Source: an uncultured Anaerolineales bacterium
GTDB lineage: Bacteria; Chloroflexota; Anaerolineae; Anaerolineales; UBA4823
Reading direction: 5' to 3'
Assembly (NCBI GenBank): GCA_903872065.1
Contig: CAIQJJ010000419.1
Location: 1 to 55,552 of the forward strand
Length of the DNA: 55,552 bases
Shown here: piece after piece, positions 1 to 55,552 of the stretch
Numbering within the stretch: position 1 is the stretch's first letter
How the letters are laid out: each line of letters begins with the position of its first letter
Program-made: the position numbers and the translations under genes
Notes under the pieces: generated by a model
What the model saw: only the letters and a program-made list of their open reading frames with translations
Told to the model about the DNA's origin: nothing
Database searches by the model: none

Positions 1-173
1 AAGAGCGCGTCCACGTAGGGCAGCAGCGGCGCGGCGGCCTCGCCGGGGTGTTCCAGGCAGTGCGTCGGCCCTTGAAAATAACCATGATCCATCGCCAGAT
101 AGAAACAGCGTCCATCCGGCTTAATTGTTTTTGCGAGACGATTGGCCAATCCCCAATCCATAGTGCCTGACAT
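1..173 (-). CDS. Class I aldolase family protein (DhnA/FbaB/LsrF type, DeoC/LacD superfamily), N-terminal fragment running off the window edge
   Basis: Not in the ORF track because it is edge-truncated. My translation of the minus strand from the ATG at 173-171 is MSGTMDWGLANRLAKTIKPDGRCFYLAMDHGYFQGPTHCLEHPGEAAAPLLPYVDAL. The LAMDHGYF.GP block matches my recollection of DhnA/LsrF-type aldolase N-termini. AGGAGA SD at 186-181, 7 nt upstream of the ATG. Confidence 0.6.
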   Translation of the reverse strand, partial: MSGTMDWGLANRLAKTIKPDGRCFYLAMDHGYFQGPTHCLEHPGEAAAPLLPYVDAL

Positions 174-200
174 AGTTTATTCTCCTGATTTTGAAATGTT

Positions 201-416
201 TCAGGCTGCCTTGGGGCGGACGATCAGATAGCCCTTTTGGATCAGCCAGTGATGGAATTCGTAAGTGGTGTGGATGCAACTGCTCTGGCAGATGCCACGA
301 ATTTGTTGATACTCGGCGGAATCGGCCGGCGCGGCCTCCAGCAGAACCTGGATAGGACACGGCAGGTCTTTGCAGAATTCTCGCCGCTGGTATTCGATAT
401 AGTCTTCTAATGTCAT
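201..416 (-). CDS. Hypothetical small protein (71 aa, five Cys)
   Basis: ORF MTLEDYIEYQRREFCKDLPCPIQVLL...; it lies between the GH38 gene and the aldolase fragment on the same strand, and its stop is 28 nt upstream of the aldolase start. No family recognised. The competing ORF 121-360 overlaps the aldolase start and looks spurious. Confidence 0.45.
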   Translation of the reverse strand: MTLEDYIEYQRREFCKDLPCPIQVLLEAAPADSAEYQQIRGICQSSCIHTTYEFHHWLIQKGYLIVRPKAA

Positions 417-437
417 ACTCTTTTCCTCACAAAACGA

Positions 438-475
438 GACCTTTAGGGTTTCAGAAACCCTAAAGGTCTTTTTTT
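438..475. terminator. Perfect 14-bp hairpin (GACCTTTAGGGTTT cag AAACCCTAAAGGTC) flanked by a T7/A7 run
   Basis: Arms 438-451 and 455-468, with T-run 469-475 overlapping the GH38 stop codon (474-476). On the minus strand (the gene strand) the hairpin is followed by UCGUUUUGUG, so it could act as a terminator or attenuator after the GH38 gene. Confidence 0.5.
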
Positions 476-3032
476 ACAGCAGCACCTTGATGGTTTTAAT
501 CTCGAAAGGCCCAAAGGCCAGGGACAAACGCTGGTCTCCGCTTTCAACAGTGCAGCTTTGCTCCTCTTTTTCGATCAAATTGACCTCAAAGGCCTGGCGG
601 ATGGGCCAGGCCAGTTCCAGCGCCACAGTTTCGGCGGCGCGGCCTTCGGCCTCATACAGGCGGATGATCATGCCTCCTGGGCAGGCCTTGACGGCGGAGA
701 GGACGACTGAAGTGTTCTCTCCCTGCACCTGGATGAAGCTCATCTTGGGCGGCAGTTTTCCTGCGCGCCGGCCCGGCTTGTTGACGATCAGCGGCGTGTT
801 GAACTCCGCGCCGCGGCGGTAGGGTTGTTCGCTGCGCCAGTCGCCGCCGTGCGTCATTAGCGCATAGTCGAAGACATGCGTCTTCCCTTTTTCGTAGCCG
901 GCCTGCGTGATCGGCCCTAACTTCATGTCGCCGTAGCCGCCCTCCAGGATGGTGCATTTCAACAAGGAGAGCATCATCACGCCGTCCACCACGTTGTTGC
1001 CCGGCAGACCACGGTTCAGCAGCGTGACCCCATTTGCGGCGGAGGAATAGTCAATCCAGTTTTGCGCCGGGAACTCGCCCTCCGGACGCTGGATAGCGCC
1101 AAAGGGGATTTCATAAGTGATCTGTCCATCGCGGAGGCTGGTGGGGAGCGCCATGCGGTAGCGCACCTTTTCATCGTTGTTGACCAACGTGGTCTGGATG
1201 TCTATGCGGGGCAGGCCGGCATACAGCCGCACGCGCGTAGCAGACGTTCCCGTCCCAAACGGGATCGTGATCATGAATTCAACCATGGCGCTGCCGGCGC
1301 GGATATTGCCGTCGCCCTGGTAGTGGTGGGCGAAGTCGGTCTGGTTGGCCTGGAAGGACGGCAAGGGGTAACGCCCTTCCATGGGGTAAAAGGCGTCGCC
1401 TTTACAAGGGCCATTATACTGCCAGAAGTTCCCGTAGTCGCGCTCTTTCACCACCATGTTCCCCATGCGCAGATCGTCCGGTAAGACCTGCCACTGGCGG
1501 GTTTTGTCGAAAAGACTGGTGATCACACCGTTCCACAGATCGAACTCGATCTTGTAGAAGTCGTTCTCCAACCAGCCGTGATCGAGTTCAAAGCGCAAGA
1601 GGCCGCCGTTCGGATGGCTGACGCGCAGATCGGTCTGCGCGGCGGGTTCTTTGGCGCTGACCACGCGGTACACTTCATAGCCAAATGCCGGTACTTGCCG
1701 CGCAATGAAAAGCAGCTTTGCCCGCTTGAGACTGCCATTCGGAAAGCGTTCCGCCGTCAACAGGTCGCTGGGGACGCGCCTGCCGGACGAATCCAGCACT
1801 GCCAGTTCAAAAATGTCGGTGTTCGAAAAAGAGACCGTACATTCCACCGCGTCCGAGCGTTCCCAGCTGAGCGAGTTGAAGATGATCAGCGGCGTCCCCT
1901 CGCCGCGGGTGTCAATCTGATCGCTGAGCGCTTGCAGGCTGGCATCCAGGCTGGCTGAGGCGGAGGTTTGTGAGAACTTAAACCGATCCAGCGCATGCTC
2001 GAACACGGGGTCAATTTCTGCGCCGCAGATGATGTCATGCCCCTGGTTGAAAAGGACGCCACGCCAGGCCTCCCAGATGCGCTCCGCTTGGCTGGCCGCG
2101 CCGAAGCGCTGCGCAAGGGCGTCGAATTTCTCAGCGTTCAAAAGAAGCGTTTCCACCTTCCGGTTCCACTGCTTCACATCAATGCGCGCGCTGTAACACC
2201 CCTGGAAGACCGGGTTGAGGTCATCGGTGATGACGGGGAACTCGAAAGCGCCTTCCCCCTCACCGCAAGCCATCACCGCCCTGATACACTCAGAGGGCGT
2301 GGCCAATACCAATTCGTACTCATCCTGGCTGCGGTTGAATTCCTCGATGAGAGGGATTATCTGAGGCTCAGCCGGCGTCACATCAGCGCCCGCCGGCGCG
2401 ATCAGGTGCGAGGTAACGGCGCGCTCTTTGAGAATTTCGATGCGCTGCCGGGCGTAAGCCTGGAACTCGTGGAAATTGGCCGGCGCGAAATAAAAAACAG
2501 CATACGAGCGGTGCATCCAGTGGCAGAAAAGCCGGCTGCCGTCAATCCCCTGCCAGTAAAACTCGGAGGGGCTGCCGCGCTTCATCAAGCGCGAAAAAGT
2601 GGCATAATCGAAGCCGCACTTGCGCATCAACTGCGGAATCTGCGGATGATGGCCAAAGGGGTCAATCGGCCAGCCGGCGCGCACGTCCACCTGGAACTCG
2701 CGGGCGAAATAGTCTTTTCCATGCAGCGCATTGCGGATGAAGGATTCCCCATTCGGGATGTTCTCATCGGGCATCGAGAGCATCCCGCCCACAATTTCCA
2801 GCCGCCCTTCGGTGATCATCTGTTGGAGAAATTCTCTTTCTTCGGGGTAAGTCTTGAGAAAAGGCTCGACATAGCAGGTTTGATCGAGCGCAAACCTGAA
2901 GGATGGGGTAGACCTTAAAAGTTGCAGCGCGCCGATCAGATTAGCGTAGCCAATCTCCAGCGTGTCTTTTTCGACCATGAACACTTCAGCGTCATAGTGG
3001 CTGTGGGGCAAAATCCAAACCTTACGTTTCAT
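474..3032 (-). CDS. GH38 alpha-mannosidase, cytoplasmic (no signal peptide)
   Basis: KVWILPHSHYDAEVF near the N-terminus (GH38 HxHxD metal motif) and DPFGHHPQIPQLMRKCGFDY. I chose the start at MKRKVW (ATG 3032-3030) because GGAG lies 8 nt upstream. The ORF-track start at 3071 adds 13 residues and has no RBS. Confidence 0.9.
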   Translation of the reverse strand: MKRKVWILPHSHYDAEVFMVEKDTLEIGYANLIGALQLLRSTPSFRFALDQTCYVEPFLKTYPEEREFLQQMITEGRLEIVGGMLSMPDENIPNGESFIRNALHGKDYFAREFQVDVRAGWPIDPFGHHPQIPQLMRKCGFDYATFSRLMKRGSPSEFYWQGIDGSRLFCHWMHRSYAVFYFAPANFHEFQAYARQRIEILKERAVTSHLIAPAGADVTPAEPQIIPLIEEFNRSQDEYELVLATPSECIRAVMACGEGEGAFEFPVITDDLNPVFQGCYSARIDVKQWNRKVETLLLNAEKFDALAQRFGAASQAERIWEAWRGVLFNQGHDIICGAEIDPVFEHALDRFKFSQTSASASLDASLQALSDQIDTRGEGTPLIIFNSLSWERSDAVECTVSFSNTDIFELAVLDSSGRRVPSDLLTAERFPNGSLKRAKLLFIARQVPAFGYEVYRVVSAKEPAAQTDLRVSHPNGGLLRFELDHGWLENDFYKIEFDLWNGVITSLFDKTRQWQVLPDDLRMGNMVVKERDYGNFWQYNGPCKGDAFYPMEGRYPLPSFQANQTDFAHHYQGDGNIRAGSAMVEFMITIPFGTGTSATRVRLYAGLPRIDIQTTLVNNDEKVRYRMALPTSLRDGQITYEIPFGAIQRPEGEFPAQNWIDYSSAANGVTLLNRGLPGNNVVDGVMMLSLLKCTILEGGYGDMKLGPITQAGYEKGKTHVFDYALMTHGGDWRSEQPYRRGAEFNTPLIVNKPGRRAGKLPPKMSFIQVQGENTSVVLSAVKACPGGMIIRLYEAEGRAAETVALELAWPIRQAFEVNLIEKEEQSCTVESGDQRLSLAFGPFEIKTIKVLL

Positions 3033-3084
3033 CGCAACTGCTCCATGAGCGATGCAGGAACAAGTTTCCACTTGTCGCCCTGCG

Positions 3085-3663
<579 letters not shown>

Positions 3664-3684
3664 TTATCGGTTTCTGACTTATTC

Positions 3685-4884
3685 TCAGTCTTTCACTGTT
3701 TTATCGCACTCTTGCAGCGCTGCCTGAATCCTATCCACATCCAACGGATAAGTCCCAAATTCTTTGGCGACCTTAACCAGTTCAAAGATATTCTCGAAGG
3801 GCGTATCCCTCCCACACTGATCCCCGGTCGAAAGGACAAAACCGCCATTTTGCCCGGCGGCCAGGATGGCCTTCAAAGCTTCGCGGCGAACATCGTTCAC
3901 ACTTCCGAACAGCATGACCTGTGTTGTGTGAAGATTACCCATCAGCGCCAGTTTGTGACCAAATTTCTGCTTGAGTTCTGCCAGGTCGCAATCTCCCATC
4001 GGCGGAATCTCAAGCGGGTTGACGTAGTCCAAATCGGTTTCATTGGCGCAGGCTTCAACCAGGTACCTTTCTTTGCCGCACGAATGGATCCCGCATAAGA
4101 CGCCCGTCTCGCGGCAGCGCCTGGTGATCTTTTTCAAGGTGGGCAGGGTGAGCTTGCGGAACAGCGCCGGCGATTGCATGGTGATCGAGCCGCTGCCGCC
4201 AGTTAAGATCGACTCCACGCCGGCATCCAGGGCCATCTCCAACCTTTGCAGTTCATGTCGTTCGTGCAGTTCAACCAGTTCCTGGAATAAGTCTGGCATA
4301 TCATAATAGGCGTAGGTCAGCGCCTCGAGGTTGCCATCAAACAAACCGACGAAATTCTGAAACCCTGGCGGGGCGATATAGACGCAGATCATGCCAAGCT
4401 CGCCCATCAGCTTCTTTTGGCGGTGGTACTCACTGGCGTCGTACGATACCACTCCTGAGTAAAGATGGCGGATCTTCTTGAAATCCTCCTTGAAATTCTT
4501 GATCAGCTTTTCGGTCATGGTGGAGGGATTGTCGCGCGGGCTGACCTGGGTCTGGGTCAGGTCGCCGTCAGGAGTGTGAAGCGTGTGGCGCACAATCCAC
4601 TTCTCGGCGTCGCGCCAGATGACTTCCTTCTCGCTTGTCACATCGCTTTTCAATTTGAAATCCAGCGACCCGTTGAACATCCAACCGTCAATGCCAAAAA
4701 ACTTCACTGCATTGATGTAAGCCGTGGTCAGGGATGGATTGTCGTTGACCTCAATTTCCCAGAAAGGCCGGCCGGTCAACCGCGAAGGGATCATAATCGA
4801 GATGTCTGGGGTGGCTGGCACCCGGTCGGGCTGTTGATTGCGCAGGGCGGTCATGATTCGTTGCCTGCCAGTCATTGTCTCCAT
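3685..4884 (-). CDS. Uroporphyrinogen-decarboxylase (URO-D) superfamily protein, MtaA-like H-x-C-G subtype, function unknown
   Basis: N-terminus MTGRQRIMTALRNQQPDRVP is typical of URO-D-like proteins. It carries IHSCG and a later DQCG. Start set at METMTG (ATG 4884), with AAGGAG about 10 nt upstream and 7 nt after the upstream stop. The 39-aa N-terminal extension in the ORF track overlaps the kinase gene. Confidence 0.8.
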   Translation of the reverse strand: METMTGRQRIMTALRNQQPDRVPATPDISIMIPSRLTGRPFWEIEVNDNPSLTTAYINAVKFFGIDGWMFNGSLDFKLKSDVTSEKEVIWRDAEKWIVRHTLHTPDGDLTQTQVSPRDNPSTMTEKLIKNFKEDFKKIRHLYSGVVSYDASEYHRQKKLMGELGMICVYIAPPGFQNFVGLFDGNLEALTYAYYDMPDLFQELVELHERHELQRLEMALDAGVESILTGGSGSITMQSPALFRKLTLPTLKKITRRCRETGVLCGIHSCGKERYLVEACANETDLDYVNPLEIPPMGDCDLAELKQKFGHKLALMGNLHTTQVMLFGSVNDVRREALKAILAAGQNGGFVLSTGDQCGRDTPFENIFELVKVAKEFGTYPLDVDRIQAALQECDKTVKD

Positions 4885-4891
4885 AGCGCGG

Positions 4892-5884
4892 TTACTCCTT
4901 ATGTGAGAGCGCGTCGATCGGTGAAACTTGAACCTCCAACGTAGTAGTTGAAAGGAACGCCTCTGCCTGGGCGGCTGTAAACACCCCATCGGTGGTGCCA
5001 ATCGCGCGAATAGCCGAAGCGCCCAGGGCGCTGGCGTAGCGAATGATGGTTGGGATGTCCCATCCGTTCAATATGCCTGCTACCACGCCGGCGTCGAAGG
5101 CGTCGCCGCTGCCAGAGGGGTCTATCATCTCGCTAGGATAGATGCCAGCCTGCCAGCACGTGTTTCCCTGCCCGGCCAGCACACCTTTGCGTCCCAGGGT
5201 GATGAAGACTGTCTGCGCGCCCATCTTTAAGAAGACGCGCAATTGTTCGTGCGGGTCTGAGAGACCGGTCAACAAAAATGCTTCGTCGTCATTGGGCATG
5301 AAATAGTCGCTCAAGCGCAGCAGCGGCCCCAGGTCTTGGGGAATTGGTGAATTTTGAGGGATAACCACGTCCACCACAGTGATAACGCCATGTTCGCGGC
5401 AAAATTCCAACAGCCCCAAGAATTCATCCAGATGGAAAGCCGGCATCAAGAACAGGCCGCCCACATACAGGACTTTCAGCTCTTTGACCCAATCGCGGTT
5501 GATCTGCCCCACTGAGAATGCCTGGTTGGCGCCAAAAGCGTGGATATAACGCCGATCCTGCCCGGCGACCAGCAGAATGACGGTTTTACTGGTCGGGAAC
5601 TTGTCGGTATAGACGAGTTGTTCGCAGCCCACACCGTGTTCTTCCAGGCTGGCAAGCAGCACCCTGGCGGAAGGGTCAGCGCCCAGGCAGCCAGCGACAT
5701 CCACAGGGATGCCCTGTTTAGCCAGGTCAATCGCCACATTCGCCGCGCAGCCGCCGGCTTTGGTAGGCAGCGACTCTACGGCGAGAAGCTGACCTTCGCG
5801 CGGCAGTTCCGCCATCGGCCCACAAAATGTATCGGAAACCAAAATTCCAGCGCAGCCAACAGATGCTTTTGTTTGTTTTGTCAT
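4892..5884 (-). CDS. PfkB-family carbohydrate kinase (ribokinase/fructokinase-like)
   Basis: C-terminal DPSGSGDAFDAGVVAGIL anion-hole/ATP motif of the PfkB family. Start set at MTKQTKA (ATG 5884), 4 nt after the upstream stop at 5889. Confidence 0.85.
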   Translation of the reverse strand: MTKQTKASVGCAGILVSDTFCGPMAELPREGQLLAVESLPTKAGGCAANVAIDLAKQGIPVDVAGCLGADPSARVLLASLEEHGVGCEQLVYTDKFPTSKTVILLVAGQDRRYIHAFGANQAFSVGQINRDWVKELKVLYVGGLFLMPAFHLDEFLGLLEFCREHGVITVVDVVIPQNSPIPQDLGPLLRLSDYFMPNDDEAFLLTGLSDPHEQLRVFLKMGAQTVFITLGRKGVLAGQGNTCWQAGIYPSEMIDPSGSGDAFDAGVVAGILNGWDIPTIIRYASALGASAIRAIGTTDGVFTAAQAEAFLSTTTLEVQVSPIDALSHKE

Positions 5885-5888
5885 AGCC

Positions 5889-6779
5889 TTAAGCCTTTCC
5901 ACAACAACCGAGAATTTCGATGCGCTCCAGGATCGCATCCCTTACCGCCAGGCGACCAGCTACCAGAATGTCCTCCGCCCCACCCATGCCAAGCAGGCGG
6001 TGAGGGTTGGTCTCTTGGGTGTCCAACATCCGGCGCAGTGTCGCCAGGTAGCGTTGTTTGACGTAGGTGCCGTAATTGACCTTCACCACCCCCAACTGGA
6101 TCGCGGCCTTCAACGAATTGGCTTCGATGCCTGAACCGCCGTGCAGTCCCAAGGGAATATTCACCATTTTGCGGATTTGCGCCAGGCGATCGAGATCAAG
6201 CGCCTGCTGCCCGTTGACCAAGATATGCACATTGCCCACGCTGACCGAGAGCAGATCAACCCCGGTTTCGGCGACGAACCTTGCCGCCAGTTGAGGATCG
6301 GTCAATGAGCCATGCGCGCTATCCACCTCGCCGCTGGAGCCGTCCGGCAGCTCGCCAATCTCCGCCTCCACCGCCACCCCGCGCGGGTGGGCTGCCTCCA
6401 CCAGGCGGGCGATGCGCTCCTGATAATCTTTGTACGAGGCCTGCGGATCAGCCAACATCACCAGGTTAAAGCCGGCTGCGATCGCCTGGGCGATCCTCTC
6501 ATCCTTGGGGCATTCGTTGAAGACAAACCCGCATGGCACAGAAGCCGAGGCGGCTGCGGCGCGACCCAGCGCGCCGTACCATTCAACCCTATCCTCGGTC
6601 AATCGCCCTGACCGGCTGATAAACTCCCCACTGAAGCCGATGATAATCGGTGAGCGAGTCTGTTCCGCCGCATCTACCGCGCCTTGCAGCGACTCGATGT
6701 TCCAACTCTCAAAATAGCCCAGGGCATAACCGCCGGCGAGCGCTGCACGAAATAATTCATTGACTGGTGTAAGGGGCAT
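5889..6779 (-). CDS. Class II ketose-bisphosphate aldolase family protein (GatY/KbaY/FbaA-like), divergent active site
   Basis: It has EAEIGEL, SVGNVHIL and LGLHGGSG blocks like tagatose/fructose-bisphosphate aldolases, but VFNEC where HLDHH is expected. Start at MPLTPVNELF (ATG 6779) overlaps the upstream gene by 23 nt. Confidence 0.75.
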   Translation of the reverse strand: MPLTPVNELFRAALAGGYALGYFESWNIESLQGAVDAAEQTRSPIIIGFSGEFISRSGRLTEDRVEWYGALGRAAAASASVPCGFVFNECPKDERIAQAIAAGFNLVMLADPQASYKDYQERIARLVEAAHPRGVAVEAEIGELPDGSSGEVDSAHGSLTDPQLAARFVAETGVDLLSVSVGNVHILVNGQQALDLDRLAQIRKMVNIPLGLHGGSGIEANSLKAAIQLGVVKVNYGTYVKQRYLATLRRMLDTQETNPHRLLGMGGAEDILVAGRLAVRDAILERIEILGCCGKA

Positions 6780-7938
6780 TGATATTTTCCTTCGTTTGGT
6801 GAGATTCCCAATGTAGGCCATATTCTTCCGCCGCATCCATCACCGCTTGCAAATTTTGCAGCGGCGTCCCCGGGCAGACATTGGCGCCGTCGCCGAGCAT
6901 AAAACCGCCGCCAGGGCCCATGGCCTCAATACATTCCCAGGCTGCCTGTTTCACTGCCTGGTAACTGCCTTCCAACATCAACATCGGGTTGATATTTCCC
7001 CACAGGCGCACCCCGCTCAGGTTGGCAGCCGCGACTTTGGGCGGGACAAGATAGCCGAAAATGTCGAAATGAGTGATCTGCAAAGTATCCTTTAAAACCT
7101 GGTGCAGGTGGGTGCTGTCGCCGCACATGTGAACCGCCCTCACTTTTGAGCCAAATAAGCCAAAAAGCTGCTGGTCATAAGGCGTGCAGAACTCCTTGAA
7201 AAGCTTCGCCGACATAATCTGGGCCGAGTCCTCCGCCAGGCCATAGGCGTCGCCGCGCGGGCGAGGGTCAATCCGCCGGCACAGGTTTTCCGCCTCGATC
7301 TCGCCCTGGGTAATCTTGGCCAGGAATTGGTGACACTGCTCCGGGTACTCCAACATCCACCAATAAAAATCCTCGCCCACCAGGTCAACTGCCAGCATGT
7401 GCGGGCTGAGGCCGCCCATGCCCAGCGGACTCATCTCCACTTTTGCGGGCTGCCCGTTAAAGGTCAGGCGCGTCTCTTGGGCCCATTCTTTCATCTTCAG
7501 CCACCAGTCCACCGTCACCCCCCGCAAACCGGCATCCGGGCGCGCAACTTCAAAGCGCTCCATTTGCTCCACGTTGTGGATGACCGGGATGGCGCGGATC
7601 GGATTGTCGTCCGTCCATCCGACCTCCGCCCCCTGCCCGCTGGGAGGGATGGCGTTGTCGAAATAGGGATGGATGGAAATAGTCGGGGACTGGCAGAGAT
7701 CAGCGGCGATGTTTTCGATCTGAAATTTGGCAAACTGCAAGAGCCAGTAATACTGGGTTTCGGCGTCTTTGAAAAAGTCAATATACCGCAGACCGAACAA
7801 GGGGGCGAAAAAGCGCGGCACGACGCAGTAATTCACCGGCACGCGATCGACATACTGAAAGTTCTGCCTGGCCTCCATGCGCTTCCGGCTGAGTTCCATC
7901 TTTTCATAAGGGTAGTCAATATTTATCTCGAAACGCAT
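6757..7938 (-). CDS. URO-D superfamily protein, H-x-C-G subtype, function unknown
   Basis: 393 aa with VRAVHMCGDS and a later NVCPG. First gene of the minus-strand operon. Confidence 0.8.
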   Translation of the reverse strand: MRFEINIDYPYEKMELSRKRMEARQNFQYVDRVPVNYCVVPRFFAPLFGLRYIDFFKDAETQYYWLLQFAKFQIENIAADLCQSPTISIHPYFDNAIPPSGQGAEVGWTDDNPIRAIPVIHNVEQMERFEVARPDAGLRGVTVDWWLKMKEWAQETRLTFNGQPAKVEMSPLGMGGLSPHMLAVDLVGEDFYWWMLEYPEQCHQFLAKITQGEIEAENLCRRIDPRPRGDAYGLAEDSAQIMSAKLFKEFCTPYDQQLFGLFGSKVRAVHMCGDSTHLHQVLKDTLQITHFDIFGYLVPPKVAAANLSGVRLWGNINPMLMLEGSYQAVKQAAWECIEAMGPGGGFMLGDGANVCPGTPLQNLQAVMDAAEEYGLHWESHQTKENINAPYTSQ

Positions 7939-8006
7939 TGCTTTAAAGCGAACCTTTCATTGTCTTGCACTTTGGCTAAGGAACCAGAATTTTATAACTG
8001 TCCAAC

Positions 8007-8018
8007 GCAAACGTTTGC
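8007..8018. promoter_or_regulatory. Perfect 12-bp palindrome GCAAACGTTTGC (LacI/PurR-type operator look-alike)
   Basis: Lies 69 nt upstream of the 7938 start codon in the 7939-8207 intergenic region. The context ACGCAAACGTTTGCTT resembles the classic LacI-family CG-centred operator. A TATAAT (minus strand, 8075-8070) lies upstream of it. Confidence 0.35.
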
Positions 8019-8207
8019 TTAACGATGCAGCGTGGAAACATACTCAATTTTGTTTCAGGATTCCCCATGATTATACTTGGCGCGGGCATAAATTGCGTTT
8101 TCTACTTAAGGGGAAAAATCGCAATTTCCCACCCATCACTCCTCACTTATAAAGCCGGGCCGGCTTGCTCAACGGTGGCTTCGGTAATCTGGCCCAAATG
8201 GCGACCA

Positions 8208-9008
8208 TCAAAGATGACCTCCGCCGCGATGGCAATGCGAGGATAGGGGAAGCGATAAGAAGGAGGAATTTGGACGCGGCGGCGCGCCGTTCGACATCAG
8301 CTTGAAGAAGCTGGTCAAGTTGGCGCGCGTCTGCTGGATGGCGTTCTCCGCATCTTGCATCGGCTGACCGTGCGAAGGGCAGATCCAATGCGGGGCGCGG
8401 CGCGCCAGGTTGGCGAGCGAAAGAATCGCCGCCTCCACGCCATCCACTGCGCCGTAGTTGTACTGCATATCATACATCGTCTGGACTTTGCCGGCCGCAT
8501 AAAGCAGATCGCCAGTGAACGCCACCCGCCGCCCGTCAATCTCAGCCAGGAGCGTCAAAGAGCCGAGACTGTGGCCGGGGGTGGGAAGAACAGTGAACGT
8601 ATACCCCCCTGAAGACCAGGCGCTGAAATCCTCCAAGGAGCCGGCGACCGGCACATTGCGCGTCAGAGAATAATAGGTGTTGCGCACATTATACATATCG
8701 TATAACTGCTTGGCGGCCCAAATGCTCTCTGCCTGTTCGAACAGCCGGCGCTCATGCGCGGGAACGTAGATCGGAATGCCCGCTGCGACCGCTCGTCCAT
8801 CGCCCTGGCACTGATCGCGGTGATGGTGAGTATGCAGGATGGCGCTGACGCGGTTGACGCCGATCTCTCCCAAATGATCCAACACGGCCCCGCTGCCGAA
8901 ATCAATCAAGATCGCGGCGTCATTTTCGACCAGGGCATACACATTGCAGATATCTTCAAAGCACAGCAGATGATCAGAAAGATGCATCCACTCAAATTGC
9001 CTGTTCAT
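8208..9008 (-). CDS. MBL-fold metallo-hydrolase
   Basis: HTHHHRDQ (HxHxDH zinc motif) and a later PTPGHSLGS. GAGGAGG SD upstream of ATG 9008. Last gene of the ABC operon. Confidence 0.8.
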   Translation of the reverse strand: MNRQFEWMHLSDHLLCFEDICNVYALVENDAAILIDFGSGAVLDHLGEIGVNRVSAILHTHHHRDQCQGDGRAVAAGIPIYVPAHERRLFEQAESIWAAKQLYDMYNVRNTYYSLTRNVPVAGSLEDFSAWSSGGYTFTVLPTPGHSLGSLTLLAEIDGRRVAFTGDLLYAAGKVQTMYDMQYNYGAVDGVEAAILSLANLARRAPHWICPSHGQPMQDAENAIQQTRANLTSFFKLMSNGAPPRPNSSFLSLPLSSHCHRGGGHL

Positions 9009-9035
9009 AGGGCCTCCTCGCCGCTCATTTCTCGT

Positions 9036-10007
9036 TCAATACAAGTGGCAGGCTACTTCATGAGTGTTATCCGTAGGGGCTTTGCGCAGTTCGGGCCGGG
9101 TTTGCCAGCAGGCATCCATCACATTCGGGCAGCGCTCAGCAAAGAGGCAGCGGGCGCGGTTGGTGGATTGCACCAGGCTCATCTCAGCCATATTTAAGGG
9201 CAGTTTCTCGGCCCAGCGTTTGTTGGGGTCGGGAGCAGGAATGGACTGGATCAGGAGGCGGGCGTAGGGGTGCAAGGGATTCTTGGTGACCTCACGCGTC
9301 AGGCCGGCCTCCACAATCCGCCCCTTGTACAGAACGATGATATTGCCGCCCAGGTATTGCGCCGTGGACAGATCATGGGTGATGTATAGGGTAGAAATGT
9401 TGAGCCGCTCGCGGAAATCCAGCAAAACATTCAAAAAAGTCACCCGCCCGGCGGCGTCTACCATTGAGACAGCTTCGTCGGCAATGATCAGGCGCGGTTG
9501 AATCAAGTGAATGCGCGCCAGCATCACCCGCTGCCGCTGCCCGCCGCTTAGTTGGTGCGGGTATTTGCCCAGGACATCGCCAGGGCGCAGATCCACCGCC
9601 CGCAGTGAAGACTCGATCATCTCGCGGCTTTCTTGCTGGCTGCGGCTGAGTTTAAATTTGCGGATCGGCGTCTGCAAGACGCGATCCACCTTATAGACCG
9701 GATTATAGACGCTGTAGGGGTTCTGAAAAACCGCCTGCACCTCGCGATGGAAGAGCGTCTGCCACTGCTTATCCTTTGAGCCAATATCCGTGTTGTTATA
9801 CAAGACATGACCAGCAGTCGGTTTTTGCAAACCCAAGATGATCCGGGCAATGGTGGTTTTGCCACTTCCACTCTCGCCAACCAGGTTAAAAATACTCGGT
9901 TCTTTCGGCATGGTGAACGAAACGTCATCCACCGCCTGCACCGTTGTCATCGTGCCAAAGATTTGTCCCAGAGAAGTGACCGTCAGGAGATCAGCCATAA
10001 GTCTCAT
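9036..10007 (-). CDS. ABC transporter ATP-binding protein (OppF/DppF-like)
   Basis: Walker A GESGSGKTT, signature LSGGQRQR, Walker B IIADEAVS, and a C-terminal Opp-type extension with Cys residues. Alternative start at 9998 (MADLL). Confidence 0.9.
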   Translation of the reverse strand: MRLMADLLTVTSLGQIFGTMTTVQAVDDVSFTMPKEPSIFNLVGESGSGKTTIARIILGLQKPTAGHVLYNNTDIGSKDKQWQTLFHREVQAVFQNPYSVYNPVYKVDRVLQTPIRKFKLSRSQQESREMIESSLRAVDLRPGDVLGKYPHQLSGGQRQRVMLARIHLIQPRLIIADEAVSMVDAAGRVTFLNVLLDFRERLNISTLYITHDLSTAQYLGGNIIVLYKGRIVEAGLTREVTKNPLHPYARLLIQSIPAPDPNKRWAEKLPLNMAEMSLVQSTNRARCLFAERCPNVMDACWQTRPELRKAPTDNTHEVACHLY

Positions 10008-10019
10008 CCTTCGCTTTCG

Positions 10020-11015
10020 TTAATAAAGATGGCAGGCAACCCTTTGACCAGAGCTGCCATTGGGGCTGGTGAAAACCGGCGCTTGCTGAGAACAACGTTC
10101 TATAGCAAACTCACAGCGCGGATGAAAACGGCAGCCAGGGGGATGGCGCCAAATGTTGGGCGATTCGCCGCCCAGCCCAATCAGGCGCTCGCCGCTCTCG
10201 CGCCCTCGGGCGTTGGGGATCGCATTGATCAGCTTTTTGGTATAAGGATGAAGGGGACTGGCAAAAACTTGGTGAATGGAACCGATCTCGACGATGCGCC
10301 CGGCGTACATCACCGCGATGCGATCGGCGATCTGCGCCATGACGCCCATATCGTGCGAAATTAAGAGGATGGCTGAACCGAACTTCTCCCGGATCGAAAC
10401 CAACTCTTGCAAGATTGAGCGCTGCGTGACCACATCCAGCGCGGTGGTGGGTTCGTCGGCGACCAGCACCGGCGGCTGCATGCTGATAGCGCCAGCGATG
10501 GCCACCCGCTGCACCATCCCGCCGCTGAGTTCGTGGGGATAGCGCTCCAAAATGGCAGCGTCCAGGCTGACCACCTGCAATGCCCAACGCGCCCTTTCGA
10601 GCGCCTCATTTTTCTTCAACCCATGTTCAATGAGCGTATCGGTTAACTGCTCACGCACGCGCTTAACCGGGTTGAGGGCGCTCATCGAGCCTTGCGGAAT
10701 ATAGGCAATTTCCTTCCATAGTAATTGGCGGTGAAGGGAGGGTTTCACCTTGAGAATATCTTGGGTCGAATGGTCATGGGTGCGGATTTGGACTGCGCCG
10801 CCAATGACTTTGCCAGGGGGTTCAATCAAGCCCAGCATGGCAACAGCCAGAGTCGTCTTGCCGCAGCCCGACTCGCCCACCAGGCCCAGGATTTCATTGT
10901 TTTGAACCTCCAAATCCACCTCGGTCACGGCCTGGGCGGCTGAACGACGCCCAACGTAAACGACCGACAGCGAACGGATGGCGAGGACGGCTTCTTGAGG
11001 AGTGTCTTGGGTCAT
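10020..11015 (-). CDS. ABC transporter ATP-binding protein (OppD/DppD-like)
   Basis: GESGCGKTT, LSGGMVQR, LVADEPTTALD, and a C-terminal PGCRFHPRC Opp-type motif. Confidence 0.9.
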   Translation of the reverse strand: MTQDTPQEAVLAIRSLSVVYVGRRSAAQAVTEVDLEVQNNEILGLVGESGCGKTTLAVAMLGLIEPPGKVIGGAVQIRTHDHSTQDILKVKPSLHRQLLWKEIAYIPQGSMSALNPVKRVREQLTDTLIEHGLKKNEALERARWALQVVSLDAAILERYPHELSGGMVQRVAIAGAISMQPPVLVADEPTTALDVVTQRSILQELVSIREKFGSAILLISHDMGVMAQIADRIAVMYAGRIVEIGSIHQVFASPLHPYTKKLINAIPNARGRESGERLIGLGGESPNIWRHPPGCRFHPRCEFAIERCSQQAPVFTSPNGSSGQRVACHLY

Positions 11016-11017
11016 GG

Positions 11018-11863
11018 CTATTCTCCGTGGGCGGTGGTTTGCAGGCGCGGGTTGAACTGCTCATCCAACCCCATGTTGATCAAATTTAGGCACAAGAAGG
11101 TCAGGGTCAAATAGCCAGCCGGCAGAAGCACCTGCCCGGCAAAGCCGCCGCCTAAGGCCCCAGCTCCCATCGCTTTCGCCATGAGATAGCCCAGGGTGGC
11201 CAGGTTGCCCGACCCAATGCCCAGGATTTGCAGACCAGCCTCGGCCAACATGGCGCCGACCGCCGCGCCGGAGACGCTGAGAAAGATGTAGGGCAAGAGG
11301 CCGGGGATCAACTCTTGCACAATGATCTCCAGGCTGTTTTCATTGTTGAGGCGGGCCAGGTCTACAAATGGGCGCTGGCTCAAACTGAAGACCTGAGCGC
11401 GCACGGTGCGCGCCACAAACGGCCAGCTAAACAGACCTAGCAGCAGGCCGATGGTCAGCAGATCCCATTTGTCCACCGAAATCGAAAGCACCATCAGCAG
11501 CGGCAGGGTTGGCACCACCAGGAACATATCCGTCAACACGCGCAGAATCGTATCAGTGTTACCGCCTACAAAACCGGCGACAAAACCGACCAGCACCCCT
11601 AAGAGCGTACCGACGATGCCAGCCACAAAACCGACGCCGAGCGACAGGCGCATGCCATATAAAAAGACGGCCATCGCGTCGCGGCCCAGTTGATCGGAGC
11701 CGATAGGAATCTCGTCGGAGACCGCCTGGTAGGGCGTGTAAGCGGAGATCTGCAAGGGATCTTTTAATTTCGTCCTGCTTTTGGCGATGGTTGGGCCAGC
11801 CAGGGCAAAGATGAGCAGGCCAAGAAAAAGCAAACCACCTATGAGCAATTTGGGATTACGCAT
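11018..11863 (-). CDS. ABC transporter permease (OppC/DppC-like)
   Basis: Multi-TM protein with the BPD-transporter fold. Start set at MRNPKLL (ATG 11863), giving an ATGCGTAA 8-nt overlap with the upstream permease stop. Confidence 0.85.
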   Translation of the reverse strand: MRNPKLLIGGLLFLGLLIFALAGPTIAKSRTKLKDPLQISAYTPYQAVSDEIPIGSDQLGRDAMAVFLYGMRLSLGVGFVAGIVGTLLGVLVGFVAGFVGGNTDTILRVLTDMFLVVPTLPLLMVLSISVDKWDLLTIGLLLGLFSWPFVARTVRAQVFSLSQRPFVDLARLNNENSLEIIVQELIPGLLPYIFLSVSGAAVGAMLAEAGLQILGIGSGNLATLGYLMAKAMGAGALGGGFAGQVLLPAGYLTLTFLCLNLINMGLDEQFNPRLQTTAHGE

Positions 11864-12923
11864 CGCTCCTCCGAATCCGCGGATCAAATAAGGGCATCGC
11901 CAGGTCAACAATTAAGGAGCCGGTCAGCACAGTGAAAGCCGAAAAGACCAACAGCCCCATCATAGTATTGAAATCCCGCAGCGCGGCGGCATTGGCAAAC
12001 AACGTACCCAGGCCGGGGATGCGGAAAATAATTTCAATGATGTACGCGCCATTTAAACTCATGCCCAGCACAATGGCTAAACCAGCCACCTGCGGCAGCA
12101 GCGCATTGCGAAAAGCATACTCTTTGAGAATGGTCAGGGGAGACAGGCCTTTGGCGCGGGCATAAGCCAGGTAATCTTCGCCCAAAACCGAAACCATCAG
12201 AGAGCGCATGCCCAGGATCCAACCGCTGCTCCAGACCAGAACCATCGTACCGACTGGCAGGATGGCGTGAATCAACACACTCTTAATAAACGGCCACTTC
12301 CAGGAGGGCATCATTTGGGCATCGTAAGGCCGCCCGGAGGGCAGCCAACCCAGCTTATAAGAAAGCCCCAGGAGCAGAAAAACGGCCAGGACATAAATGG
12401 GAGTGATGTTGATCAAGGTGGTGAGGACGATCGCCCAAGAGGCGAAGCGACTGCGACGCATCCAGCCTAACAAAGCTCCAATGGCGGTGCCTAAAATCCA
12501 GGCGAGAATGACGGAGGTGGTAAACAGACCGAGCGTCCAGGGCAGATAGCGGCCAATGACCTCATTGACCGGTGTGGGGTACTTAACGAATGAATGGCCA
12601 AAATCGAACGGCCCGAAGATCATGTTCTTCAAAAACTTCAAATATTGAATATGCAGCGGCTCGTTCAAGCCCATTTTTTCGCGGTAATACTCAGCGGCTT
12701 TATCGGCGCCAACGATCAACCCGGCATTGGACTGCAACTGAGTGACCGACATAGCCATTGGGTTGCCGGGCATGAAGCGGAAAAGGATAAAGGCCAGAGA
12801 CAGCGAGGCCCATAAGGTGAAGAGGTAGACGCCAAAGCGATTCCCAAGGTACCTGGCCAGAGGCCGGTATCTTTGGAGGCGCGAGCGGAAAGATTTTTCC
12901 TCAGGTTTTTCTTCGTTCTTCAT
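11856..12923 (-). CDS. ABC transporter permease (OppB/DppB-like)
   Basis: Typical OppB-like N-terminus and an EDYLAYARAKGLS EAA-loop motif. Confidence 0.85.
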   Translation of the reverse strand: MKNEEKPEEKSFRSRLQRYRPLARYLGNRFGVYLFTLWASLSLAFILFRFMPGNPMAMSVTQLQSNAGLIVGADKAAEYYREKMGLNEPLHIQYLKFLKNMIFGPFDFGHSFVKYPTPVNEVIGRYLPWTLGLFTTSVILAWILGTAIGALLGWMRRSRFASWAIVLTTLINITPIYVLAVFLLLGLSYKLGWLPSGRPYDAQMMPSWKWPFIKSVLIHAILPVGTMVLVWSSGWILGMRSLMVSVLGEDYLAYARAKGLSPLTILKEYAFRNALLPQVAGLAIVLGMSLNGAYIIEIIFRIPGLGTLFANAAALRDFNTMMGLLVFSAFTVLTGSLIVDLAMPLFDPRIRRSDA

Positions 12924-12951
12924 TCTTCATCCTTCATCTTCTTACATCCTT

Positions 12952-13126
12952 CAAAACCCTACAGGTCTTCTTCGACCTGTAGGGTTTTGTGGACAGCTTC
13001 TAAAACGTTCCCCTTAGATGGATACCCCGCGCCTTTCCCCAGGGAAGGAAAGGCACGGGTGAACATACAGTCAAAAAGGACTCTTGCAAGACTTTAGAAG
13101 TCGGACTTCTCAGAAGTCCGGCTTCT
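12952..13126. terminator. Two strong hairpins between the SBP and permease genes (intra-operon attenuators?)
   Basis: 12952-12989: perfect 16-bp stem CAAAACCCTACAGGTC/GACCTGTAGGGTTTTG with loop TTCTTC. The inner 11 bp are followed by TTTTG on both strands. 13096-13126: 15-bp stem AGAAGTCGGACTTCT/AGAAGTCCGGCTTCT with one mismatch. Confidence 0.4.
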
Positions 13127-13146
13127 GATGTCTATCTACGAGGATC

Positions 13147-15066
13147 TTATGGATTGTAAACCGGCAGGCTGTCTACCATACCGGAGGCTTCCCACAGCAT
13201 CTTCTGGTACGAGGTGCCCCAGATGATGTACTCGCCATCGGGCAGATTTTCCCAATACCTGCCGTAGCTGACCAGTTCTGTGTAAGCGCCAAACAGTTCG
13301 ACAAAGGGCTTGACCTCGACGTAGTGTTTGTAGATGTCCTTCATCAGAGGATCCACAGCCGGGTCATCGGGGTTCATGGCGCTCAGCTTGCTGTACAGAT
13401 CATCGAAGGTCTCATCCGTATAACGCCCAGTGGTGCCCCACATGGCGACCTCGCCAATCGGCTTCTGGACGCTGCTGGTGAAGAGACCATAGTTGAAGAT
13501 CGGCCAGTCCGCGGGGGCGCAGGCCCAAACAATGGACATGCCATAATTGCCCTTCATGACGGCGTCGAAGAAAACATTGGCGTCGCCCGGCATCTTGACA
13601 TCCACTTCAATGCCCACCTGGCTGGCGTCGTAAGCAAACAAGCGCGGCCAGGCGCCCCAGCCGCCTGAATCGAGGGAGTAGACTTCAATCTTGATCGGGT
13701 TGCCGTCTTTGTCCAGGCGTTTTCCATTGGCATCCAGTTTATAGCCGGCCGCATCCAAAATTTGGGCTGCCTTGGCGGGGTCGTACACAGAAACATCGTT
13801 GGCCTTAGCGACCTCGGGATCCCACCAGCGGGAGTTCGGTTCGCCAATATAAGGCCACGGTACCAGCATGATATAAGAAGCCGGCGTATCCAGCTTGGCG
13901 GCGGCTTCGCGGTTGAGCAGCAGGCTCATGGCGTGGCGGAATTCCACATCCTCAAACGGTTTGACGGTCACATTGAAGGAGACCTTGCGCGGGCAGATAT
14001 CAAGGCCGACGAACTTGGACCAGTCCTTATTTTCCTTCACCAGGCGGTCGTTCAAAGCGGCGGTTAAGCCACCCAGGTCATAATTGCCGGCGATGAAATC
14101 TTCAATCGCGGCGTCCGTTGTACCGTAGCGGGTGAAGACAATATACTTGGGCTTGGGCAGCAAATCTGCATTCCAATAATCCGCGCGCCGCTCCCAGATG
14201 CAAGTGAAGGTATCTTCGTTGCAGGCCCTGAGTGTATACGGCCCGGTGCCGACCGGCGGATTGTTGGGATAGTTGACGTAATCCTGTCCATCCCAAAGGC
14301 GCTTGGGGATGGGGTGGTAGCCCATGGTGGCAGTCGAATTGATAAAACTCATGTGGAAGGTGGGATTGGGAGAAGGAACGGTGAGTTCGGCAATGTTATT
14401 GGCTTCGTCAGCCGCCTTAAAGAACTTGAACAAGATAACATTATCGCCGGCGATTTCAACGGTGACATTTTTGGATAAGCCAACGTGCAGACCTTTATCC
14501 ATATTCGCCTGCGCCGACTGAAAAGTGAACAGCCAGTCGTCTATGGTGACAGGAGTGCCGTCGCTAAAGGTGGCTTTGAGGTTCACATAGAGCTTGATTT
14601 CGGTGTAATCAGCGTTGTATTCCCATTTTTCACCCAGGACGGGGATGATTTTGCCATTCAGCCCCATGAACAGGTTTTCTTCTGATAACTGCAGCCCACC
14701 GTTCCATTCATCGCATTTGGTGGCGGGGGACATATAGTTGAAGCAGTTGAATTTGGGATTATTGGAGTTTGAGCCGATGATGTAGGTTTCGTTGCGGGGG
14801 AGGTCGCCGAAGACATAAGTGACTTCCTCCGGCACAGGGGTAGCGGTAACCTCAACCTGCACTACCTCTTTGACTTCCACTTCCACCGTTTCCTTAACCT
14901 GCACTGTCTCTTTGACCTGCACGGTTTCCTTGACGGTTTGAACAACAGGTTCCGATGTTTCTCGCACCACGACTGTTTGAATAACAGTTTGCGGCGCACA
15001 AGCGGAAAGCAGCATGACCAGGACGGCCACAACCGACACAATTTGCAAGAACTTGCGAACTTTCAT
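13147..15066 (-). CDS. ABC transporter substrate-binding lipoprotein, family 5 (OppA/DppA-like; peptide or oligosaccharide)
   Basis: Signal peptide with lipobox LLSAC, a repetitive linker, then a family-5 SBP body (GPYTLRA..., WNADLLPKPKYIVF). GGAGGAAAAG SD directly upstream. Confidence 0.9.
   Translation of the reverse strand: MKVRKFLQIVSVVAVLVMLLSACAPQTVIQTVVVRETSEPVVQTVKETVQVKETVQVKETVEVEVKEVVQVEVTATPVPEEVTYVFGDLPRNETYIIGSNSNNPKFNCFNYMSPATKCDEWNGGLQLSEENLFMGLNGKIIPVLGEKWEYNADYTEIKLYVNLKATFSDGTPVTIDDWLFTFQSAQANMDKGLHVGLSKNVTVEIAGDNVILFKFFKAADEANNIAELTVPSPNPTFHMSFINSTATMGYHPIPKRLWDGQDYVNYPNNPPVGTGPYTLRACNEDTFTCIWERRADYWNADLLPKPKYIVFTRYGTTDAAIEDFIAGNYDLGGLTAALNDRLVKENKDWSKFVGLDICPRKVSFNVTVKPFEDVEFRHAMSLLLNREAAAKLDTPASYIMLVPWPYIGEPNSRWWDPEVAKANDVSVYDPAKAAQILDAAGYKLDANGKRLDKDGNPIKIEVYSLDSGGWGAWPRLFAYDASQVGIEVDVKMPGDANVFFDAVMKGNYGMSIVWACAPADWPIFNYGLFTSSVQKPIGEVAMWGTTGRYTDETFDDLYSKLSAMNPDDPAVDPLMKDIYKHYVEVKPFVELFGAYTELVSYGRYWENLPDGEYIIWGTSYQKMLWEASGMVDSLPVYNP
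14848..14934 (-). repeat. In-frame 18-nt tandem repeat encoding the (VKETVQ)n linker of the SBP
   Basis: The protein reads VKETVQVKETVQVKETVEVEVKEVVQVEV directly after the lipobox. The DNA shows repeated GTYTCYTTGACCTGCAC-like units. Confidence 0.7.
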
Positions 15067-15255
15067 CTTTTCCTCCGAACATATTGTTTACCTGGCAAGA
15101 TAATCGCCGGCGCTTTTGCCCATGCCAGGCATAGGTGAAGAACGTAAAATGACCAAATAACGACATAGTAGGTAGGGCTAGAATCTTATGATCAAAAACA
15201 CCTCCTGTGGGTCAATTCGCGTGGGGGATGCAGAGAGAAAGAACTGACAACAAAT

Positions 15256-15305
15256 AGTATACCCGTTGAAATTATAAAAGTCAAGATGTTTATACGTATA
15301 TACAT
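15256..15305 (-). promoter_or_regulatory. Sigma70-like promoter (-35 TTGACT, 17 nt, -10 TATACT) abutted by a near-perfect 20-bp palindrome carrying two GTnTAnAC (HutC-type) motifs
   Basis: Minus strand: TTGACT at 15284-15279 and TATACT at 15261-15256. The palindrome ATGTTTATACGTATATACAT at 15286-15305 has one mismatch and contains GTTTATAC and GTATATAC. It lies upstream of the SBP gene and inside the large-protein/SBP spacer. Confidence 0.45.
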
Positions 15306-15328
15306 ATAAAGATTAAAAACATTGAGTC

Positions 15329-18235
15329 TCAACCCTCACGTGTTGATTTCTCAAGAGTCTGCCACTGCACCCGCACAATCGCCCCATCGGCGTCGTTGGC
15401 GTAGCGAACAAGGATCGTCTGCCCTTCGGAGAGATAACTCGCTGCCAGCGCTTTCCCCAGGATAGTACACGCGCTGACGCGCTCAACCTGCCGGCCGGCG
15501 CTCCACAGGCGCGCCGCGCCCTCGCTGCCGGTGGGAGATTGGCTGAGAAAAACGACCGCGTCACTGCTCTCGACGTAGGCCCTCGTCCGCCCGGCGACCG
15601 CCAGCAGACGGGGCGTCGCGCCGCCCATCTGCGCTTCCAACCAAAAGGCGCATTCATGGGGCGAGACGGTGGGATTTTCCAGAACGGCCAGGTTGGAGGT
15701 GAGCAAATCAATGTAGCAGCCTTGCGCGTGGTAGGCTTGATCCAAGGCGCTGATGGCAGTGTAAGGGCCGCGCTGGATGCGAAAGTAGGGCTGTTCGCGG
15801 TAAATCGCGCCGCTCTTTTCATAGCCATATTTGGCCAGGGCGCTCAGCCAGCCCGCCCCCTGGGAAGAGACCGCCATGAAACGCGGGCTGACGCCAGCGA
15901 AGATCACCGTTCCCTGGCCGACTTTTGCCTCCCATATCAGTGGGGTTGCATCGTCCTTCAAATAATAGAGCGGCTGCGCCGCGGCCGGCGGTTCGTAGAA
16001 AATCGCCTGGCAGTATCCGCCGGACTGATCAGACAGCAGCACAATACTCCCTCCAGGCTGATGGCTCCGGTCTTGCGGTTTGCCGGCCGGAATGATCAAA
16101 GTTTCGTAACCGGGGAAGGCGATGCGGCTGTCCGCGTGCAGTTCCAGATCGTGATCCGCCGCCTGGATTAGCCTTTGGTTCTGCACAGGCAGCCCCAGGC
16201 GCTGCAGCAGGTCTTCGCCCGGCGAGGCAAAGCCGGCCAACCGCCACCAGCTATCTTGCAGCGCATTGTAGGCGTCTGCGCCGCCGAAGAAGAGCAGCGT
16301 CCCGCCGGCCTTCACCCAATCCGCCAGGGCCTGGTTCATTTGCGCCGAGGTCGGCTTGAGAAAATCGTAGCACACCAACAGCGCTCGATAGTCGTCCAAA
16401 TAGCCAGCTTCCGCGCTGCGATCCAGGGATAGCACCTGCAGCGGAATACCCTTAGCGATCAGAGGCAGGGTCAAGCCCCAAAAATCGTTGTAATCGCTGG
16501 GCGAGGGATCGTCACGCTGCCAACCCATCGAATCGGCGACAAAGGTAGCGATCCCCTGGCTGCCGAAGTCGCACTCCGCCGCGGGGTAACGCCACAGCTC
16601 ACACAATGCGCCCACCACCGTGTTGACCAGGGTCTCATATTCCTTGGGGACGCAGCCATAGATGCGATTGGGCCACACCAAAACCTCATAATTGTCCACA
16701 GCAGGAAACATTAAAGAGGCCACAATCGTGCGCACATAATTGCGGTGGTAATCTTCCATGGGCAGATTGGGCCGATCTTCCAACGGATCGTGCAGGAACC
16801 ACAGGCGCTTCCCCAGGCCGCGTGTCAACTGGTAGAAGGATGAGTATTCCAGGAAACCGACCTCAAAGGTGCGTTCGGCGACTTCTCCTGCCAGGGGAAC
16901 CGGGACGCGCGCCGTGCCGGTCCACACCTCGGCAATCACCTCCTGCACTTCGGGCATCATCACCATTTGATGGTGGCGGCAGGTAATATTGATCAGGTAG
17001 TAATTGATCGGGCTGTGCGCCGAGAGCAGGCGGGTGACAGATGGGCTGCGCCGCGCCACATCTTGCAAGATGGTCTGAATCTGGCGGGTAAAGAGGTGGC
17101 CCTTAAGCTGTTCCGCCTGGTACCTGGCGTCAATGCTGCTGTGCGGCGCTTGCCACGGCGTCCCGTAATACGCCAGCCATTCCTGCTTGAAAACGTCAGA
17201 GTAGCCGGAGTAAGTCCAAAATTCAGGCTCATCATAACCGAAGCCGGTCGCGCCGGCCTCGAGCGCTGCGGCATAGTGGCGGGCGGCGTACCCGTCGCGC
17301 GCCGGGTTGGGGACGCGATAATAGTCGCTGCAGCGCACCTCGAACGGCCCGCCGAAACGCCGCGCCACGTCCGCCTTCCATTCCTCCGTCACGAATGGCA
17401 CACTCAGATCGAGAGTCTTCTCGCCCTGCTGGGCGACATGCACCCCTAAAGTCCTCCCGTAACGGTCGCGCTGCACATCCGGCAGATCAGGCGTAATGGC
17501 TAAATCGCCGGCGAAGCGGCTGTGCAGCATGGTTTGGGCCTGGTAGCCTTTGGCCGCCCAGTTGGGAAACATGATCGGATCGTCGGTCGTAGCCCAAAAA
17601 TACAGGCGGACGGCGTCGGTCGGCAGCGCCATTGCTGGATCGTAACGCCAGGCATAGAAAAACGAAGTATGAGGCTGCGTGGGAATGGGCGCGATTTCGA
17701 TGCGATCTTCAGCCTGGCAGCCCATTAAGCCAGCAGCCCAATCGCTAATTCCATCTTGATTTCCATCATGAAATGGCAAAAGTAGATTAAAATAGCGTAC
17801 AGCAATACGCTCTTGTTTTGCCTGAAAGATGAAATGGATAGGGTCGCCTGGCGGATGGTATGTGGGGGTGGTGAAACTGACCGCATGGTGGATGCCTGTC
17901 TGTTCCAACGTGTAAACCAATGGTTTTCCTTCTGCATCAGTGATTCGAAAGTCAGGATCGCCTTCGGCTTGAAAGTTTAACCGGCAGGGCAGATTTGGCG
18001 GAACGACTACCCGCCACGTCCACCCGCCGCCCGGCTCTGCCAGACGCCAATGCTTTTCAACTGAACAACTTGAGGCCGCCGCGAGCGCCTCGGCTTCGGA
18101 TCGGGTTCCCGGGATGAGAAGGATGGTATGAACAAGAGTGGTTTTCATAGAAATAACCGTACAGTGCTTAAAACTTGCCTGTTCCTGACATATACTTTTG
18201 GTTGTAACGCACGGATTTTCATCAACGCTAAACAT
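15329..18235 (-). CDS. Large uncharacterised protein (968 aa), paralogue of 51141-53540; possible glycoside-hydrolase-like barrel plus GATase1-like C-terminal domain
   Basis: Long ORF with clear similarity to the 799-aa ORF at 51141-53540 (blocks DEPEFW..YG..WQ.P.SS.DARY, EVWTGT.R.P, RLW.L.DP.ED.PN, SAQ...AL..WV..G..L...G). The start is uncertain: 18235 or MKTTLVH at 18148, neither with a good SD. No obvious signal peptide. Confidence 0.75.
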   Translation of the reverse strand: MFSVDENPCVTTKSICQEQASFKHCTVISMKTTLVHTILLIPGTRSEAEALAAASSCSVEKHWRLAEPGGGWTWRVVVPPNLPCRLNFQAEGDPDFRITDAEGKPLVYTLEQTGIHHAVSFTTPTYHPPGDPIHFIFQAKQERIAVRYFNLLLPFHDGNQDGISDWAAGLMGCQAEDRIEIAPIPTQPHTSFFYAWRYDPAMALPTDAVRLYFWATTDDPIMFPNWAAKGYQAQTMLHSRFAGDLAITPDLPDVQRDRYGRTLGVHVAQQGEKTLDLSVPFVTEEWKADVARRFGGPFEVRCSDYYRVPNPARDGYAARHYAAALEAGATGFGYDEPEFWTYSGYSDVFKQEWLAYYGTPWQAPHSSIDARYQAEQLKGHLFTRQIQTILQDVARRSPSVTRLLSAHSPINYYLINITCRHHQMVMMPEVQEVIAEVWTGTARVPVPLAGEVAERTFEVGFLEYSSFYQLTRGLGKRLWFLHDPLEDRPNLPMEDYHRNYVRTIVASLMFPAVDNYEVLVWPNRIYGCVPKEYETLVNTVVGALCELWRYPAAECDFGSQGIATFVADSMGWQRDDPSPSDYNDFWGLTLPLIAKGIPLQVLSLDRSAEAGYLDDYRALLVCYDFLKPTSAQMNQALADWVKAGGTLLFFGGADAYNALQDSWWRLAGFASPGEDLLQRLGLPVQNQRLIQAADHDLELHADSRIAFPGYETLIIPAGKPQDRSHQPGGSIVLLSDQSGGYCQAIFYEPPAAAQPLYYLKDDATPLIWEAKVGQGTVIFAGVSPRFMAVSSQGAGWLSALAKYGYEKSGAIYREQPYFRIQRGPYTAISALDQAYHAQGCYIDLLTSNLAVLENPTVSPHECAFWLEAQMGGATPRLLAVAGRTRAYVESSDAVVFLSQSPTGSEGAARLWSAGRQVERVSACTILGKALAASYLSEGQTILVRYANDADGAIVRVQWQTLEKSTREG

Positions 18236-18257
18236 TGCAAGGTTAACATATCAACAG

Positions 18258-18330
18258 CATATTGTCAATATGTTTAGATGTATTGACATATTGACGTAGT
18301 ATTGAAATCATGTATACTTTTAAGTACACA
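18258..18330. promoter_or_regulatory. Divergent control region: palindromes plus a sigma70-like promoter for the GntR gene
   Basis: Perfect palindrome CATATTG-T-CAATATG at 18258-18272. Plus-strand promoter with -35 TTGACG at 18291-18296, a 16-nt spacer, and -10 TATACT at 18313-18318. Imperfect palindrome TGTATACTTTTAAGTACACA at 18311-18330 overlaps the -10. TATTGA is repeated three times at 18281-18306. Confidence 0.4.
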
Positions 18331-18454
18331 GTTTTGTGTGTTTAAAAGGCAGGATTCTTGACCATACCTGGCGCGGCAAAAGATTGCGCTTTTCTCATGC
18401 AGCAGAAAACCCAATTTGCGCTTGCTCCAGGTATATTACAAAAGGAGCCGCGAA

Positions 18455-19204
18455 ATGCCCATGGCTGAATTGACCCAAAATGGAGTTCCGTTTTATCATC
18501 AACTGAAGGAAATTTTCAGCGAGAAAATCGAAAATGGTGAATGGCGACCGGGCGAGACGATCCCCCCTGAGAACCAATTGTGTGAGATGTTCAATGTCAG
18601 CCGGGGACCGGTGCGCCAGGCGCTAGACATCCTGGTGCGGGATGGTCTGCTCTCGCGTAAGCAAGGCAAAGGGACGATCGTCCTGCCGCCGAAGATCGAA
18701 CGCGGGCTGGGGACGTTTTACAGCTTTACCACCTTGATCGAGCAAAAAGGGATGAACGCTTCGACCCAGATGTTGTCTTTTGAGACCGTCACTGCGCAGG
18801 GCAGCGTTGCCCGTTACCTGGAGATCCCCCCCGAAGAGCCGTTATTTAAGGTGCGGCGGCTGCGCTTGGCCAACGGCGAGCCGTTAATTTTAGAGGTGAT
18901 CTATATCCCCGCTTCGATTTGCGATTCACTGACCGCGGAAAAAATGTTGACCACGCCGCTTTATACCATTCTCTCCACCTGCTATGGAATTGTTCTGACC
19001 CGCGCCAAGCAGTTTTTTGAGCCGGTAGTCACGGACGAATACGAGTCGCAAAAGCTGGGCATCTCAAACGGCGCGCCGGCGCTGCTCATCCAAAACATTA
19101 CATATCGCTCAGATAACCGGCCGGTTGTATTGAGCAAGGCGATCATGCGCGGCGACCGCGTGCGCTATTATGTCGAACTAAGCGCCCAAATCAATGTCCC
19201 TTAA
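18455..19204 (+). CDS. GntR-family transcriptional regulator, HutC subfamily (wHTH plus UTRA domain)
   Basis: PFYHQLKEIFSEKIENGEWRPGETIPPENQLCEMFNVSRGPVRQALDILVRDGLLSRKQGKGT is a canonical GntR wHTH. The length and C-terminus fit a UTRA effector domain. Start set at MPMAEL (ATG 18455) with AAAGGAG 7 nt upstream. Confidence 0.9.
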   Translation: MPMAELTQNGVPFYHQLKEIFSEKIENGEWRPGETIPPENQLCEMFNVSRGPVRQALDILVRDGLLSRKQGKGTIVLPPKIERGLGTFYSFTTLIEQKGMNASTQMLSFETVTAQGSVARYLEIPPEEPLFKVRRLRLANGEPLILEVIYIPASICDSLTAEKMLTTPLYTILSTCYGIVLTRAKQFFEPVVTDEYESQKLGISNGAPALLIQNITYRSDNRPVVLSKAIMRGDRVRYYVELSAQINVP

Positions 19205-19254
19205 AAGACCGTCTTTACTTTGCAGTTAAATTTTCCCCACGATTGGAGTATTGC

Positions 19255-20232
19255 ATGGGAACAAACGAAATTGCTTTATATCAGACGATGGTTCTCATTC
19301 GCCGTTTTGAAGAGACCGTCAACGAGCTGTACATGCAGGGTCGCATTCCCTCCACCCTGCACCTGTACATCGGGCAGGAAGCGGTAGCAGCCGGCGTGTG
19401 CAGCGCCCTCAACCTGGATGATTACGTCTTGACCACCCACCGCCCGCATGGACACGCCCTGGCAAAGGGGGTCGAGGCGAAAGCGATCATGGCTGAACTT
19501 TTCGGCAAAGCCACCGGAACCTGCAAGGGCAAAGGCGGTTCGATGCACGTCGGCGATATCCGCGTGGGCGTTTTCCCGGCCATCGCGATCGTCGGCGGGA
19601 ATGTTCCGATTGCCGCCGGGGCGGCCCTCTCGGCAAAGATGATGAAGAACGGACGCGTGGCGGTCAGCTTCTTTGGCGACGGCGCAGCAAACGAGGGCGA
19701 TTGGCACGAGGCGATGAACGTCGCCGCGCTGTGGAAGCTGCCCATGCTCTTTGTTTGCGAAAATAACCTGTACGCCGCCTCGACGCCCTACAAAGCCGCT
19801 TTTAATATTGAGACGATCGCCAGGCGGGCTGATGCGTATGGCATGCCAGGCGTGGTGGTGGACGGCAACGATGTCCTCGCCGTCCATCGCGTTGCCCAAC
19901 AGGCGGTCGAGCGCGCCAGGGCTGGAGAGGGGCCGACGTTGATCGAGTGCCGCACCTACCGCCAATGCGGTCATTCGCGCTCTGATCCGCGCACCTACCG
20001 CACGCAGATCGAAGAAGCCGAGTGGAAGACCAAAGACCCGATTGTCAATTTCCGCAAATACCTGCTCGAAGAGCTGCATGTGGATGAAAACAGCCTGCGC
20101 CAGGTTGACGAAAAAGTTGAGGCGGACCTCCGTGAGGCCATCGCCTACGCCGACGCCAGCCCCCTGCCTGCTGCGGACGATCTGTATTCCGATGTCTACA
20201 CCCCCACATCCGAAGGAGGACGCCATGCCTAA
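19255..20232 (+). CDS. Thiamine-diphosphate-dependent dehydrogenase E1 component, alpha subunit (pyruvate/acetoin/branched-chain 2-oxoacid type)
   Basis: YIGQEAVAAGV, the GGNVPIAAGAALS...FFGDGAANEGDWHEAMN TPP-binding motif, and YRQCGHSRSD. GGAG lies 7 nt upstream of ATG 19255. Confidence 0.9.
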   Translation: MGTNEIALYQTMVLIRRFEETVNELYMQGRIPSTLHLYIGQEAVAAGVCSALNLDDYVLTTHRPHGHALAKGVEAKAIMAELFGKATGTCKGKGGSMHVGDIRVGVFPAIAIVGGNVPIAAGAALSAKMMKNGRVAVSFFGDGAANEGDWHEAMNVAALWKLPMLFVCENNLYAASTPYKAAFNIETIARRADAYGMPGVVVDGNDVLAVHRVAQQAVERARAGEGPTLIECRTYRQCGHSRSDPRTYRTQIEEAEWKTKDPIVNFRKYLLEELHVDENSLRQVDEKVEADLREAIAYADASPLPAADDLYSDVYTPTSEGGRHA

Positions 20233-21238
20233 GATGAGTATTGCCGAAGCGATCCGCCAGGGGATCCGCGAAGAAATGCGCCGCGATGCGCGTGTGTTCT
20301 GCCTGGGTGAAGATATCGGCATCCAGGGAGGTTTTGGCGGCGCTTTCACCGTCACCCTGGGTTTGTCTGAAGAATTTGGTCATGAACGCATTTTGGATAC
20401 CCCGATTTCGGAAGCGGCGATTGCTGGCCTGGCGATTGGGTCGGCGGTGTGCGGCATGCGCCCGATCGCGGATGTCCAATATGGCGATTTCTTGTTTGAG
20501 ATGATGGATCAGCTTGCCAACCAGGCCGCCAAACTGCGCTACATGTCCGGCGGCACCCTCTCGGTGCCAATGGTGATGCGCGCTCCGGTGGGAGCGACCG
20601 GGCGCGGCTCGCAGCACGCCCAAAGCCTGGAAGCATTCTTTACCCATGTACCTGGTTTGAAGGTGGTCTGCCCGGCCACCGCCTATGACGCCAAGGGGCT
20701 GCTCAAGGCCGCTGTGCGCGATGATGACCCGGTGTTGATTTTTGAGCATAAGCTGCTGTATGGCTCTAAAGGGGCGCGCAGCGAAAAAGGCGCTCTCAGC
20801 CCAATCGGCGAGGTGCCGGACGAAGATTATATTGTCCCGATCGGCGTCGGCGCTGTCCGGCGCACGGGCAAGGATGTCACAATCGTGGCCAACCTGCTCA
20901 TGCTCTATCGTTCCCTGGCGGCGGCGGAAACCCTGGCGCAAAAGGGCATCGAAGCGGAGGTGATTGACCCGCGCACGCTGGTGCCGCTCGACAAGAACTT
21001 GATTTTGGACTCGGTGCGCAAGACCGGGCGCTTGTTGATCGTGGAAGAGGACAACCTGACCAACGGCTGGGTGGCGGAAGTAGCAGCCTTGATGGCGGAT
21101 GAAGGGTTTGCCTGGCTCGACGCGCCGATCAAGCGCGTGGCCGCGCCGGATGTGCCGCCGCCTTTTGCCCCGCCGCTCGAAAGAGCGTATGTCCCCGATG
21201 AGCAGCGTATCGTGGACGCGGTCCTGTCTATGCTGTGA
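20225..21238 (+). CDS. E1 component beta subunit
   Basis: MPKMSIAEAIRQGIREEMRRDARVFCLGEDIG...DTPISEAAIAGLAIGSA is typical of E1-beta. Its ATG overlaps the alpha stop (ATGCCTAA, 8 nt). Confidence 0.9.
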   Translation: MPKMSIAEAIRQGIREEMRRDARVFCLGEDIGIQGGFGGAFTVTLGLSEEFGHERILDTPISEAAIAGLAIGSAVCGMRPIADVQYGDFLFEMMDQLANQAAKLRYMSGGTLSVPMVMRAPVGATGRGSQHAQSLEAFFTHVPGLKVVCPATAYDAKGLLKAAVRDDDPVLIFEHKLLYGSKGARSEKGALSPIGEVPDEDYIVPIGVGAVRRTGKDVTIVANLLMLYRSLAAAETLAQKGIEAEVIDPRTLVPLDKNLILDSVRKTGRLLIVEEDNLTNGWVAEVAALMADEGFAWLDAPIKRVAAPDVPPPFAPPLERAYVPDEQRIVDAVLSML

Positions 21239-21250
21239 GCAGGAGGCGCA

Positions 21251-22693
21251 ATGGCAACCCCAATTATTGTTCCTCCTCTCAGCCAGACAATGGACAGCCT
21301 GGTCTTTGTAACCTGGTTGAAGCAGGTCGGCGAGCGGGTGGAGAAGGGCGAACCTCTCTACCAGGTAGAAACGGATAAAGCTGTCCTGGATGTGGAAGCG
21401 CCGGCCGCCGGCATTGTGCAAGAAGCCTCGGCTGCGCCAGGCAGCGAAGTCCTGGTCAAGTCCACCATCGGCCTGATCGTCTCGCCGGCTGAACAAACCT
21501 CCGTCCAACCTGGCGCGGCGGCCTCGCCGCGCCAGAGTCGCATCTTTGCCAGCCCGCGCGCCCGCAACCTGGCCAAAGCTGAAAATGTCCCCCTGGGCGC
21601 TGTCCAGCCAAGCGGGCCGCAGGTGAAACTGCCGCACGTAACTGAAACACAGGCGATGATCGTCGAACGAGACGTGCGCGCATACGTGGAGCTTCAAAAG
21701 CAGCCGCCTGCGCCGCCGGAGAAGGCGCGGCCAGAGGCCGCCGAGAGGCCAGCCTCCAGGCCAGCCGAAGTGCGCGCCACCCCCCTGGCGCGGCGCGTGG
21801 CGCAAGCGACAGGCGTAGACCTGGAGACTGTGGCGCAGGCGCGCCAGGGGACGGTCATCCGGCGCGCCGATGTGGAAGGCGCCCTGCGCGGCGAGGCGGA
21901 GCCGCGCGCGCCGAAGGAGGCCGCAGCCGCCGCGCCGCCGCCGGTCGTGACGCCAACGCGCCTGGCCGGCAAAGGGCGGCCCGTGGCGCTCAGCGCCCTG
22001 CGCAAGACAATCGCCCGCCGCATGCAGGCCAGCCATCAGATCACTGCGCCGGTGACGTTGATGCGCGAAGTAGATGCGACCGAACTGGTCAACTTGCGCG
22101 CCAACATCTTGAACGAACTGCCGGCGGACGCTGGAGCGCCGCGCCCAACCTATACCGATTTCCTCATGGTCATCCTGGCGCACACCCTGCCGCGCCATCC
22201 CCATCTCAACGCCCTTTACCAGGACGAGGAGTTTGTGGTCTATGACGAAGTGCACCTGGCCCTGGCCATTGAAACCGAGCGCGGCCTGGTAGCGCCGGTC
22301 ATCCACGACCTGCTCCATAAGCCCCTGCTCGATCTGGCCGCGGCCCGCGTCCAACTGGCCGAGCGCGCCCACGCCGGAACGCTGGCGGCGGAAGAACTCA
22401 GCGGCGGAACCTTCACCCTGACCAATCTGGGCGCGCTGGGGATTGACGGCTTTACCCCACTGCTCAACCCGCCGCAGGTAGCCATCCTGGGCATGGGCCG
22501 CATCCGCCCTATCCCGGCGGTGGTCGCCGACCAGGTCAGCATTCGCCAGGTCATGACTTTATCCTTGACCTTCGATCACCGCCTGGTGGATGGCGCGCCG
22601 GCCGCCAAGTTTTTGCTGGACGTGGCCCAACTAGTGGAAAAGCCCTATTTGATCTGGTTAGCCAACTTTAAATCAGTCCCAGGAGAACGGTGA
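21251..22693 (+). CDS. Dihydrolipoamide acyltransferase E2 component
   Basis: Lipoyl domain with ETDKAVLDVEAP, Ala/Pro-rich linkers, two peripheral-subunit-binding-like segments, and a catalytic domain with LSLTFDHRLVDGAPAAKFL. Confidence 0.9.
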   Translation: MATPIIVPPLSQTMDSLVFVTWLKQVGERVEKGEPLYQVETDKAVLDVEAPAAGIVQEASAAPGSEVLVKSTIGLIVSPAEQTSVQPGAAASPRQSRIFASPRARNLAKAENVPLGAVQPSGPQVKLPHVTETQAMIVERDVRAYVELQKQPPAPPEKARPEAAERPASRPAEVRATPLARRVAQATGVDLETVAQARQGTVIRRADVEGALRGEAEPRAPKEAAAAAPPPVVTPTRLAGKGRPVALSALRKTIARRMQASHQITAPVTLMREVDATELVNLRANILNELPADAGAPRPTYTDFLMVILAHTLPRHPHLNALYQDEEFVVYDEVHLALAIETERGLVAPVIHDLLHKPLLDLAAARVQLAERAHAGTLAAEELSGGTFTLTNLGALGIDGFTPLLNPPQVAILGMGRIRPIPAVVADQVSIRQVMTLSLTFDHRLVDGAPAAKFLLDVAQLVEKPYLIWLANFKSVPGER

Positions 22694-23769
22694 TGAAAAG
22701 AGATCGTGTGCGTCAAGAAGGGGCGCGGATTCAAGATCAGATCAAGTTTCGCGGTTTCGAGGCCCTGATCTTAGAAAACCGCTGGCTGCGTGTGCTGATC
22801 TCGCCGGAAAAAGGGTCAGACATCCTCGAACTGGTCTACAAACCGTTGGATCTGGACCTCTTATGGCGCGCCCCGGCCGGGTTTTGGCAATTGGAACAGC
22901 CCTACGCAGCCGATGTGACCATCCGCCGCTCTTTCATTGATTGTTATCCAGGCGGCTGGCAGGAAATCCTGCCCAACGGCGGGCCCGGCTGCGTCTACCA
23001 GGGCGCGCCCTTTGATGAGCATGGCGAAACCCCCTTGCTGCCCTGGAGCTGCCAGATCATCGAAGATGAACCGCAAAGCGTCGCCGTTCGCCTCACGACG
23101 CGCACCCTGCGCGCCCCGCTGCGGATCGAGAAGATCGTGCGCCTTAAGGAAGACTCGGCTTTATCGTTCCAGGAAAGCGTTACCAACCTGGGCGTGGAGC
23201 CTGTGGCGGCCATGTGGGGGCATCACCCTGCCCTGGGCGCGCCGCTGATTGACCAGGGCTGCTGGATTGACCTGCCCGAATGCCGCGGCGTCGCCCATCC
23301 GGTTGAGCGTTTTCCGACCCAGCGCCTGGCCCCTGACCAGGCTTTTACCTGGCCTCTTGCGCCAGGCCGATATGGTGGTACGATAGATTTGAGTCGTGTG
23401 CAAGCGCCGCACGCCGGCAGCGCCGACCTGGTTTACCTGACCGACCTATCCGAAGGCTGGTGCGCGGTGACCAATCCCAGGCTTCAGGTCAGTTTTGGCA
23501 TGGCCTGGACGCAGGAGACTTTCCGCCACCTGTGGATATGGCACGACGCCAATGGTACAAGCGGCTATCCCTGGTATGGGCAGGGCTATGTGCTGGCGTT
23601 AGAGCCGTGGAGCAGCTATCCGAGCATGGGATTGGCAGAAGCGGTCGCCAGAAATACCCACCTTCTCTTGCAGCCCGGCGAGACGCGGCGCGCGGAATTG
23701 ACGGCGGCCGTTGCGCCAAACGCCCAACGCGTGCGCCAGGTGTCACTGGCCGGCCAGATCAAAGTTTAA
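22693..23769 (+). CDS. Aldose-1-epimerase-like (galactose mutarotase fold, DUF4432-like) protein
   Basis: FEALILENRWLRVLISPEKGSDILELVYKP..DLLWRAP and the overall length resemble DUF4432/mutarotase-like proteins. The ATG overlaps the E2 stop (TGATG), and AGGAGA lies 6 nt upstream. Confidence 0.65.
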   Translation: MKRDRVRQEGARIQDQIKFRGFEALILENRWLRVLISPEKGSDILELVYKPLDLDLLWRAPAGFWQLEQPYAADVTIRRSFIDCYPGGWQEILPNGGPGCVYQGAPFDEHGETPLLPWSCQIIEDEPQSVAVRLTTRTLRAPLRIEKIVRLKEDSALSFQESVTNLGVEPVAAMWGHHPALGAPLIDQGCWIDLPECRGVAHPVERFPTQRLAPDQAFTWPLAPGRYGGTIDLSRVQAPHAGSADLVYLTDLSEGWCAVTNPRLQVSFGMAWTQETFRHLWIWHDANGTSGYPWYGQGYVLALEPWSSYPSMGLAEAVARNTHLLLQPGETRRAELTAAVAPNAQRVRQVSLAGQIKV

Positions 23770-23789
23770 TAATGAAAGGTATGTGACCA

Positions 23790-26033
23790 ATGAGCGAAAT
23801 GATCCTTGAAGAACATAAAATCAACGCCAGTGAAGCAATTGTGACCAGCGAGGCGGTCATCAAAGCCCCGCCGAAGTTCATTCAATCGCCGCGCATCCAA
23901 AAATTGGCGCAGCGCAGCCGCGAACTGGCGATCAGCGGCAAACGCCGCCTGGGGTCGCCTGAAATGCCCCTGGGCGATCACGCTTGCTGGATTGACATTG
24001 GGCCTTTTCCTGATCGCGATCAAATGCCCTCCAGGGTCAATGGCTACGAGGCCAGCGGCGAAAGCTGGGGGCGCGATTATGCCTTTCTGGTGGATCATTT
24101 CCCGGTGGATATCTACGAAAATGAGCGCATTGTCGGCGAAATCCATTGGGAGATGCACATGGTGCGGCAGTATGTCTGGCCGCAAAGCGTGCTAAAAGTG
24201 GGCGAGTGGGCGTCAGAGTTGGGCGCCAGCGGGTTCAGCAGCGGTCACACCTGCCCCGACCTGGCCATTGGCCTGGAGCAGGGTTGGGGCGGCATTTTGG
24301 AGCGCATCAAGCGCAGCCGCGCCAAATACCTGGAGCTTGACAATCAAGCCAGGGCCTCTTATCTGCATGGTTTAGAGATGATCTGCGAGTCGGTGATCGG
24401 CTTCATTCAGCGCCATGCCGAGAAAGCCCGCCAACTGGCGCAAGATGAAAGCGACCCCTGGCAAAAACAGACCTATTTGCGCGTCGCCGAATGCTGCGCG
24501 CACATCGCCACGCAGCCTCCGCGCACGTATTATGAAGGCGTGCAGTGGATCCACTTCGCCGTCATGCTCGATCGGGTGGTCGGTCATGGCAATGGCTATG
24601 GGCGGCTCGATCTGTATTTGATTGACCTGTACCGCAAGAGCCGCGCCACCGGCGAGTTAAGCGATGAGGAGGCGCGTGAATATCTATCCGAGATGTTCCT
24701 CAAGCTGCGCGGCCAGTTCTTCAGCCTGGGCGGGCGAGATGCGCAGTTGAACGACGCCACCAACGAGATGAGCTTTGTTGTGCTGGAAGCGTATGACCTG
24801 ATCGGCGACTACAACAACCTGGGCGTGATGTGGCATACCGATATTAACCGCGAGTTTTATAACTACGCCTGCGATGTGCTGGCGCGGCACGGCGAAAGCA
24901 TTCCCGTCCTGGTCAACTACGATCTGATGCGCGAAGCGGAACTGCGCTCCGGTGTGCCGGAAGAGGACGCCTGGCGAGTGGTCTACAGCGGCTGCCAGTG
25001 GTTCTGCATCCCCGGCAAGGAGTACTGCGATCAAGATGTCAATTCGATCAATCTGCTCGTCCCGATGCAGCGCACGATTGCGGCCGCGATCGAGCAGCAG
25101 GCCGCCGATTTCGAGACCTTCTACACCCTCTTTGAAGAAGAACTGACCATCACCGCCCGCGCCCTGCGCACCTGGAAGAACAGCCAGTATGAATTCTTGG
25201 GCAGCCTGTGGCCTGAAATGTTCACCTCGATGAACAGTCACGGGCCTATTGAGCGCGGCATAGACATGGTGGATCAGCGCGGGGTGGATTACCAGTACAC
25301 CTCGGTCAACATTTTAGGCATTCCGAATGTGGCCGATTCGTTCCATGCCATCAGGAAACTGGTCTTTGAACAGAAGCGCTATCCTCTGGCCGAGGTGCAA
25401 GAAGCCGTCGCGACCAACTGGGCCGGACGCGAAGTCATGCGCCAGCGCTTCCTCAACCAGGACAAGTTCGGCAACGATCTGGATGAGGTGGATGCCTTGT
25501 TCGTGCGCGTGACCGAGTCCCTGGCGCGCATCTTGGGCAGTATGGTCAACCTGCGCGGGCAAGAATTTCGCGCCTCGCTCTTTCACTTCCAGGGCCATCT
25601 CACCCCGGAGAGGATCGGGGCGACGCCGGATGGCCGCCTGGCGCAGGAATACCTGGCGCATGGCATCAACCCACAGGTCGGGCGCAACCTGACCGGCCTG
25701 CTGGCTACCGCCAACTCCATCGCCAAGGTCGATCAGCGTAAGTTCCAGGGCGGGACGATGCAGGTTGAGCTGCAGCCGAAGTTCTTTGATGGCAAAGAAG
25801 AAATCTGGAAATACATCCGCGACTTTTCGGACGTTTTCTTCAGAAAGGGCGGCATTCAGATCAATCTCAACATTATGGACTTGAAGAAGCTGCAAGACGC
25901 CATGGATCACCCCGAAAACCCCGCCTACCAAAATATCATCGTGCGCGTGACGGGCTACGCCAGCCGCTTCATTTGCCTGTCGCACGCTTACCAGAAAGAA
26001 TTTGTCGCCCGGATGAATTACGAAGGATTGTAA
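23790..26033 (+). CDS. Glycyl radical enzyme homologue (PFL2/glycerol-dehydratase-like family), substrate unknown
   Basis: C-terminal glycyl-radical motif IIVRVTGYASRF. The PFL-like core reads PRTYYEGVQWIHFAVML...GYGRLDLYLIDLY...FSLGGRD...NEMSFVVLEA. The Cys loop reads YSGCQWFCIPGK. Confidence 0.85.
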   Translation: MSEMILEEHKINASEAIVTSEAVIKAPPKFIQSPRIQKLAQRSRELAISGKRRLGSPEMPLGDHACWIDIGPFPDRDQMPSRVNGYEASGESWGRDYAFLVDHFPVDIYENERIVGEIHWEMHMVRQYVWPQSVLKVGEWASELGASGFSSGHTCPDLAIGLEQGWGGILERIKRSRAKYLELDNQARASYLHGLEMICESVIGFIQRHAEKARQLAQDESDPWQKQTYLRVAECCAHIATQPPRTYYEGVQWIHFAVMLDRVVGHGNGYGRLDLYLIDLYRKSRATGELSDEEAREYLSEMFLKLRGQFFSLGGRDAQLNDATNEMSFVVLEAYDLIGDYNNLGVMWHTDINREFYNYACDVLARHGESIPVLVNYDLMREAELRSGVPEEDAWRVVYSGCQWFCIPGKEYCDQDVNSINLLVPMQRTIAAAIEQQAADFETFYTLFEEELTITARALRTWKNSQYEFLGSLWPEMFTSMNSHGPIERGIDMVDQRGVDYQYTSVNILGIPNVADSFHAIRKLVFEQKRYPLAEVQEAVATNWAGREVMRQRFLNQDKFGNDLDEVDALFVRVTESLARILGSMVNLRGQEFRASLFHFQGHLTPERIGATPDGRLAQEYLAHGINPQVGRNLTGLLATANSIAKVDQRKFQGGTMQVELQPKFFDGKEEIWKYIRDFSDVFFRKGGIQINLNIMDLKKLQDAMDHPENPAYQNIIVRVTGYASRFICLSHAYQKEFVARMNYEGL

Positions 26034-26068
26034 ACCGCGCCCCAGAGCGGTTGCACGGCAAGAATAAC

Positions 26069-26103
26069 CCATTGCGCAGACTGCCGGGCAGTCTGCGCAA
26101 TGG
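26069..26103. terminator. Perfect 15-bp hairpin between convergent genes (bidirectional terminator candidate)
   Basis: CCATTGCGCAGACTG ccggg CAGTCTGCGCAATGG lies 36 nt after the GRE stop and 37 nt after the DUF4404 stop on the other strand. The T tracts are weak. Confidence 0.5.
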
Positions 26104-26139
26104 ATTTAAGGGGTTGCCGTCAGAAGCCTGTAAGTGAGT

Positions 26140-26412
26140 TCAAATGCCAGTGTTGCTTAAAACATCCAGCAGCCTGGAAACGATGGTGGTCAAGACGGGA
26201 TGCGTTACCTCGAAATGGTAGACCGTCCCTTCCAGGCGCTGAACCAATGGGGGATGCAGTTGCAGCGGTGATTCCTCCGAACGCTCAAGCAGGGTCCGGA
26301 TATCTACGTCAAGGTCACGCAGCAGCCGGCCGCCCTCCTCGTCAACTGTCTCAGTATGACTGATTTCCTCATGTAGTTGATGCAAAATTTTACGCAGCTC
26401 ATTATTGTCCAT
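26140..26412 (-). CDS. DUF4404-like small protein
   Basis: MDNNELRKILHQLHEEISHTETVDEEGGRLLRDLDVDIRTLLERS resembles DUF4404 proteins as I recall them. Start set at ATG 26412 with AAGGAGAGG upstream. Confidence 0.5.
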   Translation of the reverse strand: MDNNELRKILHQLHEEISHTETVDEEGGRLLRDLDVDIRTLLERSEESPLQLHPPLVQRLEGTVYHFEVTHPVLTTIVSRLLDVLSNTGI

Positions 26413-26490
26413 AGGCAAGCCTCTCCTTCGCGCGGCTGTCATTATTTTAACCGGAATCGTCCAAAATACCGGATGAACACAGGTTGAAAA

Positions 26491-27582
26491 TCATCCCTGC
26501 TGGCAGATTTCACTCAACCGTTTCATGAAGTAGCCGTAATTGGCAAAAGAAATATCCGGCGGGCAGCTATGGTCGGTGTGCGGGATGTAGCCGCCGGCCA
26601 GCATCAAGGGCCTGACGCGCGCCAGTTCTTCCTCGATGGCGGCCGGCCCCTGCGCCAGGGCGCGCTTGTCAACGCCTCCCCACAGGCGCAGATCGCGGCC
26701 ATACTTCTGGCGCACCGCCAGCACATCCATGCCGGCCTGGACTTCAAAGGGATAGAGGAAGTTCAAACCAGCATCCAGCCAGACCGGGATTAAGGGGTCG
26801 ATCTGCCCGTCGCTGTCCAGCCCGATATGCCGGACGCCGCGCGCGCGCAGGTAGTCTACCACCCGCCGGTAGCGGGGCAGCATGTACCGCCGCGCCATGG
26901 CCGGGGAGATGAGCGGCCCGGACTTATAGCCCATATCCTCCCAAAAGATGAAGGCGTCAATTTCGATCACATCCAGGATTTGCGCCATCATGGCAATGAT
27001 GAAATCGGCGTTGGCGTCCATCATTTCTTCCAAAAAGGCCGGGTCATCGTAGAACAGCAGGCACAGCTTTTCTACCCCGACCATGTTGCGCAGCGGCCCA
27101 AAGAAACCGCCCCACCGGTCAGAGATAACTCCCAGTGGGATTGGCTCCGCCCGCAACTGCTGAAGCTGCGCGCGCCAATCCGGCCCGATGCGCTGCGCCA
27201 GGTCCGGCTGCATCCGTTCGCGCCAGAAGGAGCGAAATTCAGCGCGGTCTTCCACCGGGAATTTCAAAAATTGAGGCATCGAACTCATCGGTTGGTCTTT
27301 GCGCTCTTTCATCAAAATGCCCTCGTGGTTGTAGTAGATGATGTAGCGATCATCTTCGCTCACCACGCGATGCTCGAACGGCGGCTGGGGGAAAAACCAG
27401 TGGCCGAAAAAGTTGCGCCGGTCGGCCAGTACCGCCGGGTCATTGACGCCGGGTTGGTAGCCCTCTTGTTTCCAGCGCTCGATCGTTTCCGGCCAACCTC
27501 CCCAATCCCAGAAAGGTACCTGGTCAACAGGTTTGTAGTCCATGCACGCGTGAAAGCGTTGCAAAGCCGTCATTGAAGCCAT
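26491..27582 (-). CDS. URO-D superfamily protein, 'DSDG' subtype, function unknown
   Basis: MTALQRFHACMDYKPVDQVPFW..., IFWEDMGYKSGPLISP, and GLDSDGQIDPLIPVWLDAGLNFLYPFEVQAG. Clear paralogue of 31588-32691. AAGGAGA SD. Confidence 0.8.
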   Translation of the reverse strand: MASMTALQRFHACMDYKPVDQVPFWDWGGWPETIERWKQEGYQPGVNDPAVLADRRNFFGHWFFPQPPFEHRVVSEDDRYIIYYNHEGILMKERKDQPMSSMPQFLKFPVEDRAEFRSFWRERMQPDLAQRIGPDWRAQLQQLRAEPIPLGVISDRWGGFFGPLRNMVGVEKLCLLFYDDPAFLEEMMDANADFIIAMMAQILDVIEIDAFIFWEDMGYKSGPLISPAMARRYMLPRYRRVVDYLRARGVRHIGLDSDGQIDPLIPVWLDAGLNFLYPFEVQAGMDVLAVRQKYGRDLRLWGGVDKRALAQGPAAIEEELARVRPLMLAGGYIPHTDHSCPPDISFANYGYFMKRLSEICQQG

Positions 27583-27621
27583 TGTTTTTCTCCTTGTGCG
27601 AGTATGTTTCGATTTTGTTTC

Positions 27622-28200
27622 TTAGGTATCGGCGCGCTGGCGAAGGGCAAACACGCAGTAAGGGTCGCCGTCCAAGACATTTTTCAGGTGCAGAAATTCA
27701 TAGTCCGGGTTATACGCTTCCTGTTTGGCCTGGTCTACGAAGCAGTACAGCCGGCCAAGCCGGGCGGCCGGCGCGCCCATTTGCATCCACACTGCGGCCA
27801 ATGGGCAGTAGGTGACGACGGAATGTCCCTGGCTTTCGACATCCTTCGACAAGCTCAGGATGCCTTGCGATGGTGAGTTCAGGACGCCTTCCGACGAGGG
27901 GGCTGGAAGGTCTTCGGGGGCGGCTTTTTCCCAGCCAAAGGCGGGTAAATCGCGAATGCGGTTGAAGTTTTCCGGCGTCAGGGGCAGGCCTTGCGCCAGG
28001 AGGTCATCCTTGATGGCCTGGCCGCAGGCATGGCCGTAAGCGCGGATGGCTTTTTCGATCAGGCGTTTGCCTTGTTCATCGCCAAGTTCTTCGACCAAGG
28101 CGCTGGCAAAGGCATGGTACAGCAGGGCGGCGCGGCGCGCCATCAGCCTGACTTCTTCGGTGCATTGGGAAATGGTAAGAGTAGGTTCCTCGGTGGACAT
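27622..28200 (-). CDS. L-2-amino-thiazoline-4-carboxylic acid hydrolase (ATC hydrolase) family-like protein carrying an in-frame repeat insertion
   Basis: The C-terminal CPLAAVWMQMG...LYCFVDQAKQEAYNP...GDPYCVFAL pattern matches what I recall for the ATC-hydrolase family. Start set at MSTEEPTL (ATG 28200). The track ORF extends into repeat DNA. Confidence 0.6.
   Translation of the reverse strand: MSTEEPTLTISQCTEEVRLMARRAALLYHAFASALVEELGDEQGKRLIEKAIRAYGHACGQAIKDDLLAQGLPLTPENFNRIRDLPAFGWEKAAPEDLPAPSSEGVLNSPSQGILSLSKDVESQGHSVVTYCPLAAVWMQMGAPAARLGRLYCFVDQAKQEAYNPDYEFLHLKNVLDGDPYCVFALRQRADT
27831..27897. repeat. REP/MITE-like palindromic element copy inside a CDS
   Basis: Core ATCCTTCGACAAGCTCAGGATGCC at 27841-27864. 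On the gene strand it is translated in frame as ...SSEGVLNSPSQGILSLSKDVESQ... Confidence 0.7.
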
Positions 28201-28210
28201 TGCCTTTTTT

Positions 28211-28370
28211 ATCCTTCGGCTATCGTTCGGCCATCCTTCGACAGGCTCAGGATGCCTGATGGGTAATTGCCTTCTGCATCCTTCGGCCATCCTTCGACAA
28301 GCTCAGGATGCCTGGTGGGTATGTCTTCTTCATCCTTCGGCCATCCTTCGACAGGCTCAGGATGCCTGAG
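28211..28370. repeat. Three tandem copies of the REP-like element (units starting 28211, 28278, 28332)
   Basis: Repeated ATCCTTCGGCCATCCTTCGACARGCTCAGGATGCCTG with periods of 67 and 54 nt. It fills the spacer between two minus-strand genes and supplies the last codons and stop of the upstream gene. Confidence 0.85.
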
Positions 28371-30234
28371 CGGTGGGTGTTACCTGGATAATCTCGCCTT
28401 CTTTCAGGGCGTACATCTTGCCGCCGATCTGCGCACGGGCGATTTCATCCGCGGCCGGCGTCAGGTCAGCGGTATGCGCATGAGCCGCCAGGATGTCGCG
28501 CAGCAGGCTCTTGAAGGTGCCGTGATCGACAAACACCGCTTCGGCGTCGTCTTCCATCGCCACTGGCCCGCTGTAAAAGAAAGCCTGTCCTTTACCGGCC
28601 TGGCGGCGGAAAGCCGCCGAGGTCAGCCTGGTATAAGTCCCGGAGAAAGAATGCTCGGCGCGGGTGGCGGCCAGCATGTCCACATCGGGCGCAAGATCCA
28701 TCCAGGAGGTCGCCGCGCCGAACTCGCCCAGCTTGCTGAACAAGGGAAATTCTGGCCCGGCCTGGATATGCTGGGTGGCATGGCCCCAGGTTTCCTCGGA
28801 GGTAGGCAGAATGCCAAACAGTTGATCGTATTCCGCCACGCGCGCCAGTTCCAGGTCGGTCAGCAGCCCGGCTTGCAAAAGAACCCCGCCGGCCTGCACC
28901 CAATGCGCAATCCGCTCCAGCACTGCCCGCGAGGTGAAGCCCGGCAGCGGAATCACCAACAGGCGGTAGCGTTCCAGGGCGCCATCCAGGATCATCTCTT
29001 CGTTGACGGGCAGGCAGTAGGTCATACGGCGCACAAAGCGCAGCGCCCGGCCGACCACATCCGGCATGCCGCCCTGCCAGGCGGCGTACAGGCCCGGCCA
29101 AAAGAAAGCGACCGCCGGCTCAAGCGGGCGCTTTTGCAGCAAAGGCTGGTATTGGCGCAGGGCTTCGGCGGCCGCGCGGGGCTTGATGTCGTCGAACAGG
29201 TTGCCATAATAATGAAACATCTGTGGGTTGCCGTAATCGGCGGAGCCGAAAATACGCGCCGTCACCCCTTTGTCGGTCATAGGGCCCACCGGTTCCAGGC
29301 CCAGGTTGGCGCCGTAGAAATCGCAGGCGCTGCGGGTGTAGGCCGTCATGAAGAAATTGTCGTAAAACTTATTCCCCTCGTTGGTCAAGCGGATGCCGCC
29401 GCCATGCTGCGCGGCGATGCGCGCCTGGCTGCTGAACAAGGAGGCCTGCGCCGGCTCTTCCACGCCGCCGGTGCAGAGATAAACCGGCAGGCTAGGGAAG
29501 AATTGGCGGCAGGTCTTCATCCAAAACCCGGCGTATTCAGTCATTGAGCCGCGATACCAATCCAGCAGGTCGAAAAAGGCAGTGCGGGAGGGGGCTTGAT
29601 GCACCAGGAAGGGGAAGACGCTGTCGAAGTTCGCATAGCGCGCCCGCCAGGCGTGGTTCAACTGCTCAATCGAGGAAAATTTTTGCTGCAGCCAGGCGCG
29701 AAAACTGGCTATGGCGTCTGCGCCGCCGCACCAATAGCCGACATGCGTATGATAATCGCCCGGCCAGTTGCCCAGGACGGGCATGATCGCCTCGCCGTAA
29801 TCGCCGCAAATGCCAGGCTGGATCGATTCTAACACTCCCGTTGGCAGATAATGGGCGGCAAAAGCCTGCACCACGCGCCCAATTTCCTGCCGGAAGAGCG
29901 GGTTCCAGATCGATTCGATAGGGCTGACCTTGCCGTGCTCCAGGCAGCGCAGCCCCACATGTTCCGGCGCATCCAGCCACCACTGCGGCGAGGCGTATTT
30001 AGGCCCCATCAGCAGGAATGGCACATATTTCAGGCCGGCCTCCTGGATCAGAGCCGCTTCGCGATCGTAGAAGCTCCAATCGAATTGGCCGCGGGCATGC
30101 GGCTCAAACACTTTCCAAAAGGTATAGATTTGCACCGAGGTAGCCCCGATCTCTTTAAGCTGTCGCAAGGCGTCTTTTTCCAACGGGTTTTCAAAGGGGA
30201 CGCCGCAGACGACGATTTCGTGGGGTGGGTTCAT
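28357..30234 (-). CDS. Putative glycoside hydrolase, beta-amylase/GH42-like TIM barrel with C-terminal GATase1-like domain
   Basis: LKEIGATSVQIYTFWKVFEPHARGQFDWSFYDREAALIQEAGLKYVPFL is the W..E....G.(F/Y)DWS.Y pattern of GH14/GH42-type barrels. The later YRLLVIPLPGF...WVQAGGVLL resembles the GH42 trimerisation/GATase-like domain. No signal peptide. Confidence 0.65.
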   Translation of the reverse strand: MNPPHEIVVCGVPFENPLEKDALRQLKEIGATSVQIYTFWKVFEPHARGQFDWSFYDREAALIQEAGLKYVPFLLMGPKYASPQWWLDAPEHVGLRCLEHGKVSPIESIWNPLFRQEIGRVVQAFAAHYLPTGVLESIQPGICGDYGEAIMPVLGNWPGDYHTHVGYWCGGADAIASFRAWLQQKFSSIEQLNHAWRARYANFDSVFPFLVHQAPSRTAFFDLLDWYRGSMTEYAGFWMKTCRQFFPSLPVYLCTGGVEEPAQASLFSSQARIAAQHGGGIRLTNEGNKFYDNFFMTAYTRSACDFYGANLGLEPVGPMTDKGVTARIFGSADYGNPQMFHYYGNLFDDIKPRAAAEALRQYQPLLQKRPLEPAVAFFWPGLYAAWQGGMPDVVGRALRFVRRMTYCLPVNEEMILDGALERYRLLVIPLPGFTSRAVLERIAHWVQAGGVLLQAGLLTDLELARVAEYDQLFGILPTSEETWGHATQHIQAGPEFPLFSKLGEFGAATSWMDLAPDVDMLAATRAEHSFSGTYTRLTSAAFRRQAGKGQAFFYSGPVAMEDDAEAVFVDHGTFKSLLRDILAAHAHTADLTPAADEIARAQIGGKMYALKEGEIIQVTPTAQAS

Positions 30235-31415
30235 GATAAGCCTCCAGGATAAGGGAGAAGAATGATGAAACGGCTGCCCTGGCCGAAAACGCTTTCCAGG
30301 CTGATCTTGCCGCCGTGCAGTTCTACCAGGGCTTTGACGATGACCAGCCCTAAACCCGTACCTTCGTACAGGCGGGACAGGCGGGCGTCCAATTGGACAA
30401 AGGGGTGAAATAAGCGAGGCAAATCTTCTTCTTTGATGCCCATGCCGGTATCCGCAACGCTGATCTGAACCTGGTCTCCGGCGGGCAAGAGGACGGCGCT
30501 CAAGCTAATCCGCCCCTGTGCAGGGGTAAATTTGACGGCGTTATCCAGCAAACTGACCAGGATTTGCTTCAGACGCTCCCCATCTGCATTGAGGGTGATA
30601 TTTTTCGGGCTGATCGAAAAATTGAGGCGCTGCTTTTTGGCGGCGGCTTTGATTTGCACGGTGCGCAGGCTGGCGCTGCAGATCTCGGCCAGGGAACAGG
30701 CTGAAATTTGCAAATTGAGTTGTCCGGATTGAAGTTGGGCAATGTCCAGCACCTCGTTGACAATTTTGAGCAGGCGGCTGCCGCTGCTCTCAATGTTCTG
30801 GAGCGCTTTTTGCTGTTTGGGGTTCAGGTCGCCATAGGTATTTTCCAACAAGATATCGGTCAGTCCCAAAATTCCACTCAGCGGGGCGTGTAATTCATGG
30901 TTCATAGCCGCCGTGAACTCATCCTTGGCATGCAGTGCCTTTTCCAGGGCTGCATGGGTCGCTTGTAACTCAGCGATGCGCGCCTGCTGTTGTTCCAGGG
31001 CAGCTTCGGCCTGTTTGCGCGCTGTGATATCGGCGCTGACGCCATACCAATGAGCGATTTTGCCCTCCGCGTCCCGCGTTGGAACAGCTTTGACCAGGAA
31101 ATGCCGGTATTCTCCGTCGAAGCGGCGCAGCCGAAGTTCCGCCTCGTAGGGCGCGCCAGACTGGACGGCCTGCGCCCACTGCTGCCTGGCGTCTGCCGCC
31201 TCGTCGGGATGCAAAGCTTGCGCCCAACCGCCGCCCGAAGCCTGCGCCAGGGTGAGGCCGGTGAAAGACAGCCATTCCTGGTTGAAATAGTCTATCTCGC
31301 CATCCGGGCGCGCTTCCCAGAGCATGGCGGGGATAGAGTGAAGGAGATGATGTACCTGCTGCTCTTCCTTCTCTGGGCTTGCGCCAGGTACGTTGGTGTG
31401 ATCATGGTTGTTCAT
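30231..31415 (-). CDS. Soluble PAS-domain sensor histidine kinase
   Basis: PAS region (MLWEARPDGEIDYFNQEWLSFTG), coiled-coil linker, H-box MNHELHAPLSGI, and HATPase_c G-boxes (DTGMGI, GTGLGL). No TM segments. The stop overlaps the next gene's ATG (ATGA). Confidence 0.85.
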   Translation of the reverse strand: MNNHDHTNVPGASPEKEEQQVHHLLHSIPAMLWEARPDGEIDYFNQEWLSFTGLTLAQASGGGWAQALHPDEAADARQQWAQAVQSGAPYEAELRLRRFDGEYRHFLVKAVPTRDAEGKIAHWYGVSADITARKQAEAALEQQQARIAELQATHAALEKALHAKDEFTAAMNHELHAPLSGILGLTDILLENTYGDLNPKQQKALQNIESSGSRLLKIVNEVLDIAQLQSGQLNLQISACSLAEICSASLRTVQIKAAAKKQRLNFSISPKNITLNADGERLKQILVSLLDNAVKFTPAQGRISLSAVLLPAGDQVQISVADTGMGIKEEDLPRLFHPFVQLDARLSRLYEGTGLGLVIVKALVELHGGKISLESVFGQGSRFIILLPYPGGLS

Positions 31416-31472
31416 TCTGTTACTTTATGGAAGTTCGGAGAAATTTGTTCCTATTGTAACCCTGAGGAAAGT

Positions 31473-31482
31473 TTTGCGCAAA
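31473..31482. promoter_or_regulatory. 10-bp perfect palindrome TTTGCGCAAA in the HK/URO-D divergent spacer
   Basis: The identical decamer recurs at 42261-42270 in the other regulated promoter region. A TATAAT lies about 50 nt downstream, ahead of the 31588 start. Confidence 0.3.
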
Positions 31483-31587
31483 CGAGAACGCAGGGATGGC
31501 CCAAACCGCTTCTCAAAAAACGGACGCCTACCAGTATAATGTGCCGTGTTCAATATCACTTCCTCACCCATCTACAGGTAACCCGCT

Positions 31588-32691
31588 ATGAATCATCGTG
31601 AACGTTTCCTGGCGGCGATGGATTTTCGCCGGCCCGACCGCCCCTGTCACCTCGAACACGGCTTTTGGAATGAAACCTTTCAACGCTGGCGCGGCGAAGG
31701 TCTGCCGCCCGAGGTGATTTTACCCGAACTGTTCTTTCACTCGCCGCGCAACGATCTGTTTGGCTATTTCGATGTAGCCAAGATCGCTTACGTGTCGGTC
31801 GAACAGTATTACGTCCCCGCCTTCCCTGAAGAAGTCCTCTCGCTGACCGCCGATGAGCGCTTATGGCGCAATTCGCATGGGGTGCTGCTGCGCGAACGGT
31901 TGAGCAATGTTTCGATGCCCCAATTCCTGGACTACCCGATTAAAAACCGGCAGGATTACGAAGTCTATCGCCCCCGCCTGACTGGTTCGCCCGAAAAGCG
32001 CTATCGCGCCGATTGGGCGGAGCAGATGCGCTTCATCAGCGGGCAAGACCGGGATATTGTGGCGACGCACATGGAGGGATTCTTCGGCTATCCGCGTGAA
32101 CTGCTGGGCGTGGAAAACTTGCTGACGATGTTCTACGACGACCCGGCCCTGATGCACCGGATCATTGATGATCACCTGGAACTGCTCTTGACGCTCTATG
32201 AGCCTGCGATCCGTGACCTGCGGCCTGACTTCGCCTTTATCTGGGAGGATATGTGCTACAAAAACGGGCCGCTGATCGCGCCGCGCACGTTTCGCGCGTT
32301 TCTGCTGCCGGCGTACCAGAAGTTGACCCGCTTTCTCAAGCAAATGGGGGTCAAAAATATTATCGTGGACAGCGACGGCAATGTCGAAAAGCTGATCCCG
32401 CTCTGGCTGGAGGGCGGCGTCACTGGTCTGCTGCCGTTTGAGGTCAAAGCGGGCGGGGATGTGCTGAAGATCAGAAAGCAGTATCCGCAGTTGCAGATCA
32501 TTGGCGGGGTTGAAAAGCACTGCCTGGAGCATGGCCGAACCGAAATTGACGCCGAACTTGCGCGTGTTTTGCCAGGGATGCTGGCGCAGGGAGGTTACGG
32601 TGTGGCGCTGGATCATTGGGTGCATGACGCGATTCCGCTAGAGAATTTCCGCTATTATGTTGAACGGGTAAAAGATTGGAATATGCCGTGA
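31588..32691 (+). CDS. URO-D superfamily protein, 'DSDG' subtype, function unknown
   Basis: MNHRERFLAAMDFRRPDRP..., FIWEDMCYKNGPLIAP, and VDSDGNVEKLIPLWLEGGVTGLLPFEVKAG. Paralogue of 26491-27582. Confidence 0.8.
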   Translation: MNHRERFLAAMDFRRPDRPCHLEHGFWNETFQRWRGEGLPPEVILPELFFHSPRNDLFGYFDVAKIAYVSVEQYYVPAFPEEVLSLTADERLWRNSHGVLLRERLSNVSMPQFLDYPIKNRQDYEVYRPRLTGSPEKRYRADWAEQMRFISGQDRDIVATHMEGFFGYPRELLGVENLLTMFYDDPALMHRIIDDHLELLLTLYEPAIRDLRPDFAFIWEDMCYKNGPLIAPRTFRAFLLPAYQKLTRFLKQMGVKNIIVDSDGNVEKLIPLWLEGGVTGLLPFEVKAGGDVLKIRKQYPQLQIIGGVEKHCLEHGRTEIDAELARVLPGMLAQGGYGVALDHWVHDAIPLENFRYYVERVKDWNMP

Positions 32692-32694
32692 AGA

Positions 32695-32860
32695 GCGGCG
32701 CTTCGACAGGTTCAGCGCGCCTGGTTGTGTGGTAGACATCCTGAGCTTGTCGAAGGATGATTCGGCGCTTCGACAAGCCACGCTTCGACATGTTCAGCGC
32801 GCCTGGTTGTGCGATAGGCATCCTGAGCTTGTCGAAGGATGGTCAGGCTCAGCGCGCCTG
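32695..32860. repeat. Two composite REP-like units (reverse orientation)
   Basis: CGCTTCGACA..TTCAGCGCGCCTGGTTGTG...GGCATCCTGAGCTTGTCGAAGGATG occurs twice, followed by a partial GGTCAGGCTCAGCGCGCCTG. Confidence 0.85.
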
Positions 32861-32920
32861 TGGGAGGTGATATAATTTAACCCTCTATCCGCACTTGCGT
32901 TGGTGACAAAGGAGCTTCGC

Positions 32921-33727
32921 ATGGCATTGTTCAAAATTGGTTGTCAAACGTATAGTTGGGAAATGTTGGGGGACGCATGGCAGGGCGCGCCGGACGATAT
33001 CCTGGAAGCCGTTGCCCAGGCCGGCTACGCCGGAGTTGAATTTAGCAATCAGATGATCGGCAAATACCTGGCCCAACCAGCGCAGTTTGCCCAGGCTTTA
33101 GCGCAGCGCGGCCTGGCCTGCGCCGCATTTGCCTACGCCCGCGCTGGCTTTACCGAGGCGGCGCAAGAGGCCGAAGACCTGGCCGGCCTGGAAACGGCGC
33201 TGCAATTTGCCGCCCATTTCGGCATCCCGCTTGGCCTGGGCGGGCCCTCCAGCCAGGATCACGACCGCCGCCAGGACAAGATGGCCCAGGCGCTGCGTTT
33301 TTACGCCCAGGCCGCCCGGCGGGCGCAGACGTATGGCGTCAGCCTGCTCATTCACCCTCATTCTCATCACACCTCGCTGGTTTTGACCGCGGATGAATAC
33401 GATCAACTGCTTACGGCCGTCGCGCCGTTGGGAATTGGCTTCAACCCCGACACGGGACATATCCTGCGCGGCGGGCAGGATGTCATGGCCTGCTTGCAGC
33501 GTCACCGGCCTCAGATCGGCCACGTACATATCAAAGACGTGGATGCGAACGGCAGTTGGGCCGCGCTGGGGCAGGGCATTACCCCTCTGGCTGAACTGCT
33601 CGCCTGGCTGGAGCAGACCAGCTACGCCGGCTGGGTGGTGATCGAAGAAGAATCCGCCGCCGTCTATCCCGAACCATCGGCGGCGATCGCCGCCAACCGG
33701 CGCGTGCTGCAGCGCTTCAATGTTTAA
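32921..33727 (+). CDS. Sugar phosphate isomerase/epimerase (xylose-isomerase-like TIM barrel) family protein
   Basis: FKIGCQTYSWEM...AGYAGVEFS...IHPH...GHVHIKDV...VVIEEE pattern. Start set at ATG 32921 with AAGGAG upstream. Confidence 0.85.
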   Translation: MALFKIGCQTYSWEMLGDAWQGAPDDILEAVAQAGYAGVEFSNQMIGKYLAQPAQFAQALAQRGLACAAFAYARAGFTEAAQEAEDLAGLETALQFAAHFGIPLGLGGPSSQDHDRRQDKMAQALRFYAQAARRAQTYGVSLLIHPHSHHTSLVLTADEYDQLLTAVAPLGIGFNPDTGHILRGGQDVMACLQRHRPQIGHVHIKDVDANGSWAALGQGITPLAELLAWLEQTSYAGWVVIEEESAAVYPEPSAAIAANRRVLQRFNV

Positions 33728-33761
33728 GCCCCCGGTGGGCGTGTTTTGCTAGGAGTCAAGC

Positions 33762-34568
33762 ATGGAAATTATTTGCGCCTCAATCTGTTATCGCGGCTAC
33801 GCCGACGACGAAGTGCAAGCCACCCTCGATCTCGCCCCGCGCATCGGCTACCACTGGATGGAAGTGCATGGGCCGCTAACCTGGAGCCTGGAGGCCATTC
33901 GCCAGTTCGATCTGCCGGCGCTGCAAACGCGCTTGCGGACCTCTGGCATGGCCTGCGCCGGGCTGTACACACCCGGCTGGGGCGGGCAGGATGATGACGA
34001 CGCCCTGGCGCACGCCGCGGCGATCGCGCGCTGCGCCGGCTTTGCCCAGGCGCTCGGCGCGACCCATGTGACCAGCACCGGCGCCGAACGGCGCGGGACG
34101 CGAGGAGCGCTCGAACGCGTCATTCGCTGCGCCCAGGCGGTTCTCCAGGCGCAGCCGGCCGAGAGCGCCATCCGCCTGGCCTTGGAGCCTCATTTTGGCA
34201 ATGCACTGGAACAGCCCGCCGACTTCAGCGCCGTCCTCTCCGCCTGCCCGGACGAGCGCCTGGGCGTCTGCGTGGATACCGGGCATTTCCATGCCGCCGG
34301 GGTGGATATGCCGGCCTTCATCCGCCAGTTTGCCGGGCGCATCTACAGCGTCCATTTGAAGGATCACCTCGGCCCGCGCTCGGTTGGCATTGGTCGCGGG
34401 GAGATTGACCTGCCCGGCGTGCTGGCCGCGCTGCAAGCGACCGGCTACCGCGGCGGCCTGACCGTGGAACTGGAAGTGGACGATCCGCAAAACCTGGCGC
34501 GTTACACCGAAGAAGCCTATTTTTACTTGAGTGGTCTGCTCGGACAGAAGCTCGCAGAAAGGAATTGA
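33762..34568 (+). CDS. Sugar phosphate isomerase/epimerase (xylose-isomerase-like TIM barrel) family protein
   Basis: LALEPH...DTGHFHAAGVD...SVHLKDH...LTVELE pattern. AGGAG SD. Confidence 0.8.
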   Translation: MEIICASICYRGYADDEVQATLDLAPRIGYHWMEVHGPLTWSLEAIRQFDLPALQTRLRTSGMACAGLYTPGWGGQDDDDALAHAAAIARCAGFAQALGATHVTSTGAERRGTRGALERVIRCAQAVLQAQPAESAIRLALEPHFGNALEQPADFSAVLSACPDERLGVCVDTGHFHAAGVDMPAFIRQFAGRIYSVHLKDHLGPRSVGIGRGEIDLPGVLAALQATGYRGGLTVELEVDDPQNLARYTEEAYFYLSGLLGQKLAERN

Positions 34569-34571
34569 TTG

Positions 34572-35594
34572 ATGCAACCCCGTACCACCGCCCGCATTGC
34601 TTTTATCGGCGCTGGCAATCACGCCACCGAATCGCTGTATCCCAATATCCCCATGATCCCGGAGTTTGAGCTGGTCGCGGTCTGCGACATAGACCCGCCG
34701 AAGGCGCAGCGCACGGCGCGCCGCTACGGCGCGCAAGCCTTTACCGACGTGGAGACCATGCTGGATCAGGTGGAACTGGACGGATGCTGCGTCTGCGGCC
34801 CGGCCGAGATGCACCACGCCGTCAGCTTGCAGGTGCTGCGGCGCGGCCTGCGCCTGTTCGTCGAAAAGCCGCCCGCCCCCAACCTGCGCCAGGCCGAGGA
34901 ACTGGTGGAAAGCGCCGCCCAGCACAATACCTGGGGCATGGTCGGGTTTATGAAGCGTTTTGCGCCGGCCAATGTGCTGGCGCGGGAGTTCATGGATTCG
35001 CCAGCCTTTGGAACGCTTTCCTCTCTGACCTTGATCCACGGCTGCGGGCCGTATGACGATCTGCGCCGCATGATGTACTTCAACGCCATCCACTTGATTG
35101 ACCTGGGGCGCTTCCTGGGCGGCGAGGTGGAGCGCGTCTTCGCCTACCAATGCAATGGAGGGCGGAGCAATTACGGCCTGGCGGCGACGTGGATGCTGCG
35201 CAGTGGGGTCGCGGCGACGCTCAACCAAAATTCCGGCCAGACCTGGAGCGATTGTTCTGAGGCGGTCTACCTGACCGGCGCGCAGGTCGGCATTTTTATT
35301 GACGCCTCGCGCGAGGTCAAGATCACCTATGACGGCGCCCAGTTTGCCCCAGGCGCTGGCCTGCAGCTCTTCGGTTTCCGCGCCGAGCACAGCGTTTCGG
35401 GCAATATGGCCGGTTGGGCCGCCGGCGGCCATTATCAGCGCGGCTACTGGGGCGAACTGAGCCGCTTTGCCCGCGCCTGCCTGGGGCTTGAAGCGCCCTC
35501 GCCCGATTTGCACGATGCTTTGCAGAACATCCGCCTGATCGAGGCTATGCTGGAGAGCGCCGCCACAGGACGAGAAGTTAAGCTGCCGCTGTGA
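34572..35594 (+). CDS. Gfo/Idh/MocA family oxidoreductase
   Basis: N-terminal Rossmann motif RIAFIGAGNHATE...VAVCDID and the EKPPAPN motif. ATG at 34572; the track starts at TTG 34569. Confidence 0.85.
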   Translation: MQPRTTARIAFIGAGNHATESLYPNIPMIPEFELVAVCDIDPPKAQRTARRYGAQAFTDVETMLDQVELDGCCVCGPAEMHHAVSLQVLRRGLRLFVEKPPAPNLRQAEELVESAAQHNTWGMVGFMKRFAPANVLAREFMDSPAFGTLSSLTLIHGCGPYDDLRRMMYFNAIHLIDLGRFLGGEVERVFAYQCNGGRSNYGLAATWMLRSGVAATLNQNSGQTWSDCSEAVYLTGAQVGIFIDASREVKITYDGAQFAPGAGLQLFGFRAEHSVSGNMAGWAAGGHYQRGYWGELSRFARACLGLEAPSPDLHDALQNIRLIEAMLESAATGREVKLPL

Positions 35595-35696
35595 TTCGGC
35601 GCTTCGACAAGCCACGCTTCGACAGGCTCAGCGCGCCTGTCCGCACGATAGGCATCCTGAGCTTGTCGAAGGATGGTTGAAGGATGGTCGAAGGAT
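35594..35696. repeat. Composite REP-like unit (reverse orientation), near-identical to 32757-32841
   Basis: ATTCGGCGCTTCGACAAGCCACGCTTCGACAGGCTCAGCGCGCCTG...GATAGGCATCCTGAGCTTGTCGAAGGATGGTTGAAGGATGGTCGAAGGAT. Confidence 0.85.
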
Positions 35697-35708
35697 ATAG
35701 GAGTAAAA

Positions 35709-36500
35709 GTGTTCCGTATCGCGGTTGTTCAACAAGACCACAACCCGGGGCAGCCAGAGCAAAACCGGCAAAAAGCATTGGCCGCCGCGTCCAACGCACT
35801 GGCCGAGGGCGCAGAACTCATCCTCTTCCACGAGGAGCTTTTGTTGGGTTACACCGCCGGCGTGCGGGAGCTTGCCGAGCCGCTGAATGGCCCGACCTCG
35901 CGCGCCTTTCAAACCCTTTTGCAGGGGAGTGAGTCGCTCATTGTCTATGGCCTCACCGAACGCGACGGGGAAGACCTGTACATCACCGCGCCGGTGGTCT
36001 CTGCCAGGGGTGTGCTGACCCGGTATCGGAAAACGCACCTTTGGTGGCGCGCCAGCGGACTCAGGCACGAACCCACCTTTTACCGCCCCGGCGACAGGCT
36101 GGTGAGCTTCCGCTTCAAAGATCACCGGATCGGAATCATGATTTGCTATGATGGGGATTTTCCAGAGATGACGCGTTCCTACGCCAACCTGGGCTGCTCG
36201 CTGCTCCTCTGGCTGAACAACCGCGGCAGCCGCGGCCATGCCGAGGTCAGGGATCTCGCCTGGCGTAACTCGATGGTGATCGCCGCCTCCTGCTGCTGCG
36301 GCGTGGATGAAGCCGGCAACCTCTGCCGCGGCGGAAGCAATCTCACCGGCGCGGACGGGGCGTTGTTGGGCGAAATTTGGGATCGCGAGGGCATGATCCT
36401 CGTGGATGTAGATTTAGATGAAGCGCTCCAGTCACGCCAGCAGAATCCCTGGTACCGCGGTCGAAGGCCGGAACTTTATGTGACGACCACAGACACTTGA
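35709..36500 (+). CDS. Carbon-nitrogen hydrolase (nitrilase superfamily) protein
   Basis: FRIAVVQQ..., ELILFHEE (catalytic Glu), YRKTHLW (Lys) and IMICYDGDFPE (Cys) form the E-K-C triad. Start proposed at GTG 35709 with AGGAG 5 nt upstream. The track start at 35673 lies in repeat DNA. Confidence 0.8.
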   Translation: MFRIAVVQQDHNPGQPEQNRQKALAAASNALAEGAELILFHEELLLGYTAGVRELAEPLNGPTSRAFQTLLQGSESLIVYGLTERDGEDLYITAPVVSARGVLTRYRKTHLWWRASGLRHEPTFYRPGDRLVSFRFKDHRIGIMICYDGDFPEMTRSYANLGCSLLLWLNNRGSRGHAEVRDLAWRNSMVIAASCCCGVDEAGNLCRGGSNLTGADGALLGEIWDREGMILVDVDLDEALQSRQQNPWYRGRRPELYVTTTDT

Positions 36501-36509
36501 AAGGTAAAA

Positions 36510-38657
36510 ATGCCTGATACTCCCTCATCTTCCATATTTCCTTTTTCGACAGACCTCAGCCTTTTCGCCGTCGCGCGCCTGTCGCCAGAGACTCACCGCC
36601 TGGCCGACCGCGCCCGGCAGGGCCAGGTGGGGCGGTATATGCGCCCGGCAGATTTTCAACTGGACGCAGCGGCGCAACTCACCTCCCCCGACCTGCAATA
36701 CGCGGCCGCGGTGCGTTTAATCGCCGAGCGCGCCCCGCTGAACATCACCCCCGGCGAACACCTGGCAGGATCGGCCACCCTCTCCGAAGCCCGCCGTCAT
36801 ATCACGCCGCTCCTGGGTGTTGGCAGCACCAGCCACACAACCCCCGGCTTTGACCAGGCGCTCAAAACAGGCTATCGTGGACTGCGGGTGCGGGTTGAGG
36901 CGCGCCTGCAGCGGAATGACCTGGAAGCGCGTGGACGAGACTTTCTGCAAGCCATGCTCATCTGCCTGGAAGCGGCAGATGCCTGGCATGAGCGCTACAT
37001 GCGGACATTGGATGAGTGCATTACCAGCCGGCCGGCGGACGATCCAGACGCCGTTGTGTACCGGCGCGTGCGCCAGGCGTTGGCCAATGTGCCGGAAAAC
37101 CCGCCGGCCAACTTTGCCGAAGCCGTCCAATCGCTGTGGTTCATCTTTGCCTTCCAGCGTTTGTGCGGCAACTGGCCCGGCCTGGGCCGGATCGATCAGA
37201 TGCTTGGCCCTTATTTGCAGGCTGACCTGGCGGCCAATGCCATCACACTGGATGAGGCCCGCGAACTGCTGGCCCACTTCTGGATCAAGGGGTGTGAGTG
37301 GACAGACGGAACCTCCAACGGCAGCGGGGATGCGCAGTATTACCAGAACATCATCCTCTCTGGGGTGGATGCGGAGGACGTGGACGTTACGAATGAGGTC
37401 ACTTACCTGGTGTTGGATGTGATCGAAGAGTTAGGCATCAGCGACTTTCCCGTGGCGGTGCGCGTCTCGCGGCGCACGCCGGAGCGGCTTTGGCGGCGAA
37501 TTGCCGAGGTGCAGCGGCGCGGCGGCGGTACGGTGGCTATTTATAATGAAGACCTGGTCATCCGCTCCATGCACCAGTTTGGCTATCCCCTGGGCGAAGC
37601 GCGCCAGTTTACCAACGATGGCTGCTGGGAGACGCTGATCCCTGGTAAGACCAACTTTCTTTATTGGCCGTTCGATATCCTGGCGCTGCTGCAGCAAGTC
37701 TTGGGAGTGAACCAGCCTGAACAGCCTGTCGCCGATTACCCAACCTTCGAAGCGCTGTACCAGGCTTTTCGCCAACGCCTGGAGCGCCAGATCAGCGACA
37801 TGCACACCGCCGCTGACCGTCACGCCCTGGATGGCCCGCCAGCGCCATTGATCTCGCTCTTGGTGGAGGGCTGCATTGAAAACGCCCGCGGCTATCATCA
37901 GCGCGGCCCGCAGTATACCGTCTTTGCCTTTCACGCTGGCGGCTTGCCGGATGTCGCCAATGCGCTGCTGGCGCTGCGTCGCGTGGTCTATGAGGAAAAA
38001 CGCCTCACACTGCCTGAACTGGCGGCAGTGCTGCGCCAGGATTGGGCCGGCCAGGACGTGCTGCGCCAGTGGATCCGCCGCCATATCACTTTCTATGGCA
38101 ATGGCGACGCGGCGGCGGATGAGATGGCGCGCCGTGTGTTCGATGATTTCACCGCCCTGGTCGGTCAGATTCCCGAACGAAACGGCGTCAAACGCCCGGC
38201 CGGGTTGAGCACCTTTGGCCGTCAGATCGAATGGGCCGCGCAGCGCGGGGCCACCGCCGCCGGCGCTCACCGCGGCGAATACCTGTCCAATAATTTCTCA
38301 CCCACCCCAGGCAGTGAGAAGAACAGCCTGACCGGGGTGATCCACTCGTTTTGCAGTGTGGATTTTATGAAGCTGCCCAATGGAACGGCCCTGGACATCA
38401 AAATCCATCCCAGCAGCTTGCAAGGCGAGGATGGGCTGGCGGCGCTGGTCGGGGTGATGAAATCGTTCGTTGAATTGGGCGGCTGGTTCATGCACATTGA
38501 TGTGGTGGACAGCACAGTGCTGCGCGAGGCACAGCTTCATCCTGAACGGTACACAGACCTGGCCGTGCGCATCTCAGGCTGGTCGGCGCGCTTTGTGACC
38601 CTCTCGGCGGAGTGGCAAGAGATGATCATCCGCCGCACCGAGCAAGAATTTCGTTAA
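36510..38657 (+). CDS. Glycyl radical enzyme homologue (PFL2/dehydratase-like family), substrate unknown
   Basis: Glycyl-radical motif LAVRISGWSARF, Cys loop NDGCWETLIPGK (canonical G-C-x-E), and PANFAEAVQSLWFIFAF...GRIDQMLGPYL. 715 aa. Confidence 0.85.
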   Translation: MPDTPSSSIFPFSTDLSLFAVARLSPETHRLADRARQGQVGRYMRPADFQLDAAAQLTSPDLQYAAAVRLIAERAPLNITPGEHLAGSATLSEARRHITPLLGVGSTSHTTPGFDQALKTGYRGLRVRVEARLQRNDLEARGRDFLQAMLICLEAADAWHERYMRTLDECITSRPADDPDAVVYRRVRQALANVPENPPANFAEAVQSLWFIFAFQRLCGNWPGLGRIDQMLGPYLQADLAANAITLDEARELLAHFWIKGCEWTDGTSNGSGDAQYYQNIILSGVDAEDVDVTNEVTYLVLDVIEELGISDFPVAVRVSRRTPERLWRRIAEVQRRGGGTVAIYNEDLVIRSMHQFGYPLGEARQFTNDGCWETLIPGKTNFLYWPFDILALLQQVLGVNQPEQPVADYPTFEALYQAFRQRLERQISDMHTAADRHALDGPPAPLISLLVEGCIENARGYHQRGPQYTVFAFHAGGLPDVANALLALRRVVYEEKRLTLPELAAVLRQDWAGQDVLRQWIRRHITFYGNGDAAADEMARRVFDDFTALVGQIPERNGVKRPAGLSTFGRQIEWAAQRGATAAGAHRGEYLSNNFSPTPGSEKNSLTGVIHSFCSVDFMKLPNGTALDIKIHPSSLQGEDGLAALVGVMKSFVELGGWFMHIDVVDSTVLREAQLHPERYTDLAVRISGWSARFVTLSAEWQEMIIRRTEQEFR

Positions 38658-38677
38658 GCAGCCTTCTCAGAAACCTC

Positions 38678-40381
38678 ATGATCGACTCTCTGGCTGAGCG
38701 TTTACAACAAAACGCCGCCCGTTTTCCTGACAAGGCGGCGTTGATCATCCCTGGCCGCCGCGCCGCCTGGGAAACCATCACCTATCGCCAGTTGGCGGCG
38801 CGCGGCGAGCTGTTTGAGCGCGGCCTGGCGGCGTGCGGCCTCCAGGCAGGGATGCGAGCGGTGCTGATGGCCCCGCCCAGCGTAGATTTCTTTGCCCTGG
38901 TTTTCGCCTTGTTCCGGCGCGGGGTCGTGTCGGTCATGATCGATCCAGGGATTGGGCTGACCAATGTCACCACCTGCCTGGCGCGCTGCCAGCCGGAGGT
39001 CTATTTCGGCTCGGCGCTGACGCACGGCCTCCGGCGCTGGTTCGGCTGGGGGCGCGCCAGCCTGCGCCAGAACCTCACGTTGGCCGAGGTCGCCCGCGCC
39101 GGAATTTCCGCCCCGCCGGCCCCGCCAATATCCCTGAACGATGGTTCTGTGGTCGCAATCATCCACACTACCGGCAGCACTGGCCTGCCCAAGGGCGTCA
39201 TCTACACCGCGGCGAATTTCGCCGCCCAGGTGGATATGCTGGTCGAGGCGCTCCAACTGCGCGGCGATGAAATTGACCTGCCAGCTTTCCCCATCTTTGC
39301 CCTGGTTGACTGCCTGCTAGGGGTCACGGCGGTCATCCCCGATCTGCGCTTCCCCCGCCCGGCAGCCGTGGACGCGGCGCGCCTGGCAGCGGCCATCCAG
39401 GCGCATCAAGTCAACACCATGTTTGCCTCGCCGGCCGCCCTGGCCCGCCTGGCGCGCGATGGCAGAGAAAAAGGACTCCGCCTGCCGGGCTTGCAAAAAG
39501 TGATCACCGCCGGCGCGCCTGCCCCGCCTGAGGTGCAAGAGCAGTTTATCGAGATGCTCTCACCGAGCGCCAATCTGTTCGGCATCTATGGCTCGACCGA
39601 GACTTTGCCGGTCTCGCTCGTTAACAGCCGTGAAGTTTTGCAAGAGACGCGCGATCTTTCGGCGCAAGGCGCGGGAGTGTGCATCGGGCGGCCGACGGCC
39701 GGGGCGCAGGTGCAAATTGTCCCTATCAGCGATGAGGCGTTAAGCGCCGCCGAGGCCCAACCGCTGCCGGTGGGCGTGGTGGGCGAAATCGCCGTCCAAG
39801 GCGCGGCGGTGACAGAACTCTACGTCGAAGAAGGCGCGTTGAATTTAGCGCCATCCAAGCCTCAAATCGGCATGCTGAGCTTGTCGAAGCATGGACTGTC
39901 AAAGCACAGTTCGTCAAAGCACAGTTTGTCGAAGCACAGCCTGTCGGGCCAGGCGAAGATTCTCACTGCCGACGGCGAGATTCTGCACCGCATGGGCGAC
40001 CTGGGTTACTTCGACGAACAGGGACGCTTATGGTACTGCGGACGCAAGTCGCAGCGCGTGGCGACTGCCGCCGGGACGCTCTTCACCGAGCAGGTGGAAG
40101 GGATTTTCAACGCTCACCCGCTGGTGTACCGCACGGCGCTGGTTGGGGTAGAGATCGCCGGCGAAGTTCAACCTGTGCTGTGGGTGGAGCGAAATCCGGC
40201 CGGCCGCGGCGCAGATCAAAACCGGCTGCGGGCGGAACTTTTGGAACTGGCAAAGGCTCATCCAATGACGCATTCGATCCAACACATCCTGTTTCACCCG
40301 GCTTTTCCCACCGATATCCGCCACAATTCCAAGATCATCCGCGAGAAATTGGCGGAACAAGCCAAAAAGCGCATCCCATAA
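38678..40381 (+). CDS. AMP-dependent synthetase/ligase (acyl-CoA ligase-like) with an in-frame repeat insertion
   Basis: AMP-binding motif IIHTTGSTGLPKGV, YGSTE, and HRMGDLGYFDEQGRLWYCGRK. Start set at MIDSLAERL (ATG 38678); the track start overlaps the GRE gene. Confidence 0.85.
   Translation: MIDSLAERLQQNAARFPDKAALIIPGRRAAWETITYRQLAARGELFERGLAACGLQAGMRAVLMAPPSVDFFALVFALFRRGVVSVMIDPGIGLTNVTTCLARCQPEVYFGSALTHGLRRWFGWGRASLRQNLTLAEVARAGISAPPAPPISLNDGSVVAIIHTTGSTGLPKGVIYTAANFAAQVDMLVEALQLRGDEIDLPAFPIFALVDCLLGVTAVIPDLRFPRPAAVDAARLAAAIQAHQVNTMFASPAALARLARDGREKGLRLPGLQKVITAGAPAPPEVQEQFIEMLSPSANLFGIYGSTETLPVSLVNSREVLQETRDLSAQGAGVCIGRPTAGAQVQIVPISDEALSAAEAQPLPVGVVGEIAVQGAAVTELYVEEGALNLAPSKPQIGMLSLSKHGLSKHSSSKHSLSKHSLSGQAKILTADGEILHRMGDLGYFDEQGRLWYCGRKSQRVATAAGTLFTEQVEGIFNAHPLVYRTALVGVEIAGEVQPVLWVERNPAGRGADQNRLRAELLELAKAHPMTHSIQHILFHPAFPTDIRHNSKIIREKLAEQAKKRIP
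39870..39946. repeat. REP-like core variant plus 15-nt tandem repeats inside the ligase CDS
   Basis: GCATGCTGAGCTTGTCGAAGCATG at 39870-39893 is followed by CTGTCAAAGCACAGT / TCGTCAAAGCACAGT / TTGTCGAAGCACAGC / CTGTCG. It is translated as MLSLSKHGLSKHSSSKHSLSKHSLS. Confidence 0.8.
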
Positions 40382-40413
40382 CAACTGTTTTGTGAAACCG
40401 AAATAATTCGAGC

Positions 40414-40995
40414 ATGGAAGCTTTTATCCCTCCCCCCTCCCATATCCCTTTTTATATCCGCATTGGCTTGTGGCTGGCGCGCCGCGCCGCCGGCGTAGAC
40501 CTGCTGCCGCCGCGCCTCCTGGCGTGGTATCCCAAAGCGGCGATCAGTTCTGGCATTCTCGAAGCGCTGATCGCCCATGGCGACGCCCACGGATGCGCCC
40601 ACGGATGCGCCCACGGAGGCGCTCACGGCGATGGCCGCTGCGACGAGCGCCTGCTCAAATTGGTGCGCATGACCGTCTCGTTCACTGTCGTCTGTCCCTT
40701 CTGCATGGGGCTGAATTCGGCCGGGTGGGAAAAGCTGCTGACGGAGGATGAACTGCTGGCCTTACAAGGGCGCAAATCCCTGGATGAAACGCCCACTTTC
40801 ACCCCGCAAGAGCGCCTGGCGATTGAGTACGCTCGCCTGGCTTCGCAGACCCCGCTGGCCTTCACCCCGGAATTTGGCGTCCGTCTGCGTGAACAGTTCA
40901 CCGAGCGCGAGATTGTCATCCTGGCGACCACCGCGGCGCAGGTCAATTATTGGGCGCGCCTGATCCAGGCTTTGGGCTGCCCACCGGTGGGCTGA
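40414..40995 (+). CDS. Carboxymuconolactone decarboxylase/AhpD-like family protein
   Basis: The CPFC (CxxC) motif in VVCPFCMGLN and the helical repeat context fit the AhpD/CMD fold. It contains a His/Cys-rich tandem insertion. Confidence 0.6.
   Translation: MEAFIPPPSHIPFYIRIGLWLARRAAGVDLLPPRLLAWYPKAAISSGILEALIAHGDAHGCAHGCAHGGAHGDGRCDERLLKLVRMTVSFTVVCPFCMGLNSAGWEKLLTEDELLALQGRKSLDETPTFTPQERLAIEYARLASQTPLAFTPEFGVRLREQFTEREIVILATTAAQVNYWARLIQALGCPPVG
40573..40632 (+). repeat. 12-nt in-frame microsatellite x5 encoding (A-H-G-X)5
   Basis: GCCCATGGCGAC GCCCACGGATGC GCCCACGGATGC GCCCACGGAGGC GCTCACGGCGAT translates to AHGD AHGC AHGC AHGG AHGD. Confidence 0.85.
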
Positions 40996-41007
40996 TGGTT
41001 TTCCTGG

Positions 41008-42114
41008 TTATTCTTTGGCGGTGGAGGCGCGCAAAATCAGGCGTGTGGGGAGCAAAATCTTTTGGGGTGCAGCGTCGGGATTGGCGATTTTATCCAGCAG
41101 CATTTCGCAGGCCCGCGCCCCGATTTCCACCTCTTGCTGCTCAATGGAACTGAGCGGGACGGGGGCAAGTTGGGCAAAAACGCTGTTGTCAAAACCCAAG
41201 ACGGACAGGTCTTTGGGAACACACAGCCCTTTGGATAGGGCTAAACGCATGACGCCAATCGCAATGTAATCGTTAATACAGAAAACCGCCGTCGGACGCT
41301 CTGGCACGGAGAGCGCATGATCGATCTCGATCAATTCTTCGGCGGCGTATTCGGGAATTTCCCCCGGCGGGTATGCGCCGCAATCCAACAGTTTGATGGT
41401 CGCGTAGGGCAGCCGCCCGGCGTCGCGCATCGCCTGCTGGTAGCCGCGGATGCGCTCGATAACGCTGCTGGCGTCCGAAAGATGTGAGACGCAGGCAATC
41501 CGGCTGTGCCCCTGGTTGAGAAGATACTGCACCCCCTGATAGGCGGCGTTGAAATTGTCCGACAACACAACGCTGCCGCAAAACTCGTCCAATTCCCGAT
41601 CCACCAGAACGGTTGGAATGGTGCAGATCAGGTCTTGTAAGATTTCTGGTTCGCCTTTTGTCGCCAGTGGAAACAAGATAATCCCCGCCACACGTTGGTT
41701 TTTGAGGCGGCTGAGTTGTTCCGTCTCGATGCGCAGATCATTCTCGATATTGGTGTAGAGCAGGTGGTAGCCCCTCTCGCGCGTCACCCGCTCGGCGCCC
41801 TTGATGATATTGGAACTCAGCCGGTCATGGGTGTGCGGGACGGTGATGCCGATTAATCCGGATGGGGCTTCCAGTTCATTGTGGGGTGTATCCGCCTGGT
41901 TGATAAACGTCCCCTTGCCGGGCTGCCGCGCCAGGATGCCGCGGTCTTCCAATAGCTGCAGCGCCTTACGAATCGTGCCGCGGCTCAAGCTAAATTCTTG
42001 GGCCAATTCAAGCTCAGTCGGAAAACGGCTTTCGGGTTTGTAGTACCCGTCAGTAATCCGCTGTTGCAATGTATCTCGAAGTTGCAGGTGAAGGCGCTGC
42101 GCAGATTTATTCAT
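41008..42114 (-). CDS. AraR-type transcriptional regulator (GntR-family wHTH N-domain fused to a LacI/GalR-type sugar-binding domain)
   Basis: The N-terminus FPTELELAQEFSLSRGTIRKALQLLEDRGILARQPGKGTF is a GntR wHTH. The remainder (IGITVPHTHDRLSSNIIKG..., GIILFPL, FCINDYIAIGVM, VLGFDN) is a PBP1/LacI-type effector domain. Confidence 0.85.
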   Translation of the reverse strand: MNKSAQRLHLQLRDTLQQRITDGYYKPESRFPTELELAQEFSLSRGTIRKALQLLEDRGILARQPGKGTFINQADTPHNELEAPSGLIGITVPHTHDRLSSNIIKGAERVTRERGYHLLYTNIENDLRIETEQLSRLKNQRVAGIILFPLATKGEPEILQDLICTIPTVLVDRELDEFCGSVVLSDNFNAAYQGVQYLLNQGHSRIACVSHLSDASSVIERIRGYQQAMRDAGRLPYATIKLLDCGAYPPGEIPEYAAEELIEIDHALSVPERPTAVFCINDYIAIGVMRLALSKGLCVPKDLSVLGFDNSVFAQLAPVPLSSIEQQEVEIGARACEMLLDKIANPDAAPQKILLPTRLILRASTAKE

Positions 42115-42170
42115 GCACTCTCAAAAGAAACAAAATCAGCAAAAAATCCGATTACCTGGATCAATTCATT

Positions 42171-42270
42171 GTGTACTATTATACACTAATTATGCTTTTT
42201 CTTTGTACAATCGAATAGTTTGTTGACAATCATGCCTGTATCTGATATGATATGTACACTTTTGCGCAAA
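42171..42270 (+). promoter_or_regulatory. Sigma70-like promoter (-35 TTGACA 42223-42228, 17 nt, -10 TATGAT 42246-42251) with TGTAC-type operator boxes
   Basis: GTGTACTATTATACAC at 42171-42186, TTGTACAA at 42203-42210, TGTACA at 42253-42258 (at the predicted TSS), and TTTGCGCAAA at 42261-42270. It lies in the spacer between the regulator and the SBP gene. Confidence 0.45.
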
Positions 42271-42466
42271 TTGTTCTTTTAGCGCAAAGATAAAGCGGCG
42301 ACCGTCGCCGCCCATCATTTTTAGCAAACCAGTTTAGGGTGGAGCGAGGGAACTGGTTCGTACTTTGGAAAGGAGGTCCCTGTATAGAGATATTTGATAG
42401 GCTGTTCATTTCCATCCCATTTTGCTTAAAAAAAACCCTTTAAACTTTCTGGAGGAAAGATTTCTT

Positions 42467-44305
42467 ATGAAACGCAACACCCTGTTTAGCCTGATTTCCA
42501 TGGTAGTGATTTTCGTAATGTTGGCTGGCTGCGGCGCTCCCGCGGCTGCCCCGACCGCTACGGCCGAGATCATCAACCCCCCCGTCATCAAAGACACTGA
42601 AGCGGTTAAACCTACCGCGACCACCGCCCCGACTGCCGAACCCACCAAAGAACAGGCAGCCGCTCCGGCTGAACCGCAAACCTTCACGGTCAACGGCGTT
42701 ACCATGCCCTTTGGCCGCAACGAAGTTGTGATCAACGACCAGGTTAACTTCTCGGTCTTCGACAGCTTCAACCCGTTCATCCCCAATGGCGTCGAATTCG
42801 CCGCTGGTTGGTGGCAGATCTCTGCGGAGTACCTGTGGTACGTGAACTACGCGACCGGCGAGATCGTCCCCTGGCTGGCCGAGGGCTTTGACTACAGCGA
42901 AGATTACAAGACCCTGACCATTCATATTCGCAAGGGCGTAACCTGGAATGACGGCGTGCCTTTCACCGCCAATGATGTCGCCTTCACCATGAATATGCTG
43001 AAGAACGATACGACCCTTTCTGGGCCAGGCGATACTCAGTATTGGGATGAAGTCACTGCAACCGATGATTACACCGTCGTCTTCAAGATGAGCGAGTCTC
43101 GCCCACGCCAGCACCAGCTCTTCTATGTGAAGATCTGCACGGGCCAGATCATCATGCCGAAACACATTTGGGAAAATCAGGATCCCAAGACCTTCAAGAA
43201 CTTCCCGCCTGTCACCACCGGCCCTTACATGCTGGACAAGACTTACCCCGATCAGAAGATCTTCGTGTGGAAGCGCAACGACAATTATTGGAACAAGGAC
43301 AACATGCCCAAGGCGAAGTACGTGATCTATCGTACTGGCCCCGGCGCCGATCAGCAGTTGGCTGAGATTCAGTCCAACAATATGGACATCTTCGGCATGG
43401 ATTACACCACCTATGTCGAGAAAAAAGCTGAAATCCCGCAGATCAACCTGATCGCCTACGTTGACCCCTGCCCGCGCGGTGCATTCTTCAATACCGCCAA
43501 GGCGCCCTTCGACAAGGCCGAGTTCCGCCGCGCCATGTCCATGCTGATGAACCGCCCGAAGTGGGCTGAGAACATCTGGGTGCCGCAATCCAAACCGGCT
43601 GTGGCGCCTTGGGCTGACTATCGCAACCTGGATAAGTTCATTAACCAGGAAGCCAATGACAAGTGGGGCACCCTCCAATATAATCCTGAGAAAGCCAAGC
43701 AAATGTTGGCTGACCTGGGGTATAAGGACGATGGCGGCAAACTGGTTGGCCCCGATGGCAATCAGGTCAAATTTGAGGTTGGCACCCCCGTCGGCGTCGG
43801 CGGTTGGGAATATTCCATGGCCCAGGACTGGATTGAAGACCTGAAGGCGATTGGCATTGACGCCACGCTGCAGAACTTCGAAGGCCCAGTTTGGTGGGGC
43901 AAAGTGGACACCGGCGATTTCGACGCTGGCTTCTGGTGGATGTGCGGTGCGACGATTGACCCGCTCGAACTCTACAGCGGCTTCACCAGCGACCTGGTCG
44001 TCCCCATCGGCGAGACCGCGACCCGCGGCAACGCGATGCGCTTGCAGGACCCCGAACTGGATGAGGTCGTCAAGAAACTGTCGGCCATCAACCCCGAAGA
44101 CCCGGATGCCCTGCCGCTCTACATGCAGGCTTACGACATCTTCATGCGCGATGCGCCCGGCGTGCCTCTGATCCAGACCTATTACACCACCTACTCGAAC
44201 ACCACGTACTGGAACAACATGCTTTCCAACCAGAACCTGTACACGGTGCCGTTCAACTGGTGGGCGCAGATCACCTTCGTCCTGCTCAACATTGCCCCCA
44301 AATAA
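42467..44305 (+). CDS. ABC transporter substrate-binding lipoprotein, family 5
   Basis: MKRNTLFSLISMVVIFVMLAGCGAP (lipobox LAGC), a Pro/Ala/Thr linker, then a family-5 SBP body. GGAGGA SD upstream of ATG 42467; the track start at 42422 is an unsupported extension. Confidence 0.9.
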   Translation: MKRNTLFSLISMVVIFVMLAGCGAPAAAPTATAEIINPPVIKDTEAVKPTATTAPTAEPTKEQAAAPAEPQTFTVNGVTMPFGRNEVVINDQVNFSVFDSFNPFIPNGVEFAAGWWQISAEYLWYVNYATGEIVPWLAEGFDYSEDYKTLTIHIRKGVTWNDGVPFTANDVAFTMNMLKNDTTLSGPGDTQYWDEVTATDDYTVVFKMSESRPRQHQLFYVKICTGQIIMPKHIWENQDPKTFKNFPPVTTGPYMLDKTYPDQKIFVWKRNDNYWNKDNMPKAKYVIYRTGPGADQQLAEIQSNNMDIFGMDYTTYVEKKAEIPQINLIAYVDPCPRGAFFNTAKAPFDKAEFRRAMSMLMNRPKWAENIWVPQSKPAVAPWADYRNLDKFINQEANDKWGTLQYNPEKAKQMLADLGYKDDGGKLVGPDGNQVKFEVGTPVGVGGWEYSMAQDWIEDLKAIGIDATLQNFEGPVWWGKVDTGDFDAGFWWMCGATIDPLELYSGFTSDLVVPIGETATRGNAMRLQDPELDEVVKKLSAINPEDPDALPLYMQAYDIFMRDAPGVPLIQTYYTTYSNTTYWNNMLSNQNLYTVPFNWWAQITFVLLNIAPK

Positions 44306-44353
44306 GGCCTCTTGAGCTTCTCGAAAGATTGATCATCATTTTTCTGTAAAGCA

Positions 44354-44387
44354 GCGAGTCCGCGTTTCTCTCGGAGCGCGGACTCGC
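44354..44387 (+). terminator. 11-bp GC-rich hairpin between the SBP and permease genes
   Basis: GCGAGTCCGCG (12-nt loop) CGCGGACTCGC followed by TCGATT. There is no strong U tract, so it is more likely an attenuator or RNA-stability element than a full terminator. Confidence 0.35.
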
Positions 44388-44445
44388 TCGATTACCAAAG
44401 CGATACAACACTGACCGGTTTTGCGACTTAAGACTAGAGGTAGGC

Positions 44446-45471
44446 ATGTTCAAAAGACATCCGCTTTTGAAATATTATCTAAAGAAAATTGTCACCTACA
44501 TCGTCACCATCTGGGGCGCATTTACAATTGCCTTTTTCTTGTTTCGTCTCATGCCCAGCAATCCGATTGACGCCTGGGTGAAATCCTTGGAACGGCAGTA
44601 TTCGGTCAAAATTGACCGCGGCAGCGAACTGGTTGACTATTACAAAGAGCAGTTCGGTTTAAATGGGACGCTCTGGGAACAATACGTACGCTACCTGTAC
44701 AATACCTTTGTCAAGTTCGATCTCGGCCCTTCCTTCATTAACTTCCCTACGCCGGTGCAGGAATTGCTGCTCGCACGTTTACCGTGGACGTTGGCGCTGA
44801 TGGGCATTTCCATTTTAATTGCCTGGGTCTTGGGTTTGTTGATCGGCGCCGCGGCAGCCTGGTTTCGCACTTCGCCAGTCAGCGGCTGGCTGACGAATAT
44901 CTCGATTGTCTTATCGCAGATTCCTCCTTATCTGATCGCCATTTTCCTGGTGCTTTTCCTGGGTTATACCTTAAAGCTCTTTCCAACCCGCGGCGCCTGG
45001 GATGCCCAATACCCGGTCGGCTTGAACTGGAACTTCATTCAAAGCGTGCTTTGGCACAGCATCCTGCCCGCCTCCGCCATTATCATCACCTCATTGGCCG
45101 GCTGGATTCTTTCCACACGCTCGCTGATCGTCACCATCTTGGGTGAAGATTATTTGATGTACGCCGAGGCGAAAGGGCTCTCTCCCTGGGAAATCATGAC
45201 GCGCTACGCGCTGCGGAACGCCCTCCTGCCCCAGACCATGGGCCTGGCCCTGACGATGGGCTTTATGATGAGCGGGCAATTGCTGATCGAAATGCTGTTT
45301 GTCTACCCGGGGCTGGGCGAATTGATGTCGCGCGGCATCCAGGTCTTTGATTACAACACGATGATGGGGATCATCATTCTCTCCATCTTCAGCGTGATGA
45401 CAGCCAGCTTGATTGTCGAATTAACGCTGCCGGTCATTGACCCGCGTATTCGCAAGGAAATCATGTCATAG
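44446..45471 (+). CDS. ABC transporter permease (OppB/DppB-like)
   Basis: Multi-TM protein with an EDYLMYAEAKGLS EAA loop. Paralogous to 11856-12923. Confidence 0.9.
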   Translation: MFKRHPLLKYYLKKIVTYIVTIWGAFTIAFFLFRLMPSNPIDAWVKSLERQYSVKIDRGSELVDYYKEQFGLNGTLWEQYVRYLYNTFVKFDLGPSFINFPTPVQELLLARLPWTLALMGISILIAWVLGLLIGAAAAWFRTSPVSGWLTNISIVLSQIPPYLIAIFLVLFLGYTLKLFPTRGAWDAQYPVGLNWNFIQSVLWHSILPASAIIITSLAGWILSTRSLIVTILGEDYLMYAEAKGLSPWEIMTRYALRNALLPQTMGLALTMGFMMSGQLLIEMLFVYPGLGELMSRGIQVFDYNTMMGIIILSIFSVMTASLIVELTLPVIDPRIRKEIMS

Positions 45472-45481
45472 GAGGAACACC

Positions 45482-46348
45482 ATGAGATTCTTACTGAGTT
45501 GCTGGCGCACCAATAGCAAATTTCGCGTGGGTATCATTATTTTGGCAGTGTTGATCTTCATTGCCCTGATTGGCCCCATCATTTATACCCCCTTGCTCAA
45601 AGGCAACAGCCCCGCTCGCCCAGGCTCATTTGCACGCTGGATGCCCCCCTCGTTGGAGCATCCTATGGGCACTGAGGGCCTCGGTCGCGATCTGCTGGCC
45701 GATTACCTGGCCGGCCTGGGCACTTCGCTGACAATCGGCTTCATTTCCGGCGCCCTGGCTACCTTCTTAGGAATCACCGTCGGCTTTTTCACCGGTTACA
45801 AAGGCGGCTGGGTGGATGCCATCTTGACGGCGATTGCCAATATGTGGATGGTGATCCCGGCCTACCCGGTTTTGGTAGCCCTGGCGATGGTCATGCCCAC
45901 GATTAACATTTACACCATGTCCATCGTCCTGGCGTTGTTTAGCTGGCCCTATTCCGCGCGCACCATTCACGCTCAGATCGTCGGCATGAAGCAGCTCTCC
46001 TATGTTGAAATGGCTAAAGTATCCGGCCAGGGAGACATGGCGATTATCTTCACCGAGATCTTCCCCAACCTGATCCCCTATCTGTTCATGGGCTTTGCTT
46101 TTAGCACGGTGGGCGCCATGGTCAGCGAGGTGGGCCTGGAGGCGATTGGCCTGGGCCCGGCCAATATTGTCACCCTGGGCCTGATGATCAACTACGCCAA
46201 CCAGTGGACCGCTTACAGTCGTGGCCTTTATCATTTGCTGCTGATCCCGGTGGGGTTATTGGTTTTGATCTTTATGTCCATCACCCTGATCAACCGTGGG
46301 ATGGAAGAGCATGTGAACCCTCGCCTGCAAACGAAGACGGAGAAATAA
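45482..46348 (+). CDS. ABC transporter permease (OppC/DppC-like)
   Basis: Start at MRFLLSCW (ATG 45482) with GGAGGA 5 nt upstream. Multi-TM. Confidence 0.9.
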   Translation: MRFLLSCWRTNSKFRVGIIILAVLIFIALIGPIIYTPLLKGNSPARPGSFARWMPPSLEHPMGTEGLGRDLLADYLAGLGTSLTIGFISGALATFLGITVGFFTGYKGGWVDAILTAIANMWMVIPAYPVLVALAMVMPTINIYTMSIVLALFSWPYSARTIHAQIVGMKQLSYVEMAKVSGQGDMAIIFTEIFPNLIPYLFMGFAFSTVGAMVSEVGLEAIGLGPANIVTLGLMINYANQWTAYSRGLYHLLLIPVGLLVLIFMSITLINRGMEEHVNPRLQTKTEK

Positions 46349-46351
46349 GCC

Positions 46352-47350
46352 ATGGCAGAGCAGAACCTTAAAACGCTTCTTACCCTCAAGAACCTCAATA
46401 TCTGGTATGCCACCGAAAGAGGCGAATCGAAAGCGGTCAATGGCCTGGATTTGGAAATCTTGCGCGGCGAAATCTTCGGCCTGGCGGGCGAGTCGGGCTG
46501 CGGGAAATCCACCCTGATTACCGGCGTGATGCGGCTGACCAAGCTGCCCGCTCATGTTCAAAGCGGCGAGGCGATTTTCCATGCCAGCCGCGAGAACGGT
46601 CAAGAGCAGGTGGTAGATTTGTTGAAGCTGGACCCCGGGGCCATGCGGCCCTACCGCTGGCGCAACATTTCCTATATTCCCCAAAGCGCCATGAACGTGT
46701 TGAACCCGGTGCTGAAGGTGGAAGATCAAATCGCGGACGTGATCCGCGCCCACAGTTCTATGTCGAAGAAAGAAGCTCAGGCGCGCATTGGCGACTGCCT
46801 GGAGATGGTGGGATTGAGCAAGAAGGTGGCGCTCATGTACGCCCACGAGTTAAGCGGCGGGATGAAGCAGCGTGTGACGATTGCAGCGGCGATTGTGTTG
46901 AAGCCAGACCTGTTGATCGCCGATGAACCGACGACCGCTCTGGATGTCAATGTACAGCGCGTGATCTTGCAAGAACTGACCGACATTCGCGAAAGGCTTG
47001 GCCTGACCATTTTGTACGTGACGCACGATATGGCGGTGCATGCTCAACTTTCCGACCGCGTAGGCATCATGTACGCGGGGGGGATTATGGAAGTCGGCAA
47101 GACTTCGGATGTTTTGAGCGAGCCGCTCCATCCTTACAGCCAGGCCTTGGTAGAAGCCATCCCCGATATTGGCGGGGAGCGCCGGCGCATTGAAGGTCTG
47201 CCGGGCGCTGTGCCAAGCCCATTGAACTGGCCGCCCGGCTGCGCTTTTCACCCACGCTGCAAGCGTATGCTGCCGATCTGTCAAGAGAAACGCCCCGATC
47301 TGCGTGAGCTTAAGCCCGGTAGATTGGTCGCCTGTCATTTGTACCAGTAA
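46352..47350 (+). CDS. ABC transporter ATP-binding protein (OppD-like)
   Basis: GESGCGKST, LSGGMKQR, LIADEPTTALD, and PGCAFHPRC. Confidence 0.9.
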   Translation: MAEQNLKTLLTLKNLNIWYATERGESKAVNGLDLEILRGEIFGLAGESGCGKSTLITGVMRLTKLPAHVQSGEAIFHASRENGQEQVVDLLKLDPGAMRPYRWRNISYIPQSAMNVLNPVLKVEDQIADVIRAHSSMSKKEAQARIGDCLEMVGLSKKVALMYAHELSGGMKQRVTIAAAIVLKPDLLIADEPTTALDVNVQRVILQELTDIRERLGLTILYVTHDMAVHAQLSDRVGIMYAGGIMEVGKTSDVLSEPLHPYSQALVEAIPDIGGERRRIEGLPGAVPSPLNWPPGCAFHPRCKRMLPICQEKRPDLRELKPGRLVACHLYQ

Positions 47351-47352
47351 CG

Positions 47353-48366
47353 GTGAATGCTATGAGTAACCAACCTATCTTGCAAGCACTCAATCTGACC
47401 AAAGAATTTGTCGTCCCGGGCGAGGGCCTGCGGCGGCACCATATCGCAGCCGTAGACCAGGTCTCCATGGAAATGTATGAGAAGCCCACCATCATTTCGT
47501 TGGTGGGAGAAAGCGGCAGCGGCAAAACGACCTTTTCGCGCATGTTATTGGGATTGACGCCCCCTACCGATGGAAAAGTCTTTTACATGGGAAAGGATCT
47601 CTTCCAGCAAAAGCGCGGCGAGAGGCTGGATTTCTATCGCAAAGTGCAGCCGGTTTTCCAGGACCCGTACGGCATTTACAACCCCTTCTATAAGATCGAG
47701 CGTGTGCTGCAACTGGCGATCAAAAACTTTAACTTGACCACCAACCAGGATGAGGCGCAAACGATGATCGAGGAGGCGCTGCGGGCGGTGGATTTGCGCC
47801 CGGCGGATGTGATCGGGCGTTACCCGCACCAACTGAGCGGCGGGCAGAATCAGCGTGTGATGTTGGCGCGCATTTACCTGCTCAAGCCGAAGATCATCAT
47901 CGCCGATGAACCGGTCTCGATGATTGATGTCGCCATCCGCACTCTTTTCCTGAACATTCTGATTGATTTCCGCGACAAGTTCGATATTTCTTGCCTGTTC
48001 ATCACGCACAACCTGTCCACCGCCTATTATGTGGGCGGACAAATGATGGTGTTGTGCTTTGGGCGGGCGGTGGAAACCGGCGTCATTGACCAGGTCATCC
48101 AGAAACCCTATCATCCCTATACGCAGCAGTTGTTGCAATCGATCCCCTCGGCTGACCCGCGCAAGCGTTGGACTGAGCGCGTCAACCTGGAATATGTTGA
48201 ACGCCCCTTGACGCACGATCGCGACAAATGCTCTTACGTCGCCCGCTGTCCCAAAGCCATGCCGGTCTGCTCACAGCAGCGCCCGCCGGAGTACGAGGTC
48301 GAGCCAGGGCATTACGCCACCTGTTTCCTCTACCAGGATCGCCCGGTGCATCAAATTTCCGCATAG
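47353..48366 (+). CDS. ABC transporter ATP-binding protein (OppF-like)
   Basis: GESGSGKTT, LSGGQNQR, and IIADEPVS. GTG at 47353 or ATG at 47362. Confidence 0.9.
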   Translation: MNAMSNQPILQALNLTKEFVVPGEGLRRHHIAAVDQVSMEMYEKPTIISLVGESGSGKTTFSRMLLGLTPPTDGKVFYMGKDLFQQKRGERLDFYRKVQPVFQDPYGIYNPFYKIERVLQLAIKNFNLTTNQDEAQTMIEEALRAVDLRPADVIGRYPHQLSGGQNQRVMLARIYLLKPKIIIADEPVSMIDVAIRTLFLNILIDFRDKFDISCLFITHNLSTAYYVGGQMMVLCFGRAVETGVIDQVIQKPYHPYTQQLLQSIPSADPRKRWTERVNLEYVERPLTHDRDKCSYVARCPKAMPVCSQQRPPEYEVEPGHYATCFLYQDRPVHQISA

Positions 48367-48525
48367 TTTTTCCTGCCCTGCTCCTCTCGCCAGTTTCATC
48401 CAATTCGGGAGGAGCAGGCTTAATTTGGCTGGGGGAAAGCAGAGTTTATTCGTACAACTCATCGGTATCGTTTTGGCCGGCCCACCGGTCAAAGTTTGAT
48501 TTTCTGAAAGGAGCTTCGTAGTAAT

Positions 48526-49578
48526 ATGAGAACAGTCAAAATAGGTCTAATTGGCGCGGGAGGGATCGCCCAGGTTCACCTGCGCGCCATCAAGGCGGTC
48601 AAGGGAATTGAGATCGTGGCGGTGTGTGATGTGATGCGCGAGCGGGCGGAAAAAGCCGCCGCCGAGTATGGCATCCCGCACGTGTTCACCGATTACAAAG
48701 ACCTGCTGGCGATGGATGAGATTGAAGCCGTCAACATCACCACCTTCAACCAGGCCCACCGCGCCCCGACCGTAGATGCGCTTCAAGCTGGCAAGCATGT
48801 GTTGGTTGAGAAGCCCATGGCCGCCACACTCGAAGACGCCACGGCGATGACCGCCGCCGCTCATAAAACCGACAAGATCTTGATGGTCGCGCTGAAGACG
48901 CGTTACAGCCCGCACATGATTACGGCGCGGCGCATCGCGGAATCGGGCGCGCTGGGCGATATTTATTATGCCGAGTCGGTGGCCTGCCGGCGCAATGGCA
49001 TCCCCGGCGGCAGCTTTGCCAAGAAAGAAACGGCCGGCATTGGTACGGTGGCGGATATTGGCGTGTACAGCCTGGACGCCTCGCTGTACGTGATGGGCCA
49101 CCCCAAGCCGATCGCCGTTTCTGGCATCGCCAACAACCTGCTTGGGACGAAATACTGCGAGCCGGTGCTGGGTTCCTGGAACTGGAATCCGAAGGAACTG
49201 ACGGTGGAAGATTTCGGGGCTGGCAGTGTGCGCTTTGAAGATGGCCGCTTAATGGTCTTCAAAACTTCGTGGATCATGCACATGGATTCGCTCGGTGAGA
49301 CGCTGTTCCTGGGCACCAAGGCTGGCATGAAGCTGAATCCGCTGACCATTTTCACCAACCAATGGGGCACGATGAACGACATCAAGCCCCACATCCCTGT
49401 CCTCGAAGATATTGAACTTTTCAAATCTGAAAACCTGGCCTTTGCCGACGCCATTCGGGAGGGCAAGCCCTCGCCCATTCCAGCCGATCAAATGCTGTTG
49501 ACCAATGTCATCATCCAGGGTTTGATCGATTCAGCCGCCGCCAACCGCGAAGTCGCAGTCAGCGTGCCAGAGTTTTAA
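48526..49578 (+). CDS. Gfo/Idh/MocA family oxidoreductase
   Basis: KIGLIGAGGIAQVHLRAIK...VAVCDV and the VLVEKPMA motif. AAAGGAG SD. Confidence 0.85.
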   Translation: MRTVKIGLIGAGGIAQVHLRAIKAVKGIEIVAVCDVMRERAEKAAAEYGIPHVFTDYKDLLAMDEIEAVNITTFNQAHRAPTVDALQAGKHVLVEKPMAATLEDATAMTAAAHKTDKILMVALKTRYSPHMITARRIAESGALGDIYYAESVACRRNGIPGGSFAKKETAGIGTVADIGVYSLDASLYVMGHPKPIAVSGIANNLLGTKYCEPVLGSWNWNPKELTVEDFGAGSVRFEDGRLMVFKTSWIMHMDSLGETLFLGTKAGMKLNPLTIFTNQWGTMNDIKPHIPVLEDIELFKSENLAFADAIREGKPSPIPADQMLLTNVIIQGLIDSAAANREVAVSVPEF

Positions 49579-50105
49579 TGCCATCCTTCGCCAGGCGCGC
49601 TGAGCCTGTCGAAGCGTGGCTTGTCGAAGCGTGGCTTGTCGAAGCGCTGTCGAAGCGCTTCTTTGACAGTTCATCCGAAGCCAGATTATGGATCGCGGAT
49701 CAGCCGTCCTCGAATAGAACCCGAATACTCGAATAAGAAGCGTCCCGTCGCCGCGCCTCTCCCGCGGACGAGGCGCGGCGAATCGAAGTCCCTCATTCGT
49801 GTATTCGAGTCTCTTATTCGAGGATGGCTCTCCTTCGACAATCCTTCGACAAGCTCAGGATGCCTGACCCCTCAGCAGGCGCGCTGAGCCTGTCGAAGCG
49901 CTGTCGAAGCGTGACTTGTTCAAGCGTTATCCTTCGACAAGCTCAGGATGCCTGACCTTTCGCCAGGCGCGCTGAGCCTGTCGAAGCGCTACCGGAGCGT
50001 AACGTTCAAGCGTTATCCTTCGACAAGCTCAGGATGCCTGTCCCCTCGACAGGCGCGCTGAGCCTGCCGAAGCGTGACTTTTCAAAGCGTGACTTATTCA
50101 AGCAC
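49579..50105. repeat. 527-nt intergenic repeat block: partial REP unit with GCTTGTCGAAGCGTG tandem repeats, a nested inverted-repeat element, then three 87-nt tandem composite REP units
   Basis: Units start at 49841, 49928 and 50015 (exact 87-nt period). Each reads ATCCTTCGACAAGCTCAGGATGCCTG...CAGGCGCGCTGAGCCTGYCGAAGCG.... The central element spans 49708-49823 and has a 12-bp perfect GC hairpin at 49748-49781. Confidence 0.85.
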
Positions 50106-50129
50106 TACCATCTTATCTAGGAGATTATT

Positions 50130-51128
50130 ATGTTACGAATTGCAATGCTCAGTTTTGCTCATGTCCATGCGGATGGATACGCCAATCATGTCGTCAACCA
50201 TCCCGAAGCGCACCTGGAAATGATTTGGGAAGATGACGCCGGGCGGGCCAAAGCCGCCTCGGAAAAATTCCACACGCCAGTTTCGAACAACCTGGAAGAA
50301 GTGTTAAGCAACCCGGCGGTGGACGCAGTGGTCATCAACGCCTACACCTCCCAGCACCGCGATTTGATGCTGGCCGCTGTCCGCCACCAGAAGCACATCT
50401 TCACCGAAAAGGCGCTGACGATCAGCGGGCAGGAAGCCAATGAAGTGGTGGATGCGGTCAACCAGAGCGGGATCAAGTTTATGATTTCGCTGCCCAGCCG
50501 CACACGCTCCGAAAACCTCTTCATGAAGCAGGTGCTTGATAAGGGATGGATCGGCAAAGTGACTTTGATGCGGGCGCGTGTGGCCCACATGGCCTCGCTC
50601 GATCACTGGTTCCACGACGGCAGCGCCTGGTTTGCCGAAGAAAAACTGGCCGGCGGCGGGGCGCTCTTCGACCTGGGCTGCCACACGGTGGATGTCATGC
50701 GCTGGTTCATGGGCGAGCCCAAGAGCGTCATTTCAAAGATTCAGCAGTTCTCCGACGCCTATCCGATTGACGACAACAGCGCCATCGTGGTCGAATTCAA
50801 GAACGGCGGACTAGGTATCCTGGACACCTCCTGGGTGCATCGCGCCGGGCCCAACCCGATTGAAATCTACGGTACCGACGGCTTTGTCGGGCGCGATTTC
50901 AACAATCAACTGATATTGACCAGCACCCAACTGCAGCCGGAAGGCGTCCAGGGCGTGATTCGTCCGACCAAACTGCCGGACGCCCTGCCCATGCCAATGG
51001 ATCAATGGATCAGCGCCATCCTGCACGGAACGCCCATGACCATTACGGTGGAAGACGGGCGCAACCTGACCCAACTTCTCGAGGCTGCATATCGTTCAGC
51101 CCGCGAGAAGCGCGAAGTGACCTTCTAA
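50130..51128 (+). CDS. Gfo/Idh/MocA family oxidoreductase
   Basis: LRIAMLSFAHVHADGYANH..., IFTEKALT, and a C-terminal alpha/beta domain. TAGGAGA SD. Confidence 0.85.
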   Translation: MLRIAMLSFAHVHADGYANHVVNHPEAHLEMIWEDDAGRAKAASEKFHTPVSNNLEEVLSNPAVDAVVINAYTSQHRDLMLAAVRHQKHIFTEKALTISGQEANEVVDAVNQSGIKFMISLPSRTRSENLFMKQVLDKGWIGKVTLMRARVAHMASLDHWFHDGSAWFAEEKLAGGGALFDLGCHTVDVMRWFMGEPKSVISKIQQFSDAYPIDDNSAIVVEFKNGGLGILDTSWVHRAGPNPIEIYGTDGFVGRDFNNQLILTSTQLQPEGVQGVIRPTKLPDALPMPMDQWISAILHGTPMTITVEDGRNLTQLLEAAYRSAREKREVTF

Positions 51129-51140
51129 GGAGATTGAAGC

Positions 51141-53540
51141 ATGCGCCCTCGACAAGCTGCGGACGAACGGACTTGCTTTCAAGAAGGCGGCGATTTTCAA
51201 CCGGTGATCGACTCGAAGGCGGACGTCGCCATCGTTTACGGGTTGAATCCCACCTTTGAGAAACGTGTGGAGCATTGGCGGCAGAATGGCTATCGCATCC
51301 ATGTGATGACCGGGGTGGCCTGGGGCGATTATGTGGACTACGTCCGCGGGCAGTGGGACGGCGTTCCGCATTACGATGACGCCCAGGCCGAAACGGGCGG
51401 CTTTCGCATTGAGCATGGCATATCCCAGGGTCATGACGTTTACTACATGATCCCCAGTGTGCCATACAGCCATTACCTGGGGGAGAAACTGCGCCGTGTG
51501 GTAGACGCCGGCGCGCTGGCGCTCCACCTGGAAGAGCCGGAGTTTTGGTCGCGGGGCGGCTATGGCCCAGGTTTCGAGCGCGAGTGGCGCGAGTTCTACG
51601 GCGAGGCCTGGCAAGACCCGGTCTCGTCGCCGGACGCGCGCTACCGCGCCTCGAAGCTGATGAAGCATCTCTATACTCGCGCCCTGACCTACCTGTTCGC
51701 TGAGATCAAGCGCTACGCGCGGGAGAAGGGCGATCCAGATTTCAAATGCTATGTGCCAACGCACAGTCTGGTCAACTATGCGCATTGGCGCATCGTCAGC
51801 CCTGAAAGCGCCCTGCTGGCGATCCCCGATTGCGATGGGGTGATCGGCCAGGTGTGGACTGGCACCTCGCGTACGCCAAATATCTATCGCAGCGTGGAGC
51901 GCCAGCGCACCTTCGAGGCCGGCTACTGCGAATATGCCGCCTGCGCCGGCATGGTGCGCGGCACGGGGCGGCGTCTCTGGCAGTTGGCCGATCCCATCGA
52001 AGACAACCCCAATTACTGTTGGGATGATTATCGCGTCAATTGGGAATGCACGGTGGCCGGCTCGCTGTTGGTCCCCGAAAGTGAAAACTTTGAGATCATG
52101 CCCTGGCCGACGCGCATCTTCACCCGCGCCTATCCCACCGAAAACCTGGACACGCTGCCGTTTGAGCCGCTGCTGGAGAAGTACCTGGCGCTGCTGCACG
52201 AAAAGGGCCAGGTCGAGTTGGAAGCGCAAACCCGCCGGGCGCGGGATCTGTTTACAACCTATCACCGCGAACGCGCCGCCGGCTATCCGGTGGAGACGAT
52301 CGGCTTCGCCGGCCTGCCGGCCTCTTCGGGTGAGTTTCGCTTTGGCGATCTGTGGAGCAGTGTCCTCGGCTTTTACAATCATCTGAGTGGTTGGGCCGAT
52401 CAAGAGGATGCGCAGCGGGTGCGCAACGCCCTCTCCGCCTTCTACCACAACGCGGCCGTTGACCGCGCCTACATCCCGCCGGCGTATGCCACGGAGCTTC
52501 AACTCGTTTACAACGCCCTGGCCGATATGGCCTGGCCGGGCGAAACGCAGTGGATTTCGGGGCAGGGCGGCGTGGGCCTGGGCCTCGCCGATTCGTTGAT
52601 GTTCCAGCGCGGGGAACCGGACGCCAGCGACGAGCATCTCTCTTCGCTGTACGGCCTGGCAATGCCATTGGTCAAAAACGGTGTGGCGCTGTCCATGACG
52701 CAGTTGGAACGGGTGAGCGATCCGGGATACCTGGATGGTCTGCGCATTTTGTTCCTGACTTATGAAGGGCAGAAACCGCCCTCCGCCCAGGCGCATCAAG
52801 CCCTGGTCGCCTGGGTTCAGCGCGGCAATGTCCTGGTGTTGTGTGGACAGGGCGATAGCTATAACCGGGTGCGCGAGTGGTGGAATCAAGATGGGGCGGA
52901 CTTCGAGCGCCCGCAAGACCATCTCACCGAACTGGCCGGCCTGGGCCGCGCCCCCGCCGATGGGTTCTATCCCTGCGGCGAGGGGCTGCTGCTAATCGCC
53001 AGCGCCTCGCCTTGCAAACTGGCTTATGACCCGCAGGGCGCGGACAAGGTGTTCGGGATGCTGCAGCAGGCGGCCGGAAAACTGGGCCTGCCATGCCAGC
53101 CAGCGCACGTCCTGGCGCTGCGCCGCGGCCCCTACGTGGCGGCGGCCGGCATGGACGAAAGCCTGGACAGCGCTCCCTACACCCTGGCCGGGCAGTGGAT
53201 CAACCTGTTCGACGCGCGCCTGCCGGTCACGGTCAACCCGCGCATTGAAGCCGACACGCGCTGGCTGCTCTACGACCTGGCGCGCTGCCCGGCCCATCCC
53301 TGGGTGATCGCCGCAGCCGGGCGGGTGGAAAACGAAACCTTCAGCGCCCAATCGCTGGCGTTCTCGATCTCTGGCATGGCCAAGACGCAGTGCTGCGTGC
53401 GCGCTCGCCTGCCGCAGCCGCCCTCCCAGGCAACGCTGGACGGCGCGGCGCTTGCCTTCGAGTGGGATGCGGACTCTCAGACAGTGCTGCTCCAATTCCC
53501 CAATCTGCCGGCCGGCCAGTCGGTCGAGCTGCGTTGGTAA
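51141..53540 (+). CDS. Large uncharacterised protein (799 aa), paralogue of 15329-18235
   Basis: It shares the blocks EEPEFW..GGYG..FEREW..FYGEAWQDP.SSPDARY, GQVWTGTSRTP, RRLWQLADPIEDNPN and PSAQAHQALVAWVQRGNVLVLCG with the 968-aa protein. GGAG SD. No signal peptide. Confidence 0.75.
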   Translation: MRPRQAADERTCFQEGGDFQPVIDSKADVAIVYGLNPTFEKRVEHWRQNGYRIHVMTGVAWGDYVDYVRGQWDGVPHYDDAQAETGGFRIEHGISQGHDVYYMIPSVPYSHYLGEKLRRVVDAGALALHLEEPEFWSRGGYGPGFEREWREFYGEAWQDPVSSPDARYRASKLMKHLYTRALTYLFAEIKRYAREKGDPDFKCYVPTHSLVNYAHWRIVSPESALLAIPDCDGVIGQVWTGTSRTPNIYRSVERQRTFEAGYCEYAACAGMVRGTGRRLWQLADPIEDNPNYCWDDYRVNWECTVAGSLLVPESENFEIMPWPTRIFTRAYPTENLDTLPFEPLLEKYLALLHEKGQVELEAQTRRARDLFTTYHRERAAGYPVETIGFAGLPASSGEFRFGDLWSSVLGFYNHLSGWADQEDAQRVRNALSAFYHNAAVDRAYIPPAYATELQLVYNALADMAWPGETQWISGQGGVGLGLADSLMFQRGEPDASDEHLSSLYGLAMPLVKNGVALSMTQLERVSDPGYLDGLRILFLTYEGQKPPSAQAHQALVAWVQRGNVLVLCGQGDSYNRVREWWNQDGADFERPQDHLTELAGLGRAPADGFYPCGEGLLLIASASPCKLAYDPQGADKVFGMLQQAAGKLGLPCQPAHVLALRRGPYVAAAGMDESLDSAPYTLAGQWINLFDARLPVTVNPRIEADTRWLLYDLARCPAHPWVIAAAGRVENETFSAQSLAFSISGMAKTQCCVRARLPQPPSQATLDGAALAFEWDADSQTVLLQFPNLPAGQSVELRW

Positions 53541-53558
53541 TCTTTAGACGAGGGCCTG

Positions 53559-54590
53559 ATGATCCGATCTTTGACTTCTTTCACACATCAGATGGTTTGC
53601 GGGATCGCGCTGGCGATCCCGCTCCTATCCATTATCCTGGGGGGCTGCGCCCCCAAATCCCCCACACCGGTTTTGAGCGCCGCGGCGGATGAATTGGCCA
53701 AAATCATCGAGGATGTGCCCGGCGCGACCGCCTACCGCTATCAAGCGGTGGACAGCGCCGGGCACAGCATGGACACGGCCAAGATCATCGCCGATCCGGC
53801 CGGCGGCTACCTGGCCATCTACCACACGCTCAAAGGGACGTTCTTCCAGACGCACCTGGCCATCTCCACCGACCTGCTGACCTGGACTTACCAGCAGACC
53901 TACGGCGACCGCATGCACCAGCCCTATCTGATGGCGCTGTCGAACGGCGGATTCGTCCTGGCCAATGAACGGGACAGTGGTTTTTACAACTGGATCATGG
54001 TGCGCTACTACGCCAGCCGTGCCGACCTCCTGGCCAACCGCGCCCTGCGCAGCTATGAGATTCCGCATACCCTTGTGCCGGCCAAACAACTGGCCGAAGG
54101 CACGCCCAATATCTACTCCGTCACCCTCGACCCCGATATTGATCACTCTACGATTGACATCGGCTTTCACTACTTTATGAAGGGGAATGTAGACCGGCAG
54201 GCGCGCGGGACGCTGACCAATTTCACAAGCTGGACTTCGCAAGCGGAGACCGAAATTGACGACGCTTTGCTGAAGTATGATTTGCGCGGCAATATCGGCG
54301 ATCGCGACCACATCATTTTTCGCGATGTGAGCATTAATATCCAAGAGGGCCAATATGTCCGGCTCGATTTTGGCTCATGGCGGCCCTTCTTGTGGGATTG
54401 GTCAACCAAAACGGCGCGGCAGTTGAACATCCGCACCCACGGCGGCAGCAAAGCCTTCGCCAACCCAACCCTGACGCTGCTTCCAGCGCCAGGCGGCGGG
54501 CAAGCCCTGGCGGTGACGCTCTTTGTGCCGAGCGAAAACTCCGCCCCCGGCGAGGCCGGCGAGTTGATCTACTATAAGACTCTGCCGTGA
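53559..54590 (+). CDS. Hypothetical lipoprotein (343 aa), possibly beta-propeller-like
   Basis: Signal peptide with lipobox ILGGC and an Asp-box-like ISTDLLTW. No family recognised. Starts 18 nt after the upstream stop. Confidence 0.6.
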   Translation: MIRSLTSFTHQMVCGIALAIPLLSIILGGCAPKSPTPVLSAAADELAKIIEDVPGATAYRYQAVDSAGHSMDTAKIIADPAGGYLAIYHTLKGTFFQTHLAISTDLLTWTYQQTYGDRMHQPYLMALSNGGFVLANERDSGFYNWIMVRYYASRADLLANRALRSYEIPHTLVPAKQLAEGTPNIYSVTLDPDIDHSTIDIGFHYFMKGNVDRQARGTLTNFTSWTSQAETEIDDALLKYDLRGNIGDRDHIIFRDVSINIQEGQYVRLDFGSWRPFLWDWSTKTARQLNIRTHGGSKAFANPTLTLLPAPGGGQALAVTLFVPSENSAPGEAGELIYYKTLP

Positions 54591-54666
54591 TGGATTGCGG
54601 ATCGCTGGTTGCGGATAGAAGATTGCAGAATTTACTTCTCCTGGCTTTGTAGAACTTGCTGTGACA

Positions 54667-54711
54667 GGCATCCTGGCATCCTGAGCCTGTCGAAGGATTG
54701 CCGAAGGATGG
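54667..54711. repeat. REP-like element copy (reverse orientation, partially duplicated)
   Basis: GGCATCCTGGCATCCTGAGCCTGTCGAAGGATTGCCGAAGGATGG. Confidence 0.75.
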
Positions 54712-54799
54712 TCAAAGGGTGAATGACTTTAAGCGACAGGCTGCCAGCGAAAGGGGATGTAGGGCGCGTTTCCCGTTATATTTTGCCGCTGTTTTGCCA

Positions 54800-55274
54800 T
54801 TCACATACTGAATGATCCGGCTATGCTCCTTGCCCATGCTCCTACCCGGCGTTATAATCGCCTCTAGCGAGTGACCATTTCGCAAAGCGTTTGTCAAAGC
54901 CGATCGAACACTGGGGCAGCGGCGTCACACGTATTTTAGACCTATGCCAGATGCAAGGATTGCTGCTGCCGCAATTTCAATCGGCCAGCGGCCGTTTTGA
55001 GGTCACTTTCTTCAAAAACTTGTATACCGTGGATAAGTCGCGTTCAGCCGGGTTGAATGAGCGCCAGGCAAAGACACTCCAATGGGTGTTGGAACATGGC
55101 AGAATCAGCAGTGTGGAATACCAAAGTCTGTTTCAGGTATCTCAACGAACCGCCAGCCGGGAATTGGCAGACCTGGTAAAACGAGGCGTTCTGGAAAAGA
55201 TAGGCCGCGCCGGACGGAATGTGCATTATCAGATCAAGACATCCTCCGCCAAAGACGCGGTAAATGCGCCATAA
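54800..55274 (+). pseudogene. Decayed 3' remnant of an AlbA_2/HATPase_c_4-type ATP-binding putative transcriptional regulator (Schlafen-like/RecG-related wHTH protein)
   Basis: ORF 54891-55274 encodes IEHWGSGVTRILDLCQ...FEVTFFKN... plus a C-terminal wHTH (SVEYQSLFQVSQRTASRELADLVKRGVLEKIGRAGRNVHYQ). This matches only the C-terminal third of such proteins. Reading the same frame upstream gives ...HSHTE*SGYAPCPCSYPAL*SPLASDHFAKRLSKPIEHW with two in-frame stops. Confidence 0.5.
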
Positions 55275-55346
55275 ATACGCCAAACCCGCCATTAAATGCG
55301 CCATAAATGCGCCAAACCCGCCACAAATACGCCATAAATGCGCCAA
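55262..55346. repeat. Tandem repeat, 31-32-nt period x about 2.7 built from 11-nt AAATRCGCCAW subunits
   Basis: AAATGCGCCAT AAATACGCCAA ACCCGCCATT / AAATGCGCCAT AAATGCGCCAA ACCCGCCAC / AAATACGCCAT AAATGCGCCAA. Confidence 0.7.
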
Positions 55347-55393
55347 GCAGCCGTCACAAACCATCAAAATGCACAGGGCCCCTCGCAAGCTTT

Positions 55394-55455
55394 CACCGCG
55401 GAGACCGCTGAGTACGCAGAGAAAAAACTCAGCGGTCTCCACGATCTCTGCGGTG
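55394..55455. other. Nested stem-loop (13-bp perfect inner stem, 6-bp outer stem)
   Basis: Inner stem GGAGACCGCTGAG (55400-55412) pairs with CTCAGCGGTCTCC (55428-55440). Outer stem CACCGC (55394-55399) pairs with GCGGTG (55450-55455). It is non-coding by context. Confidence 0.4.
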
Positions 55456-55552
55456 AAATTTTCGCCCTTTGGGGTGTTGCCAAACATGATGTCTATTACG
55501 AAAATAGACCGGTCGGGCGCTTGTAGTGGCGACTTCAGTCGCTAACCTTGCC

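Follow-up and report, generated by a model that had tools for sequence, protein, structure and literature searches.

Glycoside hydrolases of family GH42 are usually cytoplasmic partners of oligosaccharide importers, and the phosphorylases of GH112 are also cytoplasmic and coupled to an ABC importer. Catalysis in GH164 and GH35 uses two Glu, at barrel strands 4 and 7, and the signature of clan GH-A, as seen in GH5, includes a His at strand 5, a Tyr at strand 6, a Trp at strand 8 and an Asn before the acid/base. GH151 has an Asp nucleophile and an active site completed by the neighbouring subunit (PMC10154630). The two proteins treated here, ORFs A and B, are encoded in the window -- a 55,552-nucleotide contig, CAIQJJ010000419.1, from an uncultured Anaerolineales bacterium -- and probably act as glycoside hydrolases, as two divergent representatives, about 30% identical, of a large family that has no name and shows GH42/GH164/GH35 architecture. 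The predicted fold, the conserved acids, and the fusions and gene neighbourhoods of the family all suggest this class.

A sequence-only reading of this DNA had described the two ORFs (Table 1), and their coordinates and lengths both check out. The true start of ORF A is probably M30 (nt 18148), leaving 939 aa, since its three closest orthologues begin at the position aligned to it (MKTT..HTILL) and the residues before 31 are disordered in its model. The two are paralogues, as had been proposed: BLASTP aligns them at E = 4e-55, and identity is 25% across 729 columns and 31% within the core. The count of 27 identities in 54 positions, for a block beginning at residue 331 of A and 127 of B, is exact; the motifs (E/Q)VWTGT.R.P and RLW.L.DP.ED.PN are found in A and B alike, and a family HMM matches just these two ORFs within the window, in keeping with a family present twice. 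Both N-termini are unlike signal peptides, as stated earlier, and the extra N-terminal region with the DGNQDGISDW motif does belong to A only, as a beta-sandwich followed by a DxNxDGxxD loop. A segment beginning SAQ..., described as C-terminal, does have a GATase1-like character but lies in the middle domain (A630-664), and the regular expression given for it was slightly off, its final motif being DSWW in A and REWW in B.

Table 1. Features of the two loci in the window; residue numbers are those of ORF A as listed.
Feature	Residues	Position (nt)	Strand	Remarks
ABC importer 1		9036..15066	-	Downstream of ORF A, same strand; SBP, two permeases, two ATPases with oligo_HPY C-terminal domain
ORF A		15329..18235	-	968 aa as listed; subtype with N-terminal extension
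C-terminal beta-sandwich, ORF A	815-960	15356..15793	-	DSSP of model
Alpha/beta middle domain, ORF A	553-812	15800..16579	-	GATase1-/DUF4350-/GH42-trimerisation-like
(beta/alpha)8 barrel, ORF A	~186-552	16580..17680	-	Predicted, from model
D483 codon, ORF A	483	16787..16789	-	WFLxDPxED motif; candidate nucleophile / second catalytic carboxylate, after strand 7
D335-E336 codons, ORF A	335-336	17228..17233	-	EEPEFW motif (family consensus E-E); E336 candidate general acid/base, end of strand 4
DGNQDGISDW, ORF A	157-166	17738..17767	-	DxNxDGxxD, calcium-binding-loop-like; conserved in A-type subfamily
N-terminal all-beta (beta-sandwich) domain, ORF A	32-157	17765..18142	-	DSSP; in A-type subfamily, not in ORF B
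GntR/HutC-type regulator, UTRA domain		18416..19204	+	Divergent from ORF A
ABC importer 2		42422..48366	+	Upstream of ORF B, same strand; SBP, two permeases, two oligo_HPY ATPases
Two GFO/IDH/MocA oxidoreductase genes		48526-49578, 50130-51128	+	Between importer 2 and ORF B
ORF B		51141..53540	+	799 aa; three-domain core without N-terminal extension

Models of A (pLDDT 92.0, pTM 0.92) and B (pLDDT 94.2, pTM 0.94) were made with AlphaFold (AF2), their strands taken from DSSP and their fold matches from Foldseek. On the fold check that the earlier reading had named, both models have a (beta/alpha)8 barrel, in regular eight-unit order by DSSP, followed by an alpha/beta middle domain and a beta-sandwich, which is the GH42 three-domain fold of barrel, trimerisation domain and beta-sandwich. 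The best Foldseek matches for both, over the full length at 8-13% identity, are to GH42, GH164 and GH35, with the GH42 chains 5e9a, 3tts, 4oif and 6lvw (E = 6e-17 to 1e-13) heading the list. For ORF A, about 800-840 columns are aligned with GH42 (5e9a, E = 6.4e-17; 3tts, 4e-15), GH35 (7vky, 5.6e-14) and GH164 (6t5o, 8.8e-14); ORF B matches the same families, plus GH151 (6tvk) and GH167 (9whd). The 50 matches listed for each protein are glycosidase-type enzymes, with no other enzyme class among them. In ORF B some 100 aa of helical sequence (residues 358-461) are inserted after the barrel and ahead of the middle domain. In ORF A the near-invariant residues of the middle domain are K627, P628, W640, G644, W663 and W664, and the C-terminal beta-sandwich weakly resembles, by profile (E = 0.015), the corresponding C-terminal domain of GH5 endoglycoceramidase II.

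At the level of sequence, the statement that the proteins are assignable to no known family stands: Pfam (2025) and NCBIfam (2026) give nothing above threshold, and phmmer searches of the PDB (2026) with ORF A and ORF B return no match, including to the GH164, GH35, GH151, GH112 and GH167 structures. PF02449 (Glyco_hydro_42) shows no match at E <= 1 to ORF A, ORF B or ten diverse members of the family. Profile searches of the PDB give significant matches solely to the archaeal GH35 GlmA-like structures 8oug (E = 6.6e-5) and 6jow (E = 4.9e-4), in the middle domain, and the full-length hhalign comparison aligns this same domain with the GH42 trimerisation domain, so that similarity to known structures can be detected by sequence nowhere but in the GATase1-like segment picked out in the earlier reading. 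For the barrel alone, family against GH42 profile, the hhalign probability is below 1%. DUF4350 (PF14258) scores 24.5 bits with ORF A and 14.4 with ORF B, below its gathering cut-off of 30.4, and matches 20 of 49 family members at E <= 0.01 (best E = 7.7e-8); one member bears the NCBI name "DUF4350 domain-containing protein".

Candidate catalytic residues, a conserved acidic pair having been set earlier as a check, lie at the ends of strands 4 and 7, as judged from the strand order of the model and from conservation over 298 family sequences (ORF A numbering). Strand 4 (331-335) is followed by E336, conserved in 97.6%, and D483 (98.3%) stands two residues past the end of strand 7 (477-481); the ORF B equivalents are E131-E132 and D284. 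By DSSP order and conservation these near-invariant residues would occupy the 4/7 positions of clan GH-A, though the second is Asp, not Glu, and the clan does not typically have Asp as its strand-7 nucleophile. Position 335, where the clan has Asn, carries E in 93% of the sequences and D in 4%. Among the accessory residues, H407 at strand 5 (97%) and W521 at strand 8 (97%) are conserved, W438-T439 (W438, 97%) replaces the Tyr at strand 6, and R524 is conserved in 98%. E338, E463, E486 and D487 (the last in 98.7%) are likewise conserved and, on their conservation, could be alternative catalytic partners. The family differs from GH42 in its catalytic motifs: strand 4 is followed by E-E-P-E, not by the N-E of the Glu acid/base, and strand 7 by x-D-P, not by the M-E-S/Q of the Glu nucleophile. 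The GH42 reference was a Paenibacillus protein (locus L021) recognised by its DYNPDQW motif and reading WHISNEFGG and FMLMESTPS. A residue-level mapping onto GH42 was attempted by hhalign, with family profiles of 49 and 298 sequences against a GH42 profile of 120 homologues, full-length and barrel-only, local and global, and was dropped; because the middle domain alone aligned, the catalytic residues are assigned from strand topology and conservation and not from a residue-level structural superposition. The window ORF at 28357-30234 ("GH42") was also dropped as an alignment anchor, being closer to the GH14 beta-amylases.

Given their predicted GH42-type structure, ORFs A and B are most likely cytoplasmic glycosidases acting on oligosaccharides brought in by the neighbouring transporters, with cleavage in the cytoplasm proposed on the grounds of the missing signal peptides and the adjoining Opp-type importers. 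The active site would lie on the C-terminal face of the barrel, with the Glu after strand 4 (EEPEFW) as general acid/base and the Asp after strand 7 (WxLxDPxED) as nucleophile, in the retaining geometry of clan GH-A but with Asp for the usual Glu and Glu/Asp for the Asn preceding the acid/base. Conserved H407, W438, W521 and R524 would line the sugar subsite, and the invariant KP and WW of the middle domain may help to form the active site of a neighbouring subunit, as in GH42 and GH151 oligomers. ORF B may work with the two GFO/IDH/MocA oxidoreductases, and ORF A would be under the divergent GntR/UTRA regulator. That the family is a GH42-shaped glycoside-hydrolase family not yet in CAZy, with variant catalysis from E-E at strand 4 and Asp at strand 7, is put forward more tentatively, at a little under even chances. 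Its specificity could lie outside that of GH42, GH164 and GH35, with amino-sugar glycosides and mannoside or fucoside linkages as candidates, or with a place in an oxidoreductase-coupled pathway alongside GFO/IDH/MocA enzymes and GxGYxYP proteins.

The earlier claim that both copies sit in operons with Opp-type importers stands as far as adjacency to family-5 SBP importers goes but not as to operon membership, which only adjacency and conserved synteny would suggest. The SBP gene of importer 1 lies at 13147-15066 and that of importer 2 at 42422-44305, with four further genes; there is a promoter-like site between ORF A and its SBP gene, and a terminator-like hairpin (48470-48495) parts importer 2 from the genes GFO1, GFO2 and ORF B. 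An orthologue of ORF A with 69% identity has an SBP5 gene and a permease 7.5 kb downstream and keeps the divergent GntR/UTRA regulator. Importer, GFO genes and ORF B are conserved together in the loci of ORF B orthologues with 64-75% identity, where the SBP is orthologous to that of importer 2 (phmmer E = 8e-268 and 2e-240) and two to three GFO/IDH/MocA genes always adjoin the ORF B orthologue. These GFO/IDH/MocA oxidoreductases are distant kin of the BT_2158 / BT_2159-family glycoside 3-dehydrogenases. As a family-wide trait the Opp-type importer link was rejected, phmmer with the window SBP and permeases finding SBP5 in 0-1 of 82 family loci and permeases in 0 of 82; the link is lineage-specific, confined to close orthologues. 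A GntR operator shared by the two intergenic regions flanking ORF A, in the form of GTATAC palindromes, was set aside as too weak; there are six in the window against 1.9 expected, a number reached in 2 of 100 shuffles, and the two sites flanking ORF A overlap promoter-like -10 hexamers. An Rfam scan of the whole window found nothing. The neighbour genes themselves give no clue to the substrate, because no NCBIfam equivalog reached its cut-off on them. The neighbourhoods of orthologues, with GH38, GH63-like, GH29 and lyxose/mannose isomerase genes, point to the breakdown of mannosides and fucosides. Orthologues of ORF A are flanked by esterases, and xylose-isomerase-like barrels and glycyl-radical enzymes recur nearby.

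The family comprises at least 1,839 clusters at 50% identity (thousands at 90%) in at least 594 species of Armatimonadota, Verrucomicrobiota, Bacillota, Acidobacteriota, Planctomycetota and others, and about half of it looks secreted. All five members from cultured organisms that were checked are named "hypothetical protein" in RefSeq, and a literature search found no activity data or characterisation for any member, including under the accessions Pjdr2_1518, WP_015843135 and ACT00190. Fusions include GH29 with F5/8 (P0044), CBM9 with SLH (P0133, P0137, P0150), GxGYxYP (P0058) and CHU_C. Some members, not all, have GH-rich neighbourhoods, such as P0003 with GH38, GH2, three GH29 and GH5, and P0408 with GH2, GH10 and GH53; GH38 is found in nine of the 82 family loci. 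Non-carbohydrate contexts are common, the Paenibacillus gene standing alone between tyrS and an MCP gene, and a Verrucomicrobiales locus being similar.

It is improbable that the proteins are instead glycoside phosphorylases or transglycosylases on a GH42-like scaffold, with phosphate or a sugar acceptor replacing water as in GH112 and the Ignavibacterium GH35 enzyme. GH112 (2zus, 3wfz) and GH35 IaSGT (7vky) do appear among the Foldseek matches, but those to GH112 are some 6-7 orders of magnitude weaker than those to GH42 and GH164. The invariant basic residues R443, R524, K627 and R822 could bind phosphate, and GH112 has a single Asp as its acid catalyst; a pair of conserved carboxylates, one at strand 4 and one at strand 7, nevertheless fits a retaining hydrolase. 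And though both window copies, cytoplasmic and beside importers, are in a setting typical of phosphorylases, roughly one member in two seems to be secreted or has SLH, CBM9 or T9SS modules, which does not suit phosphorylases, these being cytoplasmic. Just as unlikely are hexosamine-specific glycosidases, in which E/D335 would bind a 2-amino group or polarise a 2-acetamido group -- in the latter case for substrate-assisted catalysis like that of the D-E pair of GH20 and GH123 -- the substrates being imported chito-oligosaccharide-like or GlcN/GalN-containing oligomers. Such a role would suit the acidic residue directly before E336 in place of the Asn of clan GH-A. It would also suit the best sequence-level PDB matches, the archaeal GH35 GlmA-type 8oug, 6jow and 5gsl, which we take to be exo-beta-glucosaminidases (the PDB label is beta-galactosidase), but that similarity falls in the non-catalytic middle domain. 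The class of the GntR/HutC-UTRA regulator divergent from ORF A includes NagR and DasR, yet HutC-type regulators govern many other pathways. In Vibrio and Thermococcales chitobiose is carried by SBPs of the Opp/Dpp type, and the ORF B barrel weakly matches that of GH191, homologues of the GH114 alpha-galactosaminidases. All of this is circumstantial, and no gene for NagA, NagB, NagK or a deacetylase was noted in the window, whereas the neighbourhoods of orthologues suggest mannosides or fucosides instead.

There is a similarly small chance that the proteins are not glycosidases and that the GH42-shaped scaffold serves a lyase, an esterase/deacetylase, a 3-keto-glycoside step with the GFO/IDH/MocA dehydrogenases, or non-catalytic binding. 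In sequence the barrel forms a family of its own, similar by profile to no GH, the constant companions of ORF B orthologues are distant kin of glycoside 3-dehydrogenases, and the esterases, xylose-isomerase-like barrels and glycyl-radical enzymes noted above would suit such roles. Against this, the whole three-domain architecture matches exo-glycosidases, with no other class in the 50 matches listed for either protein, strand order and conservation would place the carboxylates at the canonical strand-4 and strand-7 positions, and members are fused to GH29 and CBMs.

The glycoside-hydrolase reading of the family, if confirmed, would supply a function for a large group of proteins now called "hypothetical protein" in RefSeq, where the cultured members were looked up, and would add to the GH42/GH164/GH35 structural group a family whose catalytic pair, Glu and Asp, is unusual. 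It would improve the annotation of glycan-degradation loci in little-studied phyla such as Armatimonadota, Verrucomicrobiota, Hydrogenedentota and Planctomycetota. The recurrent partners of the family -- GxGYxYP proteins, GFO/IDH/MocA oxidoreductases and Opp-type sugar importers -- are themselves uncharacterised or loosely assigned. The advance would be useful but incremental, since GH families of such architecture are described regularly; what is plausible here is a new glycoside-hydrolase family, unnamed by Pfam, NCBIfam, the PDB and RefSeq, and not a new kind of system.

Among known proteins, the DUF4350 and the ThuA/GATase1-like domains resemble the family through weak matches to its middle domain; that to DUF4350 spans about 120 residues and is uninformative on the barrel. 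GH112 galacto-N-biose/lacto-N-biose phosphorylase (2ZUS) has a GH42-like multi-domain fold (Foldseek E about 5e-8 to 6e-7) but is a far weaker structural match, with an inverting phosphorolytic mechanism and no sequence similarity. The GH151 alpha-L-fucosidase ALfuk2 (6TVK) has a barrel, a Rossmann-like middle domain and a beta-sandwich (E = 1.1e-11 with ORF B), and GH29 fucosidases are fused to or flank some members of the present family; its nucleophile, however, is an Asp at strand 4 and its acid/base a Glu at strand 6, as against conserved Glu at strand 4 and Asp at strand 7 here, where strand 6 ends W-T-G-T, and there is no sequence similarity. The GH164 beta-mannosidase Bs164 (6T5O) and GH35 -- 7VKY, the Ignavibacterium beta-1,2-glucosyltransferase, and 6JOW, 8OUG and 5GSL, archaeal and GlmA-type -- share the same three-domain layout (Foldseek E about 1e-13), but at 8-10% identity, with a barrel lacking sequence similarity and, in the present family, an Asp after strand 7. 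The best whole-chain matches are to the GH42 enzymes of Bacillus circulans (3TTS), Rahnella (5E9A) and Geobacillus (Gan42B, 4OIF), with E = 6e-17 to 1e-12, TM-scores, normalised to the target, of 0.5-0.62, and 10-13% identity. The motifs differ, the Paenibacillus GH42 reference having NE(F/Y)G for EEPEFW and LME(S/Q), with Glu, for WxLxDP, with Asp; PF02449 goes unmatched and the barrel unaligned by hhalign, and ORF A has its extra N-terminal beta-sandwich and ORF B its helical insertion. What GH42 shares with both proteins is the order of barrel, GATase1-like trimerisation domain and beta-sandwich, with middle domains that align by profile.

AlphaFold2 models of the two paralogues under study, ORF A and ORF B, built with the alignment of their family, have pLDDT values of 92.0 and 94.2 and pTM values of 0.92 and 0.94, respectively, and Foldseek matches both over their full length, at 8-13% identity, to PDB structures: GH42 beta-galactosidases (5e9a, 3tts, 4oif, 6lvw and 4uzs; 6.4e-17 for ORF A with 5e9a, 2.9e-14 for ORF B with 3tts), a GH164 beta-mannosidase (6t5o) and a GH35 beta-1,2-glucosyltransferase (7vky), each at E about 1e-13, and, for ORF B, a GH151 fucosidase (6tvk, E=1.1e-11) and a GH167 structure (9whd, E=5.3e-11). 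The predicted secondary-structure order is that of a regular (beta/alpha)8 barrel, at about residues 186-552 of ORF A, the kind of barrel that the sequence-only reading proposed to look for. ORF A, of the N-extended subtype, carries an extra N-terminal beta-sandwich (residues 32-157), at the end of which lies a DxNxDGxxD loop conserved throughout that subfamily; ORF B is without the extension, and its barrel is followed by a predicted helical insertion, about 100 residues long (358-461).

The paralogy of the two proteins is borne out by BLASTP (E=4e-55; 25% identity over 729 columns, 31% in the core). The 54-residue block previously aligned by hand, running from residue 331 in ORF A and residue 127 in ORF B, does have exactly 27 identities, and the other motifs were found as described, except that the SAQ..WV..WW motif, taken to be C-terminal, sits in the middle domain. 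The family HMM detects no further copy in the window, and neither protein has a signal-peptide-like N-terminus, as had been reported. The real start of ORF A is probably at nt 18148 (M30), since its closest orthologues start at the equivalent position and the residues before 31 are disordered in the model.

No curated family claims either protein, in agreement with the earlier failure to place them: Pfam gives a sub-threshold match to DUF4350 (24.5 bits for ORF A and 14.4 for ORF B, against a cut-off of 30.4) and no other family, while NCBIfam and phmmer searches of the PDB returned nothing for the pair. Profile searches against the PDB matched only archaeal GH35 'beta-galactosidase' chains (8oug, 6jow and 5gsl), confined to the middle domain, with a best E of 6.6e-5 from the most diverse profile. 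When profiles were compared with a genuine GH42 family the middle domain aligned and the barrel never did, so by this comparison the barrel is a distinct sequence family within a known structural class. Scanned in full with HMMER, 1.84 billion cluster representatives yielded at least 1,839 members at E<=1e-3 (716 at E<=1e-30), a word-indexed search with ORF B found 3,766 clusters at 90% identity, and relatives are encoded in at least 594 loci on one-genome-per-species contigs. They occur in Armatimonadota, Verrucomicrobiota, Paenibacillus, Cohnella, Acidobacteriota, Planctomycetota and Hydrogenedentota; on those contigs the phylum closest to ORF A is Armatimonadota (Chthonomonadales, 47%). In RefSeq the five members from cultured organisms that were looked up are named 'hypothetical protein' (e.g. 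Pjdr2_1518 from Paenibacillus sp. JDR-2), the name in UniRef is sometimes 'Beta-galactosidase trimerisation domain-containing protein', and a literature search found no paper describing the family.

Across 298 family sequences (ORF A numbering), the most conserved residues group at the C-terminal ends of the barrel strands: E335-E336-P337 on strand 4 (93%, 97.6% and 98%; ORF A itself has D335), H407 and S408 on strand 5 (97% and 96%), W438 on strand 6 (97%), D483, P484 and D487 on strand 7 (98.3%, 98% and 98.7%), and W521, P522 and R524 on strand 8 (97%, 98% and 98%). Retaining glycosidases of clan GH-A characteristically have acidic residues after strands 4 and 7, and, judging from strand order, the conserved acids of the family would map to that layout. 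We consider it fairly probable that ORF A and ORF B are GH42-like glycoside hydrolases in which E336 (E132 in ORF B) would act as acid/base and D483 (D284) as nucleophile, and whose role would be the cytoplasmic cleavage of imported oligosaccharides. The middle domain has the near-invariant residues K627, P628, W640, G644, W663 and W664, whose conservation suggests a role beyond holding the oligomer together; that it may complete the active site of a neighbour is speculation from the analogy of GH42 and GH151.

Pfam confirms the reported family-5 (SBP5, Opp-type) ABC importer adjoining each copy (see table). The further proposal that each copy shares an operon with its importer is supported only as far as adjacency: a promoter-like site is present in the 262 bp that separate ORF A from the binding-protein gene, and a terminator-like hairpin lies between importer 2 and the two GFO/IDH/MocA oxidoreductase genes preceding ORF B. 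On either side of ORF A the intergenic region has a GTATAC palindrome that overlaps a promoter-like -10 hexamer; the divergent GntR/UTRA regulator might use these palindromes as operators, though the statistics are weak (6 sites in the window, 1.9 expected). The 551-bp gap between the GFO genes contains 3-4 direct-repeat copies of about 87 nt, with a 75-nt core (76-89% identical) and a GC-rich palindrome in each (CAGGCGCGCTGAGCCTG), along with 15-nt sub-repeats TGTCGAAGCG(T/C)GGCT; the whole has the look of a REP-like intergenic element. Also, a 343-aa ORF begins 18 nt past ORF B; it has no Pfam match and no meaningful PDB match, and its homolog is absent from two orthologous loci (L083 and L084), where a GxGYxYP gene occupies its position.

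Location of the features discussed (in the window unless a locus is named)
Feature	Position	Strand	Remarks
ORF A	15329-18235	minus	968 aa
ORF B	51141-53540	plus	799 aa
Importer 1, family-5 SBP	13147-15066	minus	after ORF A; then two permeases, two oligo_HPY-domain ATPases (Pfam)
GTATAC palindromes	15257-15262, 18312-18317
GntR/UTRA regulator	18416-19204		divergent from ORF A (Pfam)
Importer 2 (SBP5; SBP gene at 42422-44305)	42422-48366	plus	before ORF B (Pfam)
Terminator-like hairpin	48470-48495
GFO/IDH/MocA oxidoreductases	48526-49578, 50130-51128	plus	before ORF B (Pfam)
Direct repeats	49585-50109
343-aa ORF	53559-54590	plus
GH38, cupin, PfkB and aldolase genes	474-3630, 4892-6836	minus	GH38 at 474-3071
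ThDP E1 alpha/E1 beta/E2	19243-22693	plus	E1 beta listed as 20042-21238
E1/E2 sets or fused E1, other loci	L090 487-2524; L001/L002 6617-9845; L086 13834-16095
Glycyl-radical enzymes	23790-26033, 36510-38657	plus	PFL-like + Gly_radical
Glycyl-radical enzyme, other locus	L084 15082-17232		two genes downstream of ORF B orthologue
URO-D (PF01208)	3685-5001, 6757-7938, 26491-27582	minus
URO-D (PF01208)	31588-32691	plus
625-aa protein	28357-30234	minus
Xylose-isomerase-like genes (two), third GFO/IDH/MocA	32900-35594	plus

Among relatives, the fusion partners are all carbohydrate-related (GH29 with F5/8 type C, CBM9 with SLH, a GxGYxYP putative hydrolase, a T9SS sorting domain). One ORF A-type gene (P0003, 64%) lies amid GH38, GH2, three GH29, GH5 and an esterase; another (P0002, 69%) retains the divergent GntR/UTRA regulator and the E1 alpha and beta genes, with SBP5 and permease genes 7.5 kb downstream, past GDSL esterases and a GH63-like gene; a third (P0010, 43%) follows E2, E1 alpha and E1 beta near GH38, class-II aldolase and PfkB kinase genes, a set the window also has. 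The ORF B orthologues P0325 (75%) and P0337 (64%) retain the whole arrangement of SBP5 importer, two or three GFO/IDH/MocA genes, ORF B and then GxGYxYP, one of these loci also having a glycyl-radical enzyme. Across the family at large the importer link is absent, with 0-1 of 82 loci having SBP5 beside the family gene. In Paenibacillus the gene is isolated, flanked by tyrS and an MCP gene, and a crude heuristic assigns signal-peptide-like N-termini to about half of the representatives. The suggestion of a cytoplasmic enzyme acting on an imported oligomer is therefore reasonable for the two copies and their close orthologues but does not extend family-wide.

ORF B is also matched by Foldseek to GH112 phosphorylases (2zus and 3wfz; E=5e-8 to 6e-7), and a phosphorylase or transglycosylase on a GH42-like scaffold is conceivable, if unlikely. 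It is likewise improbable that the proteins work with the GFO oxidoreductases in a coupled reaction of a non-glycosidase kind. A hexosamine-specific enzyme using the E/D-E pair, to which we give similarly little credence, is a sub-hypothesis on specificity and overlaps the glycoside hydrolase reading.

Several other genes of the window deserve mention. The E1/E2 set adjoining ORF A (2-oxoacid or acetoin dehydrogenase-like) is found beside ORF A-type genes in three further loci (43-69% identity), and a fused E1 lies close to a more distant member of the family. Its E1 alpha scores 380 bits, just under the PDH E1-alpha equivalog cut-off of 393.85; as listed, the E1 beta ORF shares about 190 nt with E1 alpha, and its true start therefore probably lies around 20230. 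Both glycyl-radical enzymes fall below every NCBIfam equivalog cut-off, and a homolog lies in one ORF B-type locus (L084). Four URO-D (uroporphyrinogen-decarboxylase-like) paralogues are scattered among sugar-catabolism genes, an unusual number for 55 kb without haem-biosynthesis context. The GH38 alpha-mannosidase, D-lyxose/mannose-isomerase-like cupin, PfkB kinase and class-II aldolase recur with ORF A-type genes elsewhere (the P0003 and L001 loci), as do GH63-like (MGH1-like) genes, and the group could point to a catabolic island for mannosides or mannosyl solutes. The 625-aa protein matches Pfam GH42 (residues 20-130 only) and GH14 at its N-terminus, and in the PDB it is closest in sequence to Bacillus beta-amylases (E=1.7e-7); it is a divergent GH14/GH42-like barrel with no relation to the ORF A/ORF B family. 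The combination of xylose-isomerase-like TIM-barrel genes with a GFO/IDH/MocA oxidoreductase is one commonly seen in pathways for inositol, levoglucosan or 3-keto-glycosides.

On the strand-order mapping, and compared with canonical GH-A enzymes, the family would have Asp where the nucleophile Glu stands, and an acidic residue where Asn precedes the acid/base. GH151, similar in overall architecture, has an Asp nucleophile at strand 4 and a Glu at strand 6 (PMC10154630); that catalytic arrangement is a poor match here because strand 6 of the family ends in W-T-G-T. None of the resources queried (Pfam, NCBIfam, PDB, RefSeq and the literature) describes this sequence family, its variant catalytic motifs or its specificity; the fold class and general role are already known, and a CAZyme laboratory would find in the family a solid lead, unsurprising in kind.

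Follow-up and report, generated by a model that had tools for sequence, protein, structure and literature searches.

The gene at 23790–26033 of the window, which is the whole of a 55,552-bp MAG contig from an uncultured Anaerolineales bacterium, encodes an intact and genuine homologue of the glycyl-radical enzymes (GREs) in which a Trp takes the place of the Cys-loop Glu. Judging from the sequences compared, this C-x-W arrangement is the signature of a large, uncharacterised clade of PFL2-like GREs, in which G-C-x-W and R-V-T-G occur together with two invariant acidic residues, D416 and E476. The enzyme, here called GRE1, is probably the catalytic subunit of an activase-dependent GRE of this clade that acts on a sugar-derived substrate. 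The features of GRE1 and its operon are listed below.

18283..18318, + strand: two sigma-70-like promoter matches that overlap each other, lying upstream of the regulator gene in a divergent intergenic region (consensus scan, 10/12 each, a pattern match only)
18416..19204, + strand: GntR/HutC-type regulator, first gene of the operon (Pfam UTRA effector domain 4e-39, GntR HTH 1e-20)
19243..20232, + strand: TPP-dependent E1 alpha, pyruvate/acetoin-dehydrogenase type (Pfam E1_dh 3.7e-90)
20225..21238, + strand: E1 beta (Pfam Transket_pyr and Transketolase_C; NF006667 passed with 344 bits, cut-off 321)
21251..22693, + strand: E2 lipoyl acyltransferase (Pfam 2-oxoacid_dh 7e-72, E3_binding, Biotin_lipoyl)
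22690..23769, + strand: DUF4432 protein, its start overlapping the E2 stop (Pfam DUF4432 4.5e-17)
23790..26033, + strand: GRE1, 747-aa glycyl-radical enzyme belonging to the C-x-W/RVTG clade
24246..24248, + strand: His153 codon, aligned to the conserved 'GH' His of PD, PflD and YbiW
24987..25016, + strand: Cys finger loop S400-G-C402-Q-W404-F-C406-I-P-G409, with C402 as the catalytic Cys and W404 replacing the CXE Glu
25035..25037, + strand: Asp416 codon, aligned to the Asp of 'HD' in PD and PflD
25215..25217, + strand: Glu476 codon (W-P-E), clade-specific invariant acid
25944..25958, + strand: Gly loop R719-V-T721-G722-Y723, with G722 as the radical site and T721 clade-specific
26069..26103, no strand: perfect 16-bp hairpin where GRE1 and the DUF4404 gene converge (sequence and fold)

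The GRE1 reading frame and its catalytic loops

The GRE1 frame contains both YSGCQWFC and IIVRVTGYASRF. Pfam recognises a PFL-like barrel (PF02901, 2.1e-88) and a C-terminal glycine-radical domain (Gly_radical, PF01228, 1.2e-17), in agreement with the original prediction of a GRE C-terminus on a PFL2-type core. That prediction had also placed Trp at the position of the Cys-loop Glu, using a register set by eye. The register was right: G-C402-Q-W404 lies opposite G-C-x-E, ungapped, in three independent alignments (phmmer against PDB chains 8id0, 5i2a and 8yjo; MAFFT L-INS-i with E. coli PflD, YbiW and PflB; and MAFFT with 145 representatives). Both phmmer and MAFFT put C402 on the catalytic Cys of PflD, YbiW and PflB, while RVTG722Y falls, in the MAFFT alignment with the E. 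coli GREs, on RVAGY and RVSGY. His153 is presumably the equivalent of glycerol dehydratase His164. The second Cys noticed at the outset, C406, does stand four residues past C402; the loop lacks an adjacent CC. GRE1 has no deviations at 134 invariant columns and none at the 275 columns conserved at ≥95% in its family, the leave-one-out median for other members being 2.

A first AF2 model, built from a shallow 23-sequence alignment, had pLDDT values below 50 in the Cys and Gly loops and was not used for inference on them. The model from a 95-sequence alignment spanning two C-x-W families (pLDDT 88.9, pTM 0.90) predicts C402 at the tip of one hairpin (strands 398–399 and 405–406) and G722 at the tip of another (strands 717–720 and 723–726), consistent with their assignment as thiyl and glycyl sites. 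Its TM-scores to PD, GD, PflD, CutC and HypD are 0.81–0.83.

The operon, its surroundings and the missing activase

The genomic context first described for GRE1 is confirmed: the GntR/UTRA regulator, E1 alpha, E1 beta, E2 and DUF4432 genes precede it, and an SBP_bac_5/Opp-type ABC importer is also present in the window. No NCBIfam equivalog passes for the regulator, and E1 alpha scores 380 bits against TIGR03182, below the cut-off of 393.85. The ATG of E1 beta, preceded by GAAGGAGG, gives an 8-nt overlap with the end of E1 alpha and agrees with a 337-aa gene call in sister MAGs. The DUF4432 protein, which we take to be 'mutarotase-like' from its Pfam clan, has no match in NCBIfam or among solved structures, and a relaxed Pfam scan gave no link to Aldose_epim. 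Translational coupling in the operon is tight, and the arrangement is kept in three MAG contigs that differ in sequence. The 96-nt hairpin region downstream of GRE1 folds at −50 kcal/mol (z = −6.1) and likely marks the end of the operon.

No activase gene, or remnant of one, lies past this hairpin. It had been claimed that no ORF in the 55 kb carries the CxxxCxxC signature of a radical-SAM activase, and for this contig the claim stands, though it carries no information on the other contigs of the genome: the motif is absent from every frame of at least 80 aa (a 40-aa off-frame segment has the only copy), three family activases give no tblastn match in the window, and an activase HMM, run on it without filters, reaches a best E of 2.6. 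The activase-free enzyme that this seemed to imply is not borne out by the orthologues. A radical-SAM/ferredoxin activase gene lies beside the GRE gene, on the same strand, in all 61 of the 61 orthologous loci with enough flank and adjoins it in 3/3 distant C-x-W loci; in two clade members the GRE is fused to activase domains. GRE–activase pairs are seen, for instance, in Anaerotruncus massiliensis AT3 and in an Oscillospiraceae RhaM-GRE-AE operon. The missing activase is thus probably a peculiarity of the contig in this lineage and, because the window is a single whole MAG contig, the gene itself is likely to be on another one.

There is a second GRE gene on the contig that had escaped the first reading (GRE2, 36510–38657). 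It too is without an activase on the contig, as are 2/2 sampled GRE2-family loci in their immediate surroundings, which suggests that these phyla encode activases in trans. Activation in trans has a precedent in E. coli, where PflA activates TdcE (PMC13450708). TdcE and GrcA are likewise functional GREs without an adjacent activase gene, although TdcE differs from GRE1 in having the Gly loop and the chemistry of PFL. Since the Gly loops of GRE1 (RVTGY) and GRE2 (RISGW) differ, one activase shared between them is not assured.

It is very improbable that GRE1 is, in this lineage, a non-functional or radical-independent relic whose activase was lost on the move into the E1/E2 operon. The bare contig, the hairpin directly 3' of the stop codon and the retention of the activase at every other orthologue locus with enough flank are what such a loss would leave behind. 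A decaying gene is, however, hard to reconcile with a protein lacking any deviation at 275 conserved columns, with the tightly coupled operon and its stability across three contigs, or with GRE2 and its distant relatives being in the same position.

Around the orthologues, a survey that the original prediction had proposed, the adjacent activase is accompanied by genes of carbohydrate metabolism, and this is the neighbourhood of the family across phyla. RhaM (rhamnose mutarotase) occurs in 9 orthologue loci, FucI/AraA-type isomerases in 12, aldose epimerase in 7 and a split transketolase in 9; these neighbourhoods are heterogeneous, and the RhaM, isomerase and transketolase counts are not independent, since related Oscillospiraceae supply many of the loci concerned. 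GH29, GH95, GH31 and GH35 enzymes (fucosidases included) and sugar transporters are also found nearby, and 18/59 loci have a fucose/rhamnose-type marker. Carboxylate transporters (TRAP DctM, SDF) and a mandelate-racemase-type dehydratase are present at some loci, and at five the C-x-W GRE has PflD/YbiW-like GREs next to it. The E1 alpha, E2, DUF4432, GntR/UTRA, DUF4404 and URO-D genes of the window have no match in any of 68 orthologue loci. The E1/E2/DUF4432 context is therefore specific to this lineage (the three MAG contigs) and cannot define the pathway of the family; its presumed functional link to GRE1 comes from the operon structure alone.

The C-x-W clade among known GREs

SGCQW and R[VI]TGY are kept in 120/120 GRE1 orthologues from several phyla. 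The radical Gly, a point on which the original prediction could have failed, is invariant, and the Ala, Ser or Thr that replaces it in AAREs is not found in GRE1. C-x-W also occurs in 23 more distant representatives from clustering at 50% identity. RVTG accompanies it in 22 of these 23, against 6 of 101 C-x-E representatives, and the motif co-varies with the Thr before the radical Gly and with the clade-specific residues W166, D416 and E476. D416 is found in 100% of the C-x-W clade and is Asp in 14% of C-x-E representatives; for E476 the values are 100% and 3%. Two C-x-W families with a mutual identity of only 25–29% have H153, C402, W404, E411, D416, E476, T721 and G722 in common without exception. 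Monophyly of the clade is taken from this motif co-variation among the nearest 150 representatives; the GRE-wide representative hits number roughly 4,500. At 90% identity the clade comprises about 1,400 protein clusters or more. It is covered by no structure solved so far and by no curated model in NCBIfam, our literature searches turned up no paper on it, and the GREs listed in the June-2026 review include nothing like it (PMC13450708). In the databases, members of the clade are named 'formate acetyltransferase'.

That GRE1 falls outside the characterised GRE clades, as had been supposed, agrees with its profile scores, with its identity of about 27% to PflD and YbiW, and with the flat ranking of its matches among PDB sequences and folds. 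Its best equivalog is NF007437 (225 bits, cut-off 1109), the generic PFL2-3 subfamily gives 282 bits (cut-off 678), and the HypD, CutC, HpsG/HpfG and PflD-type equivalogs of NCBIfam all stay below their cut-offs. The C-x-E motif of the 1,2-eliminases and isomerases is absent from GRE1, and its Trp is invariant in family and clade. Among the GRE decarboxylase models, IAD gives 187 bits (cut-off 1100) and HPAD 129 (cut-off 1150), and no gene for a decarboxylase small subunit is adjacent to GRE1. The X-succinate synthases score below the dehydratases (BSS 101 bits, MASS 144 bits), and genes for their accessory subunits were not seen in the neighbourhoods.

The best sequence matches among solved structures are PflD/YbiW (8ID0, 8YJO, 8ID7), with 206 bits, or 367 bits when the clade profile is used, and TM-scores of 0.81–0.82 to the GRE1 model. 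Their substrates are sugars, the reactions being ring-opening of 1,5-anhydromannitol-6-P and 1,5-anhydroglucitol-6-P, and they share with GRE1 the 'GH' His and an Asp about 14 residues past the Cys. However, they keep C-x-E, have RVAG rather than RVTG in the Gly loop, and are linked to PTS and aldolase genes, which the GRE1 family is not. Their Glu is hydrogen-bonded to the substrate C2-OH and is the proposed base (PMC13450708). Assignment of GRE1 as an anhydro-sugar isomerase of this type was rejected, given the missing Glu, the low identity and the neighbourhood mutarotases, which argue for reducing sugars. The B12-independent glycerol/1,2-propanediol dehydratases (1R8W, 5I2A/5I2G) are the top fold matches (TM 0.81), with nearly equal sequence scores, and have the conserved His and Asp in common with GRE1; in their case the CXE Glu is essential to the proposed mechanism (PMC13450708). 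Propanediol dehydratase acts downstream of fucose and rhamnose in microcompartments, whereas no BMC shell-protein Pfam was found in the window or in the Pfam-annotated orthologue loci (3 distant C-x-W loci included).

C406 and C413 are both conserved within the GRE1 family. The second Cys singled out at the beginning is thus real and a family feature, but it does not extend to the wider clade: some orthologues have Ser at position 406 and most C-x-W subfamilies lack the Cys, and C406 was rejected as a clade-wide, PFL-like second catalytic Cys. If C402 and C406 did act as PFL Cys419 and Cys418, GRE1 would perform a PFL-like acyl transfer on pyruvate or another 2-oxoacid, giving together with the PDH-like E1/E2 an anaerobic alternative route to acyl-CoA. 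We give this very little credence. It is suggested by the co-transcription with PDH-type E1 alpha-beta/E2, by two Cys on one loop and by the database name; two-Cys loops are known only from PFL and TdcE, where the residues are adjacent, and in GRE1 the loop is C-x-x-x-C. The PFL model TIGR01255 gives 88.8 bits (cut-off 994), identity to PflB is 23%, and all other loci of the family lack E1/E2 and are sugar-linked.

Possible chemistry and pathway

The mechanism described for GRE eliminases and isomerases relies on the Cys-loop Glu that GRE1 lacks (PMC13450708), so a different type of reaction is quite possible. New GRE chemistry on a sugar-derived substrate, as first put forward, is a reasonable hypothesis. 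In the activase-dependent enzyme that we favour, a radical-SAM activase encoded elsewhere in the MAG would place the radical on G722, from where it would pass to C402 as a thiyl radical and abstract a hydrogen atom from a sugar or sugar-derived substrate. Candidates, from the wider family contexts, are L-fucose/L-rhamnose-type 6-deoxyhexoses or ketose isomers. The substrate radical would then most likely undergo C–O cleavage (dehydration or ring opening), assisted by His153 and Asp416, with W404 plausibly stacked on the sugar ring. Either the CXE Glu may be dispensable as a base, or another clade-invariant acid (D416, E411 or E476) may have taken its part. As a relocated general base E476 is an attractive candidate only: its distribution (100% vs 3%) is striking, though the AF2 model puts it between helices, off the barrel strands. 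The product, probably a deoxy-keto compound, would go to a TPP-dependent C–C-cleaving enzyme, the co-transcribed E1 alpha-beta/E2 here and the split transketolase in other lineages.

An enzyme of the same class might instead carry out something other than C–O elimination on sugars or sugar acids, such as epimerisation or isomerisation by a hydrogen-atom relay (possibly through C406 or C413), Kolbe-type or HAT decarboxylation, or C–C scission. We regard this as unlikely, though it deserves more weight than the relic or the acyl transferase. Every characterised eliminase or isomerase has CXE (PMC13450708). Phenylacetate decarboxylase (PAD/PhdB) offers a Cys loop that is likewise without Glu (Cys482/Gln484) and an essential Trp; it is, however, an aryl-acetate decarboxylase with a non-carbohydrate context, and the decarboxylase models of NCBIfam score lower for GRE1. 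The conservation of C406 and C413 in the family speaks for such chemistry, as do the TRAP DctM and SDF transporters and the mandelate-racemase-type dehydratase at some loci, but C406 is not clade-wide, the His153 and Asp416 of dehydratases and isomerases are retained and invariant, and the closest relatives in sequence and fold, by small margins, are dehydratases and isomerases.

More tentatively, with the odds somewhat against it, the C-x-W/R-V-T-G clade as a whole may be a new functional class of GREs for unphosphorylated sugars (e.g. L-fucose/L-rhamnose-type 6-deoxyhexoses, ketoses), its apparatus rebuilt around Trp404, Asp416 and Glu476 in replacement of the Cys-loop Glu. Feeding TPP-dependent C–C cleavage, it would be an ATP-sparing anaerobic sugar route, widespread among Oscillospiraceae and Bacteroidales of the gut as well as environmental Chloroflexota, Lentisphaerota and Verrucomicrobiota. 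The discovery of GREs has repeatedly brought unexpected anaerobic chemistry, as in choline, hydroxyproline, isethionate and anhydro-sugar metabolism. Whole GRE clades are still unannotated according to the latest comprehensive review (PMC13450708). Chemistry that proved to be new would give the anaerobic breakdown of sugars in gut and sediment microbiomes a further, radical step, and would present a GRE active site that works without the Cys-loop Glu. G-C-x-W, R-V-T-G, D416 and E476 together make a simple sequence diagnostic for the clade, which has at least one cultured host, Anaerotruncus massiliensis, and GRE–activase gene pairs are at hand for reconstitution.

Identity of the enzyme and the extent of its clade

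The glycyl-radical enzyme GRE1 is the 747-aa product of the following ORF, and includes YSGCQWFC and IIVRVTGYASRF.

23790-26033 (+), GRE1

Its Pfam domains are PFL-like (2.1e-88) and Gly_radical (1.2e-17). The top NCBIfam match is the generic PFL2-3 subfamily (282 bits vs a cut-off of 678), and the protein falls far below every NCBIfam equivalog threshold, including HypD, CutC, HpsG/HpfG, IAD, HPAD, PFL and the PflD-type model. G-C402-Q-W404 lies opposite G-C-x-E, without gaps, in three independent alignments (phmmer against PDB chains 8id0, 5i2a and 8yjo; MAFFT L-INS-i with E. coli PflD, YbiW and PflB; MAFFT with 145 representatives). The by-eye register of the original prediction is therefore correct, and GRE1 is, as proposed there, a GRE homologue with a non-canonical Cys loop, having W404 in place of the C-x-E Glu. 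In the alignments C402 falls on PflB Cys419, G722 on the radical Gly, and H153 on the conserved 'GH' His, which we take to be glycerol dehydratase His164.

A structure model from a shallow alignment was unusable, both loops having pLDDT <50, while a 95-sequence alignment gave a model with pLDDT 88.9 and pTM 0.90, in which the tips of separate beta-hairpins hold C402 and G722. Foldseek places this model at TM 0.81–0.83 and 18–23% identity to propanediol and glycerol dehydratases, PflD, CutC and HypD in the PDB, and the clade profile gives a flat top ranking against PDB sequences (PflD 367, PD 358, GD 352 bits). Neither search of the PDB found a solved structure within the C-x-W clade. A June-2026 review listing every characterised GRE describes CXE as retained by all eliminases and by the three isomerases, with the Glu bonded to substrate; unlike these, GRE1 does not keep it. 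In the same review, two Cys on the Cys loop occur in PFL and TdcE only, the PAD loop has Cys482/Gln484, and entire GRE clades are without validation (PMC13450708). The C-x-W clade was not found in the literature searched, nor in a 2024 AARE paper.

A search of 5.8 billion proteins gave, among the matches listed, at least 120 homologues of 58–86% identity, from Anaerolineae/Chloroflexota, Lentisphaerae/Victivallales, Oscillospiraceae, Verrucomicrobiae and others. General absence of the radical Gly from orthologues would have spoken against the original prediction; R[VI]TGY is, like SGCQW, essentially invariant throughout the 120 listed. When 1.84 billion representatives were scanned exhaustively with HMMER, 4,562 matched, with scores falling stepwise (927, 660, 585, 488 bits) to a plateau at 200–320 bits. 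Among the nearest ~145 representatives, C-x-W occurs in 23 full-length members, at identities as low as about 27%. Thr precedes the radical Gly in 22/23 of these vs 6/101 C-x-E representatives, D416 is present in 100% vs 14% and E476 in 100% vs 3%; W166 also co-varies with C-x-W. A profile of distant C-x-W members matches at least 1,446 clusters (90% identity) at E of 1e-20 or better. Its best 118 full-length matches all have GC[HN]W and RVTG[FY] (117 RVTGF, 1 RVTGY), and the only names they bear are 'formate acetyltransferase' or 'PFL family'. As H153, C402, W404, E411, D416, E476, T721 and G722 are invariant between two C-x-W families sharing only 25–29% identity, the loop is, judged from sequence, the signature of a large clade and not a one-off to GRE1.

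Orthologues from Chloroflexota, Lentisphaerae/Victivallales and an Oscillospiraceae MAG (L007, L008, L010 and L036 vs the window) are ~80% identical, an unusually high value across phyla that suggests horizontal transfer of a GRE-activase cassette. In three MAG loci (L016, L057, L066) the GRE is broken into two ORFs, most likely frameshift errors rather than true tandem genes.

Activase genes in the window and in relatives

The original prediction that GRE1 has no activase (the radical-SAM enzyme installing the glycyl radical) holds for the window but not for the family. In the window, CxxxCxxC is absent from every long frame, tblastn with three family activases finds no match, and an activase HMM with filters off has a best E-value of 2.6, vs 59 strong matches in control loci. 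GRE1 is followed directly by a hairpin of 16 perfectly paired bp (26069-26103, z = -6.1), beyond which lies a DUF4404 gene in convergent orientation. Among orthologue loci with room, 61/61 (58 non-redundant) have a same-strand radical-SAM protein of ~320–330 aa with ferredoxin-like inserts, in 57 of them downstream of the GRE and usually <100 nt away; the six loci without one end <720 nt past the GRE. An activase also adjoins the GRE in three distant C-x-W loci, and in two clade members activase domains are part of the GRE protein itself. P0366 (1054 aa) combines Radical_SAM, Fer4, PFL-like and Gly_radical in a single polypeptide, a natural activase-GRE fusion; P0143 (1052 aa) is presumed to be built alike, given its length and where its GRE match lies.

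The window is one whole MAG contig of 55,552 bp, so the activase of GRE1 may simply be on another contig. Gene order around GRE1 is identical in sister MAG contigs ERZ1426840 (36,770 bp) and ERZ1426665 (17,892 bp), and the gene is, by its residues, not decaying, since it deviates at none of the 275 columns with at least 95% conservation. The second GRE is likewise without an activase within the window:

36510-38657 (+), GRE2, 715 aa, canonical GCWE and RISGW loops, no equivalog assignment

In two sampled distant loci of its family, on long contigs, the 8 kb to each side contain no activase. E. coli TdcE is activated in trans by PflA (PMC13450708). Together with the orthologue activases and the sister MAG order, these observations indicate that the missing adjacent activase is a lineage-level gene arrangement, not a property of the enzyme. 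GRE2 is flanked by a carbon-nitrogen hydrolase and a fatty-acid-CoA-ligase-family gene (35673-36500; 38612-40381), and its large family spans Chloroflexota, Armatimonadota and Hydrogenedentes, some members with LamG-type insertions.

Gene neighbourhoods and the proposed reaction

GRE1 belongs to a tight operon (GntR/UTRA regulator, E1 alpha, E1 beta, E2, DUF4432, GRE1) with gaps or overlaps of -8 to +39 nt, and none of its neighbours there adjoins any other GRE1 orthologue. Across 59 non-redundant orthologue loci the activase is the sole constant partner, and a fucose/rhamnose-type marker is present in 18/59.

Recurrent neighbours of GRE1 orthologues (loci out of 59)
L-rhamnose mutarotase: 9, often immediately upstream of the GRE
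FucI/AraA-superfamily isomerases: 12, in four phyla
Split transketolase: 9, including an 86%-identical Anaerolineae locus
Cytoplasmic beta-helix protein: 8
Aldose-1-epimerase: 7
Methylglyoxal synthase: 6

Further neighbours are GH29 and GH95 fucosidases, GH31, GH35, GH106, PfkB kinases, a mandelate-racemase-type dehydratase, and CUT1, TRAP, MFS and SDF transporters. Distant C-x-W loci have GFO/IDH/MocA oxidoreductases, 3-keto-disaccharide hydrolase, xylose-isomerase-like TIM barrels, URO-D-like proteins and GH3, GH20 and GH130 enzymes, several of these families being present in the window too.

The GRE scaffold is intact and its Gly and Cys loops are correctly placed; relatives have a cognate activase, and the gene context is carbohydrate-related. 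With an activase supplied in trans, G722• would form first and give rise to C402•, which would take a hydrogen atom from a substrate derived from sugar. Because His153 and Asp416 are retained from dehydratases/isomerases, the favoured reaction is C-O cleavage, by dehydration or ring opening, yielding a deoxy-keto product; TPP enzymes would then cleave the product, E1/E2 in this lineage and transketolase elsewhere. The canonical base, the CXE Glu, is missing in C-x-W GREs, which makes another reaction (epimerisation, decarboxylation or C-C scission) a serious rival. For C-O cleavage, D416, E411 or E476 could replace the lost base, and W404 might serve as a stacking platform. GRE1 belongs to a large GRE clade that is associated with sugar genes, has a rebuilt catalytic loop and lacks any characterised representative, and the clade is a good target for enzyme discovery.

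In five loci (L006, L008, L048, L060, L064) a PflD/YbiW-like C-x-E GRE adjoins the C-x-W GRE; these C-x-E enzymes are canonical, with 29–35% identity to E. coli PflD or YbiW, and in L060 the two are in tandem with a single activase downstream. The pairing suggests two radical steps of one pathway, or a shared activase. Eight Clostridia loci (L018, L020, L022-L024, L039, L054, L056) have a right-handed beta-helix protein of ~580–690 aa near the GRE, its gene on the same strand and upstream in 7/8 and abutting the GRE in six.

Other genes of the window

Four URO-D-like paralogues are interspersed with the sugar genes, and four large ORFs have weak or no Pfam assignments:

3685-5001 (-), URO-D-like
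6757-7938 (-), URO-D-like
26491-27582 (-), URO-D-like
31588-32691 (+), URO-D-like
15329-18235 (-), 968-aa ORF, weak DUF4350 match
51141-53540 (+), 799-aa ORF, no Pfam assignment
53559-54590 (+), 343-aa ORF, no Pfam assignment
40414-40995 (+), 193-aa ORF, no Pfam assignment

The paralogue scanned with NCBIfam (26491-27582) has only a weak MtaA/CmuA methyltransferase match; in L073 a URO-D gene (10372-11466) directly follows a C-x-W GRE of the distant group. In the sister MAGs, too, the 968-aa gene lies divergently upstream of the operon. The intervals 3085-3630 (-), 4892-5938 (-) and 5889-6836 (-) include a lyxose-isomerase-like cupin and a class II aldolase, which cluster with genes upstream of the GRE operon in L032 and L042 (Acutalibacteraceae MAGs). 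PfkB kinases recur near the GRE in further loci, and the cupin, aldolase and PfkB genes may form a shared auxiliary sugar module.

Follow-up and report, generated by a model that had tools for sequence, protein, structure and literature searches.

The 55,552-nucleotide stretch of DNA analyzed here (the window), from an uncultured Anaerolineales bacterium, encodes two glycyl radical enzyme (GRE) paralogs, GRE1 and GRE2. An earlier note, made from the sequence alone, drew attention to GRE2 because it lies among a carbon-nitrogen hydrolase, an AMP-forming ligase, and an AhpD-like protein, with no activase beside it. The locus raises the question of whether GRE2 is a working radical enzyme, and of whether its neighbors point to its substrate.

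GRE2 and its putative catalytic residues

The earlier note had described a GRE of 715 amino acids with the motifs RISGWSARF and NDGCWE at 36510-38657 of the forward strand, and the open reading frame (ORF), the Pfam domains, and both motifs were all found there. The ORF is intact and full length. Its product matches the PFL-like profile PF02901 (E = 9e-91, profile positions 154-641) and the Gly_radical profile PF01228 (E = 1e-18), while the N-terminal 100 residues have no match to the Pfam PFL-like profile. An AF2 model of GRE2 (pLDDT 93.3, pTM 0.92) gave Foldseek TM scores of 0.83-0.86 to glycerol dehydratase (GD), 1,2-propanediol dehydratase (PD), HypD, and CutC. GRE2 combines a PFL-like barrel with a C-terminal glycyl radical domain, and it carries the radical glycine in an RVxG-type loop and the catalytic cysteine on a Cys loop, as expected for the PFL-like division of the GRE superfamily. 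The protein is indeed short for a GRE, as had been remarked: solved GREs have about 765-850 residues, and the whole GRE2 family is shorter (about 697-760). The features of the window that bear on the analysis are as follows.

23790..26033, + strand: GRE1, 747-amino-acid paralog of a different clade, 25% identical to GRE2
32900..35594, + strand: two AP_endonuc_2 (xylose-isomerase-like TIM barrel) genes and a Gfo/Idh/MocA oxidoreductase gene (Pfam/NCBIfam)
35602..35693, no strand: inverted-repeat element between genes, one copy of a dispersed repeat with the core CTTCGACAAGC
35673..36500, + strand: carbon-nitrogen hydrolase of the nitrilase superfamily (PF00795, E = 2.6e-33)
36510..38657, + strand: GRE2, 715-amino-acid GRE of an uncharacterized clade (Pfam PFL-like and Gly_radical)
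36834..36836, + strand: H109 of GRE2, opposite PD His166 and the HypD histidine in the alignment
37614..37631, + strand: Cys loop NDGCWE of GRE2, residues 369-374, with C372 (putative thiyl radical site) and E374 (putative general base)
38568..38594, + strand: glycyl radical loop RISGWSARF of GRE2, residues 687-695, with G690 at 38577-38579
38678..40381, + strand: AMP-forming ligase of the PRK09274 fatty-acid-CoA-ligase family, similar to OleC (PF00501)
40414..40995, + strand: 193-amino-acid protein with one CPFC motif, weakly AhpD/YciW-like (NF053654, E = 9e-11)
41008..42114, - strand: convergently oriented regulator that combines a GntR-type HTH with a sugar-binding domain of the periplasmic-binding-protein (PBP) type (Pfam)

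The GRE2 family, recognized by the signature NDGCWE plus R[IV][SA]GWSARF, is compact, with matches at 50-65% identity. Its members come from Chloroflexota, Armatimonadota, Hydrogenedentota, Planctomycetota, Lentisphaerota, Verrucomicrobiota, Bacteroidota, and Clostridia; the nearest homologs beyond the source species (loci L002 and L006, the latter from Anaerolineales) are 65% and 63% identical to GRE2. Some members carry a LamG insertion. No biochemically characterized member was found in the full-text literature searched, and according to a 2026 review whole clades of GREs are still without experimental validation (PMC13450708).

Alignments of 95 and 105 family members revealed that V686, R687, G690, W691, A693, and F695 of the glycyl loop are invariant, as are all six residues of NDGCWE and S106, S108, and H109. 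The glycyl-loop motif was found in every full-length member parsed from related loci. The 95-105 aligned members span at least eight phyla at about 50-65% identity, so the invariance of G690, C372, E374, and H109 indicates that the radical machinery is under purifying selection. H109 aligns with a histidine of PD and HypD that we take to be equivalent to GD His164, which has been proposed to act as the general acid in the dehydratases. Pairwise sequence alignment placed C372 and E374 of GRE2 opposite PD Cys438 and Glu440 and the GCVE loop of HypD, in keeping with the earlier proposal that this paralog has a Cys-x-Glu loop like those of the 1,2-eliminases. The invariant C372-W373-E374 fits the CXE motif of 1,2-eliminases and isomerases as defined in PMC13450708, where the roles of GD His164 and of the CXE glutamate are also described. 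Judged by its sequence, GRE2 is an intact member of a large, uncharacterized, and presumably oxygen-sensitive branch of GREs that is common in sugar-degrading bacteria.

Comparison with characterized GREs

Identity between GRE2 and the solved GREs is 21-24% throughout, and its scores are far under all NCBIfam equivalog cut-offs, including those for HypD (295 vs 1100), CutC (223 vs 1050), and the TIGR01774 subfamily (308, cut-off 678). By these scores and by its differing substrate-contact positions, it is not a member of the characterized equivalogs GD/PD, HypD, CutC, HpsG/HpfG, IslA, or YbiW/PflD. Pocket positions were mapped by pairwise sequence alignments rather than from model coordinates. 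PD His283 and Ser284 align with N221 and W222 of GRE2, PD Asp452 with W386, and PD Val696 with F569. We take PD His283/Ser284 to correspond to GD His281/Ser282, and PD Asp452 to GD Asp447.

The B12-independent GD from C. butyricum (1R8W/1R9D) and PD from R. inulinivorans (5I2A/5I2G) have the same ten-stranded GRE barrel as GRE2 (Foldseek E about 3e-46, TM 0.84-0.85), and they share with it the C-terminal glycyl loop, the Cys-x-Glu loop, and the histidine at H109. However, sequence identity is 22-24%, GRE2 is about 70-130 residues shorter, the diol-binding positions are replaced as listed above, and the CxE motif reads C-W-E. In further contrast to GD and PD, GRE2 lies away from any microcompartment or aldehyde dehydrogenase genes: Pfam identified no BMC-domain protein among the 41 ORFs of the window or in the annotated related loci, and no aldehyde dehydrogenase partner is nearby. 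The locus thus falls outside the definition of a GRE-associated microcompartment (GRM) locus, in which BMC shell genes and genes for aldehyde dehydrogenase or phosphotransacylase accompany the GRE.

The trans-4-hydroxy-L-proline dehydratase HypD (6VXC) is the sole known GRE that aligned with GRE2 in one stretch (GRE2 residues 106-714, E = 5e-68). It is also the best family-specific NCBIfam match, and both proteins have the CXE motif and the conserved histidine. Apart from the score far below the HypD cut-off, HypD Asp278 aligns with P223 of GRE2, and the genomic context of GRE2 has no link to proline or Stickland metabolism. YbiW and PflD (8ID7, 8ID0) are isomerases that open the rings of 1,5-anhydroglucitol-6-P and 1,5-anhydromannitol-6-P, and they are CXE-type GREs acting on sugar derivatives (PMC13450708). 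Their sugar chemistry is the most compatible with the glycan-degradation context of the GRE2 family, and PflD has a TM score of 0.86 to GRE2. Against this, they are about 22-23% identical to GRE2, score under GD and PD, and neither PTS nor aldolase partners recur in the neighborhoods of the GRE2 family.

Aminoacyl radical enzymes (AAREs), which carry Ala, Ser, or Thr in place of the radical Gly, are likewise uncharacterized PFL-like proteins, mostly metagenomic (PMC11528403). We rejected GRE2 as an AARE because the glycine is retained both in GRE2 (G690) and in GRE1. The paper on AAREs (PMC11528403) makes no mention of the phyla of the GRE2 family.

Neighboring genes and activases

The gene order described in the earlier note was confirmed. 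GRE2 starts 9 nt after the hydrolase gene, the ligase gene follows after 20 nt, and the AhpD-like gene follows after a further 32 nt, all on the same strand, although the AhpD match of the last product is weak: its NF053654 score is far below the cut-off, and it has no Pfam match. The hydrolase likely starts at GTG 35709 (263 amino acids), as in the gene call of the duplicate contig L001, and scores below every NCBIfam equivalog cut-off. From reading the sequence, it appears to keep the Glu-Lys-Cys catalytic context. The ligase scored 555 bits against NF006754 (cut-off 478). Its start at 38678 is also the gene call in L001, whereas the ORF called mechanically, which starts at GTG 38612, would overlap GRE2, and an in-frame repeat insertion (LSKH repeat) lies at 39879-39934. 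Upstream on the same strand are the two TIM-barrel genes and the Gfo/Idh/MocA gene that had been reported; the repeat element lies between them and the hydrolase. This element, placed by the note at 35594-35696 as a REP element, is a real dispersed repeat with inverted repeats, and the window contains 24 matches to its core CTTCGACAAGC, compared with an expected 1.2.

Beyond the window, the only contigs with the hydrolase-GRE2-ligase arrangement were near-identical ones of the same species, which come from six metagenome assemblies; in these, the GntR/PBP regulator is kept beside the ligase. Homologs of the hydrolase, the ligase, and the AhpD-like protein were absent from all 86 loci of the GRE2 family (1.26 Mb; tblastn, E <= 1e-5). 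Conversely, none of the 80 loci of ligase relatives (38-62% identity) contained a hydrolase, GRE, or AhpD-like homolog. Clustering of the locus ORFs by BLASTP returned an AraC-type regulator (22 loci) and an activase (18 loci) as the only recurrent neighbors. Genes for GH28, GH38, GH35/42, GH97, GH13, SusD/E, sulfatase, PfkB, AP_endonuc_2, and Gfo proteins occur near members of the family; in L002, the GRE gene sits between GH28 and GH38 genes with an AP_endonuc_2 gene nearby, and in the Armatimonadota locus L089, an AP_endonuc_2 gene is directly upstream of the GRE. L006 has none of the three partners. Thus, the co-occurrence check did not support the hydrolase, GRE, and ligase as a conserved combination. 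The three neighboring genes are probably cotranscribed with GRE2 in the source species, but their juxtaposition is peculiar to this lineage and does not represent a conserved pathway.

The absence of an activase from the window, in any frame, was upheld by every search. No Radical_SAM domain was found by Pfam among the 41 ORFs. A six-frame search of the window with a profile built from 12 family activases likewise gave no match (best E = 0.96, 4.4 bits); as a positive control, this profile recovered 18 activases in related loci. A CxxxCxxC scan of the window returned no activase, and tblastn with the GRE1-type activases of loci L171 and L172 was also without a match. In those two loci, the GRE1 ortholog has an activase directly downstream. 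GRE1 itself, whose glycyl loop reads RVTGYASRF and whose Cys loop reads SGCQWF without a Glu, has orthologs at 80-86% identity; no remnant of an activase follows it in the window, although the 86%-identity ortholog has one at this position.

The earlier note had regarded the separation of both GREs from an activase as unusual. For the GRE2 family, however, the lack of an adjacent activase is the majority state: a TIGR02494-type activase lies directly beside the GRE gene in 18 of 80 related genome loci. Besides CxxxCxxC, these activases contain two ferredoxin-type Cys clusters; their TIGR02494 scores are 290-323 bits (cut-off 174). No adjacent activase was found in the Armatimonadota (0/13), Hydrogenedentota (0/5), or Chloroflexota (0/2) loci, whose flanks were at most 10 kb and in many cases much shorter. 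The activase-linked loci are scattered over the family tree and interleaved with unlinked ones, and GRE2 is as similar to linked members (e.g., L010, 57%) as to the others. The view of the family as activase-less is thus contradicted, and the 18 linked loci indicate a genuine family of radical enzymes. Moreover, an Anaerolineae relative has an activase beside its GRE1 ortholog, so the lineage can activate GREs. Searched against a set of 5.8 billion proteins, the 12-activase profile had at least 8000 matches at E < 1e-30.

Proposed reaction and alternative explanations

Based on the fold, the motifs and their conservation, the activase linkage within the family, and the non-conservation of the hydrolase-GRE-ligase triad, we consider it likely (probability roughly 0.7) that GRE2 is a functional GRE of the Cys-x-Glu eliminase/isomerase type that is activated in trans and acts on a hydroxylated, probably sugar-derived substrate. 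The mechanism, modeled on GD, PD, HypD, CutC, YbiW, and PflD, would begin with a radical-SAM activase, encoded outside the 55.5-kb window, that takes a hydrogen atom from G690. The glycyl radical would then generate a thiyl radical on C372. This second radical would remove a hydrogen atom from a carbinol carbon, and E374 would both hydrogen-bond with the hydroxyl of that carbon and deprotonate it. Cleavage of the adjacent C-O (or other C-X) bond, with the help of H109, would give a product radical that regains a hydrogen atom from C372. Because the residues lining the pocket are unlike those of every characterized GRE and the family keeps company with glycan-degradation genes, GRE2 most likely acts on a small hydroxylated molecule derived from carbohydrate. 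The LamG insertion of some members also contributes to the sugar context. No neighbor is conserved except regulators and activases, so this substrate class is suggested by a loose thematic association in phyla rich in sugar genes.

The alternative suggested by the gene order is a single catabolic operon in which the hydrolase, GRE2, ligase, and AhpD-like protein together break down a compound with an amide or amine group, perhaps of amino-sugar origin, through deamidation, radical elimination, and acid activation. The short gaps on one strand, the stability of the arrangement in the same-species contigs, the convergent sugar-sensing regulator beside the cluster, and the apparent Glu-Lys-Cys context of the hydrolase all agree with such a pathway. 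We nevertheless consider it unlikely, given the absence of the partners from the family and ligase-relative loci and the other contexts of the closest outside homologs, L002 and L006. With the triad restricted to one species, the idea of an amide or amine substrate comes down to adjacency in that species, and a ligase of the fatty-acid-CoA-ligase/OleC-like family does not suggest small hydrophilic acids.

It would also account for the missing activase if GRE2 were non-radical in the source lineage, as a decaying relic or repurposed protein in an organism without an activase. This would agree with the window lacking an activase beside either GRE or a remnant after GRE1, and with the lack of adjacent activases in the available flanks of the Chloroflexota, Armatimonadota, and Hydrogenedentota loci. 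It would also suit one family member (L046) that comes from a MAG labeled Chthonomonas calidirosea, a species whose type strain is aerobic. Such a loss is very unlikely, however: the ORF is intact and keeps every invariant family residue, including G690, C372, E374, and H109; members without an adjacent activase do not have longer branches in the tree than the rest; and activases encoded in trans are well established, as with TdcE and GrcA of E. coli, which use PflA. That GRE2 is instead a divergent ortholog of a characterized eliminase (GD or PD, HypD, or CutC) might be argued from PD, HypD, and GD being its best sequence and fold matches in the PDB, and from the conserved His, Cys-x-Glu, and Gly residues. 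This we judge highly improbable, since identity is uniformly low, the scores are near-equal and far below the NCBIfam cut-offs, the substrate-contact positions differ, the x of CxE is an invariant Trp, and neither BMC shell genes nor aldehyde dehydrogenase partners are nearby.

Returning to the reading of GRE2 as a trans-activated eliminase or isomerase, a broader and more tentative proposal, with somewhat less than an even chance of being right as a whole, is that the NDGCWE/GWSARF clade carries out a radical transformation so far undescribed for GREs on a carbohydrate-derived substrate, for example the dehydration or ring opening of a polyol, deoxy-sugar, or anhydro-sugar. Its users might be glycan-degrading anaerobes of the PVC superphylum, Armatimonadota, Chloroflexota, Hydrogenedentota, Bacteroidota, and Clostridia. 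In some lineages, including that of the window, the enzyme would rely on a shared activase encoded far away and would have been drawn into operons particular to a species.

For annotation, the locus carries two warnings: the gene order of one species is a poor ground for inferring a pathway, and the absence of an adjacent activase should not be treated as an anomaly. The clade itself has clear limits, strong conservation, and a wide taxonomic range, and cognate activases are ready to hand in its Bacteroidota, Clostridia, and Planctomycetota members. With these traits, it offers a practical starting point in the search for a new anaerobic reaction of glycan or sugar metabolism.

Conservation of GRE2 and its gene neighborhood

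The GRE2 open reading frame is intact, with 715 codons at 36510-38657 (+). Its product matches the Pfam profiles PFL-like (E = 9e-91, confined to profile positions 154-641) and Gly_radical (E = 1e-18), and carries RISGWSARF (residues 687-695, containing G690) and NDGCWE (residues 369-374, containing C372 and E374). The ORF, the Pfam matches, and the contig gene call confirm the earlier note's description of a 715-aa glycyl radical enzyme (GRE) with these motifs, a 9-nt gap, and all the neighbors below except the convergent regulator, which is added here.

Upstream of the hydrolase: genes for two AP_endonuc_2 TIM barrels and one Gfo/Idh/MocA oxidoreductase, separated from it by an inverted-repeat element
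Ends at 36500: CN_hydrolase gene, upstream of GRE2 (9-nt gap)
Most likely start 38678: AMP-binding ligase gene, 20 nt after GRE2 (start taken from the gene call in a near-identical metagenome contig)
40414-40995 (+): AhpD-like 193-aa ORF with one CPFC motif, downstream of the ligase
41008-42114: GntR-HTH/sugar-binding regulator, convergent to the cluster

A low-complexity run, HGDAHGCAHGCAHGGAHGDG, lies 5' of the single CPFC motif in the AhpD-like ORF. Same-species contigs encode variants of 189-197 aa; therefore, the repeat length varies. The inverted-repeat element (core CTTCGACAAGC) is dispersed, with 24 copies in the window versus 1.2 expected (at 27844-28356, 32745-32837, 35602-35693, 39879-39934, 49604-50028, and 54685); most copies are in intergenic regions. 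The cluster at 39879-39934 is in frame within the AMP-ligase gene, where it codes for LSLSKHGLSKHSSSKHSLSKHSLSG, and is a repeat insertion tolerated in the coding sequence.

A protein search with GRE2 gave 1,673 matches among the candidates scored. The best 120 are full-length (~674-972 aa; 54-65% identity; at least 872 bits) and, where a name is given, it is always "pyruvate formate lyase family protein." From one-genome-per-species GTDB data, we retrieved 80 related loci in Chloroflexota, Armatimonadota, Hydrogenedentota, Planctomycetota, Lentisphaerota, Kiritimatiellota, Verrucomicrobiota (including Akkermansia), Bacteroidota, and Clostridia. Every full-length family member parsed from these loci carries R[IV][SA]GWSARF and NDGCWE. 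Positions invariant in two alignments (95 and 105 sequences) are S106, S108, H109, R217, G220, G226-R227, D229, Q276, Y278-Q279-N280, N369-E374, S567-R571, V686-R687, G690-W691, A693, and F695. In a neighbor-joining tree, the family is compact, on a long branch from GRE1 (the second GRE of the window), and GRE2 groups with an Anaerolineales member, which makes Chloroflexota the probable source of the window.

Some members of ~960 aa, from Hydrogenedentota, Planctomycetales, and "Nitrospirales" MAGs, contain a LamG/Laminin_G_3 insertion of ~220 aa between residues 135 and 142 (GRE2 numbering), an unusual lectin-like domain inside a GRE (matches P0022, P0077, P0101, P0104, P0109, P0115, and P0117; loci L075-L077, L080, L081, L084, and L085).

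The nitrilase-GRE-ligase triad highlighted by the earlier note did not recur outside one species. As tblastn queries against 86 GRE2-family loci (1.26 Mb), the hydrolase, ligase, and AhpD-like proteins gave no match at E ≤ 1e-5, and none of the 80 metagenome loci that encode a relative of the ligase (38-62% identity), many on short contigs, had a hydrolase, GRE, or AhpD-like homolog within 6 kb. The four-gene arrangement was found only in contigs from six assemblies that carry an identical ligase and are therefore from the same species. The closest homolog outside the species (65% identity) has a GH28 gene on one side and a GH38 gene on the other, and URO-D-like genes are close by. Other family contexts were as follows.

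SusE and GH13 genes, then IclR, then GRE and activase
GH97, esterase, pyruvyl transferase, then GRE, activase, sulfatase
Transporter, then activase and GRE
AP_endonuc_2, then GRE, PfkB, HAD
AraC, then GRE, GDE-like gene, Gfo, GH32/43

Only two partners recurred: an activase and, in 22 loci, a divergent AraC-type regulator. Glycan and sugar catabolism is a common theme; since such genes abound in these phyla, the association is no more than suggestive. The window also holds four URO-D/MtaA-CmuA-like paralogs amid sugar-catabolic genes (3685-5001(-), 6757-7938(-), 26491-27582(-), and 31588-32691(+)); similar genes lie close to the GRE2-family gene in 7-8 of 86 loci, and the locus of the 65%-identical homolog has two of them.

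Activases and GRE1

None of the 41 window ORFs scanned with Pfam has a Radical_SAM domain, and a six-frame window search with a profile of 12 GRE2-family activases found nothing (best E = 0.96). As a positive control, this profile recovered 18 activases in related loci. GRE1-type activases used as queries likewise had no match in the window. The earlier note's statement that the window lacks an activase therefore stands, missed frames included.

Directly beside the GRE in 18 GRE2-family loci is a gene for a ~300-aa activase with GPGIRTTVFxKGCxxxCxWCHNPE and two ferredoxin-type Cys clusters, scoring 290-323 bits on TIGR02494 ("glycyl-radical enzyme activating protein"; cut-off 174).

Adjacent activases in GRE2-family loci
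Bacteroidota: 4/4
Clostridia: 3/4
Planctomycetota: 3/11 parsed, plus 2 more
Lentisphaerota: 4/19
Armatimonadota: 0/13
Hydrogenedentota: 0/5
Chloroflexota: 0/2

These adjacent activases indicate that the GRE2 family is a real radical-enzyme family. Members with a linked activase are spread across the tree and most loci have none adjacent, so a missing neighbor says little about function. The earlier note considered it unusual to have two divergent GREs within 13 kb, both orphaned from activases; lacking an adjacent activase is the majority condition in this family. It is established that an activase can be encoded away from its GRE; E. coli TdcE and GrcA, for example, use PflA.

GRE1 (23790-26033 (+)) belongs to a separate, very conserved clade with orthologs 80-86% identical in Anaerolineae, Lentisphaerae, and Verrucomicrobiae. 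Its Cys loop, SGCQWF, is without the Glu of the Cys-x-Glu (CXE) loop. A TIGR02494 activase directly follows GRE1 orthologs in an Anaerolineae MAG (L171, 10001-13257) and an 8.6-Mb genome (L172, 10001-13242). In the window, no activase or remnant follows GRE1; similarity to the Anaerolineae MAG ends at the GRE1 stop codon, followed by a hairpin. Because that MAG encodes an activase right after its 86%-identical GRE1 ortholog, the lineage has activation machinery. Immediately before GRE1, and on its strand, lie a 2-oxoacid dehydrogenase E1-alpha, E1-beta, and E2 set (19243-22693 (+)) and then a DUF4432 protein (22690-23769 (+)), presumably aldose-epimerase-like; a GntR/UTRA regulator precedes the set. 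A lipoyl-dependent complex beside a GRE is an odd pairing.

Predicted chemistry of GRE2

The best solved relatives by sequence are 1,2-propanediol dehydratase (PD; 5I2A, E = 5e-70), trans-4-hydroxy-L-proline dehydratase (HypD; 6VXC), and glycerol dehydratase (GD; 1R8W). The AF2 model of GRE2 (pLDDT 93.3, pTM 0.92) matches GD, PD, HypD, CutC, N-methyl-hydroxyproline dehydratases, and PflD with TM scores of 0.83-0.86 at only 21-24% identity, which places GRE2 at a similar distance from each.

GRE2 H109, C372, and E374 align with PD His166 (equated here with GD His164), Cys438, and Glu440. The review PMC13450708 attributes to residues at these positions the abstraction of a hydrogen atom, deprotonation of the hydroxyl group, and protonation of the leaving group. 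GRE2 differs at positions taken here to contact substrate in GD and PD. In the alignment, PD His283/Ser284, Asp452, and Val696 are replaced by N221/W222, W386 (flanked by invariant F383 and Y385), and F569 (followed by invariant R571), respectively, and in the GRE2 family an invariant Trp separates Cys from Glu. From these residues we predict an aromatic-rich pocket with a conserved Arg close to it.

The best-supported reading is that GRE2 is a CXE-type GRE, activated in trans, that would catalyze 1,2-elimination or ring-opening isomerization of a hydroxylated, probably sugar-derived substrate. The earlier note instead suggested that the hydrolase, GRE2, and ligase form a pathway acting on an amide or amine substrate; given the one-species arrangement, this would be possible only as species-specific recruitment, and we consider it improbable. 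That GRE2 is a relic or a non-radical protein is less probable still, since its catalytic residues are perfectly retained. An already known eliminase is also unlikely, marginally more so: GRE2 reached none of the NCBIfam equivalogs or the TIGR01774 subfamily, all scores being far below cut-off.

Literature searches found no characterized GRE2-family member, and the 2026 review describes whole GRE clades as still without validation (PMC13450708). GRE2 is a moderately interesting target for enzyme discovery rather than an anomaly.
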